A stretch of DNA of 64,000 nt, taken from assembly GCA_963814995.1 (NCBI GenBank), contig CAWFFF010000001.1, forward strand, positions 21,354 to 85,353, read 5' to 3'. A program made the translations under genes and the position numbers. Source of the DNA: an uncultured Actinomycetes bacterium. GTDB lineage: Bacteria > Actinomycetota > Acidimicrobiia > IMCC26256 > PALSA-610. Below, one piece after another: positions 1-64,000 of the stretch. Below the pieces are notes generated by a model. It was not told the origin of the DNA and made no database searches. It saw nothing but the letters and a program-made list of their open reading frames with translations. Position 1 is the first letter of the stretch. Each line of letters begins with the position of its first letter.

Positions 1-1000
1 ATGGCGACGCACGAGCTTGGCGTGGATACCCCGGGCGACGTCGGCGATCGTGAACGCGCCGGCCTCCGACGCGAGCACCGAATGGATCATCACCTGGAAG
101 AGCAGGTCGCCGAGCTCGTCTTCGAGCGCGTCGTACGCGCCCGGCGGGGATCGCGCCGGCCGGCGCGTCCGCCGGGAGCTCGTCGATCGCGGCCGCGACC
201 TCGTAGGCCTCCTCGAGCACGTGCCGGCGGAGCGAGTGATGGGTCTGCGCCGCGTCCCACGGACATCCGCCGGGACCGCGCAGGCGTTCCGTCAGCGCGA
301 GCAGCCGCGCGAGCTCGACCCGCGACGGACGACGTCACCGGTGTCGACGAACACCGACGTGAGGTGGTCGGGCTCGATCGACTGGTCGAGCTCGGCGAGC
401 GCGACGGGCACCAGCCGCTCGTCGGGGAGCCCGAGGCCCTGGAGCACGATGACCTCGTGGTCGGGCGGGAGCACCTCGAGCAGCGCGAGCTTCACGTCGG
501 AGAGGACGAAGCCGCGTGTCGCACTGCGCGAGCAGCATCGCGCCCGCGAACCCGGCGGAGTCGACGGTGAACGTCCGCGCGTCGATCACACGGGCCCCGG
601 TCATCGGATCGATGCCCAGACGGTTCCACGCGAGATCGGCGAACGAGAGGCCCGGCACGATGTCGATGTCGATCCCGACACCACGCAGCAACGCGACGGT
701 GCGCTCCGCCACCGACGGGCTGCCGGGAACGGCGTAGAGCACCTCGCCGTGCTCGTGCGCGGCCTCGACGACGCGGGCTGCGATCGCGGCGTACACGGTG
801 TCGAAGTCGTCGCCGCTGTCGTACAGCAGGTCGAGCGGCTCGAGCTCGATCCCTTCCCGCGCGAGCTCTTCGACGGCGGGATGGCGCGCCGTGCGCACGT
901 AGCGCACCGGAACCCGTTCCAGCGCGGCGCGTGCCGCGGGCAGCAACAGGTCGACGCCGGCCGGGCCGAGGCCGACGACGACGACGCGCGGCCGGTTCAC
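1..1000 (-). CDS. mazG: Tetrapyrrole methylase-like/MazG nucleoside triphosphate pyrophosphohydrolase (YabN-type); runs off window edge; apparent frameshifts near 515 and 330
   Basis: N-terminal VVVVGLGPAG...YAVPGSPSVAE...IVPGLSF methylase-like domain; downstream frames give LRGPGGCPWD...LEEAYEV...DELGDLLFQV...KLVRRH MazG motifs. Confidence 0.88.
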
Positions 1001-2079
1001 CCGCCCGCGGGAACGGTCGTCGTCGTGCTGGTCGCGGGCGCGCACGCCGCCGACTTCTCCCGGCAGGTCCGCACGGCCGGGACCGCCGGCGGCGACACGC
1101 CGAGGACGGTGCTCCCGCTCTGGGGATCGGTCTGCTTGCCCCACGTCCCGTAGCGGGGGCTGATCCACACGTGGAAGGTCTGCAGGAGCGCCGTGTACGC
1201 CGCGCCGGCCGCCTGCGACAGCGACGTCGCGAACGACTTGTCGGCGACCGGATCCCAGCGCCGGACGAGGATCAGGTGGTAGCCGAACTGCGTCTTGACC
1301 GGCGCGGTCACGACGCCGAGCGGTGCCGTGGCGGCCGCGTCCTGGAACTCGGACACGAACTCGTTCGGCGTGAGGCAACCGAGCGCGCCGCCCTGCGGCG
1401 CGGAGCCTGTGTCGGTCGAGCGCAGCTTCGCGACGTCGGCGAACTTCTGGCCGGCCTGGATCAGCTTCAGCGCGGCGTCGGCCTCGGCCTGCGTCTTGAG
1501 CAGGATGTGCGACACGAAGCGACCCGACGGGCAGGTCTCGTAGTAGCGACCGAGCGCGGCGAGGCGCGCGCCCCGATCGACGAGCTTCGCCGCGAACGAC
1601 TTCGAGAACGCGCCGAACGCAGCCGCGGAGAAGGTCTGTTCCTGGAGGGTCTTGCCGTTCGCGGTATCGGCCGCCGTCACCGTCAGGTGCGCGCGCTGCA
1701 CCTCGGCGTCGACCGCGACCTGATCGATGAGTTGCGTGAGCCAGATCGTCGCGAGCCGGGTATCGGTCGAACCCGTCGCGTCGACGTTCGGGAAGTTGCC
1801 CCCGGACTTCAGCAGCTGGACGAACTTGTCGTTCGCGAGGAGATCGTCGAGCTCGCCCTGGAAGTCGGAGCGCGAGATGTGGGTCGTGTGGCTGCCGGTC
1901 GCGTCGCGGTACGTGATCGTCGCCGCGTCGGTGGTGGTGTTCGAGCAACCCGCGCTGCCCGAGCGCGACCGCCGCCACGACGATCGGCGCGCCGACACGC
2001 CGGAAGGAGACGCGCCGGAACGGACGCGCCGGAACGACGGGCGCGGGAAAAGGCGGGAAACGATCCGGCTGGCCATCAT
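997..2079 (-). CDS. PpiC/parvulin-type peptidyl-prolyl isomerase, PrsA-like lipoprotein; probable frameshift in the signal peptide
   Basis: VSHILLKT, FADVAKLRSTD, GGALG, PVKTQFGYHLI rotamase motifs; lipobox-like SAGC; ATGA overlap with mfd stop. Confidence 0.85.
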   Translation of the reverse strand: MMASRIVSRLFPRPSFRRVRSGASPSGVSARRSSWRRSRSGSAGCSNTTTDAATITYRDATGSHTTHISRSDFQGELDDLLANDKFVQLLKSGGNFPNVDATGSTDTRLATIWLTQLIDQVAVDAEVQRAHLTVTAADTANGKTLQEQTFSAAAFGAFSKSFAAKLVDRGARLAALGRYYETCPSGRFVSHILLKTQAEADAALKLIQAGQKFADVAKLRSTDTGSAPQGGALGCLTPNEFVSEFQDAAATAPLGVVTAPVKTQFGYHLILVRRWDPVADKSFATSLSQAAGAAYTALLQTFHVWISPRYGTWGKQTDPQSGSTVLGVSPPAVPAVRTCREKSAACAPATSTTTTVPAGG

Positions 2080-5000
2080 CGAGCGGAGGTTACCTGCGCG
2101 GCCTCCGCGGGCACGGTCTGTGCATCCTCGGCCGCGGGCGGGCTGATCGCGTCGAGCAACCTGAGCAACGCCTGGGCGATCGAGACGTCGCCCGAGGCGG
2201 TCACGGGGACGACCACCGCGTCCGGCAGGACCTGCGTGCCGGCGATCATGCGCTGCAGCCGCACCTCCTGCGACTTGAGCAGATGCCAGCCGTCGAGCCG
2301 GGCGCGGCCCTTCTGCACCGCGACGGCCCGGATGCCGAGCCGGAGGCACGCGGCCCGCAGGCGCGCCACTTCGAGCAGTGCCAGCGCCGGGCGCGGCGGC
2401 GGACCGTAGCGGTCCTCCCACTCGGCCCGGACGTCGTCGACATCGGCCGGCGTGGTGACGGCCGCGAGCCGCCGGTACGCCTCCATCCGCACGTCGTCGC
2501 GCGCGATGTAGTCGCCGGGGAGGTGCGCAGTCACCGGCAGGTCGATCTGGACCTCGTCGGGCTGCTCGCGGATCTCGCCCGTGAGCTCGCCGACGGCCTC
2601 GGTCACCATCTCGACGTAGAGGTCGAATCCGACCGCGGCGATGTGGCCCGACTGCTCGGCGCCGAGCAGGTTGCCCGCGCCGCGGATCTCGAGATCGCGC
2701 ATCGCGATCTTGAAGCCGGAGCCGAGATCGGTGAACTCGCCGATCGTCTTCAGCCGCTCGTACGCCTGCTCGCTCAGCGACCGGTCGGGCGGGTACAGCA
2801 GGTAGGCGTACGCCCGTTGACCGCGGCGCCCGACCCGGCCCCGCAACTGGTAGAGCTGCGAGAGCCCGAGCATGTCGGCGCGGTCGACGACGAGCGTGTT
2901 CACGGTCGGCATGTCGAGACCGCTCTCGACGATCGTCGTGCACACGAGCACGTCGTACTCGTGGTCCCAGAACTCCTGCACGACGCGTTCGAGCCGGTTC
3001 TCGTCGAGCTGGCCGTGCGCGATCGCGACGCGGGCTTCGGGGACGAGACGCCGCACGTCGTCGGCGACGTGCGCGATGTCGTGCACACGGTTGTGCACGT
3101 AGAGCACCTGACCTTCGCGCAGGAGCTCGCGGCGGATGGCCTCCGACACCGCGCGCTCGTCGAGCTCGCCGACGTACGTGAGGATCGGCTGGCGATCCTC
3201 GGGCGGTGTGTTCACGAGCGAGAGGTCGCGGATCCCCGTGAGCGACATCTCGAGCGTGCGCGGGATCGGCGTCGCGGTGAGCGTGAGCACGTCGACGTTC
3301 GCGCGCCACTCCTTGATGCGTTCCTTGTGCTGCACGCCGAAGCGCTGCTCCTCGTCGACGATGAGCAGGCCGACGTCCTTGAACGTGATGTCGGCGCCGA
3401 GGAGACGGTGCGTGCCGATGACGATGTCGACGGTGCCGTCGCGCACGCCCTTCACGACTTCGGTCTGTTCCTTCGCGGTGAGGAACCGCGACAGCACCTC
3501 GACGCGCACCGGGTAGTTCGCGAACCGCTCGCGGAAGGTCTGACCATGCTGGCTGGCGAGCAGCGTGGTCGGGACGAGGATCGCCACCTGCTTGCCGTCG
3601 AACACGGCCTTCGCCGCGGCGCGCAGCGCCACCTCCGTCTTGCCGTAGCCGACGTCGCCGCACACGAGCCGGTCCATCGGGACCGGGCGCTCCATGTCGG
3701 CCTTGGTCTCGACGATCGCCTTGGCCTGGTCGGGCGTCTCCTCGTACGGGAACGCCTCTTCGATCTGGTGCTGGAACGGAGTGTCGGGCCCGAACACGTG
3801 GCCGACGGTCGCGAGCCGGCGCCGGTAGAGCACGACGAGCTCGCCCACGATGTCGCGGACCGCCTTGCGTACCTTGGCGCGCGTCTTGTCCCAGTCGGCG
3901 CCGCCCATCTTCGACAGCTTCGGTTCCTCGCCGCCGGTGTACTTGCGGATGAGCCCGATGTCCTCGGAGTCGACGTACACGCGGTCGCCGCCCTTGAACT
4001 CGACGACGAGCCGGTCACGCGTGACGCCGAACATCTCCTTGGTCTCCATGCCGTGGTAGCGACCGACACCGTGCACGCGGTGCACGACGAAGTCGCCGAC
4101 GGTGAGGCCCTCGTAGTGATCGAGTCCCTTGCGGGCGCCGCGCGCCCGACGGTGCACGCGCCGGCGCCCGGTGAGGTCGGCTTCGGCGACGAACGCGACG
4201 AGTTGGCTCGGGAGCACCGCACCGCGGTCGAGCGGTGCGACCACGATGTGGATACCGGGCGCGCGCAGCACCGCACCCGCGTCGGGAACGCCGGTGATGC
4301 GGTCGACGGCGACGCCCTCGTCGGCGAGGATCTGCTCGATGCGGTCGGCGCTCCCGGTGCCCTCCGCGCAGAGGAACACCTTGAAGCCGTCGCGCTTCAG
4401 CGCGTTGAGTCGCTGGGCGAGCGCGTCGGCGTCACCGACGACGGGATCGAACGCGCTCGCGGCGAGGATCGGCGTGTCGGGCGAGTCGGGCACCGCGAGC
4501 ACGGGCACGGGTTGCGCCTTCGTGTGCGCGAGGAGGCGGTCGAACGGGAGCGAGAGCCGTGGGGTGTCGGCGTCGTCGACCGGCTTGCCCCAGGTGGTCG
4601 CGAGCGTCTGCGCGAGCGCGGCCTCCTCGTCGAGCAGTTCCTGGGCGCGGTCGCGCAGCCGCCGGGGCTCGATGATCGCGACGAGCGCCGACGGCGGCAG
4701 CAGGTCGGGAAGCAGACGTTCGTCGGAGGTGAGCCACGGCAGCCACGACTCCATGCCGTCGAAGGTGTTGCCCTCGGCGAGGCGCTCCCACTGCTCGCGC
4801 CCCCACGGTTGGGTCTGGATCAGCTCGCGGGCGCGCGCCCTGACCTCGTCGGTGGGCAGCAGCTCGCGCACGGGGAAGATCCACGACTCGTCGACTTCGC
4901 CGGTCGAGCGTTGGTCGGCAACACCGAGAATGCGACAGCCGGTCGACCTCGTCGCCCCACAGGTCGATGCGCACCGGATGGTCGGCGGTGGCGGGATACA

Positions 5001-5551
5001 CGTCGACGATCGAGCCGCGCACCGCGACCTCGCCCCGCGCCTCGACCTGGTACTCGCGCCGGTAGCCGATCGTGACGAGCCCGGCGACGAGCTCGTCGCG
5101 GTCGATCCGCGCCCCCTTGCGCACGACGACGGGTTCGACGTCTTCGACGTGCGGGCCGAGGCGCTGCACGAGCGCGCGCACCGGCGCGACGATCGCCCGC
5201 GGCAGGTGCTCGCCGCCGCCGCGCAACCGCCAGATGACCCGCAGCCGCCGGCCCATCGTCTCGGTCGCGGGCGACACCCGCTCGAACGGGAGCGTCTCCC
5301 ACGCCGGGAAGAGCTCGACCGCGTCGTCGCCGAGGAACTCGCGCAGGTCGGCCGCGATCCGCTCGGCCTCCACGCCGGTCGGGACCGCGACGACGATCGG
5401 GCGCCGGGCCGTCGAGCGGGCGAGCGTGGCCGCGAAGAGAGCCCGCGCCGGCTCCGGGACCGCGACCGGCGCGCGCCAGACCCCCGGTCGCGGCCGCGAC
5501 CGCCGGATCGTCGGCGAACAGGGTTGTGAGCCCGGCAAGGGTCGGAGACAT
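2076..5551 (-). CDS. mfd: Transcription-repair coupling factor; apparent frameshifts near 5480 and 4930
   Basis: FPAWETLPFE, CarD-like VVHRVHGVGRY, CGDVGYGKTEVA, DEEQRFGV, TATPIPRTL, QLRGRVGR, DLEIRGAGNLLG. Confidence 0.96.
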
Positions 5552-5612
5552 GAGCGCGCGTTCTACCCGGGAACGCGGACAGCGCCCCGGGTCCCGTCAG
5601 CGTAGACCCGAA

Positions 5613-5723
5613 AACTCCACCAACAGTTGCAGCAGGAAATATGGCGCCGACGACCAGTTTTCCACCCAACTGTTGGCAGGAAATGTGGCGCCGACGACCA
5701 GTTTTCCACCCAACTGTTGGTGG
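5613..5723. repeat. REP/MITE-like intergenic element: 13-bp terminal inverted repeat around a 44-bp tandem duplication
   Basis: CCACCAACAGTTG (5617-5629) / CAACTGTTGGTGG (5711-5723); 44-bp units 5632-5675 and 5676-5719 differ at one base. Confidence 0.8.
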
Positions 5724-5735
5724 GGAAATGGGGTT

Positions 5736-6323
5736 TCAGGCGGGGTCGGGGGTGCGGGCGTTGTAGCGGTTCATGGCGGCCTGGACACCGTCGTTCACGA
5801 TCATCTCGACCGCGTCGGCCGCTTCTTCGAAGGTCACGTCCATCGCCTCGCGCTCACGCTTGGAGACGCGCGACAGCACGTGGTCGGCGCCGCGCTCCTT
5901 CGACGGCGGTTTCCCCACCCCGATCCGGACGCGCATGAACTCGTCGGTGTGCAGATGCTGCTTGATCGAGCGCAGGCCGTTGTGCCCGGCGAGCCCACCG
6001 CCGACCTTGACCCGCAACACCGCGGGCGAGAGGTCGAGCTCGTCGTGCACGATCACGATCTGACCGGGCTCGACTCCGAGCCTCCGCACCAACCCGGCCA
6101 CGGCTTCGCCGGAGTCGTTCATATACGTCAGCGGGATCGCGAGCGCGACGCGCTTCGAACCGATCCGCACCTCGTCACTGCGGGCGCGGCCCTTCGACCC
6201 GTGCAGCTTGCCGCCGTGCCGGCGCGCGAGCAGCTCGACCACTTCTGCACCCACGTTGTGCCGCGTGCGCGCATAGTCGTCGCCGGGATTGCCGAGCCCG
6301 ACCACCAGGAGGTCGACGGGCAC
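5736..6323 (-). CDS. pth: Peptidyl-tRNA hydrolase
   Basis: LVVGLGNPG, TRHNVG, TYMNDSG, VHDELD, GHNGLRSI, RVRIGVG. Confidence 0.97.
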   Translation of the reverse strand: MPVDLLVVGLGNPGDDYARTRHNVGAEVVELLARRHGGKLHGSKGRARSDEVRIGSKRVALAIPLTYMNDSGEAVAGLVRRLGVEPGQIVIVHDELDLSPAVLRVKVGGGLAGHNGLRSIKQHLHTDEFMRVRIGVGKPPSKERGADHVLSRVSKREREAMDVTFEEAADAVEMIVNDGVQAAMNRYNARTPDPA

Positions 6324-6332
6324 CGGAACGCG

Positions 6333-6980
6333 CTACTCCCCGGACGGCGCCTCGGCCGGAGCGGCGCCGCCCTCGGCGGTTGCGCCCTCGGCCGCTTCGC
6401 CCTCGACGCCTTCGGCCACCTCGACGACACGGGGCGCGGAGATCTGCGCGACGAGATCGTCGCCGTCCTGGAGCACGGTGACGCCGTTCGGCACGGTGAG
6501 GTCGCGGACGTACACCTGACCGCCGATCTCGAGCGGGCTGACGTCGTGCTCGATCGACGGCGGGAAGTCGGCCGGCTTGGCCTCGACGGTGAGCGTGTGC
6601 ACCAGTTGCTCGAGGATGCCACCACGAACCGCGCCCTCGGCTTCGCCGGTGAGGTGCACGGGGATCTCGGCCTGGATCGTCTGGTCGGCGCGCACGCGCA
6701 CGAAGTCGACGTGGATCACGTTGCCGCGCACCGGGTGGCGCTGCAGCTCCCGTGCGATCGCCAGCTCCTGGGTTCCGTCGATGTCGAGGGTGATCAGCGT
6801 GTTCATGCCGCTGCCGCCCGAGAGGATGTGGACGAGCTCGCGCTGTGACACCGAGACCGACACGTTGTCGGCGCCGAGCCCGTACACGACCGCGGGGACG
6901 AGACCTTCACGACGGATGCGGCCGGCGGGGCGCTTTCCGCGAGCGGGGCGTCGTTCTGCAATGAGCGTGGCATCAGCCAT
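6333..6980 (-). CDS. rplY: 50S ribosomal protein L25/Ctc (bL25)
   Basis: IRREGLVPAVVYG, ELQRHPV...HVDF, GGILEQ, acidic tail; prs-rplY-pth synteny. Confidence 0.95.
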   Translation of the reverse strand: MADATLIAERRPARGKRPAGRIRREGLVPAVVYGLGADNVSVSVSQRELVHILSGGSGMNTLITLDIDGTQELAIARELQRHPVRGNVIHVDFVRVRADQTIQAEIPVHLTGEAEGAVRGGILEQLVHTLTVEAKPADFPPSIEHDVSPLEIGGQVYVRDLTVPNGVTVLQDGDDLVAQISAPRVVEVAEGVEGEAAEGATAEGGAAPAEAPSGE

Positions 6981-7066
6981 GGCGCGTGATCCTCTGAGAC
7001 GAAAAGGTGAACGGGACAGTCTCGCGCAAGTGGGACAACCGGGGGGAATCTCCGCCGGGGGCGGGC

Positions 7067-7708
7067 TCAGCCCCAGTTGTAGCTACTCGGCACCCGGGCG
7101 GGCGCGGTTCCCACCACTACGGCGATCTCCTTGTGGTTGCTCAACGGGATCTGGGTGGGGTCGCCGTCGAGCTTCGTGCCGTCGACGTAGACCGCGACCG
7201 GCGTGGCAGGCCTGCAGTACGTAGCGACGCAGCTCGTGTCGAGGCGGACGTTCCACTCGCGGAAGACCTGGCCGAGCGTGTTGTCCTTCTCGGTCGCCGA
7301 CTCGGTGTGCAGCACCCCGGTCGCGTCGTGCGTGTGCAGCGGCGAGATGCAAGGCGCGTCGCACGGGACGGCGATGCCGCCGTACGAGGTCTGCCCGCCG
7401 TCGGTGAGCGCGTGCACACCGGGATTCGAGATGTCGATCCCGAGCCCGGCGGGCACGACCACGGGCGTGCCGTCGACGAACACGTCGAGGTGCGAGTGCA
7501 CGTGGTACTGCAACCGCTCGGCGGTCTCGGGCACGAGACCCGCGGCCCGCGCCCGCGCCATCGCGTCGGCCGGTGCCGGCCAGGCAACCGCCGGCGCGGT
7601 CGCAGCCGGCTTCGACGAGCCGCCGCACGCGGCGAGAACGCCGAACAGGAGCACGACGACGCCCGAGCGCGCGCAAGCACGCATCACATAGCGCGCGCAA
7701 GCGCGCAT
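7067..7708 (-). CDS. His-rich lipoprotein of unknown function (alternative start 7684)
   Basis: Lipobox VLAAC; YHVHSHL and PLHTHDATGVLH motifs; ATG overlaps the prs stop. Confidence 0.75.
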   Translation of the reverse strand: MRACARYVMRACARSGVVVLLFGVLAACGGSSKPAATAPAVAWPAPADAMARARAAGLVPETAERLQYHVHSHLDVFVDGTPVVVPAGLGIDISNPGVHALTDGGQTSYGGIAVPCDAPCISPLHTHDATGVLHTESATEKDNTLGQVFREWNVRLDTSCVATYCRPATPVAVYVDGTKLDGDPTQIPLSNHKEIAVVVGTAPARVPSSYNWG

Positions 7709-8676
7709 TACATGTTGTCGCCGCCGAAGAGCTCGCTCACGGAGCCGTCTTCGAACACGGCGTCGATCGCCTCGGCCAGAAGGGGTGCGATCGAGAGCAC
7801 GCGCAGCGTGTCGAAGCGCTTGTCGTCGGGGATCGGCACCGTGTTGGTGACGACCACCTCGCGGATCGGCCCGTTCTTCAGCCGGTCGACGGCCGGGCCC
7901 GAAAGCAGACCGTGCGTCGCCGCGATGTAGACCTCGATCGCGCCGCGCTCGATGAGCAGGCTCGCGGCGCTGACCACCGTCCCCGCGGTGTCGATCATGT
8001 CGTCGACGATGATGCACGTGCGCCCGTCGATGTCGCCGACGACCTCGGTGGCGACCGCGACGTTGTGCGTGCCCTTGGGCCGGCGCTTGTCGATGAACGC
8101 GATGTCGGCGTTCAGCCGGTCGGCGAAGCGGCGGGCGAGCTTGCCGCCGCCGGCGTCGGGGGCGACGATCACCGCGTCGCGGGCGACGTTCTGCTTCAGG
8201 TACTCGGCGATGACGGGCACCGCGGTGAGGTGGTCGACGGGGAAGTCGAAGAATCCCTGGATCTGGCCGGTGTGCAGGTCGACGGTGACGACCCGGTCGG
8301 CGCCCGCCGCGGTCAGCAGGTCGGCGACGAGCCGAGCGGTGATCGGCTCGCGCCCTTCGGCCTTGCGGTCCTGGCACGCGTATCCGTAGAAGGGGCAGAC
8401 CGCGGTGATCCGCTTCGCCGAGGCGCGCTTGGCCGCGTCGATCATGATCAGCTGCTCCATGAGCAGGTCGTTGATCGAGCCGCCGTGGGTCTGGAACACG
8501 AAGACGTCGGCGCTGCGGATGTTCTCGCCGTACCGGCAATAGATCTCGCCGTTCGCGAACGTCGACAGCACGCATTCGCCGAGCGGCGTCTTCAGGTGTT
8601 CGGCCACCTCGTTCGACAACGCCATGTGCCCGCGCCCGGCCACGAGGATGAGTCGCTTCTTGGTGAGAACCTCCAT
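7708..8676 (-). CDS. prs: Ribose-phosphate pyrophosphokinase
   Basis: FANGEIY, ASAKRITAVCPFYGYACQDRK, DLHTGQIQGFF, IIVDDMIDTAGT. Confidence 0.97.
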   Translation of the reverse strand: MEVLTKKRLILVAGRGHMALSNEVAEHLKTPLGECVLSTFANGEIYCRYGENIRSADVFVFQTHGGSINDLLMEQLIMIDAAKRASAKRITAVCPFYGYACQDRKAEGREPITARLVADLLTAAGADRVVTVDLHTGQIQGFFDFPVDHLTAVPVIAEYLKQNVARDAVIVAPDAGGGKLARRFADRLNADIAFIDKRRPKGTHNVAVATEVVGDIDGRTCIIVDDMIDTAGTVVSAASLLIERGAIEVYIAATHGLLSGPAVDRLKNGPIREVVVTNTVPIPDDKRFDTLRVLSIAPLLAEAIDAVFEDGSVSELFGGDNM

Positions 8677-8682
8677 CAGGCG

Positions 8683-10071
8683 TCATCCTCGCCGCGTCGG
8701 CCGTGTGTCGCGCGCCGGAACCCCTCGTACGTGGCGTCCCGGACCGACATCGTGCGTGACGACCGACCCCGCGCCCGTCTCCGCGTCGGCGCCGAGCTCG
8801 ACCGGCGCGACGAGCGACGTGTGGACTCCGGTGTGCGTCCCGTCACCGATCTTCGTGCGGTGCTTGTGCACGCCGTCGTAGTTCGCAGTGATCGTGCTCG
8901 CACCGAGGTTCACGCCCGCTCCGATCTCGGCGTCACCGATGTACGACAGGTGCGGGACCTTGGTTCCTTCGCCGATCTCGGAGTTCTTGACCTCGACGTA
9001 GGTGCCCACTTTCACTCCCGCGGCGAGACGCGTCCCCGGCCGCACGTATGCGAACGGGCCGACCTCGCAGCCGTCGCCGATCTCGCACTCGCGCGCCACC
9101 GTGTTCGACATGCGCACGCCCTCGCCGACCACGACGTCGGTCAGCCGGCAGTCAGGCCCGACGGTCGAGCCCGCGCCGACGACGGTGCGGCCCTCGAGGA
9201 TCGTGCCGGGGAGGAGGCGCACGTCGGCTTCGAGCTCGACCGCGGCATCGATGTAGGTGCGGCCGGGATCGACCATCGTGACCCCGGCGCGCATCCAGAC
9301 CCGGTTGATCCGCCCGCGCAGCTCCTCCTCGGCCTGGGCGAGCTCGGCCCGGTCGTTGACCATGATCGCCTCGCCCGGGTCGTCGGCCTCGAGCGCGACG
9401 ACGTTGTGCCCCGCGCTGCGCAGCACCGCGATCGCGTCGGTGAGGTAGTACTCGCCTTGCGCGTTCTCGGGGCTCAGGCGGCGGAGGGCCGGCGCGAGCA
9501 GGCCCCGACGGAAGCAGTAGATCGACGTGTTGATCTCGTGGATCTCGCGCTCCTCGTCGGTCGCGTCGGCATGCTCGACGACGCTCGCCACCCGACCGTC
9601 CTTGCCTCGCACGACGCGGCCCAGGCCCGCGGGGTCGGGAACCGTCGCGGTGAGGATCGCCGCCGCCGCGTCCTGCACCCGGTGCTCGGTCGCGAGCCGG
9701 GCGATCGTCTCGGCCCGCACGAGGGGCGCGTCGCTCGGCAGCACGAGGATGTCGTCCTCGGCATCGAGATCGTCGAAGACCGTGAGCGCCACGCTCACCG
9801 CGTCGCCCGTGCCGCGCTGCACGCGCTGCTCGACGAATTCCACCGGGACCTCGGTGACGAGTTGGTCCTGCAACGTCTTCGTCACACGCTCGGCCGCGTG
9901 GCCGACCACGACGACGATCCGCTCGAGCGGCAGCTCCGCGAGCGCGTCGATCACGTGCAGCACCATCGGGCGCCCGCAGAGCGGATGCAGCACCTTGGGG
10001 GTGCCGGACCGCATGCGCGTTCCTTCCCCGGCGGCGAGGACAACTGCACTCAGGGGCCGGTATTGCCTCAT
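8683..10071 (-). CDS. glmU: Bifunctional UDP-N-acetylglucosamine pyrophosphorylase/glucosamine-1-phosphate acetyltransferase
   Basis: VVLAAGEGTRMRSGTPKVLH, NAQGEYYLTD, hexapeptide region, VPHLSYIGDA, ITANYDG. Confidence 0.96.
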   Translation of the reverse strand: MRQYRPLSAVVLAAGEGTRMRSGTPKVLHPLCGRPMVLHVIDALAELPLERIVVVVGHAAERVTKTLQDQLVTEVPVEFVEQRVQRGTGDAVSVALTVFDDLDAEDDILVLPSDAPLVRAETIARLATEHRVQDAAAAILTATVPDPAGLGRVVRGKDGRVASVVEHADATDEEREIHEINTSIYCFRRGLLAPALRRLSPENAQGEYYLTDAIAVLRSAGHNVVALEADDPGEAIMVNDRAELAQAEEELRGRINRVWMRAGVTMVDPGRTYIDAAVELEADVRLLPGTILEGRTVVGAGSTVGPDCRLTDVVVGEGVRMSNTVARECEIGDGCEVGPFAYVRPGTRLAAGVKVGTYVEVKNSEIGEGTKVPHLSYIGDAEIGAGVNLGASTITANYDGVHKHRTKIGDGTHTGVHTSLVAPVELGADAETGAGSVVTHDVGPGRHVRGVPARDTRPTRRG

Positions 10072-10091
10072 CCGCGCTCCTACTCTCCTCG

Positions 10092-10165
10092 TGGCTCGGG
10101 GGGAAGGTTTCGAACCTTCGCTAAGGGCTTCAAAGGCCCCTGTGCTGCCGTTACACCACCCCCGA
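10092..10165 (-). tRNA. tRNA-Gln (anticodon TTG)
   Basis: Cloverleaf: acceptor TCGGGGG/CCCCCGA, anticodon arm GGGGC-CT TTG AA-GCCCT, T-loop GGTTCGAAACC, encoded CCA; usual position upstream of glmU. Confidence 0.95.
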
Positions 10166-10230
10166 ATCACCACCAATCTACCGGCCTCTTCCGGGCGATC
10201 AGGCGGGTTCTGATACCGTCACGCCTCGTC

Positions 10231-10332
10231 ATGGGCTCACTGATCAAGAAGCGCCGCAAGCGCATGCGCAAGAAGAAGCACAAGAAGCTGCTGAAGAAGA
10301 CCCGCTGGCAGCGTCGTCAGCAGGGCAAGTAG
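10231..10332 (+). CDS. 30S ribosomal protein bS22 (AURKAIP1/COX24-domain family)
   Basis: MGSLIKKRRKRMRKKKHKKLLKKTRWQRRQQGK matches the actinobacterial bS22 pattern. Confidence 0.92.
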   Translation: MGSLIKKRRKRMRKKKHKKLLKKTRWQRRQQGK

Positions 10333-10335
10333 GCA

Positions 10336-10365
10336 GCGGCCGCCCCATCGGGGCGGCCGTTTCGC
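10336..10365 (+). terminator. Intrinsic terminator after bS22, possibly bidirectional
   Basis: Stem CGGCCGCCCC-ATC-GGGGCGGCCG followed by TTTCG. Confidence 0.7.
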
Positions 10366-10387
10366 GTTCGGGCCCGGCCCGGCGCGC

Positions 10388-11161
10388 TCACGACCGGACC
10401 TGGACGCCGACCCCGATCGTCGACGCCAGCCAGACGGACCCCGCCACCGCGGCCGCGACGCGGTCGCGGGCCGCCGCCGCGTCGGCCCGATCGTCGAACA
10501 GCACCGCGTAGGACGATCCACTCCCCGCGAGGATCGCAGTCGCTCCGGCCGCCACCTCGACCTCGCGCTTGAACGCCGCCAACCTCGGCTCGACGTGCTC
10601 GGCCGCCGGCTCGAGATCGTTGACCTCGGCGCGCGGTCCTCCGAGCTCGTCCCAGGCCCGGTACACCGCCGCGGTCGAGCACCCGAACCGCGGTGTCGCC
10701 ACGACGATTGCGAAGTCGGGCACCTCTCCGGGGCGAAGTTGGTCGCCGATGCCTCGGACGTGCGCGAACCCGCCGCTCATGCAGAACGGCACGTCGGCGC
10801 CCAGCCGCGTGGCCGCGGCGACTTCGCCGTCGAGCGCGACGAGCACCGCGGCCGCGTCCGCGGAGCCCCCACCGAGACCCGCACCCGACGGAATGCCTTT
10901 GTGCAGTGTGATCTCGACGGGTGCGCCGCACGCGTCGGCTGCGCGCCACGCGAGGTTCGTCGCGTCGGCCGGGACCCCGGCCGCGAACGGGCCCGTCACC
11001 GTCAACGACGTGCGCGACGCGGGCCGGAGCACGAGCGAGTCGCACGGAGAGTCGATCGACACCATCGTCGCGTCGAGCTCGTGGTAGCCGTCGGTGCGCG
11101 TCCCGGTGACGTGTAGTGACAACGTGAGCTTCGCGAACGCGGCGACCGTGAGCTCACGCAT
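10388..11161 (-). CDS. ispE: 4-diphosphocytidyl-2-C-methyl-D-erythritol kinase
   Basis: AFAKLTLSLHV...DGYHEL, KGIPSGAGLGGGSADAA, LGADVPFC, GSGSS. Confidence 0.93.
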   Translation of the reverse strand: MRELTVAAFAKLTLSLHVTGTRTDGYHELDATMVSIDSPCDSLVLRPASRTSLTVTGPFAAGVPADATNLAWRAADACGAPVEITLHKGIPSGAGLGGGSADAAAVLVALDGEVAAATRLGADVPFCMSGGFAHVRGIGDQLRPGEVPDFAIVVATPRFGCSTAAVYRAWDELGGPRAEVNDLEPAAEHVEPRLAAFKREVEVAAGATAILAGSGSSYAVLFDDRADAAAARDRVAAAVAGSVWLASTIGVGVQVRS

Positions 11162-11950
11162 TCGCCAACCTTGCCCAGTCGCGCAACGACAGTGTCTCCG
11201 CGCGCGCCCCGGATCGACATGGGCCCGCTCGAACTGCTCCGCGTCGACACGGCCCGCGAGCGTGTTGCGCAGGGTCTTGCGGCGGGTCGCGAAGCCGGCG
11301 CGGACGAGATCGAACATCCGGGCGGCGTCGACCGTGACCGGCGGCGTCGCGTGTCGCACCAGGCGCACGAGTGCGCTCTCGACGTTGGGCTTGGGTTCGA
11401 AGACGTTCGGCGAGACCGTGCCCACCACCTTCGCGTCGGCGTAGTACGCGACTTTGACCGACACCGCGCCGTACGCATCGTCGCCGGCGCCGGCCGCGAA
11501 GCGATCGCCGACCTCGCGCTGCACCATCACCAGCATGCGTTCGATCATGGGCGCCTGCTCGAGCGCGTTCACCACGACGGTCGCGGCGACGTTGTACGGC
11601 AGGTTCGCCACCATGACCCAGGGCTCCGACCCGAGCCGGGCGCGCCAGTCGACCTTCAACGCGTCGTCGTGCACGACCTCGACGTCGCGGCCCGCGACGA
11701 CCTCCTCGAGGATCGGCAGGAGGTGACGATCGATCTCGATCGCGCACACGTGGACGCCTTCGTCGGCCAGCGAGACCGTCAACGAACCCACACCGGGCCC
11801 GACTTCGACGACGCGCTCTCCCGGCTGCAGCTCCGCGAGCCGCACGATCCGGCGGGCGGTGTTCTCGTCTACGAGGAAGTTCTGGCCGAGCGCCTTCGAC
11901 GGACGGACCCCGTGGCGCGAGAGCAGAGCGCGGACCTCGCTCGGCGTCAC
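11154..11950 (-). CDS. rsmA: 16S rRNA m6,6A dimethyltransferase KsgA; apparent frameshift near 11205 makes it look fused to ispE
   Basis: LGQNFL, VEVGPGVGSLT, ANLPYNV, MVQREV, RRKTLRN; the RAETLSL C-terminus is in another frame. Confidence 0.93.
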
Positions 11951-12720
11951 CGGTCGACGCCGAAGACGCGCGCCGCGTTCGGCACGCGTCAGCGCGGCGA
12001 TCTCCTCGGGCGCGACGCCCGCGCCCGCGCCAGCGCGGCGCCGACCGCGACGACGAGCGCGGGCTCGTTCGGCTTGCCCCGGTGCGGCTCGGGAGTGAGG
12101 AACGGCGAGTCGGTCTCGACGAGGATGCGATCGTCGGGCGTGATCCGGGCCGCGTCACGGAGCGCGTCGGCGTTCTTGAACGAGACGATGCCGCTGAACG
12201 AGAGGTGGCAGCCGCGTTCCAGCGCGGCGCGCGCCTCGTCGGGACCGCCGGTGAAGCAGTGGAAGACCGTTCGCTCGGGTACGCCCTCGTCGTCGAGCAC
12301 CCGGAACGTGTCGTCCCACACGTCGCGCGAATGGATCACGAGCGGCTTGCCGGTGTGCTTCGCCAGGCGGATCTGGAAACGGAACGCGATCTCCTGCTCG
12401 TCGCGGGGCGAGTGCTCGTAGAACAGGTCGAAGCCGCACTCGCCGATCGCGAGGCACGCATCCGACACCGCGAGCGGCTCGAGCATGCTCCATTCGACGG
12501 CGAGCTTCGACGCGTCGTGCGGATGCAGACCGACCGCGGCGTAGACGTCGTCGTGCCGGTCGGCGAGCACGAGCGCGGCCTGCGACGTCTCGAGGTCGGT
12601 GCCGACGCACACCATCCACGCCACGCCCACGGCTCGCGCCCGGACAATGGCGTCGTCGCCGCCGTCCAACTGCAGGTGGCAGTGGGAGTCGACCCAGCGC
12701 ACCGCCTCGGGCGCGCTCAC
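11947..12720 (-). CDS. tatD: TatD family DNase; apparent frameshifts near the C-terminus
   Basis: DSHCHL, GLHPHDA, AIGECGFD, VIHSRD, FHCFTG, LVETDSPFL. Confidence 0.93.
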
Positions 12721-14232
12721 GGCTCTTTCCGGGGAAAGAGCGGCGCGCCCTTCTCGAGCGGCGCGCCCGCGGGCAGCAAGCCCCAGGAAGCCGCGTCGGG
12801 CAACCGCTGGTCCTCGGGCCGCCCGCTCAGCCCCAGCCGTCGCCACAACTCGGCCGCGGCGTTCGGGATCACCGGTGACGCGAGCAGCGCGACGATCCGC
12901 AACGACTCGAGGCAGTCGCCGAGCACCGCGCGCGACCGCGGCCGCGTCTCCTTGCTTGTTGAGCGCCCACGGCTTTTCGTCCTCGATGTACGCGTTCGTG
13001 GCGCGGATCAGGTCCCAGACCGCGCCGAATCCGCCCGCGAAGTCGAGGCGCGTGAATGCATCCGCCATCGCCACGAACGTGGTGCCGGCCGTGGCTCGCA
13101 GCGGACCGTCGGCCCGCGCGTCGGGAACCACGCCACCGCAGTAGTTCATCGCCATGTTCAGCACCCGGTTCGCGAGGTTGCCGAAGTTGTTGGCGAGATC
13201 GGAGTTGTACCGCTGCACCATCTGCTCGTACGAGAAGTCGCCGTCGGGGCCGAACCGCTGGTCGGCCATGAAGTGGTAGCGGAAGCCATCGACACCGAAG
13301 TCGGCGACGAGGTCGGCCGGCGCGATCTGGTTCAGCCGGGTCTTGCTCATCTTCTCGCCGCCGACGAGCAGCCAGCCGTGCGCGAACACGCAGCGCGGCG
13401 CTTCGAGACCCGCGGCCATCAGCATCGCGGGCCAGTACACCGCGTGGAAACGCAGGATGTCCTTGCCGACGAGGTGGTAGTCGACCGGCCACCACTTGGC
13501 GAAACGCGCGTCGTCGCTGGCGTACCCGACGGCCGTGCAGTAGTTGAAGAGCGCGTCGGCCCACACGTACGCGACGTGCGCGGGATCCCACGGCAGGGGC
13601 ACGCCCCAGTCGATCGACGTCCGGCTCATCGAGAAGTCATGGAGCCCGCCGCGGATGAAGCCGAGCACCTCGTTCATCCGCGCCTCCGGTTGCACGGCGT
13701 CGGGATGCTCGGCGTAGTGCGCGAGCAACCGGTCGGTGTAGCGCGACAGCTTGAAGAAGTAGTTCTGCTCGACGACGTGCTCGACCGGACGCAGGTGGAT
13801 CGGGCAGTTGCCGTCGACGAGCTCGTCCTCGGAGTAGTACGCCTCACACGAGACGCAGTAGAGGCCCTCGTACGTGCCGAGCTCGATGTCGCCCGCGTCG
13901 TAGATCTTCTGCAGGAACGTCTGCACCGCGGTGTAGTGGCGCGGTTCGGTGGTGCGGATGAAGTCGTCGTAGGCGATGTCGAGCCCGTCCCATGTCTCGC
14001 GGAAGTGCCCGGCCGTCTCCGCGACCAATTCCCTCGGGGTGACCCCGCGCGCTTCGGCCACGCGCTGCACCTTCAACCCGTGCTCGTCGGTGCCTGTCAG
14101 GTAGAAGACCTCGTCGCCGAACAGGCGCCGCCAACGCGTCAGGACGTCGCCCGCGACCGTCGTGTACGCGTGCCCGATGTGGGGGACGTCGTTGACGTAA
14201 TAGATGGGAGTCGTGACGTAGAAGCGGGGCAT
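12717..14232 (-). CDS. metG: Methionyl-tRNA synthetase; apparent frameshift near 12930 makes it look fused to tatD
   Basis: YVTTPIYYVNDVPHIGHAY, TGTDEHG, GKDILRFH, KMSKT; the LFPRKEP C-terminus is in another frame. Confidence 0.96.
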
Positions 14233-14270
14233 GGGGACCCCTATTGTGCCCGACCCCGTCGCGGCGCCGG

Positions 14271-14600
14271 TCAGCCTTTCAGCTCGACCACGTCGCCGGG
14301 CCGTAGCTTCCATCGTTCGAAGCTGCCGGAGCGCGCCTCGATGACGAACGCGGAACGCCAGACCACGCGCGAGATCCGGCGTGGCCCGAGGTCGCTCAGG
14401 TGCAGCACGGTTCCCGAGCCGTCGCAGAACGCGACGTCGATCGGGAAGCGCATCCCGAACGTGTGCACCTGGCGGCACGGGCGCAACACCAACGCGCCCT
14501 CGAAGTCGTCGCGGCCCATGAGGCCACGTGTGCGCAGGCGCCGGGAGTGCGCGACCTCGGCGACCGCCAACACGTCGTCGTCGCGAACGAGCCAGGTCAT
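14271..14600 (-). CDS. DUF192 (UPF0127) family protein
   Basis: RTRGLMGR, VHTFGMRFPIDVAF, VIEAR. Confidence 0.85.
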   Translation of the reverse strand: MTWLVRDDDVLAVAEVAHSRRLRTRGLMGRDDFEGALVLRPCRQVHTFGMRFPIDVAFCDGSGTVLHLSDLGPRRISRVVWRSAFVIEARSGSFERWKLRPGDVVELKG

Positions 14601-14609
14601 GACCGCTTC

Positions 14610-15635
14610 CTACACGTTGAACCGGATCTCGAGGACGTCACCGTCTCGGACCTCGTAGTCCTTGCCTTCGACCCGCAGCTTCTTCAGCTCCCTCGCCTTG
14701 GCCCACGTGCCGACCACGAGGAGCTCCTTCCAGTCGATGACCTCGGCCCGGATGAAGCCGCGCTGGAGGTCGCTGTGGATGACGCCCGCGCACTCGGGCG
14801 CCTTGGCCCCGGCCCGGAACGTCCACGCCCGCGACTCGTCCTCGCCCGTCGTGAAGAACGTCCGCCGGCCGAGCATCTGGTACGCCGCCTGCGCGACGGA
14901 GTCGAGCGCGGACGGCCCGAGCCCGTACGACTCGCGCATCTCGTCGCGGTCCTCGGGCGCGCACGCCGCGATCTCGGCCTCGATGTCGATCGGCACCGCG
15001 AGGACGTCCTCGCCGGCCGGGAGCGCGGTGTCGGTCGCGAGCGCCTCGCCGGTGTTGGCCACCACGAGCAAGGGCTTCGTGGTGAGGAGGAAGACGGGGG
15101 CGAGATGCGCGAGCTCGTCGGCCGAGAACGACCCGCGCCGGATCGGCGTGCCGTCGGAGAGCAGCGCGTGCGCCCGTTCGAGCACCTCGACCTCGGCGAT
15201 GATCTCCTTGTCGCCGCTCTTGGCCGCCCGGCGCTGGCGCGTGATGCGCTGCTCGACGCTCGCGAGGTCGGCGAGCACGAGCTCGAGCTCGAGCGCGGCG
15301 AGGTCGCCCTCGGGATCCGGGGCAACACCGCCGTCGGAGAAGGCGCGGAGCACGATGAGGATCGCGTCGCAGTTGCGGAGGCTGCCGAGGAACTTGGCGC
15401 CGAGACCTTCGCCCGGTTTCGAGCCCGGCGGGAGGGCGAGGTGGACCAGCTCGAAGCCGGCCGCGACCGTCTTCTTCGAATGCGCGGCCTCGGTGAGGCG
15501 CAGCAGCCGTTCGTCGGGCAGGCTCGCCACACCGACCGCGGCCTCGTACTCGCTCGGCACGGGCAGGCCGGTCAAGGCGCTGAACAAGCGGTTCGCGCCC
15601 GCGCCGGTGAAACCCACGAGACCGAGGTTCTCCAT
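14610..15635 (-). CDS. ychF: YchF/OLA1-family ribosome-binding protein with degenerate G motifs
   Basis: GEGLGAKFL, LELELVLADL, TFFTTGEDESRAW, AGVIHSDLQRGFIRAEVI, EGKDYEVRDGDV (TGS domain). Confidence 0.9.
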   Translation of the reverse strand: MENLGLVGFTGAGANRLFSALTGLPVPSEYEAAVGVASLPDERLLRLTEAAHSKKTVAAGFELVHLALPPGSKPGEGLGAKFLGSLRNCDAILIVLRAFSDGGVAPDPEGDLAALELELVLADLASVEQRITRQRRAAKSGDKEIIAEVEVLERAHALLSDGTPIRRGSFSADELAHLAPVFLLTTKPLLVVANTGEALATDTALPAGEDVLAVPIDIEAEIAACAPEDRDEMRESYGLGPSALDSVAQAAYQMLGRRTFFTTGEDESRAWTFRAGAKAPECAGVIHSDLQRGFIRAEVIDWKELLVVGTWAKARELKKLRVEGKDYEVRDGDVLEIRFNV

Positions 15636-15643
15636 CGGGGCGC

Positions 15644-15664
15644 AGGCTACCGATCGGGTAGCCT
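15644..15664. promoter_or_regulatory. Back-to-back TAGCCT -10-like boxes for divergent ychF and bL37, forming an 8-bp inverted repeat
   Basis: AGGCTACC-GATCG-GGTAGCCT; TAGCCT lies 8 nt before the ychF ATG (minus strand) and 10 nt before the bL37-type ATG (plus strand). Confidence 0.55.
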
Positions 15665-15696
15665 CCAACCCCCTATGAGCAAGAAGACGAAGAAGC
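15657..15696 (+). repeat. attL: 40-bp direct repeat containing the bL37 -10 box and first 7 codons
   Basis: GGTAGCCTCCAACCCCCTATGAGCAAGAAGACGAAGAAGC, identical to 20987-21026. Confidence 0.95.
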
Positions 15697-15849
15697 CTCC
15701 GGGCCGCTTCTTCGCACCTTAGCCCTGGTCGCGGCCGGTGCGCTGGTAGCTGCCTCGTCGCGCGTCACCCGCGCTTGGTCGTCTTCGCCGCCCGCACGGT
15801 TTGCTGGTGCCCGTCGGGTATGAGCGGGCCCGATGGAGAACTTGGCCAT

Positions 15850-17286
15850 TCAAGGTGGGTCAACGAGGTGCCGGAAGGGCATCGACGCCGAGACGGCCAT
15901 TCGCACAGGCCTCGGACGTACCAATTCGACGGACGCACGCACCACCCCAGCGGCCGAATACCGCCCGGGCTCGACCGACTCGCCGTACTCGTGGGTGTTC
16001 GGTGGCGGGAACTCCCTCTCGAAGTAGCCGACGGCGCGCGCCGTCCGCTCCAATAGGGCTTCTACGTCACCAACCGTCTCGCATCCCGCGTGGAACAGCA
16101 ATTCTGTTAGTTGTGGCAGCTCATCGGGCCTGCAAGGCCTGCGGTCTTCGAACTTCTTCGCGAGGTACGGACCAAGCGTGTCAACGTCAAGAAAGGCATC
16201 CGCGCTGACCAAGGCACGCGCTTTTTCTTCAGCGTCCTGCACCTCGCGGAACAGCGTTTCAAACTGCAAATCTGCCGTGTAGAGCGAACCGCTCAGCGCG
16301 TGAAAGTCGCGCCGAAGTCTGCCAGGTATCCGACGTTCGGTGTTGTAGTCAAGAACGTGCGAGACGTTCGCCCACGCGTCCATGAGAATCGTACGCACCT
16401 GAATTTCGAGCGAGCGACCCCGGAGAGCCTCTGGCGTTTCGTCATCCCATGGAACCCGCACGTTGTGATGCACAGACATATAACCGAATGAGTCAACGGC
16501 AGAGCCCGCGACCTTATTCTCGACTGACAATACATCAAAGGTCTCACGAATGACCTCCGCGACGAGCTCAAGGTCTGCGAGGACGACACACACAACCCTC
16601 AGTCCTACGACGTCGCCAAGATTCTCGAAAGCGTAGAACTCCTCGTGTCGCCCAATCTTTTCGCGTATCGACTTGTCCGACTTAATACGTCCCGTAACCG
16701 AGTGAACATCGATGTTGGCGGTGCTTAGAGCCGATTCAAGCACATGTCTCGCATGCGACAGTACCGCTTCCAGGTTTTCCAGTTCCTCGCCTCGCCGAGC
16801 AGTTGCGTCATCCTGACACGCTCGCAGTGCGTCCGCCTTTGCTTGCTCGTAGACGGCGAAGTCAGCGGTCGACGGCAAAATGTCGTTTAGCCATTGTTCT
16901 ACTGCGGCCATTAGAAAGTGCTGCGTCATCGGGCGGTCGACGGCAACGAACCGTACGACCTCGCCTTCAGCTCCCGCGAAGTACGGCGCGCCTTCTGGGC
17001 CGAAGGTTAGAGAGTTGCGGACGAAGCCCTCTTGCGGAATCGGGTCGTCCTGCTTCCGAATTGCGGAGAATCTCCACGGCCCCTCAGGCCCATAGAAAGG
17101 GCTCATGCTGTCGAGCAACGCCACGGGCTTCTCCCGGAGAAGCCTCCTAACCTCCAGGAACACGGCATTGAGGTCTACCAACCCGATTGGTTGCATGTTC
17201 TCGTCGCGGTCGGGTTGGCCCGGGTTCACGACCAGCGTTATCGGGAATGCGTCGATAGGAAGTCTCACCGCGTCCGGCGACGTCAT
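15850..17286 (-). CDS. RelA/SpoT synthetase-domain protein (small alarmone synthetase-like) with extra N- and C-terminal domains
   Basis: GRIKSDKSIREK, DVVGLRVVC, FGYMSVH, LEIQVRTILMDAWANVSHVLDY; no HD hydrolase, TGS or ACT domain recognised. Confidence 0.88.
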   Translation of the reverse strand: MTSPDAVRLPIDAFPITLVVNPGQPDRDENMQPIGLVDLNAVFLEVRRLLREKPVALLDSMSPFYGPEGPWRFSAIRKQDDPIPQEGFVRNSLTFGPEGAPYFAGAEGEVVRFVAVDRPMTQHFLMAAVEQWLNDILPSTADFAVYEQAKADALRACQDDATARRGEELENLEAVLSHARHVLESALSTANIDVHSVTGRIKSDKSIREKIGRHEEFYAFENLGDVVGLRVVCVVLADLELVAEVIRETFDVLSVENKVAGSAVDSFGYMSVHHNVRVPWDDETPEALRGRSLEIQVRTILMDAWANVSHVLDYNTERRIPGRLRRDFHALSGSLYTADLQFETLFREVQDAEEKARALVSADAFLDVDTLGPYLAKKFEDRRPCRPDELPQLTELLFHAGCETVGDVEALLERTARAVGYFEREFPPPNTHEYGESVEPGRYSAAGVVRASVELVRPRPVRMAVSASMPFRHLVDPP

Positions 17287-17413
17287 CGGAGGTCAGCGTA
17301 TGCCGATGCGCGTGCTCAGCTCCAGCCGCCAGCCTCACTCCATGCCACAGGCTTTGGTGTAGCGAAGCGTCGCACGCATGAAGCGGTGCGTCAGGTGGCA
17401 CGAAGACCCGGTC

Positions 17414-17683
17414 CTAAGGCCATCCACCTTCCAGCGAGCAAGCGGCGACCTGTTCTCGTCCGGTCTCGGTGATTCTCCGAACGGCGTTCTTCTTGCCCCA
17501 CCGCGAGATACGCGCCTCTCCGGTTTCTTCGATGAAGCCGCGCTTCCGTAGCCGCGCGGGTCGGCTCGCGATACCGCTGACCGCTTGCCGGGGATAGATG
17601 CGCGCTACCAACTCATCGAACGTCAGACCGTCGGCGCCTGCGTCCGCGTAGGCCTGCAGAATCTCGTGTTCGGCGGGACTCAT
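17414..17683 (-). CDS. Small winged-helix DNA-binding protein, phage-like
   Basis: ILQAYADAGADGLTFDEL...SRPARLRKRGFIEETGEAR...RITETG; AGGAG RBS 9 nt upstream. Confidence 0.7.
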   Translation of the reverse strand: MSPAEHEILQAYADAGADGLTFDELVARIYPRQAVSGIASRPARLRKRGFIEETGEARISRWGKKNAVRRITETGREQVAACSLEGGWP

Positions 17684-17700
17684 TCGTGAATACTCCTGCC

Positions 17701-17852
17701 TGACCGAATGATTAGAGACTTCGGGGAGGCCGTAGGCACCGGAAGGCACGAAAAGACGCCTACGGACGCTCCCCGTGCCCGCCGAGCGCAGCTCGCGTCA
17801 GTCACGGTCGGAAGGGTGACCGAATGCGGACTGAGCGAAAGCGCGGCTGGGC
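17701..17852 (-). ncRNA. Putative structured RNA or cis-regulatory leader between the capsid-like and wHTH genes
   Basis: Two long hairpins (CGGGGAG/CTCCCCG plus CCGTAGGC/GCCTACGG; TCAGTC/GACTGA plus CGGTC/GACCG) and a 10-bp direct repeat TGACCGAATG at 17701 and 17817; strand inferred from flanking genes. Confidence 0.4.
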
Positions 17853-17860
17853 GAAAACAG

Positions 17861-18661
17861 CTACGCCGCGACGCGCGCGCAGAGCCCTTCGGGCAACGCG
17901 TTGGCGACGAAATCGCCACGCCAGACGAGCGCCTTTTCGAGACTCGACGGAATCGGCACTGCGCCCGGAGGTGTCGCATTCGCGACGGGAACGGTCGCGG
18001 TGATGCCCTTATTCAGTTCGTACGTCTCGATGTAGCGGGACGCGGCAACGACCATCGTGTCGTCATCCAAGCCGGGGCTGTAGACGACCTGGAGTCCTGC
18101 CGGACCTTCGGTCGCGAGCCGCGGAAAGACCGGCAGGTCGTCGGTGCCGGTCATGCCCGCGAGCGAATCCCAACGGTTACCGGAGACGAGCAGCACGTCA
18201 GCCATTCGCTTGCAGTTGGTACGGACGACCGTGATTCCGGCGACGATTGCGGAGAGCACTACACCGGGGCTGTCGAAATCAGTACATGGCGTTCCGTTGG
18301 TCGCGGCGGCGACGACCGCGTCGCACGCAGTCTCTTCGGTGACGACCGCGTACGAGTCCGCGAGCTCTTCGATGACCATGTCGAACCACGCATCGTGCGA
18401 CCAGTCGATGTCCTGCTCTGTCAGGTTGAGAGTGCGCGCGTATCGCCCCTTGTCGAACGTGTCAGCGGTCGTCGTCACTTGCGTCGAGGACGCTTGCGCT
18501 TTCTCGACGTGCAGCGCGGCGAGCGTCGCTGACGTGATGCGCGGCCGGTCGAACGTCTTGCCGAGGGTAGGCATCGGACCAGGACCGCGACCGCTACGCG
18601 AGATACTCGTTACCGGACGCCATTCGCGGTCCGCCTCGAAGTCGACCCGTCCCAATCGCAC
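17861..18661 (-). CDS. Phage major capsid-like protein (HK97 fold), short or N-terminally truncated; start uncertain
   Basis: RPV...MPTLGKTFDRPRIT...EK...YARTLNLTEQDIDWS...FDMVIEELADSYA...E, LAGMTGTDDLPVFP, GLQVVYSPGL resemble actinophage HK97-type capsid proteins. Confidence 0.72.
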   Translation of the reverse strand: MRLGRVDFEADREWRPVTSISRSGRGPGPMPTLGKTFDRPRITSATLAALHVEKAQASSTQVTTTADTFDKGRYARTLNLTEQDIDWSHDAWFDMVIEELADSYAVVTEETACDAVVAAATNGTPCTDFDSPGVVLSAIVAGITVVRTNCKRMADVLLVSGNRWDSLAGMTGTDDLPVFPRLATEGPAGLQVVYSPGLDDDTMVVAASRYIETYELNKGITATVPVANATPPGAVPIPSSLEKALVWRGDFVANALPEGLCARVAA

Positions 18662-18758
18662 AACACGCGGTAATCGTCGTCGGTCGCCGCGCCAAAGCGA
18701 TGATGCTGCGCGGTTGCCGGACTTCCCTTGCCGTCAGGACCCAGCTGTCCAAGTCGGT

Positions 18759-19922
18759 TTAGCTGCCAGGCAGTGCGCCCGCCGCGTATGCCTCAGTGAA
18801 CCGCTGCACGCAATCGAGGCCACCAGCAAAATCTTCGTTTAGCGGATTCAGACCAGCGGCTCGTAGTCGCGGCGCCAGCCCTGGGTCTCGGTTAACGACG
18901 TACGCCTGCATATCCTCTGACCGCCCTCTTGTTGCTTCAAGCAACATCGAAGAAACCAATAGGTCGTGTTCCGGCATTGAATAGCCGACTACAAATATCC
19001 TGCTGGCATTCCTGAGGACTTTCAGTGCACTTCGCCATAGAAGCTGAATCTTCGGATTATCAAAGAAGGCATTCTTGGACACGGTAGGCGGCACGATGAT
19101 GGGAACCTTGCCGGGTGCTCGGTGTTGCGGAAGCCATTCATGTTCGGCCTCGGAATCGTTCCAGCCCACCGGAAGGCCAATCTCGACCATGGAGTCCGCC
19201 GAGCGTGACGCGTCGTCCCAGTACCAGTGAATCGAGCCATGGAGCTTGTAAAGCCGGAACGTTCTAACAGGCATATAGCGTCTATCCCCTGCACCTTCCG
19301 ATTCCGCCCAGTGGCTCACGATAGATGGGCCGACCAATCTGTAGTTTGGCCATCCCCGACTTGGCACTTCAACCCAAAGGTCACTACTCGTGTAGGAGAG
19401 TGGAAGATGACAGCCGGCGAGGCATGCCTCTATAAGAGTGTCGTAGTTGAAGGTAATAACTTCTGCTTTGCGGTCGTGCCAGGCTCGGATAAGCCGGGGT
19501 AACCACTCGTTGGAATCGGGATGCACATGGATGCACGCATCGACAGTCGACTGGCATATTTGCGAGGCGACGGCGCTACTGACCTCGGCGAAGAGCGTGT
19601 GAGAACGGTCGTTCTCGCTCTGCTCCAAATAGGGCTGAGTCTGAGCCAGTCGACTCAACCAGACCTCAAAGTTGCCTCCCGGAGGCTTCCCACCGACAAG
19701 CCGTGGTTCGTCGCACGAGATTCCGTCGCAGGTGTCACTGTGTATTCGCCGCGAAGCCTTGTGTGCGCCTGCCAACTGGTCGATTGCACGCTGACCAAGA
19801 ACGTCGGTTGATGGCATGTAGTCGGGCGCTATCGCCATCGAGAAGCCAGCACCGAGAATGAAGACATCCTGCACGCCCGGAAGGCTAACTCGATGGTTTC
19901 GCGCATCGTCGCCCACCATCAT
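18759..19922 (-). CDS. SIR2-like (SIR2_2/AbiH-like) domain protein
   Basis: VFILGAGFS, VITFNYDTLIE, LYKLHGSIHW, IIVPPT, IFVVGYSMPEHD, VVNRD; ATGA-coupled to the integrase stop. Confidence 0.85.
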   Translation of the reverse strand: MMVGDDARNHRVSLPGVQDVFILGAGFSMAIAPDYMPSTDVLGQRAIDQLAGAHKASRRIHSDTCDGISCDEPRLVGGKPPGGNFEVWLSRLAQTQPYLEQSENDRSHTLFAEVSSAVASQICQSTVDACIHVHPDSNEWLPRLIRAWHDRKAEVITFNYDTLIEACLAGCHLPLSYTSSDLWVEVPSRGWPNYRLVGPSIVSHWAESEGAGDRRYMPVRTFRLYKLHGSIHWYWDDASRSADSMVEIGLPVGWNDSEAEHEWLPQHRAPGKVPIIVPPTVSKNAFFDNPKIQLLWRSALKVLRNASRIFVVGYSMPEHDLLVSSMLLEATRGRSEDMQAYVVNRDPGLAPRLRAAGLNPLNEDFAGGLDCVQRFTEAYAAGALPGS

Positions 19923-20896
19923 CCGGTGAAGGCGGTGCCCCTTGCTCTGTCGACCGGAGAACCCATCCGTTTGTAGGCCGCGATGGCACGTGCCGTTTTC
20001 TCGGCACGTCCGTAACGCATCGGCATCTCAGTCGTGCGCCACCCGCCCAGGCTCATTAGCACTTCGAGTTCCACGCCGTTCGATTTCAGGTCGTGCGCCC
20101 ACGTATGACGGAATAGGTGCGCCCGAGCGCCCGTAACCCCCGCCTCTTTCGCGGCAGAGGCGATGACGCCTGCAACCGTCTTGTACGAGGCAGCACCACT
20201 GCGCCCTACGAATAGCTGCGGTAGGAATGCGAAGCCGTGCGACTCGCGCGCGATGGCGTAGCGGTTCAGGAGCCGTGCCGTTTGGAATCCGAACATCACC
20301 GTACGTTCGTAGCCACCCTTCGCTATGGCTGCGTGTACGAACGCCTGACGCGCGCCGATGTCGACATGCTCCGCCAGGAGCCCGGCACACTCCGAGGCCC
20401 GTAGGCCCGTGTCCTGGAGGAGTGCGAGCATCGCAGGGTCTCGCGTCGCCTCGAACGCGGAGCGCCCGCTCCGACGTGAGCCGGCCCCCTTCGCCAAGCC
20501 CCGCAAGGCGTCAGCGTCGATGGCTGCGGGAGGTGCGTATTCGACCACCGGCAGGAGAGGCACGTAGAGCATCGGCGACTCGGAGATGACGCCCTCGTCT
20601 ACGAGCCAGTTGTAGAAGGTGCTTACCGTCAGGTTGTAGGTATTGATGGTCGTCGCCTTCAGCCCCCGTTTCACGAGCGAGTCTCGCCACGCGAGCAGTT
20701 GACCGTCCGTGACGAATGCGGCGTCCACGTCTCCAAAGTGCCGTGCGAGCCGTTGGAGCTGTTCCCGCTGGTTGACGATGGTTCGAGGTCGGGCGCCTCT
20801 CGCGCCGAGCTCGTTCTCCCAAAATGGGACCCATTCGAGGAACGTGCGCCCCGCTACCGGGACGGGTCGGATGCGTCGTTTCGGTTGCCCTGCCAT
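19919..20896 (-). CDS. Tyrosine recombinase/integrase
   Basis: SAM-like N-terminal domain; catalytic set TGLRASE (R), KGGYER (K), HLFRH (H,R), LGGW (W), MRY (Y). Confidence 0.93.
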   Translation of the reverse strand: MAGQPKRRIRPVPVAGRTFLEWVPFWENELGARGARPRTIVNQREQLQRLARHFGDVDAAFVTDGQLLAWRDSLVKRGLKATTINTYNLTVSTFYNWLVDEGVISESPMLYVPLLPVVEYAPPAAIDADALRGLAKGAGSRRSGRSAFEATRDPAMLALLQDTGLRASECAGLLAEHVDIGARQAFVHAAIAKGGYERTVMFGFQTARLLNRYAIARESHGFAFLPQLFVGRSGAASYKTVAGVIASAAKEAGVTGARAHLFRHTWAHDLKSNGVELEVLMSLGGWRTTEMPMRYGRAEKTARAIAAYKRMGSPVDRARGTAFTG

Positions 20897-20986
20897 GCCT
20901 TTCGGTGCCTCCCGCTTGCTCGTCTTTCTGGCGACCTGGCGGAACGCCAGGAGCCAGCTACGAAGCGGCCCGGAGGGCCGAAATCA

Positions 20987-21026
20987 GGTAGCCTCCAACC
21001 CCCTATGAGCAAGAAGACGAAGAAGC
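20987..21026 (+). repeat. attR: 40-bp direct repeat that restores the intact bL37 5' end
   Basis: Identical to 15657-15696. Confidence 0.95.
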
Positions 21027-21088
21027 GCCGTCTCAAGGCCCGCCGCAACAAGGCGAACCACGGCAAGCGGCCCCGCGCCGGGCGCTGA
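21005..21088 (+). CDS. 50S ribosomal protein bL37 (actinobacterial)
   Basis: MSKKTKKRRLKARRNKANHGKRPRAGR contains the bL37 signature KANHGKRP. Confidence 0.9.
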   Translation: MSKKTKKRRLKARRNKANHGKRPRAGR

Positions 21089-21106
21089 ACCGCCGGTCTC
21101 CCGCTC

Positions 21107-21595
21107 CTAGCGCGCGCTCTCGCCGACCCAGCGGGCGCCCTTTTCGAGCACCGGCCGGGGTACGTCGTGCAGCACGCCGCCGAACAGCTCGGCGATCGTC
21201 GTGCCGGCCAGCTCGGCCCGCCACACCTCGTCGGCCCGGGTGAACGCCCGGTGGATGCCACAGGCCTTCGTGTACTCGCGTGCGGGCATCGCCATCGGGC
21301 CGCGGCGGCGGATCTCGGTGCAGCGGAAGGCGGGCTCGTCGCCGTCGATCGCCTCCACGACGTCGAGCACCGTGATCTCCGCGGCCGGGCGCGCCAGTCG
21401 GTAGCCGCCCCGCGCCCCCTTCACCGTGCGCAGCACGCCCGCGCCCGCGAGCGCCTGCAGGTGCTTGGCCAGGTACGCGGCGGGCACGCCGTGGTACTCG
21501 GCGAGCTTCGCGGCCGGGAGCGCGGCGTCGTCGGGCAGGCTCGCGAGCAGCACGCAGACGTGCACACCCCACTCGACCCCGTCGGACAGGCGCAT
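21107..21595 (-). CDS. Rrf2-family transcriptional regulator, RsrR-type [2Fe-2S]
   Basis: MRLSDGVEWGVH (E8, H12), GARGGYRLAR, FRCTEIR (C92), KACGIH (C112) match the Glu/His/Cys/Cys ligand pattern of RsrR. Confidence 0.88.
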   Translation of the reverse strand: MRLSDGVEWGVHVCVLLASLPDDAALPAAKLAEYHGVPAAYLAKHLQALAGAGVLRTVKGARGGYRLARPAAEITVLDVVEAIDGDEPAFRCTEIRRRGPMAMPAREYTKACGIHRAFTRADEVWRAELAGTTIAELFGGVLHDVPRPVLEKGARWVGESAR

Positions 21596-21599
21596 AACC

Positions 21600-21616
21600 C
21601 GGATACTACCTATCCG
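21600..21616. promoter_or_regulatory. Putative Rrf2 operator (6-5-6 inverted repeat)
   Basis: CGGATA-CTACC-TATCCG just upstream of the Rrf2 start, in the divergent intergenic region. Confidence 0.55.
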
Positions 21617-21675
21617 ATAAAAGGCCGGTATCTCCGACGAACCACCCGGCCGGCCTCACTACCATGCTCGGCGTC

Positions 21676-22164
21676 ATGGCCACGATCGACGAAGCCGAGC
21701 TCCTGCCCGACGCCGACCAGCACAAGCTGCTGATCGCGACGTTGGAGCGCGTCAACCGCACGAGCAACGCCGCCCGGGCCGCCGCGCTGCAGAGCAACAC
21801 CTTCGAGGGCGCACCGCTGCGCGACATCGTGAAGGCCGAGGTCGAGAAGGCCAAGCTGCCCGATCTCCTCGTCCGTCCGGTCGCCGACCGGGTCGAGGAG
21901 TCGCTCAAGCGCCGGGCGGGGAAACAGCACAAGTTCTCGCAGTACCAGGGCCTGGCCCTCCCGGCGTCCGCGTTCAAATGGGGCGGCTCCGACCGGGTGA
22001 CGATGCTGACCGCGTCGGGCCGGCGCACGATCTCGGTGCGCGTCGACCGCAGCCGGGGCGACCTCCGGCCGCCGCTCGCGGGCCGGCCCGCGGCGCTCGT
22101 GTACCGCAACGGAGAGTTCGAGCTGTGGGCCACCGACGTCGAGCGCAAGTCCGACGACGACTGA
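21676..22164 (+). CDS. TnpB-derived protein: N-terminal WED/REC region only, no RuvC (alternative start 21664)
   Basis: ELLPDADQHKLLIATLERVNRTSN, KWGGSDRVTMLTASGRRTI, ALVYRNGEFELWATDV are collinear with the IS605-type TnpB N-terminal half; ends before the RuvC-I GVDLG motif. Confidence 0.68.
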   Translation: MATIDEAELLPDADQHKLLIATLERVNRTSNAARAAALQSNTFEGAPLRDIVKAEVEKAKLPDLLVRPVADRVEESLKRRAGKQHKFSQYQGLALPASAFKWGGSDRVTMLTASGRRTISVRVDRSRGDLRPPLAGRPAALVYRNGEFELWATDVERKSDDD

Positions 22165-22171
22165 AGCCGAG

Positions 22172-23041
22172 CTAACCCTCGCCGGTCGCCTCGTCGCCGG
22201 GGCGGCGGACGTGCATCGGCAGGTTGCCGGCCCGCTCGACGAGGAGTGACTGCACACCCCGGCCGATCACGCCGTGCTCGTCGTGCAGCCGGGTGTCGGC
22301 CATGCCAACGCCGTGCGGCTGAGCCCAACCTCCGGACTCGAGACAGACCCACTCGCCCACGGGGTGCCGGTGGACGTGGACGGTCAGCTCCGGGTTGATC
22401 GCGTTCGCGTTCGTCAAGCGCACGGGACTCGCCACCCCGCTACCGAAGTCGGCGGCCGCGGCGACCCGCGCGACCGGTGAGATCGGCTCCCCCGCGATCA
22501 CGGGGCACTTCAACCGGAACCACGCGACACCGGGCCCGGGTTCGAGCCAGTTGCCCGCGACGAGGTGGACGTCGTGCACGTTCCAGAACCCGATCGCACC
22601 CTCGCCGAACGGGAACTTCTGGCGCTCGACCGAGTCGGGATGCGGCGGAGCGTCGACGTCGGGATGTACCGACCCGCTCGTGTCGACGTTTTCGGAGCGG
22701 ATGCGCAGCGCGGTCGCGCGCGCGACCTCGTGCTCGCCCTTCGCGAAGAGCATCGCCTCGATCCACTGCACCTTGCGGCCGGGCCGGATCGTGCGCACGC
22801 GCAACTCGAGCGGTTCCAGCGGTACCGGCCGCATCAGCTCGACGGTCAGCCGCGCGAGGAACGCGGCCGGACCCGGGTCGTAGGTCTCGCACACGGTCGC
22901 GAACAGCGCGCTGGGCGCGCCGCCGTGCAGCGCGTTCGGGCTCCACGGACCGCGGGCCAACGCGGTGGGCACGTAGCGCGCACCGTCGGGTTCGAACAGC
23001 GCGCCGTAGCGCGCGATGGGATCGCCGGTCGTGTCGGGCAC
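22172..23041 (-). CDS. Thioesterase family protein (TesB-like double hot-dog)
   Basis: ARGPWSPNALHGGAPSAL, ARLTVELMRPVP, AAADFGSG, INPELTVHVHRHPVGEW. Confidence 0.85.
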   Translation of the reverse strand: MPDTTGDPIARYGALFEPDGARYVPTALARGPWSPNALHGGAPSALFATVCETYDPGPAAFLARLTVELMRPVPLEPLELRVRTIRPGRKVQWIEAMLFAKGEHEVARATALRIRSENVDTSGSVHPDVDAPPHPDSVERQKFPFGEGAIGFWNVHDVHLVAGNWLEPGPGVAWFRLKCPVIAGEPISPVARVAAAADFGSGVASPVRLTNANAINPELTVHVHRHPVGEWVCLESGGWAQPHGVGMADTRLHDEHGVIGRGVQSLLVERAGNLPMHVRRPGDEATGEG

Positions 23042-23050
23042 CCGGAGAAG

Positions 23051-23431
23051 CTAGCGATTGCTCAGACGGCCGAAGCCCGGGCCGCCGTCGTCGCCGCGCC
23101 CACGCTTCCAGAACTGCCACCACTTCCGGCCGTTCGAGGTGCGCCCGAGCTCGCGCAAGGCCTCGGGCTCGGCCGCCTCGACGATCATCTCCGCGTCGTC
23201 GAGCACGTCCTGGATCGCTTCGGGACTCTCGTCGGGCTCGGGCTCGACCTCCGGACGCGTCAACGACCCCGCGACGAACGACCCGTCGATCAACGTGCGC
23301 TCGAACTGCGCGCAGTTCTCCGGGCACCGCCACGGAGCCTCTGGCGCGAGGTCGAGCACGCAGAACCGCGCGACCTCGCCGCCGGGATACGTGCGGCTCT
23401 CGAAGTGCCGGCAGTCCTCCCGCATCGCCAT
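23051..23431 (-). CDS. Hypothetical Cys-containing protein
   Basis: MREDCRHFESRTY...FCVLDLAPEAPWRCPENC; host-like codon usage. Confidence 0.7.
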   Translation of the reverse strand: MAMREDCRHFESRTYPGGEVARFCVLDLAPEAPWRCPENCAQFERTLIDGSFVAGSLTRPEVEPEPDESPEAIQDVLDDAEMIVEAAEPEALRELGRTSNGRKWWQFWKRGRGDDGGPGFGRLSNR

Positions 23432-23467
23432 CCCCCGAGTGTGCCAGAGCGAGAACACGGAAAAAGT

Positions 23468-23526
23468 CACCAACAGTTGTCGGAGATCTCAGCGGTGGGT
23501 GCGGAGAACTCCGACAACTGTTGGTG
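23468..23526. repeat. REP-like palindrome of the same family as 5613-5723
   Basis: 18-bp perfect arms CACCAACAGTTGTCGGAG / CTCCGACAACTGTTGGTG. Confidence 0.85.
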
Positions 23527-23537
23527 GAGTTGTGGCC

Positions 23538-24422
23538 TCAGTGCCAGGCCGGGAGGCGGCGGAGGTAGGCGAGCATCGCGTCGGAGGTCTCGCGCGGGCG
23601 TTCCTGTTGGGTCCAATGGCCGCAGTCCGCGATGACCACGCTTTCGAGATCGGGGACGCGCTCCTCCATCCCCGCCGTCATCGCGGGCGTGAGCACGGGA
23701 TCGTCCGCGGCCGAGATCATGAGGCACGGCACGTCGATCGTGCGGTCCGCGATGTCGGCGGTGAGCTCCCAGTTACGGTCCATGTTCCGGTAGTACTCGA
23801 TGGGCGGGGTGAGCGCGCCGACCGGACGGAACGCGTCCTTGTAGACGTCGAGCACGTGGGGTGGGAACGCGTCGGGGTTGTGCGTCGTCGCGCCGAAGAT
23901 CATCTCGACGAAATCGTCGGCGCCGCGACCCCAGGTGCCGAGCACCCACTCCGCGAGGCCGCGCTCTTGGAACTGGATGATGTAGATGGGCGTGTCGACG
24001 AAGATCTGGCGCAGCAACTGCACCGGAGGCATCACCGAGCGCGGCAGGTCGGGCGTGTTCACGCCGATCACGCCCGCGACCCGATCGGGATACCGGCGGG
24101 CCATGATCCACACAAGGATGCCGCCCCAGTCGTGGCCCGCGATCACCGCCCGTTCGCATCCCAGCGCGTCGAGCACGCCGACCAGGCACGCGTCGATCCA
24201 CTCGCAGTCGTAGCTGACGTCGGGCTTGTCACTGCGGCCGTAACCGGGCAGATCGGGAGCGACGACGTGGAACCCGGCCTCTCCCAGCGCCGAGACCTGG
24301 TGACGCCAGGAGTACGCCAGCTCGGGAAAGCCGTGCAGCAACAGCACGACCGGGCCGTCGGCCGGGCCCGCTTCCAGGCAGAACAGGCGGATGCCGTTGG
24401 TGATCACGTAGCGGCTGCGCAC
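23538..24422 (-). CDS. Alpha/beta hydrolase, epoxide hydrolase-like
   Basis: LLHGFPELAYSWRHQ, PDLPGYGRS, GHDWGG, CGHWTQQE. Confidence 0.9.
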   Translation of the reverse strand: MRSRYVITNGIRLFCLEAGPADGPVVLLLHGFPELAYSWRHQVSALGEAGFHVVAPDLPGYGRSDKPDVSYDCEWIDACLVGVLDALGCERAVIAGHDWGGILVWIMARRYPDRVAGVIGVNTPDLPRSVMPPVQLLRQIFVDTPIYIIQFQERGLAEWVLGTWGRGADDFVEMIFGATTHNPDAFPPHVLDVYKDAFRPVGALTPPIEYYRNMDRNWELTADIADRTIDVPCLMISAADDPVLTPAMTAGMEERVPDLESVVIADCGHWTQQERPRETSDAMLAYLRRLPAWH

Positions 24423-24499
24423 GAATCGTGACCCTAACGGGAACCGGCCACCCCACCCGCGTCGTCGGATCCCCGGGTCAACCGATGAAGGGGACACCG

Positions 24500-25264
24500 A
24501 TGCGCGCACTCACCTGGATCTCCCCGGCGAAGATCGCGGTCGCCGGCGTGGCGACGATCGCCGCGGTCGGCATCGCCGGCTGCAGTAGTAGCTCGAAACC
24601 CGACGCATCCGCCGCACTCACTGCCGCGACGACGCCGGCATCGAGCTCGGGCCCGTCGATCAACGTCTCCGGTCACGGTCAGGTCGAGGGCACACCCGAC
24701 GTCATGACGGTGACGATGGGTGTGCAGACGTCCGACCCGTCCGCGCAGGCCGCGCTCCAGCGCAACAACGACCGTGCGCACGCGCTGATCAACGCGCTGA
24801 AGAGCCACGGCGTCTCGGCGAAGGACATCCAGACGGTCGACCTCAACGTGTCACCGAACTTCGACAAGAACTTCCACGTGACCGGCTACTCGGCATCGAA
24901 CACCGTCTCGGCGAAGCTGCGTGATCTGGGGAAGGCCGGGGCGGTCATCGACGCGGCCGCGTTGACCGCCGGCGAGGACGTGCGCCTGCAGGGTGTCTCG
25001 TTCTCGATCGACAACACGAGCGCGCTGGTGGCCAAGGCCCGCGCCGACGCCGTCAAGGACGCGCTGGCCCAGGGCAAGCAGCTCGCGGCGGCCGCCGGGG
25101 TCACGCTCGGCAAGATCCGCACCGTCGACGACACCGGCACCCAGCTCCCGTTCCCGCAGGCACTGAAGAGCACCTCGTTCCAGGACGCGACGGCAACGCC
25201 GATCGAGCCCGGCTCGCAGCAGCTGAGCGTCGACGTCGTCGTCGTGTTCGACATTTCGACCTGA
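24500..25264 (+). CDS. SIMPL (DUF541) domain lipoprotein
   Basis: Lipobox IAGC; INVSGHGQVEGTPD, DIQT, ARADAVKDA, PIEPGSQQLSVDV. Confidence 0.88.
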   Translation: MRALTWISPAKIAVAGVATIAAVGIAGCSSSSKPDASAALTAATTPASSSGPSINVSGHGQVEGTPDVMTVTMGVQTSDPSAQAALQRNNDRAHALINALKSHGVSAKDIQTVDLNVSPNFDKNFHVTGYSASNTVSAKLRDLGKAGAVIDAAALTAGEDVRLQGVSFSIDNTSALVAKARADAVKDALAQGKQLAAAAGVTLGKIRTVDDTGTQLPFPQALKSTSFQDATATPIEPGSQQLSVDVVVVFDIST

Positions 25265-25300
25265 TCCGAAGTTCGGCGCCCTGATCCGAAGTTCGGCGCC
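25261..25300 (+). repeat. 20-bp tandem duplication overlapping the SIMPL stop codon
   Basis: CTGATCCGAAGTTCGGCGCC x2. Confidence 0.85.
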
Positions 25301-25374
25301 CCTGTTCCCCCGGGACGGCCCGCCGATCCGGGAGTACCGTCGCGGACGTTCGGCGCCGTCTCGGGGGAGAGCCA

Positions 25375-26775
25375 ATGGCGGAAGCGGCACGGTTCGCGCA
25401 CCACATGAGCGACGAGGACGCGCTCATGTGGAACATCGAGAAGGATCCTGTCCTGCGGTCGACGATCCTCGCGGTCGCCCTCCTCGACTCCGCGCCCGAC
25501 TGGGAGCGGCTGCGGCGCCGCGTCGAGCGCGCCACCCACTACATCCCCCGCTTGCGCCAGCGCGTCGTCTCGCCGCCGTTCCGGATCGCGCCGCCCCGCT
25601 GGATGGCCGAACCCGCCTTCGACCTCGACTTCCACTTCCGGCGCGTCCGCCTGGCCGGGCCCGCGACGCTGCGCTCACTCCTCGACGCGTTGCAGCCGGC
25701 CGCGACGTCGAGCTTCGACCGCGCTCGACCCCTGTGGGAGTTCACACTGTTCGAAGGGCTCGACGGCGACCGCGCCGCGTTGGCGTTGAAGGTGCACCAC
25801 TCCGTCACCGACGGCGTGGGCGGCATGGAGCTGCTCGCGCACTTCGTCGACTTCGTCCCCGACGCGGAGGAACGGCCCGACCGCGACGTGCCGGCCGTGC
25901 TCGCGGCGGAAACCGCGCGCATCGTCGATGTGATGCGCCTCTCGCTCGCGCACACGCGCCGGCGCGCGCTGGGGATCGCGCAACGCGCCCCGATGACCGC
26001 GGTGCACGCCGTCGCGCACGCGGTGTCGGATCCGATCGGCACCGCGTCGCAGACGCTGCGGACGACCCGCTCGATCGCGCGCACGCTCGCGCCCACGACG
26101 AGCCCGATGTCGCAGGTGATGCTCGGGCGGGGCATGGGCCGCCGGCTCGAGGCGTTCGACGTCCCGCTCGACGACCTGAAGCGCGTCGCCAAGGCGACCG
26201 ACAGCAGCCTGAACAGCGTGTTCGTCGCCGCGGTCGTCGGCGGCCTCCGGCGATACCACGAGCGGCACGGCTCCGCGCCGGTCGAGCTGCGGATGACGCT
26301 GCCGATCAACCTGCGCCAAGGCGACGACCACACGGCCGGCAACCGTTTCGCGCCGGCCCGGTTCCCCGTGCCGACGTCGATCCAGGATCCACGGGCGCGC
26401 ATCGCCGCGCTCGGCGCCCTCGTCCGCGAGTGGCGGGCCGAACCCGCGCTGCAGATGACCAGCACGCTCGCCGGCATCCTCAACCGGATGCCCACCGCCG
26501 CGACCACCGCGTTGTTCGGCGGGATGCTCAAGTGCTGCGACTTCGTCACGACCAACGTCCCGGGCGCGCCCGTGCCGGTCTACGTCGCAGGCGCGCGGGT
26601 CGACCGGTTCTACGCGTTCGCTCCGCCCGCGGGCGCCGCCTTCAATGTCGCCCTGATCTCGCACTGCGACACGTGCTGCATCGGCATCGTGATCGACACC
26701 GTGGCCGTCCCCGACGCCGACGTCCTGGTCGCGTGCCTGCGCGACGGATTTGCGGAGATGTGTGCGCTGGCCTGA
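25375..26775 (+). CDS. Wax ester synthase/diacylglycerol acyltransferase (WS/DGAT)
   Basis: FDLDFH, FDRARPLWE, KVHHSVTDG (HHxxxDG), TNVPG. Confidence 0.92.
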   Translation: MAEAARFAHHMSDEDALMWNIEKDPVLRSTILAVALLDSAPDWERLRRRVERATHYIPRLRQRVVSPPFRIAPPRWMAEPAFDLDFHFRRVRLAGPATLRSLLDALQPAATSSFDRARPLWEFTLFEGLDGDRAALALKVHHSVTDGVGGMELLAHFVDFVPDAEERPDRDVPAVLAAETARIVDVMRLSLAHTRRRALGIAQRAPMTAVHAVAHAVSDPIGTASQTLRTTRSIARTLAPTTSPMSQVMLGRGMGRRLEAFDVPLDDLKRVAKATDSSLNSVFVAAVVGGLRRYHERHGSAPVELRMTLPINLRQGDDHTAGNRFAPARFPVPTSIQDPRARIAALGALVREWRAEPALQMTSTLAGILNRMPTAATTALFGGMLKCCDFVTTNVPGAPVPVYVAGARVDRFYAFAPPAGAAFNVALISHCDTCCIGIVIDTVAVPDADVLVACLRDGFAEMCALA

Positions 26776-26791
26776 CCGTAGAGTTGGGGGC

Positions 26792-27913
26792 ATGACGACC
26801 CCCGACGATCTGAAGCTCCCGCCCGAACTGTTGCCGAGCGACGGGCGGTTCGGATCGGGGCCCTCCAAGGTGCGCGACGAGGCCGTCGCCGACCTCGCCC
26901 GCATCGCGCACGACTACCTCGGCACCAGCCACCGCCGCGACGGCGTGCGCTCGGTGGTCGGCGACATCCGCCGCGGGCTCGCCGAGCTGTTCTCGCTCCC
27001 CGACGGCTACGAGGTCCTGCTCGGCCTGGGCGGCTCGACGCTCTTCTGGGACGCGGCCGCGTTCGGGCTGGTCGAACGGCGGAGCACGCACGTCGTGATC
27101 GGCGAGTTCTCGTCGAAGTTCGCGGCGGTCACCCGGGCCGCGCCCCACCTCGACGACCCGCAGGTGTGCGAGACCGCGCCGGGCGAGACCCCGGCGTTGC
27201 CCGACTCCGTCCTCGGCGACGTGTACGCGTACCCGCACAACGAGACGTCGACGGGAGTCACGGTCGACGTGCATCGTCCCGCGGGCGGCGCGCTGGTCGT
27301 CGTCGACGGTACGTCGGCCGCGGGGGGCATCCGCGTCGACCCACGCGCATTCGACACCTACTACTTCGCGCCGCAGAAGTGCTTCGCGAGCGACGGCGGC
27401 CTGTGGCTCGCCTTGTGCTCCCCCGCTGCGATCGCGCGCATCGAGCAGATCCACGGCACGCGCTGGATACCCGCCGCGCTCGACCTCTCGATCGCGGTCC
27501 AGAACTCGCGCCTCGACCAGACGTACAACACCCCCGCGCTCGCCACGCTGTATCTGCTCGACCGCCAGCTGCGTTGGATGCTCGACAACGGGGGGCTCGA
27601 ATTCGCGGCCGGGCGCTGCGACCGTTCGGCCGGGATCGTCTACGGCTGGGCCGACGGCCACCAGCACGCAACACCCTTCGTCAAGGATCCCGCGCACCGC
27701 AGCACCGTCACCGCAACGATCGACTTCGACGAGCGGGTCGACACGTCGAAGATCAGTGCCGCGCTGCGCGCCAACGGCATCGTCGACGTCGAGCCCTACC
27801 GCAAGCTCGGCCGCAACCAGCTGCGCATCGCGCTGTTCCCGGCGATCGAGCCCGACGACGTCGCCACCCTGACCCGTGCGATCGACTTCCTGGTGGAGCG
27901 CGTGGCAGTGTGA
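26792..27913 (+). CDS. serC: Phosphoserine aminotransferase, actinobacterial type
   Basis: DGRFGSGPSKVR, HNETSTGV, YFAPQK, QTYNTPA, EPYRKLGRNQLRI. Confidence 0.95.
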   Translation: MTTPDDLKLPPELLPSDGRFGSGPSKVRDEAVADLARIAHDYLGTSHRRDGVRSVVGDIRRGLAELFSLPDGYEVLLGLGGSTLFWDAAAFGLVERRSTHVVIGEFSSKFAAVTRAAPHLDDPQVCETAPGETPALPDSVLGDVYAYPHNETSTGVTVDVHRPAGGALVVVDGTSAAGGIRVDPRAFDTYYFAPQKCFASDGGLWLALCSPAAIARIEQIHGTRWIPAALDLSIAVQNSRLDQTYNTPALATLYLLDRQLRWMLDNGGLEFAAGRCDRSAGIVYGWADGHQHATPFVKDPAHRSTVTATIDFDERVDTSKISAALRANGIVDVEPYRKLGRNQLRIALFPAIEPDDVATLTRAIDFLVERVAV

Positions 27914-27917
27914 CCGA

Positions 27918-28622
27918 ATGCTGCTGCTGCACGAGGTTCATACCGTTGTCGGGCGCCACGAGGACGAGTTCGAAGAGGCGTTCCGCAAGGGTTGGATGAG
28001 CGCCCTCGGCCGCGACAACGACGCCCGGCTCCTCTACTACCTGAAGCTCGCGCACGGCACCGGTCGCGCGTACCACCACACCTCGATCACCGCGTTCGCG
28101 AGCGGCGACACGTACGAGCGCGTCGCCCGCCGTATCCAGCGCGGCGACCTGCGCAGCTGGGCCGCGGACATCGACGGCATGCGCCACGAAGTGAAAGGCA
28201 AGATGTTGTTGCCGGTCGAGTGGTCACCGATGGGCGACCTCGACCTCGCATCGGTTCCCGCCGACGGCCCAGAGCACGAACCCGCCCTCTACATGGAGGA
28301 CAGCGCGTGGCCGTACGAAGCCAAGCTCGACACGTACCTCGAGCAGGCGCGCACCCACTACGCGCCGAGCCTCGAGCAACGTTCCGAGCGGTCGCTGCTC
28401 ACACTGCTCGCCGTGTTCCAGGCCGCACTGGGCGCACCTCGTCGCCGTGAGGTGATCCTGTGGCAGCGCGTCGACTTCCCGGAGCGACTGCCCGGCCTCT
28501 TCACGCGCGAGTTGCCCGGCCACGTAAAGGGCCCGGGCACGTGGATGCACGACGCGCTCGACGTGCGCGACGACTGGGAGAGCCGCCTGCTCCGCAGCAC
28601 ATCGTGGTCGCCGCTGGGCTAG
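27918..28622 (+). CDS. NIPSNAP-like dimeric alpha/beta-barrel protein
   Basis: LLHEVHTVVG...ARLLYY...HGTG; WESRLLR...WSPL terminus. Confidence 0.6.
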   Translation: MLLLHEVHTVVGRHEDEFEEAFRKGWMSALGRDNDARLLYYLKLAHGTGRAYHHTSITAFASGDTYERVARRIQRGDLRSWAADIDGMRHEVKGKMLLPVEWSPMGDLDLASVPADGPEHEPALYMEDSAWPYEAKLDTYLEQARTHYAPSLEQRSERSLLTLLAVFQAALGAPRRREVILWQRVDFPERLPGLFTRELPGHVKGPGTWMHDALDVRDDWESRLLRSTSWSPLG

Positions 28623-28837
28623 TGACCTGAGTCGGTATGTCGCGTGAGCGTCAGACCCGCGGACAGCGACCGCGGCCGCGCCGAACACGGGAGCAGCAAC
28701 TCCGACCCGACGCGATGCGTGGTTCGGACCCACGCGTGGGGCGTGACGCCCTGCGCCATTGCGACGGGCGCGGAAACGTCGGGTCGATAGCTGACCGCCA
28801 GCATGACGCCGGTTGCGACGAGCACGAACACGAGCAC
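28619..28837 (-). CDS. Small membrane protein resembling the cytochrome b N-terminus; possibly a fragment
   Basis: LVATGVMLAVSYRP...WVRTTHR resembles the cytochrome b TG.L...Y.P...R..H segment. Confidence 0.35.
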   Translation of the reverse strand: MLVFVLVATGVMLAVSYRPDVSAPVAMAQGVTPHAWVRTTHRVGSELLLPCSARPRSLSAGLTLTRHTDSGH

Positions 28838-28864
28838 GCACGCGCCGCGCGCAGGTGTTCGCGG

Positions 28865-29728
28865 TTACGAGAACTTGGTCGGGTACGGCGCGTCGGAGGC
28901 GGTGCCGCCGAGCTTGCCGCCCAGGTTGTCGCACTCGCCGCTGAAGACGCCCCAGTTGCACTTGAGGATGGGCGCGACCCACGCGTGCACCATCCACACG
29001 TCGGTCAGGAGGGTCTTCGTCCCGCCCTGCGCCGCGCACTCCTGGCGTGTCGACTCCTCACCGGCGACCACGACGCCGCCCTTGAGGCACAGCCCGCCGT
29101 TGGCGTTGTGCTGGTGCCAGCGGTCGTTGGCACCCGCGAACCCGGGCGGCGGACCGTCCTTGTGCCAGACCAGGTAGCTGAGGCCGACGATCTTGGAGTC
29201 GAGGCTCGTGCCCGCGAAGAGCAGCTCGGACGGGTTGGCCGGATCGAAGTGCGACGCGTACGCGATGTTCGTGTAGTGCGCGCCGATGCACGGCACGTAC
29301 ACCGTCGACATCGAGTAGCCCGCGGCGAGCGCCTGCTTCACCGTGGGGTACTTCGCGACGACCGACCGGGCCGCCGCGAGCTGCGTGGCGAGCTGCGCCT
29401 TCTCGGCCGTGGTGAGCGGGACCTGCGGGACCTTGCCGCGCTCGCCGTGCTCCTCGGCGATGACCGACGCCTTGTTCGCGACCGACGCGCTCCCGCCCCC
29501 GCCCGCGCCGACCTCACCCGGTGACGACGGCGTGGGCGCGGCTTCCTCGCACGGCGACTTCGCGGCGGCGGTCTGCACCTTCCTCGCGGTCGTCGGCGCG
29601 GTCTTGGCGGCGGTGGTCGGCGAGCTGTCCGACGACTTCGAGCTCGAACCGCACCCCGCGAGCGCCAGCGCGATGGTGAGCAGACCCGCACCGACAGCGA
29701 GATTCGAGACAGCGAATCGAGACTTCAT
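28865..29728 (-). CDS. Lipoprotein of unknown function with His/Cys motifs
   Basis: Lipobox LAGC; CIGAHY, WHQH...LC, WMVHAWV; GGGGGAG RBS. Confidence 0.8.
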   Translation of the reverse strand: MKSRFAVSNLAVGAGLLTIALALAGCGSSSKSSDSSPTTAAKTAPTTARKVQTAAAKSPCEEAAPTPSSPGEVGAGGGGSASVANKASVIAEEHGERGKVPQVPLTTAEKAQLATQLAAARSVVAKYPTVKQALAAGYSMSTVYVPCIGAHYTNIAYASHFDPANPSELLFAGTSLDSKIVGLSYLVWHKDGPPPGFAGANDRWHQHNANGGLCLKGGVVVAGEESTRQECAAQGGTKTLLTDVWMVHAWVAPILKCNWGVFSGECDNLGGKLGGTASDAPYPTKFS

Positions 29729-29809
29729 GAGCTCCCCCCGGGGCGCGGTTCGCGTCATGGTACGACCTTTTTGCCTACCCGGTGCAAGAAGCCGGCGACA
29801 GGCTCCGGC

Positions 29810-30073
29810 TCAGTCGCGGACGGCGAGGCCGGTGTCGGCGAGGAGCACCCTGCGGGGGCCGGCCGGGAACAACTCGGGTTCACCGGGACGGGGCCACGAC
29901 CGCAGCCGGCGCCACCGGACCCGGGCCGCGACCACGGCCCGGGCGGCGAGGATCACGACACCCGCCGCGGCGATGGCCATCGCCGTGTGGGTGACCCGGC
30001 CGTCGACGAGGTGCACGGCACCCCCGACGATCGACGCCGAGAACACCATGACGAACAACGTCCGCAGCCGCAT
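29810..30073 (-). CDS. Small hypothetical membrane protein
   Basis: Two hydrophobic segments; GGAGG upstream of ATG. Confidence 0.5.
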   Translation of the reverse strand: MRLRTLFVMVFSASIVGGAVHLVDGRVTHTAMAIAAAGVVILAARAVVAARVRWRRLRSWPRPGEPELFPAGPRRVLLADTGLAVRD

Positions 30074-30132
30074 CGGTCCCTCCACTGTCGGTCCGCTTCA
30101 CATCGGACGGACGCGAGTCGACCTGAGTCGGG

Positions 30133-31301
30133 CTAGCCGCCGGCGGGTGCGCAGTTCGCGGCGCGGCTCGCAATCGCGGTGGTGCGGCGGCCCTCCCGGA
30201 GCACGTTCTGCTCGAGCCCGTTCGTGAGGTAACAGAACGACAGCCCGCGGGCGGGATCGGCCCACGCGATCTGCCCGCCCGCGCCGTTGTGCCCGAACGC
30301 GCGCGGCGACACGGTTCGGCCCATGCCTCGCAACGACGAGCGGCCGTCGTCGCCCGCGATCAGGAGCCCGAGCGAACGATTCGCGGGAGTACCCATGTAG
30401 TCGGGGAGATGATTGCGCACGTTGGCGGTCACGTCCGCGAGCACCTCGGGCTTCCAGATCCCGGTCGGGTCGTGCAACAACGCCTGGTAGTAGAGCGCGA
30501 GGTCGGCCGCGTTCGTGACGCCACCGCCACCCGGGACCCCGACCGCGCGCACCTCGGGCCGGTTGAAGGTCATGAGCGCGTCGGCCGTGACCTCGGTCAG
30601 CGGGAGCTCTCGGATGCCGATCGCGGCCTCCAACTCGTCGGGCGGCGCCACGTCGCCCACGACGACGAGATCGTTGATGTCGCCCTGTTGTTCGACGGGC
30701 ACGCCGACCTGCAGTCCCGTGAGGCCCAGCGGGTCGAGAATCTCCCGGCGGATGAACGTGCGGAAGTCGGTGCCGGTGCAACGCTCGATGATCTCGGCGA
30801 GCACCCAGTGCGCGGTGGTCGGGTGGTACTCGTCAGCGCGTTCCCGGTTCCCAGTTGGTGCGCCAGCTCGAGAAGCGCGCGAGGCGGCGCTCGCGGTCGT
30901 CCCAGTCGAGCGGACCGAACGGTGCGCGCGGGAAGCCCGACGTGTGGAGCATCACCTGCGAGACGGTGATGACGTCTTTGCCATTCGTCCCGAACTCGGG
31001 GATGATCGTCGCGACCGGGACCGTGACGTCGAGCAGTCCCTCGCCCATGAGGATCCACACCGCGCCCACGACCACGGCCTTGGTGGCCGAGAACATCACG
31101 TCAGCGCGAGTCCGGTGGCGCGCCGAACGCGCGCGTCGCCGCGACCTTGCCGTCGCGCGCGAGCGCGAGCTGGCACGACGGCAGCAACCCGCCGTCGACC
31201 TCCTTTCGCACCCGTTCGAACAACGCATCGAGCGCTTCCGGGTCGATGCCCAGCGCCCCCGGATCGGCAACCGGACTGCGGTCGAACGGCACGCTCGTCA
31301 T
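30133..31301 (-). CDS. Serine hydrolase (beta-lactamase/esterase family); apparent frameshifts near 31115 and 30835
   Basis: FSATK (SxxK), LHTSGFP, EYH, PGGGG, FGHNGAGGQIAWADP spread over three frames. Confidence 0.85.
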
Positions 31302-31408
31302 AGTGCCGGGTGATCGTACGGCCGCTGCGCCCGGCCCACAACGAGGCGTCCACGCCCGGCGCCGCCGGGGGTTTGCCCCCGGGAGGGACGCGGGCGGAGA
31401 CTGCCCAC

Positions 31409-32617
31409 ATGGACTTCAACGACACCCCCGAGGAAGCCGCGTGGCGCCAAGAGTTCCGGGCCTGGCTCGAGGAGCACGCGCCGAAGGTCACCGGCGAGGT
31501 GCCCGAGCACGAGTCGGAGCTCGAGATCGCGGGGGGCGACTACCTCGAGCCGCGCGAAGCGCTGGCAGGCGATGAAGTTCGACGCCGGACTGGCCCGCGT
31601 CACGTGGGAGCCGGAGTTCGGCGGCCGCAACGGCACGTCGGTGGAGTCGATCGTCTTCAGCCAGGAGGAGGGCAAGTACCCCGTCCCGAACGTGCCCTTC
31701 ATCATCGGGCTCGGGATGATCGCGCCGACCCTGCGCGCGGTGCGGGACCGAGGCCCAGAAGGCGCGCTACCTCACCAAGCTCCTACGGGGCGAGGAGATC
31801 TGGTCGCAGCTGTTCAGCGAACCGGGCGCGGGCTCCGACGTCGCGTCGCTGTCGACCACCGCGACGCGTGACGGCGACGAGTGGGTGATCAACGGGCAGA
31901 AGGTGTGGACGTCGGGCGCGCAGTACTCCGACTACGGCGAGATCGTGTGCCGTACGAACCCCGACGCCGAGAAGCACAAGGGCATCACCGCGTTCATCGT
32001 CGACATGCGCGCGCCGGGCGTCACGATCAAGCCGTTGAAGCAGATGAACGGCGGCTCCGGTTTCAACGAGGTGTTCTTCGACGACGTGCGCGTGCCGCAC
32101 GAGAACGTGCTCGGCGACGTGAACGAAGGTTGGACGGTCGCGATCACGACGCTCATGAACGAACGGGTCGCGATCGGTTCGGGTGGCGGCGGCGGCGGGC
32201 GGGGCGGCGTGCACAGCCTCATCGAGCTGGCGCAGCAGCCGCGGCGTGAGCACCGACCCGGGCGTGCGCCAGCAGCTGGCCGATCTCTACACGAAGAGCC
32301 GCATCCAGAAGTTCCTGTCGATGCGCACGCTGACGGCCGCGACGAAGGGAAAGATGCCCGGACCGGAGGGCTCGATCGGCAAGCTCCTCGGCGGACGCAT
32401 GATGACCGAGATGGGCGAGCTCACGATGGCGATCGCGGGACCGAGCGGCATCGCGGGCGAGCTGCACTACTCGCAGGCGCTGCTCGGCGCGCCCGCCGCG
32501 CACATCGCGGGCGGCTCCGACGAGGTGATGAAGAACATCATCGGCGAACGCGTCCTCGGGCTGCCGGGCGAGCCGCGCCCCGACAAGGGCGTCGCCTGGC
32601 GCGACGTGCCCCGCTAG
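31409..32617 (+). CDS. Acyl-CoA dehydrogenase; several apparent frameshifts
   Basis: MDFNDTPEEAAWRQEFRAWL, QLFSEPGAGSD, INGQKVWTSGA, FNEVFFDDV, IAGGSDEVMKNIIGERVLGLP. Confidence 0.88.
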
Positions 32618-32791
32618 CGCGTCGACCGTCCGCACTCCGCGAAGAAAGCGGGCGAACGCTCAAGATTCGGCGGCCATTGTGCCGTTACCGAAGTGTCAGT
32701 CACGAGCACACGTTGAGGGACCTACCGCGACGTGCACCGGCCTTGGTGCACGCGAATGCCATCGCCGGGATGGCCGGAAAGGTTTGTCGAC

Positions 32792-33269
32792 ATGCGTGCA
32801 GTGCTTCGAAGCGGAATCCGGCGCCGGGTCGCCACCATCGGTGTGGTCGCGATGACCGGTGCCACCGTCGTCGCGGTGGGGATCGGCACCGCCTCGGCCG
32901 CGGGTGCGGCCAACCGTCATCATCCCGACCCGCATCATGTCGTCGCGCACCTGCCGGTGTGCCCCACGCCCCGGCACCACGACCGCCGCTTCCACCACCA
33001 CCAGCCCGCGGTCATGCACCCCTGCCGCCCGTCGACCACCACGACCGTCAAGCCGCGCACGACCTCCACGGTGAAGCCGACGACCACGACCGTGAAGCCG
33101 ACGACGACAACCACCGCGCCTCCGGCCACCACCACGGTCCCGATCACCACGACGACGGCCGCACCACCCGACCACCACGACTGCGCCGCCGACCACGACG
33201 ACGACGGCGCCCGCGAATCAGCCCTGCCCCGGCGTCATCATCAACGGGTCCTGCATCGTCTTGATCTAG
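32792..33269 (+). CDS. Secreted His/Thr/Pro-rich hypothetical protein; probable frameshift near 33170
   Basis: Signal peptide ending ASA; TTTTVKP repeats; alternative frame ends PCPGVIINGSCIVLI*. Confidence 0.55.
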
Positions 33270-33290
33270 GCGTGTGTTCGGCCCGGCAGG

Positions 33291-34642
33291 TCAGGGTTTG
33301 GCGAACGTGTGCAGCTGCCGGCCCGCGGCATAGATGAAGCCGTTCGCGACCGCTACTGCTGACAGGAGCAGACCGCTGTCGGACGGCCGCGCGGTCCACA
33401 ACGGGTCACAGACCTTCGGCGTCCCCGAACAGCGCGTCGCAGGCGCGCTCGCGTCGAGGGCCCAGATGTCGCCGACGCCCGAGAAGATGACGACCGCGAG
33501 CACGACATAGACGACGCCGTTGACCACCGAGATCGGTGTCCTGCCGAACAACGAAGGTGTGTTCGATATCCACAGAGGTTGGCAGGTGCGCGGAGAACCG
33601 GAGCAATTCGTGACGCCCGCGGCGTCGAACGCGTTCACCCGTCCGCTCACGCTACCGTCCGTGTCCGAACCGATGTAGACGACACCGTTAGCGACTGCGG
33701 GCGACGAGTCCGTACCGGCAGGCACCGCGCCCGTCCACAACGGCGCGCACGTCTTGGGCGTGCCGGCGCAACCCGTCGTGCCCGCCGCGTCGAACGCGTA
33801 CAGCTTGCTGTCCTCGGAGCCGACGAAGACCCGGCCACCGGCAACCGACGGCGACGAGCGGACCAGGTTTCCCGTCGGGCCCGTCCACAGCGGCAGGCAC
33901 TGGCGCTTCACCGCGTCGCAGCCCTGCCCCCCGGCTGCGTTGAACGCGTAGAGGTGTGGTCGTCGGAGCCGAAGTACAGCGTGTCGTTCGCGAGGGCAGG
34001 TGACGAGAGGACGGTTGACGAGGTGCGGTACTCGAACGTGTAGGCGCAGCTGCCGGAGCAGCTCGTGTTGCCGACCGCATCGAACTCGAAGACGCTGTGG
34101 TTCGCCGCGACGAACACATGGCCGTTCACGACGACGGGCGAGGTCTTGATAGCCCCGATCGGCGCGCTGGACCAGATGGGGAAGCAGACTTTGGGCGTAC
34201 CGAAACAGTCGATGCTCCCCGCCGCGTCGAACGCTTCGACGACACCGGATTCCGTGCCCACGTAGACGACGCCACCCACGACTGCCGGCGTGGAGGTGAT
34301 TGCCTGCGTCGTCGCACCGGTCGACCAGAGGGGCAGGCACGTCTTCGGCGCGGAGCCGCTGCAGTTCGTGCTGCCGTTCGCCGAGAACGCCATCACCTGC
34401 CCGTCCGAGGTCCCGACGTAGACGGTCCCGTTCGCGACGACGGGGGACGACGTGATGCTTTCTTGCGCGAAGGCTCCGAGGTTTGCACGCCACGCCTCGG
34501 ATGGTCCGTTCGCGACGTCGCCGACACTGATCGACGTGTCCGCCGATGCACCTGTGTGCGCCGCGTTCTGCATGAACATCGGCCAGTCGCATCCACTCAG
34601 AACGAGAGCGAACGCGAGGCACGCAACCCAACGACCCCGCAT
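33291..34642 (-). CDS. PQQ-like (BamB-type) beta-propeller repeat lipoprotein; frameshift near 33955
   Basis: Lipobox LSGC; repeated SSPxVxxGxVYVG...AFDAAG...C.G.PK.C.PLW units. Confidence 0.85.
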
Positions 34643-34740
34643 CCCGCCACCTCCTCCGCGGCCGCGGCCGCGATCCTGGTGCCACCTCTCGTGGCTGTCA
34701 AGCAGCAGCGAGCATCGCCGGCCGAACCGCTTCCTCGCCG

Positions 34741-36838
34741 TCAGGCGGGCGGGGGCACCTCGGACTCGGGCCCGACCGACCCGTCGACGGCGCGGTCGAC
34801 GGGCTCCGTGTCGGGCCCGTCGCCGGCGGTGTCCCCCGCCGTCCCGCCGTTGCGCCGACCGTTGACCCCGCGACCGTTCCCGTTGCCGCCGGTACCGAGT
34901 GTGCGCATCAGCGTGGCCGCGAGTCCTTCGATGGCGCCGCCGCCGCCCGCGACCAGTACCTCGGGCACGACGGTGATGTGCCCTTCGGCGACCGCGTTCG
35001 CAACCGCGACGAGCGCGGTCGCGCTCTGACCGAGCGCCTCGGTCTGGGCCTGGAAGCCGGCCGCGCGCGCGAGCCCCAGTGCCTCGGTCGCCTTGGCCTC
35101 GGCCAGACCGATGGCCTGCGTCTTCGACGCCTCCGCCTCACCGGTGAGCCGCACGAACGCGGACTCACCCCGCGCCTGCGCCTCGCGCGCTTGGGCCTCG
35201 TTGTTGCGGATGTCGATCCCGACCGCCGATTGCGCGAGCTGGGCCTGCATGTCGGCGGTGCCCTTCGCCTTCTCCCGCTCGACGCGCGCGATCTCGGCAC
35301 GTTCCTCTTCCGCGTAGGTGGTCTTCTCCTGGTTCGCGATCTCCCGCTTGGTCAGCACCTCGACGAGCTCGCCGGGGAACTCGACGTCTTGGATGTAGAC
35401 GCCGCGCGTCTCGACGTCGTAGGCCGCGAGGTACGTGCGGATCGCGTCGAGCGCGCTCGCCTGCACCTGCGGGCGCGTCTCGATGAACCGGACCGCCTCC
35501 AGGGTCTGGATCGTGTTGCGGAAGTGGTTGCCGACCGCGGCCTGCAGCACCTCGTTGACGAGGTTCTGCATCGTGCCGACCATCGAGATGACCTTCGGGC
35601 GCATGCGTGTCGGGCACGTGGATCTGCACCTGCAGGTCGATCTTGAAGACGAATCCCTCGCGGCTCTTGGCCTCGATCGGCGAGAGGTGCGCGTCGAGGT
35701 TGTGCGCGGTCGACACCGCCTCGGCCCAGTTGAGCGTCAGGATCGACGTGGGCACGATCTCCGCCGCGTACACGCGCGGATTGATCGGGTACTTGCCCGT
35801 GCGCAACGGCTCGCTCCAGATGCCGCGGTGGCCGGGATGCACGATCGATCCGAACTTGAACTCCACGCCCGACGTGTCGAGCGTCGGCAGGCCGACGTAG
35901 GCCTTGATGACCGCGACCTCACCCTGGTTCACGATGAGCATCGGGACCATCTCGACGCGCGTGAGGAACGGGTTCAGCAGGTACGCGCCGTAGAGCAGCG
36001 GGTCGTGCTGCAGACCGATGTGGCCGCCCGCATCCAGGAACTTCTGGAAGTCCTGGTAGTTGTTGTGCAGGTCGTTCTTCGAGCCCATCAACACCTCGAT
36101 GACCTCGGAGTCCTGCAACGCCTCGGTGGCCTGTTCCATCGCGCGCGATGTCGTCGTAGCCGCCGAGCCGGCTGGCGATGTCGCCCGACGGGAGGGGCGG
36201 GCCCTCGAGTGTGGTGACGATGCCGATCATGTCCTGCGGACCGACGCGGCGCGATGACGACGACTTGCAGTTGCTCGGGCGTGAGGCCGAACGACTCCGG
36301 GCGCAACAACCCGCCCGTCGCCTTGGCGCGCTCCGACACCTCCGGCGACACGGGAAGGCCGTAGACCTTGCGCGACGTGACGACGAGGAACGCGACGGGA
36401 TGGATCGGCAACAACGTGCCGGGCGTCGAGCACGGGACGCTGCACACCCTTTTGCCCGCCGCCGGCGATGAACCTCTCGAGCGACGAGAAGTTCCCGAAT
36501 TCGGCTTTGTACTCGGCGCTCTTCGCCCCGATCGGCAGCGGTGCGCCGACCTGCGCGATGACCACGCCGATCTCGCCCGCCGGAACCTGCACCCACGGGT
36601 ACTTCTTCACGCCGAAGACCGGCCAGAGCTTGAACCGCAGGCCCGGCGTGAGCAGCTCGGCCTGGAAGCCGGCCTCGCCGCGCAACGCGATCGGGTTGTC
36701 GTTCGGCAGCTTCTTGAACGAGAAGCGCTTCTGGACGAGGCCCACCTCGGTGGGGCCGATCGTGTGGAACGACTGCAGCGCGATCAACAGCGCGAGCGCG
36801 ACGACCACGACGACCAGGACGACAATGGCGACGGACAC
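34741..36838 (-). CDS. SPFH/flotillin-domain membrane protein; several apparent frameshifts
   Basis: N-terminal TM; IGPTEVGLV, GQKGVQR, SREGFVFKIDL, C-terminal AEA coiled-coil repeats, ITVVPEVLV. Confidence 0.85.
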
Positions 36839-36997
36839 TTCGTTGCCTCCTCCGACCACCTACGTCGCCCCGACCGGTTGGCCGTGGAGTGCAGGAGTCC
36901 GACCTCGAGCGGTCGAACTCATTATGGACTCGCGCGGCGGAACGGGTGCGCCCGAACGCGGGTAGCCGGTGAGTTTCCGACCGATCGGGTCAGCTGA

Positions 36998-37558
36998 TCA
37001 GGCGCCGGTCCAGCAGGACATGATCGTCTCCGCGACGTTGATCGCGACGTCGCTGCGCGGCGCGGCCGGGACGCCGAACTGCGCGGGCAGCTTGGTGACG
37101 TCGACGAGCAGGACCTTGTAGTCCTTGCGCACGACCATGGAGCCGTCCTTCACCGAGAAGGCGCCCTGACTGATCTCGTAGTCCTTGATCTTGTGGAGCT
37201 TCGTCGCGAGCGAGTCGAAGTAGGCGGTCGTCTCGTCTGTGGACGACAGCTCTTTGACCGACAACGTCATCACCGCGCCGGCCGGATACACGTAGTTGCA
37301 CGAGTACACGTGGTCGATCCACTTCGGTGCGAACGGTGCGATCGTCTTGACGCCGGTGGCGCTCTCGTAGATGTCGGTCTGCGCTTCCTTCTCGCAGATC
37401 ATCTTCGCCGAATCCGACGGCACGTTCGACGCGACGTTGGCGACGTGGATGGTCGTGGTCGGAGAGTCGGCCTTGGGCGAGGAGCTGCTGCTGCCACCGC
37501 AGGCGGCGAGGGTCAGGACGGCGGCGGCGGAGACCAGGACGAGCACACGGGTACGCAC
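36998..37558 (-). CDS. Hypothetical lipoprotein
   Basis: Lipobox LAAC, Ser-rich linker, globular domain with 3 Cys. Confidence 0.75.
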   Translation of the reverse strand: MRTRVLVLVSAAAVLTLAACGGSSSSSPKADSPTTTIHVANVASNVPSDSAKMICEKEAQTDIYESATGVKTIAPFAPKWIDHVYSCNYVYPAGAVMTLSVKELSSTDETTAYFDSLATKLHKIKDYEISQGAFSVKDGSMVVRKDYKVLLVDVTKLPAQFGVPAAPRSDVAINVAETIMSCWTGA

Positions 37559-37643
37559 GACGCCGAGCGTACCGAGTCGCAGGGGGCGGGCGGCAGTCGG
37601 ACGGGCCCGCGACTCCCGGCCGTCGGGGTGCGCCCCCGATAGC

Positions 37644-38345
37644 GTGCGCAGCGTGCGCCGGTCGGTGGTCCTCGCGGTCGCGACGGTCCTGGCGACCGGC
37701 GGCGTCCTCGGCCTGGGCCTGCCGCCCGCCGCCGCCCACGTCTGCGCCCGGCCCGACGAGATCCCGGTCGCCCGGGCCGCGACGATCGACGTCGGGGTCA
37801 CCGTCGAGGACGCCACGGTCCCCGACGTGGAGATCCGCGTGCCGAGCGGTCTGCGGCTGGACCGGGTCGACCCCGTCCCGGGCTGGACCTTCACGAGGTC
37901 CGGATCGACGGTGCGATTTCGCGGCGGGCCCTTCCTGCCGTTCACGTGCGAGTTCTTCTCGCTCGGTGTCACGGCGCCGGTCGCCGGGGCGTTCGGCATC
38001 ACGGTGATCCAGCGGAACGCGGCGGGAGCGGTCGTCGCCCGCGCCGTTCCCGACCCGAACAGCCCGACCGACCGCGTGCTCGACCAGTTCGTCTACGCGG
38101 GGGTGAAGCCGCCGCCGGTGCCCGGCACGTCGAGCGGGCCGTCGGTCGTCGTGATCGGCGGCATCGTCCTCGTCGGGCTGGGCGTGGTCATGGGCGTCGT
38201 CGCGATGATCCGTGGCCGGCGCGGGCCGGGCGACGACGAGAGCGACGAAGGTGGCGAGGGTGACGACGAGTCACTCGATCCCGAGTTGCAGGCGCGCCTC
38301 GAGCGGTTCAAGAAGAAGAAGCCGGATCCCCGACCGCCGGAGTAG
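37644..38345 (+). CDS. YcnI-like (DUF1775) copper-binding membrane protein
   Basis: Signal peptide AAA|HV, VEIRVP...PVPGWT, C-terminal TM; next to CopC/CopD. Confidence 0.6.
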   Translation: MRSVRRSVVLAVATVLATGGVLGLGLPPAAAHVCARPDEIPVARAATIDVGVTVEDATVPDVEIRVPSGLRLDRVDPVPGWTFTRSGSTVRFRGGPFLPFTCEFFSLGVTAPVAGAFGITVIQRNAAGAVVARAVPDPNSPTDRVLDQFVYAGVKPPPVPGTSSGPSVVVIGGIVLVGLGVVMGVVAMIRGRRGPGDDESDEGGEGDDESLDPELQARLERFKKKKPDPRPPE

Positions 38346-38395
38346 CACGCCCGGCCTCGGGGACATAAGGCGCGACGCGCTCGAGGAGCGCGCCG

Positions 38396-39910
38396 TCACC
38401 CGTGGTCGCGATCAGCGAACGCGCGGGTCGCGTCGTCGAAGCGCAGCGTTCCCGCGAGCACACGCAGGATGACGGCGAAGGTCGCGCGCACCGATGCCGC
38501 CTCCGGCGCGACCACACCGCGCGTCGCCCGCAGCCCGTCCGGCCGCGAGACGCCCGCGCCCGGCGCGCCGTCAGGCCGATTCGTCGGACGAATCGCCGCA
38601 ACGGAACCGGGTGCGGCGTCGGGCGGCGGTGGCTCCGGGGCGAGCGCGACGGACCAGGTGAGCGGTCCGGGCCGGTCGGTCACGACGAACGCGAGCGACC
38701 CGTGGGCGAATTCGCCGGCAACGGGTTCGGCTCTCACGGCGAACTCTCCGAGCGCGGCTCCCAGCACCTCGTCGGCGTCGAGCTCCGGAAGGAGGCGGGC
38801 CAGCTCCGCGTCGGACAGCCCCGCCACCAGCATCGTCAGCCACCGGCCCCCCGCCTCCTCGCCGGCTGCCGCCGCGACGGCGCGCGAGCGGAGCATCCGG
38901 AACAGCGCGCCGACGACCAGGCCTGCCCCCAGACCGAGCGCGACGACCACCTCGGCGCGGGTCAGCCAGGCGGGCCCGGCGTCGGGGAGCTGCGACTTCC
39001 AGAGTGCGGAGAGGTCCGTCACCCCGCCGATCAACGCGATCAACAGCCCGACGAACACGACGCCGTACAACGCCTCCGCCCGGCGGCGCAGCAACGCCAC
39101 GACGGTCGGCACCGCCGCGATCCACACCGCGATCGAGACGATGCTGGCGCCGAGGAACTGGAGCGTCTTCGTGGTGTTCGCGCCCGGTCGCGGCATCTCG
39201 AACGCGATCGCGTGCGCGATGTCGGAGATCACGATCACCCCTATGAGCACCGCGAGCAGCCGCCACCACCTCGGCAGGATCACAGCCGCGACCCCGAGCG
39301 CGAACAGGACCGCGATGACGGGGATCCACGGCAGGCCGCTCGGACCGGGGACCCAGTCGAGCGACACCGCGATCGCGGCGCGTTGATCGCCACGCAGGAA
39401 CACGATGTTCTGCTGCGAGAGATGATAGAAGCGTCCCGGCGACTGGGCGACGGGGGGCGGCGGTTGCGGACTCATCCAATGGATGCGGTGGTCGTGCCAG
39501 GTCGCGCTGTGTCCCGACGAGATCTTCTTCCACTGCGGCTTCGCGCTCGGCGACGTGTCGACGCCGAGCGGCACCGAGCCGCCGAGCCGGGTGCGGTTGA
39601 TGTACGTCGCCTGCGAGTGCAGGTTCTCGAACACGCCGTCCGGACCGATGCGGAGATACGGCTCGGCCTCGTAGCCGAGGACGGTGATCTCCGTCGACGA
39701 CCGGTTGGTCAGTTGGAACTTGGCGCCGAGGTCGACGATACGGGCGCTGACACCCGGGACCGCGGGGCTGAATGCGACGATGCGGCTCCGGTAGTTCGTC
39801 GGGCGGGGACCGCCGATGGTGTGCGCGGCCGCGGGCGAGGCGCCGATGGCGACGACTGCGGTTGCGGTCGCCGCCACCGCGAGGATCCGGAGCACGACTC
39901 GTCGGTGCAC
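38396..39910 (-). CDS. Exported/membrane protein with N-terminal His, WHDHRIHW motif, several TMs and a cytoplasmic tail
   Basis: AAA|HTIGG...TNYRSRI, GYEAEPYLRI, WHDHRIHW. Confidence 0.75.
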   Translation of the reverse strand: MHRRVVLRILAVAATATAVVAIGASPAAAHTIGGPRPTNYRSRIVAFSPAVPGVSARIVDLGAKFQLTNRSSTEITVLGYEAEPYLRIGPDGVFENLHSQATYINRTRLGGSVPLGVDTSPSAKPQWKKISSGHSATWHDHRIHWMSPQPPPPVAQSPGRFYHLSQQNIVFLRGDQRAAIAVSLDWVPGPSGLPWIPVIAVLFALGVAAVILPRWWRLLAVLIGVIVISDIAHAIAFEMPRPGANTTKTLQFLGASIVSIAVWIAAVPTVVALLRRRAEALYGVVFVGLLIALIGGVTDLSALWKSQLPDAGPAWLTRAEVVVALGLGAGLVVGALFRMLRSRAVAAAAGEEAGGRWLTMLVAGLSDAELARLLPELDADEVLGAALGEFAVRAEPVAGEFAHGSLAFVVTDRPGPLTWSVALAPEPPPPDAAPGSVAAIRPTNRPDGAPGAGVSRPDGLRATRGVVAPEAASVRATFAVILRVLAGTLRFDDATRAFADRDHG

Positions 39911-39996
39911 GGCACCACGCTACGGCGCACACCCGGCGCGCCAGGGAACGGGCTGCGCAGGAGCGGCGGCGGGCCGGGCCGTAGTGTGACGCCCGC

Positions 39997-41706
39997 ATGA
40001 GAGCACGGCGCCTGGCGCGGCTCGGGGTCGTCTCGACACTCGCGGTGATCATCCTGATCGCGATGGCGGCCCCGGCGTGGGCCCACGCGATATTGAACAG
40101 CGCAGACCCGCCTCTGGACGGTGTGGCGACGCAGGCGCCGACGCAGGTCTCGCTCACCTACAGCGAGAACGTCGAGGTCTCCTTCGGCGCGGTGCGCATC
40201 TACACGTGCGCGGGCAAGCGCGTGACGACGGGCGCACCGCACCACTCGCCCGACAGCGCGCGCACGGTGCTGGTCTCGGTGCCGAAGCTCGACAACGGCG
40301 TCTACATCGTGTCGTGGCGTGTCATCTCGGCCGACTCGCATCCCGTGCAGGGCACCTATTCGTTCCGCGTCGGGCCCGGGGCGGCGCCGAGCGTCAACGG
40401 TTGCTCGGCCGAGACGACGGCGACGAGCAGCAAGACGGTCGGCGTGCTGTTCGGGTTCGCACGCGGCGGCGTCTTCGCCGGTCTCGCGCTCCTGATCGGC
40501 GGCGCGGTCTTCTTGCTCCTGGTCTCCGCGGGTACGAGCGCGCAGCGCTCCACGCGGCGCGCGACGTGGATCGGATGGATCGTCCTCGCCGTCTCGACCG
40601 TCGCCGCGCTGATGTTGCAGGGGCCGTACGCCGCGGGGTCGGGCATCGGCGACGCGGTGAAGTGGTCGGTCGTCCGCGACGTGCTGCACACACGCTTCGG
40701 CCATGTCACCGAGGTGCGCCTCCTGCTGATCATCGCCGCGCTCGCGCTGCTGGCCGTCCTCGGACCGGTGATGCGCGGCCGCCGGGCGCCGATCTGGTGG
40801 ATCGTCGCGGGCGCGGCCGTCGCCGCGGGCCTCGCCGGGACGCCCGGTTTCGCGGGCCACGCCGCCACGGGCGACTTCACGATCTTCGCGGTGCCGCTCG
40901 ACACGATCCACGTCCTCGCGATGAGCGTCTGGCTCGGCGGGCTGGTCGTGTTGCTGATCGCCGCACTGGGCGGTGGGTTCAGCGGCGGGCTCCGCCGCGC
41001 CCTGACCACCTTCTCCCGGATCGCGTTCTGGTGTGTCGTCGCGCTGATCGGCAGCGGAATCTTCGCGTCGTGGCGCCAGGTCGGGTTCCGCGTCCGCGGG
41101 TACACCAGCACGTCGTACGGGCACATCCTCCTCGTGAAGCTCGCCGTGATCGTCGGGCTGGTCGGCCTGGCCGCGATCAGCCGCTCGATCGTGCGCGGCC
41201 GCCGCGCGGCGCCCCTCGACGCGCCCGACAGCGCGATCGCCGCCATCGACGAACGCACGATCGCCGGTCTCCGCCGCTCGGTGGCCGGCGAGGTCGTGCT
41301 CGGGCTCGCCGTGCTCGCGGTCACCGCGCTGCTCGTCAACGCGCAGCCCGCGCGCAGTGCGCTCGTGCCCAGGCTGTTCTCTGGTTCCGTGACCGCGGGT
41401 ACGGGCGCGAACGCGATGACGATCGAGGTGACGGTCGACCCCGCGCGCGTCGGCCTCAACCAGATCCACATCTACACGCTTACCCCCAAGGGCGCGAATC
41501 TCACCGTCAGGGACATCTCGGCCAAGCTCGTCGACGGCAACACCAGCGTGCCCGCCGGCCTCGAGAAGGCCGGGCCGAACCACTTCCTGACGAACAGCGC
41601 CGCGATCCCGACCGCGGGCAAGTATCAGATGCTGGTCGAGGTGACGCGGATCGTCGACGGCCGGATCGTCGTCACCGCGGCGGTGCTGAACGTCCCGATC
41701 GGTTGA
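39997..41706 (+). CDS. CopC-CopD fusion copper transport protein (YcnJ-like) with C-terminal FixH/YtkA-like domain
   Basis: AWA|HAIL...P, WRVISADSHPVQG, GHA, HVLAMSVWLGG, YGHILLVK, VDPARVGLNQIH. Confidence 0.9.
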   Translation: MRARRLARLGVVSTLAVIILIAMAAPAWAHAILNSADPPLDGVATQAPTQVSLTYSENVEVSFGAVRIYTCAGKRVTTGAPHHSPDSARTVLVSVPKLDNGVYIVSWRVISADSHPVQGTYSFRVGPGAAPSVNGCSAETTATSSKTVGVLFGFARGGVFAGLALLIGGAVFLLLVSAGTSAQRSTRRATWIGWIVLAVSTVAALMLQGPYAAGSGIGDAVKWSVVRDVLHTRFGHVTEVRLLLIIAALALLAVLGPVMRGRRAPIWWIVAGAAVAAGLAGTPGFAGHAATGDFTIFAVPLDTIHVLAMSVWLGGLVVLLIAALGGGFSGGLRRALTTFSRIAFWCVVALIGSGIFASWRQVGFRVRGYTSTSYGHILLVKLAVIVGLVGLAAISRSIVRGRRAAPLDAPDSAIAAIDERTIAGLRRSVAGEVVLGLAVLAVTALLVNAQPARSALVPRLFSGSVTAGTGANAMTIEVTVDPARVGLNQIHIYTLTPKGANLTVRDISAKLVDGNTSVPAGLEKAGPNHFLTNSAAIPTAGKYQMLVEVTRIVDGRIVVTAAVLNVPIG

Positions 41707-41751
41707 GGGCGCGGCGTCGCCGCGCGCTCCGGAGGTTCCGCGCCTGGACGG

Positions 41752-42144
41752 CTACTTCTCGTCGCGCAGGGCCTGGATCAGTTGCTCGGTCTGCTCGCGC
41801 TGTTCGTAGACGAGCCGGATGATCCAGTACCGCAGGTACCGCGTCAGCGAGTTGCGCACCCAGATCACGATGCCGACAACCGCGATGCCGATGCCGATCA
41901 GTCCGAAGATCTGCGCGCGCAGCGCGCTCACCGCGGCCGTGTCGCCCTTGGCGTCGAGCGCACTCCACCACGAGATGACCGTGATGACGAAGCCGAGGAT
42001 CGTGAGCCCGATGCCCCACTGCGCGCCGAGGCGCTCCGGGTTCGCGCCGCCGCCGGTCACCTTGAGCTTGCCGACCTCCGCCTCGAACTGCGACAAACGC
42101 GACGACGACATCGTGCCGTCCGCGTCGGTGTTCTGGTCGCTCAT
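41752..42144 (-). CDS. Hypothetical two-TM protein at the end of the ABC operon
   Basis: Two hydrophobic helices; YLRYWIIRLVYEQREQT. Confidence 0.75.
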   Translation of the reverse strand: MSDQNTDADGTMSSSRLSQFEAEVGKLKVTGGGANPERLGAQWGIGLTILGFVITVISWWSALDAKGDTAAVSALRAQIFGLIGIGIAVVGIVIWVRNSLTRYLRYWIIRLVYEQREQTEQLIQALRDEK

Positions 42145-42157
42145 GACTCGCAACTCC

Positions 42158-42944
42158 TCATCGGGACTCACTGGGAGATGTTTCGGCCGTCGGGGCCGGG
42201 TGATCGGCGCCAAGATACGCGTCCGAGAGCTCGCCCGCGATGCTTGCGGGCGGGCCCGTGTGCAGAAGCCGGCCGTGCAACATGATCCCGGCGCGGTCCG
42301 CGAGACCGAGGATCTCGTGCGCGAACTGCTCGACGATCAAGATCGACAGGCCCGAGGCCGCGATCCGGCGGACGTGCTCGTACAGCTCGTCGACGATGAT
42401 CGGCGCCAGACCCATCGACAGCTCGTCGATGAGCAGGACGGCCGGCTCGGTTGCCAGCGCCCGGGCCATCGAGAGCATCTGTTGCTCACCACCCGACATC
42501 GTGCCCGCCGTCTGCTTCCGCCGTTCTCCCAGCCGGGGGAATTGCGCGAAGGCGAGCTCGAGCACCTCGTGGTACGAGTGACCGGTGTAGGTCGCCATGC
42601 GGAGGTTCTCGGCGACGGTCAGGTTCGGGAAGATGCCCCGGCCCTCCGGGATCAGGCACACGCCGGCGCGTGCCGAGCGCGTCGGGCGGTACACCGGTGA
42701 CGTCACGGCCGCAGAGGAAGACGGCGCCCGAGCTCGGGACGATCTGACCGGACGCGACCGCGAGCGTCGTCGACTTGCCCGCGCCATTCGGTCCGAGCAG
42801 CGCGAAGACCTCGCCCGGCATCAGATCGAGATCGATGCCGTGCAACACGTCGATACGGCCGTACCCGGCGCGCACCGCCGCGAGCTGCAACACCGGTACC
42901 CGGGCCGCGGCGTCGCGCCCGGGAACGCTCACGAGCGAGGTCAT
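42158..42944 (-). CDS. ABC transporter ATP-binding protein, LivF-like; frameshift near 42675
   Basis: GPNGAGKSTT, IPEGRGIFPNLTV, MSGGEQQML, IDELSMGLAP. Confidence 0.9.
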
Positions 42945-43675
42945 GACGCCGACTTCGCGGTTCCGAGGTACGCGCGCTGTACCGAGGGGTTGGCCTGGAT
43001 CTCGGCCGGCGATCCCGACGCGATGATGCGGCCGAAATCGAGCACGCTGATGTGTGTGCACGCCTCCATGACGAGCGGCATGTCGTGCTCGACGAGCAGC
43101 ACGCCGAGCCCGTCGGCGGTGAGCTCGTGCAGCAGCATGCCGAGTGCGTCGGTCTCCTGTTCGTCGAGCCCCGACGACGGTTCGTCGAGCAACAACACCC
43201 TGGGCTCCGTCGCGAGCGCCCGTGCGAGCTCCACGAGGCGTGCACTTCCCGTGGGGAGCGCCTCGACGCGCGTGTCGGCTACCGCAGTGATGCCGACGCG
43301 CGCGAGGATCTCGTCGGCGACCGCGCCGCAGTCGTAGCGCGACGACGCCCACCGCCGGCGCATCTCGAGCGCGACGAGGACGTTCTCGCGCGCGGAGAGA
43401 CTCCCGAACGCTTCCAACCGCTGGAAGGTGCGGGCGATGCCGAGGCGCGCCCGGCGGTAGGGGCGCTTGCGGGTGACCTCGGCGTCGTCGAGGAGGACGC
43501 GTCCGCGCGACGGCGACTGCAGACCCGTGATGACGTTGAACAACGTGGTCTTGCCGGCACCGTTCGGGCCGATGAGCCCGGTCACGCAGCCGCCCGGCAC
43601 CGAGAACGTCGCGTCGTCGACCGCGAGCAGGCCGCCGAACTGCACGGAGACGCCGTCGACTTCGAGCAGTGCCAT
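42941..43675 (-). CDS. ABC transporter ATP-binding protein, LivG-like
   Basis: GPNGAGKTTLFN, ARTFQ, LLLDEP, LVEHDM, VQRAYLG. Confidence 0.92.
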   Translation of the reverse strand: MALLEVDGVSVQFGGLLAVDDATFSVPGGCVTGLIGPNGAGKTTLFNVITGLQSPSRGRVLLDDAEVTRKRPYRRARLGIARTFQRLEAFGSLSARENVLVALEMRRRWASSRYDCGAVADEILARVGITAVADTRVEALPTGSARLVELARALATEPRVLLLDEPSSGLDEQETDALGMLLHELTADGLGVLLVEHDMPLVMEACTHISVLDFGRIIASGSPAEIQANPSVQRAYLGTAKSAS

Positions 43676-43676
43676 G

Positions 43677-45819
43677 TCATCCGCTCCTTCCGGTTGCGGC
43701 GGCGACGCCACGCGGGATGTCGTTGCCGATCCCGAGGCCGCGGTCGACAAGGAGCACGTCGGCTTCGGCGAAGGGCCGCTCGAGCCCGAGCTCGCCGACT
43801 TCCGGTTCGGCCGCGGCTGCGATCGCTTCCGCGTACTCCTTGCGCGCGTCTTGTCGCCACGGCAGCAAGCGGGCAAAGCCCTCGCCGATGGGCACGACCG
43901 CGCCCGACGGGTTCTGGATGATGCCCAGCACCGCGAGACCGGGCGCAAGGTACGTGATCCCGATCCACAACGAGAGGTGCCAGTCGCTCTGCACGAGCAC
44001 GAGGATCAGTCCGAAGATGCCGGCGAACAACGCGCCGGCGACGAAGCCGACTCCCCCGATGACGAGCGCGAGCACGATCGGGAGCCCCGACAGCGCCTCG
44101 AAGCCGGTCGCGCCGCTCAGCTTCCCGAACGACATGGCTATGAAGGCGCCGGCGAAACCGGCGATCCCCGCCGACAACGAGAACACGATGAGCTTGGTCT
44201 CGAGCACGTTCACACCGACGGTCACCGACGCGGCTTCGCTGTCGCGCAGCGCGACGAGCCGGCGCCCGAACGCGCTGCGCCGGAGCGCGACGACGCCGAT
44301 ACCGCACAGGCCGAACACGACGGTGACCAGGAGCAGGAACGACTTGGGTGCCGAGAAGTCGACGCCCAGGATGTGCACCGGGGCAACGGAGATCACACCC
44401 GCCCCGACCGCGAACGGTTGCGCGAAGAAGACCTCTTCGACCATCGCCGCGAACGCCAGCGTCGCCAGCGCGAGATACAGGCCCTGCAGGCGCATGGCCG
44501 GGAACGCCAGCAACGCCCCGACCGGGACGGTGACAAGGGCGGCGAGGAACACCGCCCAGATGCTGCCGTGCGCGCCGCCCAGGCGCGCGTAGGCGACGGC
44601 ACCGATACCCGCGAACGCGAGTGGCGCCAACGACACCTGTCCGGCCCAGCCCGTGAGCGGCACGAGCGAGAGCGCGACGAGTGCGGTGCACATGCCGAGG
44701 CTGATGCGGTTGACGTTCGTGGGATCGGTGCTCGAGAGGAACGTCGCCAGGACACCGATGAATGCGACCAGCGCGGCCATCCCGATCGCGGTGTCGCGCA
44801 CCGACGACACCCGCTCGACGCGCCGCACCGCATTGATGCGCGCGAACTGGATCTCGGCCTTCGGCAACAGCAGGAGCACGATGAAGAGCATGATCGTCGG
44901 CAGCGCGTCGGGAACATTCGTCCAGCGATCCGAGAACTTCAGGAACGATCCCATCCACTGCGTCGACAACGCGAGGATCAGCGCGCCGAGGTAGGTGAGC
45001 GGAAGGCTGCGCAGGCGCCCGACGACCGCGGCCGCGAACGCGGTGATGATGAGCAGGGTGAGCGTCGTGGTCGACATGTCGGCCGTCTCCGGCGCGAGGA
45101 GGATGCCCGCGAGCGCCGCCAACGAGCAGCCGAGCGCCCAGGCGAAGCTGGAGAGCACGGTCGAGCGCGCGCCCTCCGAGCAGGGCCAGCTCACGGTTGT
45201 CGACGACGGCGCGCATGGCGACACCGATACGCGTGCGGAACAGCAGGATCCGCAGGCCGATCGCGAGCCCGACCGCCACCATGATCGTGATGAACCGGTG
45301 CCAGGTGAGCAACACCTGGCCGATATGGAAGCCGTGCCCGGCGAACAGCGCGGGCATCGTGTGCGCGTCCTGCTGGTTCCAGATCATGTTCGCGAGCCCG
45401 ATCAACGCGAACATGAGCCCGACCGTGACCATGAGCTGGACGACGAGCGGTTTGCCCTGCAGCCGGCGCATGACAGTGCGGTCGAGCAGCACCCCGAACA
45501 GCGGTGCGATGACCAGCACCACCAACGGCAGCACGATCAGCTGCGGGAGGTTCCGGTCGACCGTGAGCTCCCAGTCGACGTACGCGAAGAACATGCCGAT
45601 CGCGCCCTGGGCGAAGTTGAACACGCCCGTGGTCGTGTACACGACGACGAGCCCGCTCGCCGACATCGCGATGATGCCGGCGACGGGCAACGCCACCACG
45701 ACCAGGTTGGTCAGGCTGGTCCCGGTGACCGGGTTACCGGCCCAGGCCGCCTTGCTGACGAACACGACGAACGCGATCGTCCCCGCCCACACCAGCAGGT
45801 TCGACCACCGTTGCGACAA
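43677..45819 (-). CDS. Fused LivH-LivM-type ABC permease; frameshift near 45180
   Basis: TTGVFNFAQG, GVAMRAVVDN, GWAGQVSLA, RLQGLYLALATLAF. Confidence 0.9.
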
Positions 45820-45871
45820 GCCAGCTCTCCCTCGGCCGAATCAGGTCAGTGCGTCCGACGACGAGCTCTCG

Positions 45872-47269
45872 CTAGCCGTGGTACTCCGCCGCCGCATCGA
45901 TCGTGAGCTGCAGCGCCGGCTTGTTGTTGTCGCAGTCGAACTTGCCCTTCTCGGCCGGGTCGATCTGCACGAACTTGCCGTTCTGCACCTGCAGGCCGAC
46001 GAGACACAGGCGCCCGATCCTGTTCCCGACGTCGATCTTCGGCGCCATCCCGTTGGCGTCGAAGTCGTGCATGTTCCTGATCGCAGTGAGCAGGTTCGCG
46101 CGGGTGATCGAGTTGGGATCGTCGTTGTTCGCCTTCATCGTGTCGGTGACGGCACGGGCGAAGATCTCACCGGCGATGAACGCCTGGGCGCCGAAACCGT
46201 CGGGGCTCTTGTCGTACTTGAGGAAGGCGTCGAGGTCGGGGTTCGAACCCTTGGCCTCGAAGGGCAGGAAGTTCAGCCACACGTACTGGCCCTCGACCGC
46301 GCTACCGCCCTCCTGGATGAGCCGCTTGTCGTAGCACTGCACCGAGCAGTCCCAGACCTTGACCGTGTTGACGCCCTGCACCCGCGCCTCCTTGCGCATG
46401 AGCACCGTGCCCTTGTAGTCGAGGCCGTTACGGGCGTACGTCGAGTTGTTCGACTTCAGCGCCTGGGCGACGTCGGTGTACGCGGTCTGGATGTCGGTAC
46501 CGCTCTTGCCGAACTCGGCGTCGCTCTTGATGCCCATCTGGTTCTCGGCCCGGAAGATCGGCATCGACGACGTGATCGTCGACTTGGTGTCCTTCGGGAC
46601 GACGAACACGCCGTGCAGCGAGACGCCCGGGTACTTCTTGAAGTAGTAGTCGTACTGCGTGTACCCGACGTGGTACGTGCGCTTGCCGGTTCCGCTGTAC
46701 GGGCAGCTCGAGCCGGTGGGGAGCGTGGCGAACGAGACCGGCGAGCACTGCTGCGCGACCTCGGTCTGCAGTTCGGCGAGGTCCGGGAGACCGGTCGCCT
46801 TGCCCGCCTTGTCCTTGCAGTTGTTCATGGCGCTGACGTTCTGGAAGAACAGCGCGGTCGTTCCGACGAGCGCCACCGAGTTCCCGCACGCGGCGGCGAC
46901 GGCGTTGTTCGCGTCGGTCGGGCTCAGCTTGGAGTCGGCCTGCTTGACGATCACCTTGCGGCAGGCGAGGCCGCCCTTGGAGTTCATGTAGTCGCCCCAG
47001 GCCTTCACGCCGTCCCACGAGCCCTTGAAGAGTCCGGGCCGGAAGCCGTTGTCGACGTCCGCGACCACCGTCACGGTGATCGTCTTGGCCGTCACGCCGA
47101 TCTCGGGGCTCGTGAGGGTCGCGGTCTTGCAGGCGTCCGTCGCCGTCGTGGTCGGCGTGGTCGGGCCGAGGCCTCCGCCCCCGCCGCCTCCACCGTTACT
47201 GCCCCCACTGCTGCACGCAGTGATACCGAGCACAAGAGTCGTCGCGAGGACGCACCAACGCAGCCGCAT
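45872..47269 (-). CDS. ABC transporter substrate-binding lipoprotein (Liv-like)
   Basis: Lipobox ITAC; GVTAKTITV, NSKGGLACRKV; head of the operon. Confidence 0.88.
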   Translation of the reverse strand: MRLRWCVLATTLVLGITACSSGGSNGGGGGGGGLGPTTPTTTATDACKTATLTSPEIGVTAKTITVTVVADVDNGFRPGLFKGSWDGVKAWGDYMNSKGGLACRKVIVKQADSKLSPTDANNAVAAACGNSVALVGTTALFFQNVSAMNNCKDKAGKATGLPDLAELQTEVAQQCSPVSFATLPTGSSCPYSGTGKRTYHVGYTQYDYYFKKYPGVSLHGVFVVPKDTKSTITSSMPIFRAENQMGIKSDAEFGKSGTDIQTAYTDVAQALKSNNSTYARNGLDYKGTVLMRKEARVQGVNTVKVWDCSVQCYDKRLIQEGGSAVEGQYVWLNFLPFEAKGSNPDLDAFLKYDKSPDGFGAQAFIAGEIFARAVTDTMKANNDDPNSITRANLLTAIRNMHDFDANGMAPKIDVGNRIGRLCLVGLQVQNGKFVQIDPAEKGKFDCDNNKPALQLTIDAAAEYHG

Positions 47270-47494
47270 TCTGTCTCCCCCGAGAAGTCGCTGGACGGGC
47301 CGAAGCGTACGGACATTGTGCACGCCTGTCGATCCGGAATTGGGACACACGTTCGCGAACGTTCAGCAAACCGCTCTTCGCGTCGGTCGCCCGCGGTCCC
47401 GTGCACCGAGGCAAGGTTGCCGTTCGCGGTTCCCGGACGCGACGATGCAAGCGCCCCCGGGCGATCCGAGACACCTGCACCAGGAGCACCGGAA

Positions 47495-48784
47495 GTGGCT
47501 GTCACCGTCCCCGCGCACCGCTACATCTCGCCGGAGTTCGCCGCGCTCGAGGACGAGCGGCTGTGGCCACGCGTGTGGCAGCTCGCATGCTCGGTCGACC
47601 ACGTCGCGAACCCGGGCGACTTCCACGAGGTTCGCATCGGCCCGCTCTCCGTGCTCGTCGTCCGGGGTGACGACCTCGAGCTCCGCGCGTTCCAGAACGC
47701 CTGTCGCCATCGCGGCAGCGCGCTGTGCGAGGGCTCGGGCTCCGGCCTCTCCGAGATCCGGTGCCCGTTCCACCGCTGGTCGTACGACCTGGCCGGTGGG
47801 CTCCGGGAGGTCCCCTCGCGGAGGGAATTCGGCGTGCTCGGCGCCGGACCGGACGATGCGGCCCTCGTGCCGGTCCGAGTGGACACCTGGGGGCCGCTCG
47901 TCTTCGTGAACCTCGCGTCCGATGCCGAGCCGCTCGCCGAGTTCCTCGGCGCGGTTCCCGACGACTGCTCCTGGGCGCGCGTCGACGAGTTCCGTTGCAC
48001 GGCCGCGGTCTCGATCGCGGCGCCCTGCAACTGGAAGACGCTCATCGACGGCTTCAGCGAGACCTACCACGTGCAGGGCATCCACCGCGAGATGTTGGCG
48101 ATGTGCGACGACGTGAACGGCCCGCAACGGGTCTGGGAACGTCACGGCAAGCTCAGGCAGCCGTACGGGCTGTCGTCGCCGCGCCTGCGCGACAAGCCCG
48201 ACGACCAGCGCGTGTGGGAGGCGTTCGTCGAGATCATGGGCGTGCGGGTCGGCAACGCGGAGCAGCGCGACGCCGGGCCCGCGCCCGCCGTCGCGTCGGG
48301 CGGCACCATGCGGAGCGCGATCGCGGCGATCGTCCGCGATCGCGGGGTCGGCGCCGGGCACGACTGGTTCGCGACGCTCGACGACGGGCAGCTCCTCGAC
48401 ATGACGCAGTACAACCTGTTCCCGAACGTGACGATCCTGGTGTTCGCCGACATGCTGCAGGTGGTTCGCGCCCGGCCCGGCGCCACGCCCGACGACGCGT
48501 TCATGGACGCGTTCTCGTTCGATCGCGTCGCGCCCGACGATCCGCGCCCGCGCTCGAAGCCGTTCGACATCGACCTCGTGCCCGATCAGGAGCTGCCGAT
48601 CGGCCTCGTCCTCAACCAGGACTTCGCGAACTTCGGCCGCAGTCAGCGCGGCCTGCACCAACCGGGCCTCACGAGCCTGCTGCTCTCCCCGACCGAGGAG
48701 TGCCGCATCGTGAACATGCACCAGAACCTGGAGCGGTACCTCGGCATCGCGCCGAGCGAGCTGGGCGGACCGGATCAGGAGTGA
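47495..48784 (+). CDS. Rieske aromatic ring-hydroxylating oxygenase alpha subunit
   Basis: CRHRG...CPFHRW Rieske motif; NWK...ETYHVQGIH; QD; AGGAG RBS. Confidence 0.92.
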   Translation: MAVTVPAHRYISPEFAALEDERLWPRVWQLACSVDHVANPGDFHEVRIGPLSVLVVRGDDLELRAFQNACRHRGSALCEGSGSGLSEIRCPFHRWSYDLAGGLREVPSRREFGVLGAGPDDAALVPVRVDTWGPLVFVNLASDAEPLAEFLGAVPDDCSWARVDEFRCTAAVSIAAPCNWKTLIDGFSETYHVQGIHREMLAMCDDVNGPQRVWERHGKLRQPYGLSSPRLRDKPDDQRVWEAFVEIMGVRVGNAEQRDAGPAPAVASGGTMRSAIAAIVRDRGVGAGHDWFATLDDGQLLDMTQYNLFPNVTILVFADMLQVVRARPGATPDDAFMDAFSFDRVAPDDPRPRSKPFDIDLVPDQELPIGLVLNQDFANFGRSQRGLHQPGLTSLLLSPTEECRIVNMHQNLERYLGIAPSELGGPDQE

Positions 48785-48806
48785 AGCGTCGCCGGGCTAC
48801 TCCAGG

Positions 48807-48860
48807 ACGCCCGATCTATACCGTTACGCCCGATCTATACCGTTACGCCCGATCTACACC
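48807..48860 (+). repeat. 19-bp tandem repeat (~2.8 copies) between convergent genes
   Basis: ACGCCCGATCTATACCGTT x2 plus ACGCCCGATCTACACC. Confidence 0.85.
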
Positions 48861-50042
48861 AGTACGCAACGCGTGCCGGTGTAGATCGTGGGCATGCACT
48901 TGTTGCAGTGGATGCACAGCGACTCGCGGCCCGGGTCCTTCTGCATCTCGAGCAGCAGCTCCGGCTCACGCAGGAGCGCGCGACCCATCTGGACGAACGC
49001 GAAGCCGTCGGCGAGCGCGGTGTTCACCGTGTCGAGACGGTTGATGCCGCCGAGCAGCACGAGCGGCATCGAGAGCGCGGCCCGGAACTGGCGGGCGTAC
49101 GGGAGGAAGTAGGCCTCCTCGAACGGGTACTCCTTGAAGAACTGGCCGCCGACGAGCTTGATGCCGGCCTTCATCACCCCCGGGAACATCTCCGCCATCT
49201 CCGCGATCGGCGCCTCGCCCCGGAAGAGGTACATGGGATTCTCGAACGAGCTGCCGCCGGTGAGTGTCAGCGCGTCGAGCGCACCCTGCTGCTCGAGCAT
49301 GCGCGGCGAATTCGATGCTCTCGTTCAGCCAGAAGCCGCCGCGCACGCCGTCGGCCATGTTGACCTTGGCGGTGATCGCGACGCCGGCACCCGCGGCCGA
49401 ACGCACGGCCCGCACGACATCGAGCGCGAACCGGGCACGGTTCTCGAGGCTCCCGCCATAGTCGTCGGAGCGCCGGTTCAGCTTGGGCGAGAGGAACGCG
49501 CTCAGCAGATAGCCGTGACCGATGTGCACCTCGATCGCATCGAAGCCCGCGTCGCGGAGCACGCCCGCGCCGTGTGCGTATTGATCGACGATCGTCGCGA
49601 TCTGGCTCTCGGTCACCGCACGGGTGCGGCGCATCCCGAGGGGACTGAACACGCGCGACGGTGAGAGCGCGGGCGACTTGGTGCCCATCGGGTTCGCGAC
49701 CGGGCCCGCATGACCGATCTGCGCCGCGATCGCCGCGCCTTCGGCATGCACGGCGTCGGTGAGCGCGCGCAGCCCGGTTCCGACGTCGGGATCGTCGAGG
49801 ACGATCTGGTGCCCGTCGGTGGTCCCGGCGCGCGTCACCGCGCAATACGCAACGGTGGTCATGCCGACGCCGCCGGCGGCGAAACGGCGGTGGAACTCGA
49901 TCAACTCCGGCGTGACCGCACGCTTCGGGGTACGGCCCTCGAACGTGGCCGCCTTGACGATGCGGTTGCGCAGGAGGATCGGACCGAGGCGGGTGGGGGC
50001 GAAGGGATCGATGACCGTTACGGCGGGACCGGACGCTGCCAT
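48854..50042 (-). CDS. NADH:flavin oxidoreductase (old yellow enzyme family); frameshift near 49300
   Basis: LRNRIVKAATFE, QIGHAG, GFDAIEVHIGHGYLLSAFLSP, YGGSLENR, MGRALLREP, CIHCNKC. Confidence 0.9.
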
Positions 50043-50070
50043 GCCCGGACCGTACTCTCGACGCGACACA

Positions 50071-50475
50071 ATGGGCGCCGTGGACCTCAACGACTTCTAT
50101 GACGCCGACCCGCGCCGCCGCGCGTCCGAAGAGCTCGAGTTCGGTTCGGACTGGACCGACGGCGGCGCTCGCACGCAGGTGTCGTGGGTCGAGGCCACCG
50201 GTGAGCTCTACGCGATGCGCGACCCGTTGGGCGCCCTCGTCACCGACGCGATCGGCGACACCCGCGCGAGCCCCGTCGCCGACGAAGACCTCGTCGTCGA
50301 CGTGCTCGGCACGGTGCCGGGCCGCGCCGCGGTCGAAGCGGTGATGAGTGGGTGGGAGACTGCGATGGCCTCCGGACCCGACAGCCTCGCCTGGGTGCGC
50401 GACCGGATCGTCCACGCCGGCGCGGAGATGAGCGACCCACCCGCGCGCCCGTCGCGCGATCTCCCGCCCGACTGA
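50071..50475 (+). CDS. Hypothetical protein
   Basis: FYDADPRRRASEELEFGSDW...VSWVEATGELY; host-like codon usage. Confidence 0.7.
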   Translation: MGAVDLNDFYDADPRRRASEELEFGSDWTDGGARTQVSWVEATGELYAMRDPLGALVTDAIGDTRASPVADEDLVVDVLGTVPGRAAVEAVMSGWETAMASGPDSLAWVRDRIVHAGAEMSDPPARPSRDLPPD

Positions 50476-50500
50476 CGGTCGCGCGATCTTCGGTCCGGGC

Positions 50501-51930
50501 CTAGCCGGGCGGCGCCAACTCGCGGCGCAGCAGCTTGCCGACCTCGCTGCGGGGCAGCGCGTCGACGCGGTGGAACGCGACCGGGACCTTGTACGGCGCG
50601 AGATGCGCCCGGCACATGGCGACGAGCTCGTCGTCGTCGACGGTTCCCGTCGTGACGACGTAGGCGACCGGCACCTCCCCGAGGCGCTCGTCCGGAGCGC
50701 CGGCGACCGCGGCGTCGACGACATTCGGGACCAGGCGGAGCACCTCCTCGACGTGCTCCGGGAAGACCTTGTTGCCGCCGCGGTTGATGACGTCGCCCGC
50801 GCGCCCCTCGATCCAGACGAACCCGTCGGCGTCGACGCGGGCGAGATCGCCGGTGTCGACGAAGCCGTCGGCGTCGAGGCGTTCGGCCGCGATCCCGACC
50901 GCGGTCGACGGCGGCCGGACGAGCAGGCGCCCGATCGCGTCCGAGTCCCGACCGCTCGCCTCCGTTGCCGTGGTTCCCTCCTCCGGCGGCGCGATCCTGA
51001 TCGACACGCCGGGATGCGGGCGGCCGACCGCGCCCAACTTCTCGGGGTGCTCCTTGGCGTCGGCGGCCGTCCAGCCGATGACCTCGCCGATCTCGGCCTG
51101 GCCGTAGCCGTTGAGGACGACGACGCCGAACTTCTCCGCGAAGCGCCGCGCCTGCAGCGGCGAGAGCGGAGCGGTGATGCTGCGTACGTACCGTAGGGGC
51201 GCGAGGTCGTCGACGTCGGCCGCGTCCGACAGCATCGCCATCGCCGCGGGCGGGAGGACCGTCGAACGGATCGAGAACCGGGCGACGAGCGTCGGCGAAC
51301 TCGCGGGGATCGAAGCCGTCCATCACCACGATCTCGGCGCCCGCGCGCAGGCCGAACAACGTGTTGTAGATACCTGCGTTCAACGCGAGCGAGACCGGGA
51401 CGAGGTTCGGCGTGGGCCGGCGCGCCGAATGTTCGCCCGCGCCGCCCCGCAATGGACCGAGCACGCGGTCGAGCAACTCGAGGTAGTTGGTGTGCGTGTG
51501 CAGGACCGGCTTGGGTGCGCCCGTCGTCCCCGACGTCCAGGTCACGAACGCGACATCGGCCTCGTACTCGTGGCGGGGATTCCCCGGACGATTCCCCGAC
51601 AGGGATTCGATGCCGTCGACCGTGAGCAGGGCGACGGGGCCGGTCGCGTCGAGGAAGTGACGCCGCTCGTTCTCCGGTGAACGCGGAATTCACCGGGACG
51701 AACACCGCGCCCGCCAGCCAGACCCCGAACATCGCCGTGATGGCGCCCGGCCCGTTCGGGAGCTGTACCGCCACGGCCTGACCGGGTCCGACGCCCGCCG
51801 CCCGCAGCGAGTCCGCGACGGCGCGCGCCTCGGCCCGGGCCTCGCCCGCCGACATCGAGTCGTGTCCGCCGTGGAGCAGCGGCTCGGTGTCCGAGAAGGG
51901 GTGCTCGACCAGCAACGCCGCGAGGTTCAC
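50501..51930 (-). CDS. AMP-binding acyl-CoA synthetase family protein; several apparent frameshifts
   Basis: TSGTTGAPK, NGYGQAE, TGDL, GRAGDVINRGG, LAPYKVP, VGKLLRR. Confidence 0.88.
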
Positions 51931-52168
51931 GATCCTGACCTGGCCTTTCTCGCCCCTGCCGCCGCCCCGTACCGCAGCCCGGCCCGGTCGGCGCCAACGC
52001 CCCTGTCCGGGTTCACGCGCCCCGACCGCCTAGGCTGTCAGGGCAGCTGCGTGGGCGATCTCGGCCTCGGACCGCCATTCTTCCACGATCGGCTGACGAC
52101 ACTTTCAATCATCTTGCGAGCGCGCGCCGGCAGGCCCTGCGCTCTCGCCGCCAGATGAGGAGACAATC

Positions 52169-52441
52169 ATGGCAACTCGGCGCACGACTTCGAACAAACG
52201 AGAACGCGAGCGTTCCAAGCAGGCGAAGGCCGCGGCGAAGCGCGAACGCCGGCTCGACAAGTCCCCCGACGAAGAGACCGAGACGATCGAGTTCGACGAG
52301 AACTCCGCAACCACCGAGCAGCTGATCGAGCGCATCGCCGCGATGCACGAGCAGTACGACGCCGGACAGCTCACGTTCGAGGCGTTCGACGAGGAGAAGT
52401 CCGAGCTGATGGAGCTTCTCACCGCGCGACTCTCGGAGTAG
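52169..52441 (+). CDS. Small hypothetical protein with basic N-terminus and acidic C-terminus
   Basis: GAGGAG RBS; KRERERSKQAKAAAKRERR. Confidence 0.7.
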   Translation: MATRRTTSNKRERERSKQAKAAAKRERRLDKSPDEETETIEFDENSATTEQLIERIAAMHEQYDAGQLTFEAFDEEKSELMELLTARLSE

Positions 52442-52505
52442 CGCCCGCCCCGAATAGGCTCGGCCCGGCACACCCTGTCAGCACCCATCGCGTCAAGGAG
52501 CCGGC

Positions 52506-53435
52506 GTGAACCCACCGGTAGCCGATCCAGGGGTGCACCCCCCTGCGCCCGCCGTCGCCGTGCCCGCCGTCGCCATGAGGCGCGGCCCCGACGACAAGCT
52601 CAACGTCCGCTCGTCGCTCGCGTTCTTCGCGCTGCACCTGCTTCCCTTCCTCGCGATCTTCACCGGTGTCACGCGTACCGCGCTGATCCTCGCGTTCGTG
52701 ACGTTCACGGTGCGGATGTTCTGCATCACCGCGGGCTACCACCGCTACTTCTCGCACAAGGCGTTCCGGCTCAACCGGGTGTCGCAGTTCGTGCTCGCGT
52801 TCGGCGGCACGATGGCGTCGCAGAAGGGTCCGCTGTGGTGGGCGGCCCATCACCGCAACCATCACCGATTCTCCGACACCGAACGCGACGTGCACTCGCC
52901 CAAGCGCGGTTTCTGGTGGAGCCACGTCGGCTGGATCCTGTGCGACAAGTACAACGTCGCCGACCGCAGCCAGATCCGCGACTTCGCCAAGTACCCCGAA
53001 CTGCGCTTCATCGACAAGCACGACTGGATCGGGCCGTGGACGCTCGGCGTGATCTGTTTCGTCATCGGCGGCTGGAGCGGCCTGCTCATCGGGTTCTTCG
53101 CCTCGACGGTGCTCCTGTGGCACGTCACCTTCACCGTGAACTCGGTCGCGCACGTCATGGGTCGGCGGGCGTACGACACGACCGACACCAGTCGCAACAC
53201 CCTGCTGGTCGCGCTCGCGACCGGAGGCGAGGGCTGGCACAACAACCATCACCGCTACCCGTGGGCCGCGCGCCAGGGCTTCCGGTGGTGGCAGATCGAC
53301 ATGACGTACTACGTGCTGCGCGGCCTCAGCTGGGTCGGCATCGTCTCCGACCTACGACCCGTGCCGCCCGCGATCATCGACGAAGCGCGCGTCGCCAAGG
53401 CTCGACGTCGAGCTTCGGGTACTTCTCGCTCGTAG
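52506..53435 (+). CDS. Acyl-CoA (delta-9) fatty acid desaturase
   Basis: His boxes GYHRYFSH, HHRNHH, GEGWHNNHH; AGGAG RBS. Confidence 0.93.
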   Translation: MNPPVADPGVHPPAPAVAVPAVAMRRGPDDKLNVRSSLAFFALHLLPFLAIFTGVTRTALILAFVTFTVRMFCITAGYHRYFSHKAFRLNRVSQFVLAFGGTMASQKGPLWWAAHHRNHHRFSDTERDVHSPKRGFWWSHVGWILCDKYNVADRSQIRDFAKYPELRFIDKHDWIGPWTLGVICFVIGGWSGLLIGFFASTVLLWHVTFTVNSVAHVMGRRAYDTTDTSRNTLLVALATGGEGWHNNHHRYPWAARQGFRWWQIDMTYYVLRGLSWVGIVSDLRPVPPAIIDEARVAKARRRASGTSRS

Positions 53436-54327
53436 CGTCGACGAGCTCGGGCGTCCACACCGGATGGCCGGGAGGCGGGAACCCGAGCAACTCCAGATCG
53501 CGCGGCGTCGACATCTCGACGAACTGCACCCATGCCGGGTGGGTCGCGTTCGACTGCGCGGTGTGGTATCCGATCCAGTCGTTGCCCGCGACCTTGTAGC
53601 TCACGTTCAACAGGTAGCGATGGCTCCCCGGTCGCTTCAGATCGGTTCCCCGGTGGAAGACGTCGGGGCGGTACACGAGGAGCGAGCCGCGGACACCGAT
53701 CGCGGAACGTTCGGCCGCGTAGAGATCCGGGTCGCGGTCGGGCATGAAGATGCGCTCCGTCGAGCGACCGACCGAATCGCCGCGCCGCACGAGTGACGTC
53801 GGCGCGTTCCCCTCGTCGACGTCGGTGAGATAGAGGAACGACTCGACGTGCCACCACGGCGGCTCCATGCGCGGCGGCAGCCACGAGTGGTTGCGATCGG
53901 TGTGCATCGGCTGCTCGAAGTTCGCGTCACCGGCGTATTTCGCGTTGACCTGGTTCTGGTACACCCGCAGGTCGGTGTGCTCGAGCGCGCGTTCCATGAA
54001 GTCGACGATCGCCGGGTGGACGCAGAGGCGGCTCAGCGCGCCGCTGCCGTAGTACGGGAATTGCTTGGAGAACCGGTGCTGCTCCGGACGGAACGCCGGG
54101 CCGGCCGCCGGCATGTCGGGGTACCCGCGCCGCAGTTCGGCGGTGCTCCGTCCGGGCGGCCGGTGCGCCTCGGGATCCGCGTGGAACGCGTCCGGCGCGG
54201 GAAAGCAGTAGCGCAGATCCGCGACCGCGGCGTCGATGTCGTCGGTGGCGACGAGGCCCTCGAGCAATACCCAGCCGTCGTGCTTCCAGGCCGCGACCTC
54301 GTCGTCGCGTGCGAACCGCCCTGCCAT
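53374..54327 (-). CDS. Phytanoyl-CoA dioxygenase (PhyH) family 2OG-Fe(II) oxygenase
   Basis: WKHDGWVLLEG, MHTD, YLTDVDEGNAP, FHRG. Confidence 0.82.
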   Translation of the reverse strand: MAGRFARDDEVAAWKHDGWVLLEGLVATDDIDAAVADLRYCFPAPDAFHADPEAHRPPGRSTAELRRGYPDMPAAGPAFRPEQHRFSKQFPYYGSGALSRLCVHPAIVDFMERALEHTDLRVYQNQVNAKYAGDANFEQPMHTDRNHSWLPPRMEPPWWHVESFLYLTDVDEGNAPTSLVRRGDSVGRSTERIFMPDRDPDLYAAERSAIGVRGSLLVYRPDVFHRGTDLKRPGSHRYLLNVSYKVAGNDWIGYHTAQSNATHPAWVQFVEMSTPRDLELLGFPPPGHPVWTPELVDATSEKYPKLDVEPWRRALRR

Positions 54328-54394
54328 TGGTCGTCCCCCAGACACGCCACCACTGCGATGCGTACCTTGCCACGCCGCATTACCCTGCGACGCT

Positions 54395-54511
54395 ATGGCC
54401 GACAAGTCACCCAAGAAGTCGAACAGCAAGAAGCCCGGGAAGACGTTGAAGGAGAAGCGCGCCGACAAGCACGCCAAGCGCGACGAGAAGCGTCCCGGTC
54501 TCGGGAACTGA
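54395..54511 (+). CDS. Small Lys-rich hypothetical peptide
   Basis: MADKSPKKSNSKKPGKTLKEKRADKHAKR; coding-like codon bias. Confidence 0.6.
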   Translation: MADKSPKKSNSKKPGKTLKEKRADKHAKRDEKRPGLGN

Positions 54512-54586
54512 CGACCATCTTCCGGCGGTGACCGCGCCCCGTGAGATGCCGCGTTCGCGCGGACCCACGCGTGTACCGTCGAGCAG

Positions 54587-57247
54587 GTGCCGACCGGGAA
54601 ACTACGTAGCCGGCACACGGTGTTCTCCGCGATCACGCTGGCCGTGACCGGGATCGTCGCACCGCTCGCCACCTGGTCGGCCGGATCGGCCCTCGACCTC
54701 AAGGCGCAGACGATCACGTTCTTGCCGATCGCCGACCGCACGATGCGCGACGCCGCGCTGGTCGTCAGCGCGAGCGCGACGTCCGGACTCCCTGTCAGCT
54801 TCCACACGACGGGTGTGTGCGACGAGTCGGGCGTCAATCACCAGATCATCGCGCCGACCAGCCCCGGCCCGTGCACCGTCGTCGCGAGCCAATCCGGCGA
54901 CGACACCACCTGGGCGGCCGCGCCCGCGGTGACCCGGACCTTCAACGTGACGAAGGCGCCGCAGACCATCACGTTCGGCGCGCTTTCCGACGTCTCGCTC
55001 GGCATCGGCGACATCTTCGTGAGCGCGACGACCTCGACCGGATTCCCGGCCACGTTCACCGCCGCCCCCGGATCGGTGTGCACGGCGGGCGGGACGAACG
55101 GCGCCACGATCACGCTCGTGGGCGCGGGAACGTGCACCGTCAAGGCCGATCAGGCCGGCGGGCCACTCGACGCCCCCGCGCCGACGGTCTCGCGCAGCTT
55201 CGGCGTCACCAAGGCGTCGCAGGCCATCACGTTCGCCACGATCCCCGACCATTCCGTGCTCGACTCGCCCGTCACCGTGTCCGCGACCGCGTCGTCGCTA
55301 CTTCCCGTCTCGTTCGTGACCACGACCACGTCCGTGTGTACGGCCGCCGGTACGCAGATCACGTTGCTCACGTCGGGGACATGCTCGGTGCGCGCCGACC
55401 AGCTCGGGAACGCGAACTACGACGCGGCGCCGTCGATCACGCGGAGCTTCGACGCCACGCGCGCGCCGCAGACGATCACGTTCGGCGCGATCGCCAACCG
55501 CACGATGCAGCAGTCGCCGTTAACCGTCGCCGCGACCGCGTCGTCGAACCTCGCGGTGGCGTTCACCACGACGACGCCGTCGGTGTGCACCGCGAGCGGG
55601 ACCAACGGCGTCAGCATCACACTCGTCGGTGCGGGAACGTGCCGGGTGGAGGCGGACCAGGCCGGCAATGCCACCTTCGCGGCCGCCGACGCGGTGGTGC
55701 AGGCGTTCACGGTCACCAAGGTCGACCAGACGATCACCTTCGGCACCGTTCCCGACATCACGGTCGGCGCGTCCGTCACCGCGATCGCGACGGCGTCCTC
55801 CGGCCTCGTTGTGACCTTCACGTCCGTCACACCGTCGGCATGCACGGCGACGGGCACGAACGGCGCGACGATCACCCGACTCACGGCCGCGGCCTGCACG
55901 GTCGAGGCGAACCAGGCGGGAGACGCCACGTACGACGCCGCGCCACCGGCGACCCAGTCGCTCGGCGTCTCGAAGACGCCTCAGACGATCACGTTCGCGC
56001 CGCTCCCGAGCCTCCCGGTCGACCACGCGCCGATCATCGTCGCCGCGACCGCTTCGTCGAACCTCGCGGTGACGTTCACGACCACCACACCCGGCGTGTG
56101 CACCGCGGGCGGCGCCAACGGCACGACGATCACGTTGACCGCCGGCGGTACGTGCACGGTGCACGCCGACCAGCCCGGCGACGACCTGTACGCCGCCGCG
56201 CCGGTGGTCGGGCGCTCCTTCACCGTGACCAAGCTCGCGCAGACGATCACCTTCACCGCGCCCGCCGCAACGACGGTCGCGCACTCACCGGTCGTGGTCG
56301 TCGCGACCGCGTCGTCGCATCTCGCCGTCACGATCACCACGACCACGCCCTCGGTCTGCTCGGCGGGCGGACCGAACGGTGCGCGCATCACGCTGCTCGG
56401 CGGCGGCACGTGCACGGTGCGCGCCGCGCAGCCGGGCAACGCGAGATACGCGGCCGCGTCGGCCGTGATCCGGCAGTTCGCGGTGGACGGGCCCGTCGTC
56501 ACGACCTCGCAGTCCGGCTACTGGATGCTCGGCGCCGACGGTCACGTGTACGCGTTCGGCAGCGCCACCGACTTCGGCAGTGCGTCGGATCCGGTGGTTG
56601 CGCTCGCGGCCCGTCACGGCGGGTCCGGCTACTGGCTCGTCGACCGGTCCGGCACCGTGCACGCGTTCGGGAGCGCGACGTACCACGGCGGGCGCCCGGC
56701 GCTCCTCGCGGGCGAGAGCGTGTCGACGATCTCCGGCACCCCGAGCGGCAACGGCTACTGGCTCTTCACCACGCTCGGGCGCGCCTTCGCCTACGGCGAC
56801 GCCCACTTCTACGGCGACATGCGCGCGGTGCACCTGAACGGTCCCGTCGTCGCGTCGGTCGCGACCCCCACCGGGCACGGCTACTACATGGTCGGCTCCG
56901 ACGGCGGCGTGTTCAGCTTCGGCGACGCGCACTTCCACGGATCGATGGGCGGCGCGCACCTGAACCGCCCGATCGTCGGCCTGTCGCCCACGCCCGACAA
57001 CCGCGGCTACTGGCTCGTCGCCTCCGACGGCGGAGTGTTCGCGTTCGACGCTCCGTTCCGCGGCTCGCTCGGGCGGCTCGTGCTCAACCGGCCGGTCAAC
57101 GGGCTCGTCGCGTACGGGAACGGCTACCTGATGGTCGCGTCCGACGGCGGGGTCTTCACCTTCTCGAACAAACGCTTCGTCGGGAGTCTCGGCGCGCACC
57201 CGCCCGCGGCGCCGATCGTCGGCATCGCCACCAACGGCGCGCCGTAG
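54587..57247 (+). CDS. Secreted surface protein: seven Cys-paired Ig-like repeats plus C-terminal GYWLVASDGGVF repeat domain
   Basis: Seven Q[TA]ITF...SGL/NLxV.F...C...GTC.V.A.Q.G units; GYW...DGGVFSFGDA.F.GS repeats. Confidence 0.88.
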   Translation: MPTGKLRSRHTVFSAITLAVTGIVAPLATWSAGSALDLKAQTITFLPIADRTMRDAALVVSASATSGLPVSFHTTGVCDESGVNHQIIAPTSPGPCTVVASQSGDDTTWAAAPAVTRTFNVTKAPQTITFGALSDVSLGIGDIFVSATTSTGFPATFTAAPGSVCTAGGTNGATITLVGAGTCTVKADQAGGPLDAPAPTVSRSFGVTKASQAITFATIPDHSVLDSPVTVSATASSLLPVSFVTTTTSVCTAAGTQITLLTSGTCSVRADQLGNANYDAAPSITRSFDATRAPQTITFGAIANRTMQQSPLTVAATASSNLAVAFTTTTPSVCTASGTNGVSITLVGAGTCRVEADQAGNATFAAADAVVQAFTVTKVDQTITFGTVPDITVGASVTAIATASSGLVVTFTSVTPSACTATGTNGATITRLTAAACTVEANQAGDATYDAAPPATQSLGVSKTPQTITFAPLPSLPVDHAPIIVAATASSNLAVTFTTTTPGVCTAGGANGTTITLTAGGTCTVHADQPGDDLYAAAPVVGRSFTVTKLAQTITFTAPAATTVAHSPVVVVATASSHLAVTITTTTPSVCSAGGPNGARITLLGGGTCTVRAAQPGNARYAAASAVIRQFAVDGPVVTTSQSGYWMLGADGHVYAFGSATDFGSASDPVVALAARHGGSGYWLVDRSGTVHAFGSATYHGGRPALLAGESVSTISGTPSGNGYWLFTTLGRAFAYGDAHFYGDMRAVHLNGPVVASVATPTGHGYYMVGSDGGVFSFGDAHFHGSMGGAHLNRPIVGLSPTPDNRGYWLVASDGGVFAFDAPFRGSLGRLVLNRPVNGLVAYGNGYLMVASDGGVFTFSNKRFVGSLGAHPPAAPIVGIATNGAP

Positions 57248-57319
57248 GCGGCGGCGACGGGCTCGGCGGGCACTCGGTAGCGTGGCCCGGTCGCGTACGG
57301 CCGTCGAGGTGGGAACCGC

Positions 57320-58165
57320 ATGAGTGGGGAAGGCAGAGTCGCGCTGGTCACCGGCGCGAGCCGGGGCATCGGCAAGGCGATCGCGGTGCATCTGGCCCGC
57401 GCCGGCTTCGACGTCGCGATCTCGGCGCGCACCCTCCACGAGGGCGAGGCGCGCGAGCACTCGTCGACAGTCGCGCGTTCCGACGTCACGCCGCTTCCGG
57501 GCTCGCTCGAAGCGACGGCGGAGCTGATCGAGAAGGAAGGCCGCAACGCGCTCCCGGTCGTGATGGACCTCACCGACCGCACGACGCTCGCACCCGGTGT
57601 CGACACCGTGCTGGAGCAGTGGGGCCGCATCGACGTCCTGGTCAACAACGGCCGCTACATCGGGCCGGGACACATGGACCAGCTGCTCGACACGCCCGCG
57701 GAGTTGCTCGACCTGCACCTCGAGGCGAACGTGATGGCGCCGATCATCCTGACGAAGCTCGTCCTGCCGCAGATGCTGGAGCGGGGTGACGGGTACATCG
57801 TCGTGCTCACGTCGAGCGCCGGCGCGTCCGACCCGCCCGCACCGGCGGGGAGCGGCGGGTGGGGCCTCGGGTACGCGATGTCGAAGGGCGCGGTCCACCG
57901 GCTCGCGGGGATCGTGGCGGTCGAGCTCGGTGAGCGCGGCATCGTGGCGTTCAACCTGCACCCGGGCTTCGTGACGACGGAACGCATGCTCATCGACATG
58001 GCGCCGTTCGGCTTCGACGGAAGCACCGGCGCGCCGCCCGACGTGATCGGCGCCGCCGCCGCGTGGCTCGTCACCGCGCCCGAGGCGCGGGCGCTCAACG
58101 GCACGTGGATCGAGGGTCAGGAGCTCTGCGCGGAGCGGCACCTGCTTCCGGGATGGCCGGGATGA
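57320..58165 (+). CDS. Short-chain dehydrogenase/reductase
   Basis: VTGASRGIG, DVLVNNG, YAMSK. Confidence 0.92.
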   Translation: MSGEGRVALVTGASRGIGKAIAVHLARAGFDVAISARTLHEGEAREHSSTVARSDVTPLPGSLEATAELIEKEGRNALPVVMDLTDRTTLAPGVDTVLEQWGRIDVLVNNGRYIGPGHMDQLLDTPAELLDLHLEANVMAPIILTKLVLPQMLERGDGYIVVLTSSAGASDPPAPAGSGGWGLGYAMSKGAVHRLAGIVAVELGERGIVAFNLHPGFVTTERMLIDMAPFGFDGSTGAPPDVIGAAAAWLVTAPEARALNGTWIEGQELCAERHLLPGWPG

Positions 58166-58920
58166 AGACCACCGACGTCGTGCGCCCCGGCCTGCTCGAT
58201 CCCACGCAACTCGACGCGCTGCGGGCCTGGACCGACGAGGTCGAGGCGTGGCCGACGGGATCACACGTCTGGGGTCACTACGCCGAGCACACGGCGCGCG
58301 GTCCCCGCATCTGCCGGACCGAGAACGTGTCCGCGTGCCAGCCGGGCGTCGCGGCGCTGGTGGCCGGCGCGCTCGCCGACTGCGCGGCGGCCGCGCTCGG
58401 CGAGCCCGTCACCGCGTTCAAGGACAAGCTGAACTACAAACAGCCCGGCGGCGCCGGCTTCAGTCCGCACCAGGACAAGGTCGCGTACCCGGGCGCCAGG
58501 CGCGTGATGTCGATCCTCGTCGCGATCGACGACTGCAGCATCGAGTCGGGGTGCCTCTGGCTCGCGGGCGGCGTACGCGATGTGCTCCCGGTCGACGACC
58601 GCGGCGTGGTGCGCGCGGACGTGGCCCACGACCTCGACTGGTTCTCGGCCGAGCTCGTCGCCGGCGACGCGGTCTGCATCGACGGCCTGGCCCCGCACTA
58701 CAGCGAGGCGAACCGCGGCGACACGCCCCGGCGCGTCCTCGTTGCGAGCTACGCCCCGAGGAGTGAGGGCTACACCCGCGCGCACTACTACTCGCGTCGC
58801 CGCGATCGCATGCGTTCGGAGACCGAGCGCGACGGGCGCTTCCGCATCAGCACGCTCGCCGATTTCGAAGGCGCGGAGGTCGCGACGAACGCACCGCCCG
58901 ACCACTGCACGCACGCCTGA
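58162..58920 (+). CDS. Phytanoyl-CoA dioxygenase (PhyH) family protein
   Basis: FKDKLNYKQPGGAGFSPHQD, GCL, PHYS. Confidence 0.85.
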   Translation: MKTTDVVRPGLLDPTQLDALRAWTDEVEAWPTGSHVWGHYAEHTARGPRICRTENVSACQPGVAALVAGALADCAAAALGEPVTAFKDKLNYKQPGGAGFSPHQDKVAYPGARRVMSILVAIDDCSIESGCLWLAGGVRDVLPVDDRGVVRADVAHDLDWFSAELVAGDAVCIDGLAPHYSEANRGDTPRRVLVASYAPRSEGYTRAHYYSRRRDRMRSETERDGRFRISTLADFEGAEVATNAPPDHCTHA

Positions 58921-58945
58921 CCGCGCCCGAGGAGGCGCCACCTCG

Positions 58946-59830
58946 TCATTGACTCGTGGTCGGGTTCCAGTTCCGGAAGTAGTCGGGGTTGCGACGCGCC
59001 TTCATCGACGCATACCGGGCATCGAGGGGTTCGTCGCTGCTCGGGTTGATCCAGAACCGGTCGGCGAGCACGGCGTCGAGCACGCGCCCGGCAACCTCGT
59101 CGAGCGGCGTCACCGGCAATGGCGTTCCCGCGGCTTCCATCTGCTGTTCGAATTCCTCGAAGCTCGGATACGCCGTCGACCGCGGTGTGGTCTTGGCGTA
59201 CTCGTCGGGGCGCGTACGCCATGCCTCCCACAAGTTCGTTCGCAACCAGTTCGGTCCCGGATACAGCACCGAGCACGACAGCCTCGTCTGCTGTGTGTGG
59301 AGCTGGTAGTAGAGCAGCTCGGTGAGTGTGGTCACCGCGCTCTTCGACATCGCGTAGATCGCCGCGTCGCCCATCGGCGCGATACCGCCGTTCCCCGACG
59401 ACGTGTTCACGATGTGGCCTTCGTCGCCGCCGGCGATCATGCGGGGCACGAACGCCTTGATCCCCCATGCGACGCCGCACACGTTGACGTCGAGACACCA
59501 CCGCCAGTCGTTCTCCTCCGACTCCCACAGCATGGTCTGGCCGCCCGGCCCGATCCCCGCGTTGTTGCACACCACGTGCACCCCGCCGAATGTGCGCACG
59601 GTCTCGTCCGCGAGATGCTCGACCGACGCGAGCTTCGTGACGTCGGTGACGCACCCGGCGACATCGAGCCCGTCCGTGCGCAGGCCGGCCACCGCGTCGT
59701 CGAGCGGTCCGGGCTGGATGTCGGCGAGCATCACGTGCATCCCGTGCTCGGCGAAGTGCCGGCCCAGGGCGAGGCCGATGCCGTTCGCGCCGCCGGTGAC
59801 AACCGCGACCTTGCCGTCGACCGTCCGCAC
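58946..59830 (-). CDS. Short-chain dehydrogenase/reductase
   Basis: VVTGGANGIG, CNNAG, VNTSS, YAMSK. Confidence 0.92.
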   Translation of the reverse strand: MRTVDGKVAVVTGGANGIGLALGRHFAEHGMHVMLADIQPGPLDDAVAGLRTDGLDVAGCVTDVTKLASVEHLADETVRTFGGVHVVCNNAGIGPGGQTMLWESEENDWRWCLDVNVCGVAWGIKAFVPRMIAGGDEGHIVNTSSGNGGIAPMGDAAIYAMSKSAVTTLTELLYYQLHTQQTRLSCSVLYPGPNWLRTNLWEAWRTRPDEYAKTTPRSTAYPSFEEFEQQMEAAGTPLPVTPLDEVAGRVLDAVLADRFWINPSSDEPLDARYASMKARRNPDYFRNWNPTTSQ

Positions 59831-59898
59831 GATTGCCTCCCCTACCGGCGTCTGCCGCCGTCTACCGCTGTCGTGGAACCCGTGGAAGAATCCCGATC

Positions 59899-60681
59899 AT
59901 GACGATTCGATACGGCGCCCGTCCACCCGAACAGCAGCGCAACCGGGAGGTGGAGGCGACGTCGACGAAGATCTGGTCGACCGCGGTCACCGTCGTCTGG
60001 GAGACCGACCCCGACGCGATCCGGGCGGTCCTACCGCCGCCGCTCGAGCCGTCGGAGCCCTTGGCGCGGATCCGCTTCGCGACGGTGAACATGGGCACCG
60101 GGATCCCGATCTTCGGCGCCGGGTGGTTCGGCGTGCGCGCCCGGCACGGCAAGGTCGAAGGCGAGTACGCGCTGTTCATGCCGATGACCACCGAGCAGGC
60201 GACCGTCGGCGGGCGCGAGACCTACGGCGAGCCGAAGAAGATCGGTGGCGTCTCGATCGACGTCGACGGCGACCACGTGCACGCACGCTTCGACCGCATG
60301 GGCTTCCCGCTCGCCGTCGTCGACGGGACACTCGGCGAGTCGATCGACATCCCCGCCAAGGACAAGGTCGACTTCTACTTCAAGATCAGCCCGTCGCCCG
60401 ACGGCAAGGGCTTCGACACCGAACCGGCGCTCGTGCACGTCCGCCGGCACGAAGAGGCACGCGAGGGCCGCGCCCTCGACGCCACGCTGGTCCTGCACGA
60501 CTCGCCGATCGACCCGATCGCCGACATCCCCGTCGGCCGCATCGTGTCGATGCAGTACGCGCAGGTCGCGACCACCCAGGAGGGCGAGGTCGTGGAGCGG
60601 GTCCCCGCCGACTGGCTGCTCCCCTACGTGCACCAGCGCTACGACGACCTCTCGGTGCTGGGCACCAAGGACGACAAGTGA
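59899..60681 (+). CDS. Acetoacetate decarboxylase-like family protein
   Basis: WETDPDAIRAVLPPPLEP, GGRETYGEPKK. Confidence 0.88.
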   Translation: MTIRYGARPPEQQRNREVEATSTKIWSTAVTVVWETDPDAIRAVLPPPLEPSEPLARIRFATVNMGTGIPIFGAGWFGVRARHGKVEGEYALFMPMTTEQATVGGRETYGEPKKIGGVSIDVDGDHVHARFDRMGFPLAVVDGTLGESIDIPAKDKVDFYFKISPSPDGKGFDTEPALVHVRRHEEAREGRALDATLVLHDSPIDPIADIPVGRIVSMQYAQVATTQEGEVVERVPADWLLPYVHQRYDDLSVLGTKDDK

Positions 60682-61941
60682 GCGCCGGCAGCGCGCTACA
60701 CGATCATCTCCGCCGACGCCCACGCCGGGCTGCCATGCGAGGAGTACCGGCCGTACCTCGACAGTCGTTACCTCCCCCAGTTCGACGAGTTCCTCGCGGA
60801 GCGACAGGCGAACCGCGACGAGCAGATGGTGTTGAACTACGACTACATCACCAACTGGGAGACCGACCACGAGGAAGGGCTGCGCGGCGCGTACGACCCG
60901 GCGCAACGAGACAAGGAGATGGACGCCGACGGCGTCGCGGCCGAGGTGATCTTCCCCGACGCCGACGCGATCACGGGCATGGAGTCGCCGCCGTTCGGCG
61001 CAGGGCTCTCGGCGGGACAGATCGAAGATCCCGAGCTCGCGTTCGCGGGCGCGCGTGCGCACAACCGGTTCCTCGTCGAGCTGTGCGCGCAGAGCCCCGA
61101 ACGCCGGGCGGGCATCGGGCTCGTCCCGATCTGCCACGACATCGAGCGCGCGGTCGCGGAGATCGAATGGCTCGCCGGCAAGCCCGGCATCGGCGGGATC
61201 ATGGTCCCGACGATGTGGCGGGGGCACACGCCGTACAACCATCCCTCGTACGACCCGGTGTGGGCGGCGTGCCAGGCCGCCGGGTTCCCCGTGCACACGC
61301 ACTCCGGCGAGGCTCCGCGCGAGGAGATGAACGAGTTCATCGGGATCTACCTCGCCGAGGTGGTGTTCTGGACCCACCGCCCGATCGCGCACCTCCTCTT
61401 CAGCGGCGCGTTCGAACGGTTTCCCGACCTGAAGTTCGTCGTCACCGAGGGCGCTTGTTACTGGGTCGCCGACATGAAGTGGAAGTGGGACCAGTACTTC
61501 GGCGGTGGGCACACCACGAAGAAGATGGTCGCGCTGATGAAGGGCATCTTGTCGAAGCTGCCGTCGGAGTACTTCGGCACGAACATCTTCGTCGGGGCGT
61601 CGACGATGTCGAAGGAGGAGATCCGGCGCCGGCACACGATCGGTTGCGACGTCGCGATGTGGGGTACCGACTACCCGCATCCGGAAGGGACGTGGCCGAA
61701 CACGATCGCGCGTCTGCGCAGCGACTTCGGCGACGTGCCGGTCGGCGACACCCGGCAACTGCTCGGCGAGACCGCGGCGAAGTGCTACGGCTTCGATCTC
61801 GACGCGTTGCGACCGGTCGCCGAGCGCGTCGGCCCCACCCCCGCCGACCTCGGTCAGGACGCGAGTCTCGTCACCACCGCCGAGGAGCGGCGCGCGGCGG
61901 AGTGGTGGAAGGACGAGTACCACACTGCCTGGAATGGATAG
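60678..61941 (+). CDS. Amidohydrolase_2 family protein; the GTG start is out of frame with the body (probable 1-bp error near 60685)
   Basis: YTIISADAHAG, DADGVAAEVIFP, HTHSG, FERFPDLK, WGTDYPHPEGTWP. Confidence 0.88.
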
Positions 61942-61968
61942 ACCGGGACTGGCTGAGCGCCGCCGTGG

Positions 61969-63213
61969 CTACCACGCCTTGACGATCTGCTCCGCGTCGA
62001 ACGCGTTGCAGGTCGAGTCGGTGGGATAGTCGGCCGGGTCGAGCGGCACCGACACCTCGCCGACCGTCGGACCGACCTCGTTGCCGATCGTGCGCAGCAC
62101 ATCGAGATCGAACCCGTACACGCCCGCGGCCGTGGTCTCGAGCATCATGCGCGTCTCCGCGGGCGGGCACGGCGCGAACGCGGCGCGCAGGGCCTCTGTG
62201 GTGTACGGGTATGAGCCCTCGGAGTGCGGGTAGTCGGCGCCCCACATGATCCGGTCGACGCCGACCTCGTAGCGCAGCGCGCTCTCGGACGGGCGCAGGA
62301 AGCTCGCACCCACCCAGAAGTTGCGCCGGAAGTACTCGCTCGGCGTCAACGACATGCCCTTGGCGACGGCGCCGAAGAACACCGCCTCGGCCGCGCCGCC
62401 GTGCGTCATGCGGCGATGGAACCAGTCGAGGGTGTCGATGCCGCGCGGGATCCACGAGGTGCCCTGCTCGGTCAGCACGATCTTGAGGTTCGGGTGCCGT
62501 TCGAGCACGCCCCCGAAGATCAGGTGCCACACCGCGCGGTGCGCGAACCAGGCCAGCTCGATGAGCATGATCGCCCGGGCCGCCTCGTGCTCGCCGAAGT
62601 CGGGCAGGCCGCTGCCGCTGTGCACGTTCAGGACGATGTCGTTGGCTTCGCAGAAGTCCCAGAACGGTTCGTAGCGCGACTCCCACAGCGGCGGGATCTC
62701 GGAGTTGGGCGGCACGTTCGGCAGCAACACACCGCCGAACACGTTCATGTTGTCGTTCGCCCACGCGACCTCGCCGAGCGCGTCGTCGACGTCGTTGAGG
62801 AACACCTGCGCGAGCCCCGCGCGCCGACCGGGCGCGGCCGCGCAGAAGTCGGCCATCCACCGGTTGTGCGCCTGCAGCCCCGCCCAGCGCCGCTCGTAGT
62901 CGGCGGCCGTCGGCTCGAGCGCGGTGAGATTGCCCTGCGCGAAGAACGGCGGCACGGTGTTGGGGAACAGGACCTCGGCGACGACACCCTGCGATTCGGT
63001 CTCCTTCAGCCGCCGCTCGCTGTCCCAGTTGCGGTACGCGGTCGGTGCGAGCAGGTCGGCGTAGGGGTTGACGTACGCGTCGGCCCACGCGTCGAACTCG
63101 TCGTGCCACCGCGAGGCGAGATACGGCTTGTACTCGCGCAGCTCGGCGCCGGCGTGCCCGTCGACGGAGATGATCGTGTACCTACTCGCCGGGTCGAACG
63201 TTCGGTCGTCCAC
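61969..63213 (-). CDS. Amidohydrolase_2 family protein
   Basis: YTIISVDGHAG, GVVAEVLFPN, VLERHPNLK, WGADYPHSEG. Confidence 0.9.
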   Translation of the reverse strand: MDDRTFDPASRYTIISVDGHAGAELREYKPYLASRWHDEFDAWADAYVNPYADLLAPTAYRNWDSERRLKETESQGVVAEVLFPNTVPPFFAQGNLTALEPTAADYERRWAGLQAHNRWMADFCAAAPGRRAGLAQVFLNDVDDALGEVAWANDNMNVFGGVLLPNVPPNSEIPPLWESRYEPFWDFCEANDIVLNVHSGSGLPDFGEHEAARAIMLIELAWFAHRAVWHLIFGGVLERHPNLKIVLTEQGTSWIPRGIDTLDWFHRRMTHGGAAEAVFFGAVAKGMSLTPSEYFRRNFWVGASFLRPSESALRYEVGVDRIMWGADYPHSEGSYPYTTEALRAAFAPCPPAETRMMLETTAAGVYGFDLDVLRTIGNEVGPTVGEVSVPLDPADYPTDSTCNAFDAEQIVKAW

Positions 63214-63214
63214 G

Positions 63215-64000
63215 TCATCCTCCGGGCCGCGATCGGCCGAACGTTAGCCCGCGATCGCGCTCTCCGGACCGGGAGCCAGGACCGCGGCATCGCGGCGCTG
63301 GGCCTCGAGCCCGCGTGCGGAGCTCGTCGATCGGCAACGCCTTCGACCACAGCCAACCCTGGGCACGCGGGCAACCGAGCTCGAGGAGCAGACCGGCCTG
63401 CTCGGGTGTCTCCACCCCTTCCGCGACGACGTCGAGACCGAGGTCGTGCGCGAGCCCGATGACCCGGCGCACGATGGCCGCGTCCCGCGGATCGCTCGTG
63501 AAGTCCTTGATGAAGGTGCGGTCGATCTTGACCCGGTCGATCGTCAACGATCGCAGCAGTGTGAGCGACGAGTAGCCCGTGCCGAAGTCGTCGAGCGCGA
63601 CCTTCACGCCCAACTCGCGGGCCGCCGCGATCTCGAGCGCGGCCGCGTCCACGTCGGGCAGCACGGCCGTCTCGGTGATCTCGAGCCCGATCAGGCTCGG
63701 GTCGCAACCGGTGCGTTCGAGGAGCAGTGCGAGCTGACGGGCCGGCATGCCGCGCGTGAGGTGCGTGGCGGACACGTTGCACCAGATCCGGAAGTCGTCG
63801 ACGAGCCCGGCCGCCGCGAGCTCGGCCCGGGTCGTCACGGCACTGGCGACGATCGCGTCGTCGAGCGCGAACACGAGCCCGGTCTCCTCGGCCAGCGGGA
63901 CGAACTTCCAGGCGTCGAGGATGCCGCGCTCGGGGTGGTCCCAACGCGCGAGCGCCTCCGCGCCGACGTAACGGCCCGTCCGGAGATCGACCTCCGGTTG
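63215..64000 (-). CDS. EAL-domain c-di-GMP phosphodiesterase, C-terminal part; start outside window
   Basis: QPEVDL...AEALARW, LEITET, ALDDFGTGYSSL, KIDRTF, VVAEGVET, QGW. Confidence 0.9.
   Translation of the reverse strand, partial: QPEVDLRTGRYVGAEALARWDHPERGILDAWKFVPLAEETGLVFALDDAIVASAVTTRAELAAAGLVDDFRIWCNVSATHLTRGMPARQLALLLERTGCDPSLIGLEITETAVLPDVDAAALEIAAARELGVKVALDDFGTGYSSLTLLRSLTIDRVKIDRTFIKDFTSDPRDAAIVRRVIGLAHDLGLDVVAEGVETPEQAGLLLELGCPRAQGWLWSKALPIDELRTRARGPAPRCRGPGSRSGERDRGLTFGRSRPGG

Follow-up and report, generated by a model that had tools for sequence, protein, structure and literature searches.

A bounded 5.3-kb integrative unit with a truncated phage capsid gene and defence-type cargo at a probable bL37 gene

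Gene content and boundaries of the island

The window, a stretch of 64,000 nucleotides from an uncultured bacterium of the Actinomycetota, contains between ychF and a 27-aa ORF an island of five genes, all on the minus strand, which code for a tyrosine integrase (int), a SIR2_2 protein, a Phage_capsid_4 protein, a protein of 111 aa and a RelA_SpoT protein (Table 1). The start of the SIR2-like gene overlaps the int stop by 4 nt (ATGA), and the intergenic gaps of 97-153 nt leave no space for additional genes. In addition to its Pfam match, int matched a SAM-like N domain and phrog_1 (E 7.7e-34). The profile matches confirmed the domains that an earlier note had read from this DNA, namely tyrosine integrase, SIR2-like, HK97-fold capsid and RelA/SpoT. 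They also upheld its claim that primase/Rep, terminase, portal and tail genes are missing, as Pfam, PADLOC, PHROGs and NCBIfam gave no match to these families in the island and no replication, packaging or transfer genes were recognised with them. The 111-aa ORF, labelled wHTH in the same note, matched phrog_18663 (E 3e-8), phrog_1123 and phrog_2440 'transcriptional regulator' (E 0.0047). Two of these are families of unknown function, and the label draws weak support from these PHROG matches. The protein might possibly be a winged-helix regulator or a recombination directionality factor; its atlas look-alikes, taken as a lead only, are phage proteins of ~110 aa, and an element in G008 contains a 41-aa stretch that is 46% identical to it.

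A repeat search detected a 44-nt direct repeat (15653-15696 and 20983-21026) with 98% identity and a spacing of 5330 bp. The last 40 nt of each copy, attL and attR, are identical, and chance recurrence of a perfect 40-mer in 9 kb is negligible (4^40 arithmetic). The unit of 5330 bp with 40-bp repeats and five co-oriented genes, as described earlier, was thus found again by the repeat search and the ORF and domain calls. The unit is real and bounded, and it is foreign, since its GC content of 61.6% is below that of the flanks (70.3% and 70.7%).

The 40-bp repeat is made up of 18 nt 5' of an ATG and the opening 22 nt of the 27-aa ORF. This ORF matched the NCBIfam family ribo_Myco_bL37 (NF047428) with an E value of 7e-4 and 19.7 bits, below the cut-off of 30 bits, and its identification as bL37 is therefore only probable; it is the sole match to the family in a genome-wide search (17.3 bits), and in relatives the same 27-aa ORF lies 39 nt from the ychF start. 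A conserved TAGCCT box, 10 nt before the bL37 ATG and retained at attR, may represent a -10 element. The right arm of a palindrome in the ychF-bL37 intergenic region coincides with the opening 8 nt of the 40-bp repeat, and the left arm and TAGCCT are kept in those empty sites of relatives that were printed. Within attB, this palindrome could be a core-type site for the recombinase. Both 20-nt inverted-repeat arms would flank the 40-bp core in the excised circle, and a diverged inverted repeat is found at equivalent positions in the related element of genome G014 described below.

Table 1. Features of the island and its flanks (positions in the window)
Feature	Position	Strand	Description	Evidence
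ychF	14610..15635	-	left flank; probable ATG at 15635	YchF-GTPase_C E 3e-33
Palindrome	15644..15664	.	8+5+8, AGGCTACC-GATCG-GGTAGCCT; ychF-bL37 intergenic region	read from sequence
attL	15657..15696	.	left perfect 40-bp repeat copy: TAGCCT box, 5' leader, first 22 nt of bL37	repeat search
Stub at attL	15675..15722	+	15 codons, bL37 start fused to element DNA (MSKKTKKPPGRFFAP*)	ORF end 15722
Inverted repeat, left arm	15696..15715	.	20 nt, immediately inside attL	arms 90% complementary
RelA/SpoT-domain gene	15850..17286	-	478 aa	Pfam RelA_SpoT E 2.6e-19
Small gene	17414..17749	-	111 aa	PHROG matches
Capsid gene	17861..18661	-	HK97-fold major capsid, 5'-truncated	PF25209 Phage_capsid_4 E 1.3e-8
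SIR2-like gene	18759..19922	-	stand-alone, 387 aa	PF13289 SIR2_2 26.9 bits, cut-off 24.5
int	19919..20896	-	tyrosine integrase, 325 aa, beside attR; GGGAGG ribosome-binding site	PF00589 Phage_integrase E 2.6e-23
Inverted repeat, right arm	20957..20976	.	20 nt, 10 nt inside attR	same inverted repeat as 15696..15715
attR	20987..21026	.	right 40-bp repeat copy, runs on into intact bL37 gene	repeat search
Probable bL37 gene	21005..21088	+	intact, 27 aa, integration target	NCBIfam NF047428, below cut-off

Occupancy of the site in related genomes

An empty ychF-bL37 site, which the earlier note had proposed to look for in relatives, was found: the two flanks abut in 16 of the 17 same-genus genomes holding both, a count that leaves out three more genomes of the genus without a flank match (G015, G017 and G019). 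At the level of individual loci, ychF and bL37 were contiguous in 10 of the 11 that were read, and the intact 27-aa ORF was printed for nine of these ten. The exception among the 17 is G014, in which 8.4 kb separate bL37 from a ychF counterpart of 341 aa; perfect 44-bp repeats with a spacing of 8384 bp occur at this same site. The integrases of the two elements are 82-88% identical, the int and capsid genes of G014 being frameshifted in an assembly of 51% completeness. Nucleotide similarity is found only at the int/attR side (79%) and over attL plus ~95 nt (80%), and the cargo is wholly different. A 459-aa ORF of G014 matches positions 101-461 of 551 of the major head protein phrog_2263 (E 2e-36), and the sibling capsid gene is full-length. 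As the capsids are just 37% identical in spite of the similarity of the integrases, common descent of the capsid module at the bL37 site is not secure, and each element may have captured its own.

A capsid gene is missing from two other elements whose integrases are related (54-60%). The 5,330-bp island belongs to a small family, seen in this genus only and defined by the tyrosine integrase and the att ends, of which two elements in all, a small sample, occupy the bL37 site. The earlier note had named as evidence against its reading that homologous elements might be full prophages and the island their deletion remnant. None of the related elements is a full prophage. With its 8.4 kb and its complete capsid gene, however, the nearest of them exceeds the window element, which for this reason looks as if it had arisen by deletion and replacement.

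The capsid gene

Judging from its alignments, the capsid gene derives from a phage major capsid gene of ~400 aa and has lost the 5' part. The ORF codes for 266 aa if read from a GTG and for 237 aa if read from the ATG, homology to full-length relatives starts at 18619, and the match to phrog_2263 (E 1.8e-17) covers profile positions 303-506 of 551. The nearest relative, the 378-aa protein P0002, is 81% identical with an abrupt onset and over its residues 127-378 only, and no trace of its first 126 residues was found anywhere in the window. Similarly, the 289 relatives at E <= 1e-3 are mostly ~400 aa long and align with the island protein over their C-terminal ~240 aa, so that the N-terminal domain and the conserved N-arm motif are lacking in the latter. 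In G497 the family adjoins TerL and an S78 protease, which identifies it as a genuine phage capsid. It is present in a small element too, as a 10.4-kb contig of G130 contains an AAA_25 primase/helicase-like protein, the capsid gene, a head-tail connector, ApeA and an integrase beside tRNA-Ala.

The 252 residues aligned to P0002 contain zero stops or indels, and the derived changes number 9 in the window protein versus 8 in P0002, or 13 versus 14 with the five closest outgroups. The structural model (pLDDT 91.3) has a near-complete HK97 core with a TMq of 0.69 to mature HK97, and its top folds are actinophage and HK97 capsids. Given the lack of decay and the confidently modelled core, the truncated gene may still be in use.

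One such use would be in a phage satellite that is minimal but still functional. Excision would then be induced by a helper phage, whose functions would replicate the 5.3-kb circle and package it, perhaps in concatemeric form, with the delta-less capsid protein co-assembling with or redirecting the helper capsid, and with SIR2 and RelA/SpoT guarding the host against phages other than the helper. The intact state of the integrase, the repeats and the terminal inverted repeats would fit this, as would the open capsid frame with no rate acceleration and its predicted core. Moreover, PICMIs are described as 6-kb satellites packageable as concatemers (PMC10803314), and capsid-encoding satellites are reported from actinobacteria, as EPIPs (PMC12822802) and in Streptomyces (PMC10690885). 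However, small terminase, cos/pac and head-tail adaptor, like primase/Rep, were not recognised in the island by the four profile collections, and in the account given in PMC10803314 PICMIs need alpA, int and primase. The capsid protein is without its N-terminal parts, neither of the candidate starts of its gene is preceded by a visible ribosome-binding site, and a search of 50,697 phage records yielded no close capsid relative and hence no helper candidate. We regard a functional satellite as unlikely.

The SIR2-like and RelA/SpoT proteins

PADLOC SIR2 models matched the SIR2-like protein with E values down to 6.8e-11. Across 23 sequences the residues N159-Y160-D161 and K226-L227-H228-G229-S230 are invariant, and with its catalytic-type residues intact the protein is likely to be an NADase. 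Its relatives are stand-alone hypothetical proteins of ~350 aa.

The RelA/SpoT protein is composed of a unique N-terminal extension of ~155 aa, for which no relatives were found, a SAS-like synthetase domain (~172-354) and a family-specific C-terminal domain (~360-478) predicted to be all-helical. Its homologues of ~325 aa align from residue ~158, and the match to PADLOC PDC-S33 (E 2.8e-12) covers the catalytic part only (positions 48-180 of 349). The best solved folds for the model are SAS1/SAS2 (TMt 0.8), and the invariant residues include R200, K202, K210, D225, R230, Q296 and R298. The protein is likely a nucleotide or tRNA pyrophosphokinase that would be restrained by its own C-terminal domain. 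Relatives of ~325 aa are found as lone accessory genes both in the prophage prophi68-1 of M. abscessus and in an 8.1-kb inovirus (filamentous phage) of Vibrio. A likeness to CapRel beyond the catalytic domain was considered and rejected, as CapRel structures rank 36-37 with an rmsd of 18-21 Å.

The earlier description of the cargo as defence-type is supported at the domain level by Pfam, PADLOC and the conservation of the SIR2 residues. Neither protein belongs to a curated defence model over its full length, and it is from the domains only that we infer a role in defence. A further proposal of the earlier note, that the capsid protein is paired with the two effectors, found no support, the capsid gene being 5'-truncated and the families not co-occurring elsewhere. 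In the class sample of 401 genomes, own genome counted, SIR2 homologues were present in nine and capsid homologues in four, with none but the own genome having both, and the RelA core was detected in the own genome only (1/401).

These counts also bear on the idea that the truncated capsid protein is itself a defence component, acting either as a dominant-negative poison of the assembly of related phages or as a resident ligand that tunes RelA/SpoT or SIR2 in the manner of CapRel capsid sensing. The intact ORF without extra derived changes and the position of the gene between two effector-type genes would be compatible with this, and a phage major capsid protein is reported to activate CapRel directly (PMC9712102). 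On the other hand, no other searched genome contained SIR2, RelA/SpoT and capsid homologues jointly. The context of P0002 is without close SIR2 or RelA relatives, the closest non-self proteins being 51% and 42% identical, respectively. The helical C-terminal domain and the poor structural ranks given above do not point to CapRel either, and phmmer of the RelA/SpoT protein against solved structures missed CapRel. We hold a defensive capsid to be very unlikely.

Proposed origin and function

The reading that we favour, with somewhat better than even confidence, derives this site-specific integrative islet from a mini element of capsid and integrase, whose core was replaced by defence-type cargo. 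The integrase would recombine the element-borne 5' end of bL37 with the chromosomal site, which would duplicate 40 bp and leave an intact bL37 gene at attR. The island probably descends from a 'mini' element of ~8 kb that resembled the G014 sibling and in which several unknown genes accompanied the integrase and a full-length HK97 major capsid gene. In the window copy, the stretch from int to capsid would have been swapped for the SIR2-like gene, translationally coupled to int, and the same swap would have removed at least the first 126 codons of the capsid gene. On the attL side the cargo would consist of a small phage-type DNA-binding protein and the RelA/SpoT enzyme. At present the unit is probably a small defence or accessory islet, in which both the SIR2-like and RelA/SpoT proteins would act as abortive-type effectors upon phage infection. 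Given that replication, packaging and transfer genes were not recognised, spread from cell to cell would rely on a helper phage or another element, or would have ceased.

The island could also be an inert remnant, fixed and immobile, with the capsid gene as a young pseudogene and the other genes hitch-hiking without an anti-phage role, for example as element-stabilising toxins. That int is the sole mobility gene, that the capsid gene is truncated and that the siblings share no cargo would agree with this, as would a consensus scan that found 0 promoter-like sites versus 1.2 expected. However, the 40-bp repeats still match perfectly, none of the five ORFs is interrupted, catalytic-type residues are conserved, and int is preceded by a strong GGGAGG site and coupled to the SIR2-like gene. 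An inert remnant thus appears improbable.

Comparison with known systems

AICEs such as pSAM2 are, like the island, small elements of actinobacteria that combine a tyrosine integrase with direct repeats at a conserved gene. The island differs in having no Rep or FtsK-like Tra and in targeting the 5' end of a protein-coding gene instead of a tRNA. The SIR2 defence effectors (Thoeris ThsA, DSR1/DSR2, SIR2-HerA and SIR2-APAZ/pAgo) share the SIR2_2 domain and the conserved Asn, Asp and His positions, whereas the island protein is stand-alone, with SLOG, HerA, Argonaute and a long sensor domain absent in or beside it. CapRel-type fused toxSAS likewise combine a RelA/SpoT synthetase and a C-terminal domain in one polypeptide on mobile elements or prophages, but the catalytic domain of the island protein is nearest to SAS1/SAS2, its C-terminal domain is helical throughout and the N-terminal extension is additional.

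Small satellites carrying defence genes (PICMI, and the capsid-encoding cf-PICI, EPIP and MiniFlayer) resemble the island in small size, site-specific integrase and accessory anti-phage cargo, and some have their own capsid protein. The PICMIs covered in PMC10803314 insert beside fis and depend on alpA and primase, neither of which was found in the island. EPIPs have 11 kb, a small terminase, adaptors, a scaffold and a serine integrase (PMC12822802), none of which was found here.

The 'twilight-zone' mini HK97-fold elements are presented as 5-11.6-kb genomes that encode an HK97 capsid, a scaffold and an integrase but no portal, terminase or tail (PMC13669383, Nat Commun 2026). The island shares their size class, the integrase, an HK97-fold capsid as lone structural gene, the lack of portal, terminase and tail, and the many unknown genes. 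As far as that article's account extends, their dominant group comes from human-gut samples and has a scaffold, often RepA or a helicase, and encapsulin-like capsid domains. The island, in contrast, has a truncated capsid that matches a phage-capsid and not an encapsulin family, no scaffold or Rep, and defence-type cargo, whereas its 8.4-kb sibling in G014 closely fits the elements described there (PMC13669383).

Boundaries, gene content and target site of the element

The element is delimited by two direct repeats of 44 nt, found by repeat search and by reading of the sequence, which differ by one mismatch, are identical over their last 40 nt and lie 5330 bp apart. The unit bounded by perfect 40-bp repeats and carrying five co-oriented genes, as described in the earlier note, was thus recovered, with a GC content of 61.6% vs 70.3% and 70.7% in the flanks. 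The integrase gene is located at one end, with the R..HxxR..Y residues visible by eye in its translation, and the intergenic gaps measure 97-153 nt, except that the int stop and the start of the SIR2-like gene overlap by 4 nt (ATGA). Searches of the five proteins against Pfam, PHROGs, NCBIfam and PADLOC revealed no primase, Rep, helicase, terminase, portal, tail or transfer protein, in agreement with what had been noticed from the sequence. Genes for packaging or capsid redirection (small terminase, Sid/Psu/Cpm-like proteins, adaptors) were likewise absent, the truncated capsid gene standing alone. We consider it improbable that the element is a still-active minimal satellite.

Features of the element, its target site and related loci
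Feature	Location	Strand	Size	Matches or remarks
Element	15657-21026		5,330-bp unit	
Left repeat	15653-15696		44 nt	attL, 15657-15696
Right repeat	20983-21026		44 nt	attR, 20987-21026
Palindrome	15644-15664		8+5+8	
int	19919-20896	-	325 aa	PF00589, E 2.6e-23, and SAM-like N domain; phrog_1 integrase, E 7.7e-34
SIR2-like gene	18759-19922	-	387 aa	PF13289, 26.9 bits vs cut-off 24.5; PADLOC SIR2 models to E 6.8e-11
Capsid-like gene	17861-18661	-	266 aa	PF25209; phrog_2263 'major head protein', E 1.8e-17
Small protein gene	17414-17749	-	111 aa	PHROG matches only; 'transcriptional regulator', E 0.0047
RelA/SpoT gene	15850-17286	-	478 aa	PF04607, E 2.6e-19; PADLOC PDC-S33, E 2.8e-12
Probable bL37 gene	21005-21088	+	27 aa	
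Similarity to G014, int/attR side	19941-21086			79%
Similarity to G014, attL and ~95 nt	15601-15790			80%
G014 element	L021, G014:C1:1238500-1250000; 1423-9850		8.4 kb	perfect 44-bp repeats 8384 bp apart
G020 element	L025, G020:C8:50000-69999; 10404-16664		6.2 kb	27-bp perfect repeats
G008 element	L026, G008:C4:23000-42999; 9425-18506		9 kb	92-bp perfect repeats
G130 contig	L034, G130:C64:1-10420		10.4 kb	more distant capsid relative, 395 aa

The repeat consists of an 18-nt leader (GGTAGCCTCCAACCCCCT) followed by 22 nt that open a 27-aa ORF, MSKKTKKRRLKARRNKANHGKRPRAGR; at attL the same start continues into element DNA and meets a stop after 15 codons. Against the NCBIfam family ribo_Myco_bL37 this ORF scored 19.7 bits (17.3 bits in the genome search) for a cut-off of 30, and it was the sole match of the family in its own genome. 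As the match is below the cut-off, though unique in the genome, the ORF is called bL37 only as a probable assignment from sequence. It is conserved beside ychF in the relatives. In the window, the left flank is ychF on the opposite strand, with 39 nt between the ychF and bL37 ATGs, and a gene for an Rrf2 regulator forms the right flank. A TAGCCT box 10 nt upstream of the bL37 ATG is conserved in all relatives, across the genus, and is retained at attR; it may represent the -10 element of a bL37 mRNA that is almost leaderless. The short ychF-bL37 intergenic region holds both this box and an 8+5+8 palindrome, and this layout implies that the two genes are transcribed divergently, probably as leaderless mRNAs. 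The palindrome, present in the empty site, extends into the left end of the repeat and is a candidate for the core site of the recombinase. A promoter scan returned 0 sites, though promoters of other forms may be in use in this organism; an Rfam scan of positions 14000-23000 gave a single chance miRNA-like match, inside ychF. A limited literature search for integration at bL37 returned only unrelated papers. The 5' end of bL37 is therefore probably undescribed as an attachment site, and possibly a new one, in which the first codons of a tiny actinobacterial ribosomal-protein gene serve as the target and its 5' end is rebuilt by the island.

The empty site that the earlier note had suggested looking for was found in 16 of the 17 same-genus genomes holding both flanks, where ychF and bL37 abut or are separated by at most ~40 nt. 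The sole exception is G014, a same-genus genome with 8.4 kb between the flanks, so that two elements in all, those of the window and of G014, make up the occupied sites. Three fragmented genomes of the genus (G015, G017 and G019) gave no flank match, and G015, an unpublished genome, enters the tallies only as lacking a flank or integrase match. When loci were examined individually (L002-L012), ychF and bL37 were contiguous in 10 of 11, nine of these with an intact 27-aa ORF. All these genomes are metagenome assemblies, the window's own being 71.6% complete and that of G014 51% complete with frameshifts.

A sibling element at the same site and other related elements

The G014 element occupies the same ychF|bL37 site, and its integrase, frameshifted in the assembly, is 82-88% identical to that of the window. 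Nucleotide similarity between the two elements is confined to the int/attR side and to attL with the adjoining ~95 nt, and in both the core is flanked by a short inverted repeat. The order in G014 is int, core genes, capsid gene and then cargo beside attL. Its capsid gene is full-length: the 459-aa ORF aligns with positions 101-461 of the 551-position major head protein profile, and its product is only 37% identical to the window's. Nine further ORFs gave no significant Pfam or PHROG match. The search for integrase homologues beside bL37 proposed in the earlier note thus yielded one sibling, with a cargo different from the window's.

Integrases at E <= 1e-60 were present in 4 of 264 genomes of the order, own genome included, and all four belong to this genus. 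The other two, in G020 (60% identical) and G008 (54% identical), are carried by elements at other sites, that of G008 having repeats that end 18 nt before a tRNA-Ser gene. Neither of these elements contains a capsid gene. The G020 cargo consists of ORFs without family matches and one HTH protein; the G008 element contains an ISL3 transposase and shares with the window's 111-aa protein a stretch of 41 aa at 46% identity. A scan of contigs from all species-representative genomes with the integrase gave 19 loci, among which the G014 record alone is a close match (82%, the others <= 48%), and no relative of the capsid, SIR2, RelA or wHTH proteins was found near the 18 non-G014 loci.

On contigs C3, C5 and C7 of genome G000 (L015-L020), tyrosine-recombinase-like frames of 334 aa and 435 aa, ~0.4 kb apart, occur as pairs in four places, two or three of which have the same scores, and the fifth 435-aa frame, at C5:7984, is unpaired; these pairs look like a multi-copy mobile element.

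The G130 contig, which bears a capsid relative, also encodes an AAA_25 primase/helicase-like protein, a head-tail connector, an ApeA HEPN defence gene and an integrase beside tRNA-Ala, and it has the look of a satellite that encodes a capsid and carries defence cargo.

The capsid gene is truncated at its 5' end

The capsid protein was modelled by AlphaFold with high confidence (pLDDT 91.3, pTM 0.87), and the best solved structures for this model were capsids of actinobacteriophages and mature HK97 gp5 (E about 2e-12, TMq 0.69). Among 1.8 billion representatives searched, 289 relatives were found at E <= 1e-3, most of them of ~400 aa, and the window protein aligns to the C-terminal ~240 residues of most. 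In one genome (G497), a family member is encoded alongside TerL and an S78 prohead protease; judged from such neighbours, the family is a genuine phage capsid family. Encapsulins were considered and rejected, since the Pfam and PHROG matches are to phage-capsid families and phage capsids are the top folds, with encapsulins appearing from rank 18 on. A tblastn search of 50,697 phage records with the capsid protein found no related capsid gene; a metagenome scan gave a single relative (32% identical) on a 2.9-kb contig, and a scan of viral contigs (alignment A4) a single fragment (31%).

The closest relative, P0002 (378 aa, encoded on a 42-kb contig), is 81% identical without gaps, over its residues 127-378 only. 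When P0002 and two further relatives (P0103 and P0106) were compared with the whole window by tblastn, the homology started abruptly at 18619, and the N-terminal part of 126 or more residues was absent from every frame. An assembly frameshift was therefore rejected as the cause of the short gene. What is missing comprises the N-terminal (scaffold/delta-type) region and the conserved motif LLRxVAETGTxDTxGxxPxxVxGDLVKFVDASRP immediately before the retained part, which by comparison with HK97 we take to be the distal N-arm.

The 252 retained residues contain no stop and no indel, and a relative-rate count gave 9 vs 8 derived changes in the window copy and P0002 (13 vs 14 with the five nearest outgroups). 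With no such lesion and no excess of derived changes in the window copy, decay of the capsid gene is unsupported. An inert remnant, of which a clipped capsid gene could be a part, seems to us an unlikely description of the element.

In the closest capsid relatives, a ribbon-helix-helix-like segment was noticed N-terminal to the HK97 domain (P0002 residues 32-63, P0106 residues 9-42 and residues 142-179 of the G014 protein, L021:2794-4173(-)), with matches that are all sub-threshold (RHH_1 E 0.16 and 0.17; NikA-like E 0.034). P0105 and P0110 gave no such match, and visual inspection of their N-termini suggested a coiled-coil delta domain. For a capsid protein to bear a DNA-binding domain at its N-terminus would be unusual.

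The SIR2-like and RelA/SpoT proteins

Over 1,200 relatives of the SIR2-like protein were found, some at 45-51% identity; most are hypothetical proteins of ~350 aa that stand alone. Alignment of 23 sequences showed N159-Y160-D161 and K226-L227-H228-G229-S230 to be invariant, with G-x-G-F-S (24-28) nearly so; in SIR2_2 domains these motifs serve NAD binding and catalysis, with N159 and H228 as the catalytic Asn and His. The SIR2 domain is shared with Thoeris, DSR, SIR2-HerA and pAgo-SIR2, but neither the protein nor the four other genes provide the partner gene or domain that defines these systems. The stand-alone family (~350-390 aa) is a testable single-gene candidate.

The relatives of the RelA/SpoT protein, some of them 42% identical, are of ~325 aa and align from residue ~158 to ~460. 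The first ~155 residues are unique and modelled at low confidence, with a coding-like GC pattern, and residues 1-160 gave no usable match in the atlas search. The invariant residues include R200, K202, K210, D225, R230, Q296 and R298, and the catalytic domain is nearest to the small alarmone synthetases SAS1 and SAS2 (TMt about 0.8). The PADLOC model PDC-S33 aligned with the protein at positions 47-182 of 349 only, and with six relatives at 48-180, so that the catalytic part alone is covered across the family, and none of the PADLOC v2 models has the ~325-aa family as a full-length member. Two relatives are lone, oppositely oriented genes in phages, one in the M. abscessus prophage prophi68-1 (L036, MW584157.1, gene 42) and one in an 8.1-kb Vibrio filamentous phage (L035, PQ189320.1, 6571-7581), a placement usual for accessory 'moron' genes.

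Compared with fused toxSAS proteins of the CapRel type, the island protein has the RelA/SpoT (toxSYNTH) catalytic domain, followed by a C-terminal domain that the whole-protein model renders as helices only; the corresponding domain of CapRel is a zinc-finger-like antitoxin/sensor. Solved CapRel gave no sequence match, and CapRel chains ranked 36-37 with an rmsd of 18-21 A in the whole-protein structure search. The predicted protein resembles a fused toxSAS in its outline, and its identification as CapRel is unsupported. The ~325-aa family with its helical C-terminal domain is likewise a testable single-gene candidate.

Co-occurrence of the genes and proposed origin of the element

In a class sample of 401 genomes, own genome included, 9 genomes had a member of the SIR2 family, 4 one of the capsid family and 1 the RelA core, and no genome but the element's own held two of these families together. 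The reading of the earlier note divides: a defence islet is plausible, whereas the pairing of a capsid-derived protein with the effectors is unsupported by co-occurrence in this sample. Participation of the capsid fragment in defence would require that the delta-less, N-arm-clipped protein was kept for joint action with the effectors, either as a resident capsid mimic, poisoning the assembly of procapsids by related phages, or by determining how readily the RelA/SpoT pyrophosphokinase and/or the SIR2 NADase is triggered. The lack of signs of decay in the gene would suit such retention, and the lone occurrence of the combination would not; we regard this as a long shot. If true, the islet would amount to an immune module of three parts, 'capsid decoy plus abortive effectors', arising from the wreck of a capsid-encoding mini-element.

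We lean slightly towards a derivation by loss and replacement. The integrase would recombine the chromosomal site with a copy of the bL37 5' end borne by the element, and an intact bL37 gene would be restored at attR. With the arrival of the SIR2 gene, the int-to-capsid region and the 5' end of the capsid gene would have been lost, and the genes for the putative small DNA-binding protein and for the RelA/SpoT protein would have been gained on the attL side; both the loss and the gain are suggested by the gene order shared with G014. The remainder would be an integrative islet with abortive-defence-type cargo, whose transfer from cell to cell would need a helper or has ceased. That mini capsid elements can be emptied and then loaded with defence genes is suggested by the two siblings at this one site, of which one has a full-length capsid gene and the other combines a clipped one with cargo of defence type.

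Comparison with known classes of elements

The element has the features of a tyrosine-recombinase integrative island, namely a terminal recombinase gene, repeats that duplicate the target and an uninterrupted site in relatives. An AICE was rejected, as the island contains neither Rep nor an FtsK-like Tra protein, and the defining features of EPIPs (PMC12822802) are also lacking. The PICI, cf-PICI, P4, PLE and PICMI satellites need replication and packaging genes (PICMI: PMC10803314), and, as far as the available parts of their descriptions specify, the island lacks the replication and packaging/capsid-redirection features of these classes. A class of mini genomes described in 2026 (PMC13669383) measures 5-11.6 kb and combines an integrase with an HK97-fold capsid gene, while portal, terminase and tail genes are lacking. 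Within the available portion of that description, the G014 element fits this class, including the feature of a complete capsid gene with scaffold function. The island agrees with it in size (< 11.6 kb), HK97 fold, integrase and absence of other structural genes, but differs in that its capsid is truncated and that it has neither scaffold nor Rep. The sibling pair thus links mini integrase and HK97 capsid elements with small defence islets, two separate topics, and the island offers an instructive view of a capsid-encoding mini-element that may have been converted into a defence islet.

Follow-up and report, generated by a model that had tools for sequence, protein, structure and literature searches.

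The window (the whole stretch of DNA that was analyzed, 64,000 nucleotides from an uncultured Actinomycetes bacterium) carries a small gene flanked by a divergent gene for an RsrR-like Rrf2 regulator and a convergent gene for an acyl-CoA thioesterase (Table 1). An earlier reading, made from the sequence alone, had taken this gene for a stand-alone N-terminal half of TnpB. The ORF is real and encodes 166 residues; gene and product are referred to here as the short gene and the short protein. A second in-frame ATG lies at 21676 (M5). Because many orthologues begin at this fifth codon, sequence comparison indicates that the true start is either 21664 or 21676. The stop codon is separated by 7 bp (22165-22171) from the end of the convergent thioesterase ORF (22172), and the divergent Rrf2 gene starts 68 bp upstream. 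The predicted protein is basic (pI 9.3; 27 Lys and Arg versus 24 Asp and Glu), lacks cysteine and has an acidic C-terminal tail that is conserved in the family.

Table 1. Features of the locus (window coordinates) and segments of the short protein (residue numbers)
Feature	Position	Strand	Remarks
Island-flanking 44-nt direct repeat	15653-15696 and 20983-21026		43/44 identical
Island	15697-20982		with integrase and SIR2-like gene
RsrR-like Rrf2 regulator gene, divergent	21107..21595	-	PF02082, E 9.9e-31
11-3-11 inverted repeat, abuts rrf2 start codon	21596..21620	.	first 25 bp of divergent spacer
TnpB REC-lobe-only derivative gene	21664..22164	+	166 aa; ATG start, TGA stop
Acyl-CoA thioesterase gene, convergent	22172..23041	-	PF20789 and PF13622; 3' boundary
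Short protein, WED strand beta1	residues 10-13		AlphaFold model
Short protein, REC insertion, three helices	residues 17-81		AlphaFold model
Short protein, WED beta-strands	residues 97-156		AlphaFold model
Short protein, acidic tail	residues 158-166

The genome to which the window belongs (4.85 Mb, 69% G+C; completeness by marker count estimated at only 71.6%) has one copy of the short gene. Its GC3 (0.952) is that of the neighboring host genes (0.886 to 0.963), as the sequence-only reading had said of its codon usage, while the nearby island has lower values for its integrase gene (0.742) and its SIR2-like gene (0.613). The short gene lies about 680 bp outside this island, again as first read. 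The island was absent, with contiguous flanks, from 29 of the 30 relatives' loci that span the site, and an integrase homologue was found instead in locus L039; 5 further loci fall short of the left flank.

TnpB, to whose N-terminal part the short protein was compared, is the RNA-guided endonuclease of IS200/IS605 and IS607 transposons. Searches of Pfam, NCBIfam and PADLOC with the short protein gave no match, and sequence searches of the PDB with the protein and with a family profile gave chance matches only (E of at least 0.25). An exhaustive phmmer run against 1.84 billion representative proteins returned 59 proteins, among them three full-length TnpBs (P0175, P0177 and P0179; 371 to 382 residues; E values of 5e-4 to 8e-4), each aligned through its N-terminus. 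PF07282 is present in all three and PF01385 in two of them. Profiles were constructed from 26 members of the short family (A1) and from 22 full-length TnpBs (A2). Comparison of A1 with A2 by hhalign gave a probability of 99.4% and an E value of 2.7e-21 over 147 collinear columns, with residues 10 to 157 of the window protein corresponding to residues 14 to 161 of the 380-residue P0179. The A1 HMM scored 61 to 81 bits on TnpB N-termini. When A2 was searched against 56,526 six-frame pieces of the window's own genome, the sole significant match was the short ORF (E 1e-15; profile positions 7 to 153 of 372), and the runners-up reached E values of 0.17 and 0.18. This lone match also serves as a control against a composition artefact in a genome of 69% G+C. 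The short protein ends about 20 residues ahead of the RuvC-I motif of the TnpB consensus, consistent with the initial statement that it stops where RuvC-I would begin.

In the AlphaFold2 model of the short protein (pLDDT 89, pTM 0.82), a single strand is followed by three long helices and then by six strands. In ISDra2 TnpB, the WED domain comprises residues 1 to 12 and 117 to 176, REC residues 13 to 116, and RuvC begins at residue 185, as given in the accessible text of PMC10097598; the order in the short protein, WED (beta1), REC (helices) and WED (barrel), is the same. Foldseek comparison of the model with the PDB gave 234 matches, and the 6 with E of 0.001 or less were all Cas12f or ISDra2 TnpB. 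One of these six, 8ex9_A, is a 166-residue TnpB model in which the recognition lobe (WED and REC) alone is resolved; it matched with a TM-score of 0.54 in both directions. Every chain listed down to rank 32 was TnpB, Cas12, Fanzor or TranC, and the first unrelated chain appeared at an E value of 0.62. The TM-scores of the model were moderate (0.5 to 0.66, with rmsd of 4 to 7 Å). The WED-REC recognition lobe of TnpB was thus found in the short protein by hhalign, by Foldseek and by the A2 profile, and the collinearity noticed by eye in the sequence-only reading, together with the structural match proposed as a check on it, was borne out. Because phmmer, profile-profile comparison, reverse search and structure agree, we regard it as nearly certain that the short protein is a homologue of the TnpB REC lobe.

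The nuclease half of TnpB is missing. The short protein ends at about profile position 153 to 161 and has no RuvC domain with its D-E-D triad; it has no match to PF01385 and, being without cysteine, no TNB zinc finger (PF07282). In the window's own genome, PF07282 and PF01385 had 0 matches; since this genome is only 71.6% complete, the absence is weak evidence when taken alone. A RuvC or zinc-finger remnant was not found there with these two families or the six-frame A2 search, in which no C-terminal TnpB match was significant (the best being the two runners-up), and neither tnpA nor insertion sequence ends were found for the short gene. The lack of tnpA and RuvC remnants asserted at the outset therefore holds within this genome. 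TnpB resides in mobile elements, while the short gene is mostly single copy and occupies a conserved position among host genes.

Full-length TnpB was also not found in the sampled genomes of families with the short gene. In a survey of related genomes, which are not independent samples, PF07282 was present in 19 of 121 sampled genomes of the window's order. None of these was among the 47 genomes sampled from families with the short gene (families are denoted f plus a number; f1 0/11, f2 0/11, f8 0/11, f12 0/4, f16 0/6, f14 0/1, f17 0/1 and f5 0/2). The matches were in f53 (10/11), f15 (3/5), f7 (2/11), f3 (2/11), f9 (1/11) and f6 (1/7), with the counts for f53 and f7 coming partly from the unpublished genomes G353 and G212. 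The TnpBs of those families gave no match to the short-family profile, and the nearest full-length relatives belong to Chloroflexota and Dormibacteria according to their sources. Two further candidates were rejected on these grounds. The idea that TnpB is split here, with RuvC encoded by a gene of its own, was discarded, as no such gene was found in the window's own genome. A role as helper or inhibitor of TnpB elements in the same genome was also discarded, as TnpB was found in 0 of the 47 carrier-family genomes.

A word-indexed search with the short protein returned 363 proteins of 91 to 291 residues (E of 0.001 or less), so that same-length orthologues, which the sequence-only reading had suggested looking for, are numerous and the closest homologues are not full-length TnpBs. 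Among the matches listed (120 of the 363), lengths were 161 to 183 residues, identities were 73 to 95%, and all were unnamed or labeled 'hypothetical protein'. A search for longer homologues gave 4 proteins, none with a Pfam domain. For two of these, P0121 and P0122, the match to the window protein degrades midway, as would be the case for frameshifted or read-through gene calls. Among 301 genomes sampled across the class, 37 carry the short gene, and every one of these belongs to the window's order of Acidimicrobiia. Eight families had it in each of their sampled genomes, 36 in total (f1 16/16, f2 3/3, f5 1/1, f8 10/10, f12 2/2, f14 1/1, f16 2/2 and f17 1/1), and it was not found in the other sampled families of the order, for example f3 (0/15), f6 (0/7), f7 (0/6) and f9 (0/4). 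There was a single match in 35 of the 37 positive genomes; G140 and G196 have two partial matches each, which are adjacent in G196. Named records with the short gene are metagenome-assembled genomes labeled Acidimicrobiia, Actinomycetes or Actinomycetota, as are those of named divergent relatives. A few Actinomycetota metagenome proteins also belong to the short family.

The short gene is maintained by selection. An intact ORF of 150 to 174 codons was present in 61 of 63 fetched loci (a set in which at least 4 genomes were fetched twice), and the remaining 2 run off their contigs. For the 19 closest loci, dN/dS relative to the window copy was 0.066 to 0.158 at dS of 0.34 to 0.71. The median over all 1,661 pairs with 0.05 < dS < 1.5 was 0.33, a value inflated because dS is saturated. 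A quick, unrooted maximum-likelihood tree was built from 62 N-terminal modules. In it, the 37 short-family rows formed one side of a branch with SH-aLRT support of 99%, and a long branch of about 2 changes per column separated them from the TnpBs. A single origin of the short gene is supported by this sequence tree.

These data bear on two alternatives. The first is that the short gene is a decaying insertion sequence fragment without function, for which one could cite the nearest named ESM Atlas clusters, short 'transposase (fragment)' proteins that are leads only, and P0173, a 168-residue 'putative transposase' on the TnpB side of the quick tree. Fixation in eight families, nearly always as a single match, intact ORFs, host-like GC3, conserved synteny with host genes and the failure to find TnpA, RuvC or insertion sequence ends all argue against decay, which we consider extremely improbable. 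Likewise, a unique recent truncation of a full-length TnpB, which would have overturned the sequence-only reading, was not borne out, because same-length intact copies occur in all sampled genomes of the eight families with conserved synteny and under selection (dN/dS of 0.07 to 0.16). The data uphold the view that a further-reduced TnpB module was retained as a host gene, and the short gene is very probably a functional domesticated gene.

The second alternative is that the short protein did not derive from TnpB and is instead an older stand-alone OB-plus-helical protein ancestral to the TnpB front half, or a convergent fold. An E value of 2.7e-21 between profiles together with full collinearity excludes convergence. 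The unrooted tree, the long branch between the groups and the short family's own invariant residues (Q95, R121, G132, L134, P137 and L138) would fit an older protein. However, the short family was found in one order of one class and in a few Actinomycetota metagenome proteins, while TnpB was present in 8 of 14 control genomes and is widespread in both bacteria and archaea (accessible text of PMC10691335). Because the short family is narrow and TnpB widespread, descent of the short form from TnpB is the parsimonious direction, and an origin outside TnpB is very improbable.

A separate form was seen among metagenome proteins. P0166 (408 residues) has two tandem REC-lobe modules that are 47% identical to each other (E 3e-42). 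It has no Pfam domain and falls on the TnpB side of the quick tree; judged by its sequence, it may be an independent RuvC-less derivative. As a second such form, it hints that RuvC-less TnpB derivatives arose more than once.

In the window's family, the recurring gene order is rrf2 (divergent), short gene, thioesterase (convergent) and alpha/beta hydrolase. Of 34 related loci, 29 have a neighboring rrf2 gene in divergent orientation, which lies 0.8 to 2 kb away in 3 of those 29. The thioesterase gene follows the short gene directly in 29 of the 34. The window's Rrf2 regulator matched PDB entry 6hsd, an Rrf2 family regulator, with an E value of 1.6e-46 over residues 1 to 144. Entry 6hsd is RsrR of Streptomyces venezuelae, in which Glu8, His12, Cys90 and Cys110 are the [2Fe-2S] ligands; the residues of the window regulator aligned to positions 8, 12, 90 and 110 are E8, H12, C92 and C112. 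Conservation of the 11-3-11 inverted repeat next to the rrf2 start codon extends over 25 related loci, and outside the repeat the spacer (28 to 137 bp) varies.

According to the accessible text of PMC5015018, full Rrf2/RsrR sites are laid out as 11-3-11, and RsrR acts as a repressor of the gene that diverges from its own. The conserved repeat is a probable RsrR/Rrf2 operator. It could control both rrf2 and the short gene, and in the window's family the short gene is likely regulated by the RsrR-like protein. Redox-dependent control of the short gene is plausible by analogy, because the layout of the repeat matches RsrR sites and RsrR represses a divergent gene.

Other families have a different neighborhood. 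In f2, f5, f8, f12 and f16, the short gene lies in an array with genes for a PIG3-type quinone oxidoreductase, a histidine phosphatase, a HelD/HelR-like motor and an M3 oligoendopeptidase. The phosphatase gene follows the short gene in the same direction in 16 of 20 sister-family loci, with aligned ends 2 to 154 bp apart (intergenic gaps in related loci are from tblastn coordinates). A 775-residue HelD/HelR-like RNA polymerase recycling motor comes next in 15 of the 20; it gave full-length NCBIfam matches (E 1.8e-148 and 2.8e-130) that are under the equivalog cutoffs. In the window's own genome, orthologues of HelD, the M3 peptidase and the oxidoreductase are on other contigs. The divergent copies in f14 and f17 have yet other housekeeping contexts, and the gene is intact there. 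The gene order suggests that in sister families the short gene is probably cotranscribed with the phosphatase and HelD-like genes, and such cotranscription points to a role in transcription or nucleic acid handling. The Rrf2 and HelD links may also be plain synteny, because the neighborhood differs between families. Synteny and purifying selection had both been proposed as checks on retention of the gene, and both were found.

This arrangement also bears on the possibility that the scaffold now serves for contacts with other proteins, such as RNA polymerase, HelD or the histidine phosphatase, and has lost nucleic acid binding. The close, codirectional phosphatase gene with the motor gene after it and the conserved acidic C-terminal tail are consistent with such a role, and sigma factors are partners of other exapted relatives of TnpB/Cas12f, according to the portions available of PMC10691335 and PMC13472631. 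However, the HelD link is lost in the window's family and in f14 and f17, and yet the short gene is intact. The short protein is also basic and has kept its OB-fold barrel, a fold typical of nucleic acid binders. Re-use for protein contacts is therefore unlikely.

The aligned residues show how much of the TnpB N-terminus is kept. At 53 aligned positions, related TnpB N-termini are at least 90% conserved, and 26 of these keep the same majority residue in the short family. The kept positions are mostly core (L13, P15, Q19, L23, T26, R29, N31, L65, F91, W106, T116, G119, R120, R148, F152 and L154). The other 27 are changed, and many of them are polar or aromatic in TnpB (K53, Q57, Y61, F68, Q73, R77, Y104, D105, R107, Y135, Q146 and D148 in P0179 numbering). 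Six residues are invariant or nearly so and peculiar to the short family, namely the Q95 to L138 set listed above. Because many polar and aromatic TnpB-conserved positions are replaced, the ancestral TAM and RNA contacts may have been lost in the short family.

TnpB acts with an omega-RNA that is specified at the 3' end of the tnpB gene or beyond it. No such RNA gene was found beside the short gene. The sequence-only reading had remarked that the 7 bp to the convergent gene leave no room downstream for an omega-RNA, and this proved correct not just for the window. The aligned ends of the short gene and the directly downstream thioesterase gene are about 5 to 110 bp apart in 26 of 29 loci, and 0.5 to 1 kb apart in L051, L061 and L065, so that most loci have no room for an adjacent guide RNA of about 100 nt or more. 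Rfam searches over positions 15000 to 30000 (E of 1 or less) gave chance miRNA and snoRNA matches only, and the Rrf2 operator was the only conserved noncoding stretch found beside the short gene.

These observations weigh on a third alternative, that the short protein is a minimal TldR, i.e., an RNA-guided DNA-binding repressor with its guide encoded elsewhere in the genome. TldRs are nuclease-dead TnpB derivatives that keep RNA-guided binding, as described in the accessible text of 10.1101/2023.11.30.569447. WED and REC of TnpB touch the pseudoknot and stem 4 of the omega-RNA as well as the TAM duplex and the heteroduplex (accessible text of PMC10097598), and the fold of the short protein is kept with high model confidence. 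The same source shows, however, that RuvC, absent here, holds much of the omega-RNA scaffold (stems 1 to 3 and half of the pseudoknot). The guide of a TldR is encoded immediately after the tldR gene, according to the accessible text of 10.1101/2023.11.30.569447, whereas the next gene is 7 bp from the stop codon here, gaps in relatives are short, and in 16 sister-family loci the phosphatase gene begins within 2 to 154 bp. Half of the surface-type residues conserved in TnpB are replaced, the upstream spacer conserves the Rrf2 operator only, and Rfam returned nothing beyond chance matches. A minimal TldR is thus quite unlikely.

The explanation that we favor, by a modest degree of confidence when taken as a whole, is that the short protein is the recognition lobe of a TnpB whose nuclease lobe was lost, kept as a host gene and now a guide-independent nucleic acid-binding protein. 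On this reading, an IS200/IS605-type TnpB lost its entire nuclease lobe (RuvC and the TNB zinc finger) long ago. The remaining recognition lobe, a WED OB-fold barrel with a helical REC insertion, has since been kept as a chromosomal host gene that is nearly single copy and inherited vertically in part of one Acidimicrobiia order. Its product would no longer be an RNA-guided enzyme; it would be a small basic protein that binds nucleic acid by itself, the likely ligand of its WED-REC cleft being duplex DNA or a DNA/RNA structure. In the window's family, the divergent RsrR-like redox regulator would probably control expression by way of the operator that the two genes share, and in sister families the gene would probably be cotranscribed with those for the histidine phosphatase and HelD-like motor. 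Guide-independent binding itself, for which we put the chances somewhat short of even, is suggested by analogy. The WED-REC cleft of TnpB accommodates the TAM duplex together with the first part of the heteroduplex (accessible text of PMC10097598) and WED touches the omega-RNA, so direct, guide-free binding of duplex or structured nucleic acid would be the simplest retained activity.

A more speculative extension, which we hold only tentatively, is that the TnpB recognition lobe is an autonomous unit that was re-used, without RuvC or any guide RNA, as a new class of small bacterial DNA- or R-loop/hybrid-binding factor. Such a factor might read a short duplex motif by the former TAM cleft and act on transcription complexes, ancestrally together with the HelD-like motor and under RsrR-like redox control in the window's family. 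Because the family is conserved, selected and nearly always single copy with the recognition lobe only, the data suggest that this lobe is able to fold and serve alone. This raises the question of whether TAM-type DNA reading or RNA binding can proceed without RuvC and a guide. The short protein would also offer a very small natural module (about 160 residues) for engineering, and a 'hypothetical protein' family found in eight Acidimicrobiia families is given a likely origin.

Several groups of known proteins resemble the short protein in part. Look-alikes in the ESM Atlas, which are leads only, score 0.94 to 0.95 by language-model features; they comprise 'transposase (fragment)' clusters and, from Pfam 38.1, PF27142 (Aq_aa04), PF27234 (MJ0013) and PF27229 (SSO2105_N), have lengths of 155 to 226 residues and are mostly archaeal or from Aquificota. 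The closest known relatives are TnpBs of the clade of P0177, P0179 and P0223, annotated as 'IS605 OrfB family transposase' or 'RNA-guided endonuclease InsQ/TnpB family protein', which are homologous and collinear over WED and REC and share the fold and topology of the recognition lobe. Unlike these, the short protein is without RuvC, the TNB zinc finger and the C-terminal domain, and is not accompanied by tnpA. Its gene also differs in that transposon-like copies were not seen, there is no space for an omega-RNA, and it is fixed in host lineages under purifying selection.

TldRs are a further parallel. Like them, the short gene encodes an immobilized, non-nuclease TnpB derivative without tnpA or transposon ends, and the conserved synteny shows the clade-specific association with host genes. 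The sequence-only reading had stated that known domesticated TnpBs of this kind keep an inactivated RuvC domain. This was right in part: TldRs have a bilobed fold with an RNA-binding interface and a mutated RuvC, which in some is truncated at its C-terminal end, and none in the available portions of 10.1101/2023.11.30.569447 and 10.64898/2026.09.22.753285 lacks the whole nuclease lobe. The short protein has no degenerate RuvC lobe, its nuclease lobe being wholly absent, and no adjacent guide locus matching a host promoter was found.

The sigma factor-, flagellin- and DppD-associated derivatives of TnpB/Cas12f (available portions of PMC10691335 and PMC13472631) share the same route, immobilization followed by presumed regulatory recruitment. 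They keep a RuvC-like domain, with the most reduced ones lacking RuvC-III only, and have long 3' untranslated regions for guides, as far as the accessible text of PMC10691335 describes them. No description of a RuvC-less or stand-alone TnpB was found in the literature as accessible. In the accounts available, the domesticated TnpB/Cas12 derivatives described (Cas12 effectors, Cas12k, Cas12m, TldRs and the sigma factor-associated proteins) all keep the bilobed, RNA-guided architecture. Set against these accounts, the short gene belongs to a known kind, domesticated TnpB, and represents a new form of it, in which the nuclease half is gone and the recognition half is kept.

The short gene, which encodes the WED and REC half of TnpB without RuvC, and genes for TnpB itself had complementary distributions in the order-level genome sample, whose genomes are related and hence not independent. 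PF07282, the zinc-finger domain used as the TnpB marker, was found in 0 of 47 sampled genomes of families whose sampled members all carry the short gene. TnpB was found in six families of the order; two of the TnpB-positive genomes (G353 and G212) are unpublished. The short-gene genome sample covered five of these families, all but f53, and no short gene was found in the five.

P0166, a 408-aa protein encoded on one 3636-bp metagenome contig, consists of two tandem TnpB REC-lobe modules that are 47% identical to each other, and it carries neither RuvC nor any Pfam domain. In a quick, unrooted tree, P0166 clustered with TnpB N termini and not with the short family.

In five sister families, the short gene lies in a conserved array (L071:4955-11351 and 15 similar loci in the range L066 to L085). 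The order is PIG3-type quinone oxidoreductase, short gene, histidine phosphatase, HelD/HelR-like RNA-polymerase recycling motor, and M3 oligoendopeptidase. In the source genome of the window (13 contigs, 71.6% complete), the array orthologues are dispersed over contigs C5, C8, and C11. The HelD-like and M3-peptidase orthologues (G000:C8:534182-536536 and G000:C11:203105-204727) were each recovered as several adjacent tblastn pieces, and this fragmentation suggests frameshifts or assembly indels at both genes in this genome.

Features near the short gene are listed in the table. The integrative island was missing from 29 of the 30 loci of other relatives that span the site, and GC3 was low in its two listed genes (0.74 for the integrase and 0.61 for the SIR2_2-like gene). 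The first 22 bases of the 27-codon ORF lie inside the 44-nt repeat. Its product resembles bL37, a small actinobacterial ribosomal protein, but had no Pfam match. On the other side of the short gene, the 140-aa ORF was present in some relatives only, and the hairpin next to it gave only chance matches to miRNA families when both strands were compared with Rfam.

Features of the window around the short gene
Feature	Position	Strand	Remarks
44-nt direct repeat	15653-15696 and 20983-21026		43/44 identical
Integrative island	15697-20982		5.33 kb; bounded by the 44-nt repeat
SIR2_2-like gene	18759-19922	-	carried by island; PADLOC SIR2 models, E 7e-11
Tyrosine integrase gene	19919-20896	-	carried by island
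27-codon ORF	21005-21088	+	product MSKKTKKRRLKARRNKANHGKRPRAGR
Rrf2 regulator gene with adjoining inverted repeat	21107-21620
Conserved 11-3-11 inverted repeat	21596-21620		abuts start codon of Rrf2 regulator
ORF	23051-23473		140 aa; no family
Palindromic hairpin	23466-23528		between ORF 23051-23473 and hydrolase gene

The Rrf2 regulator shows close homology to PDB 6hsd (E 1.6e-46) and has E8, H12, C92, and C112 at the positions of the [2Fe-2S] ligands of RsrR.
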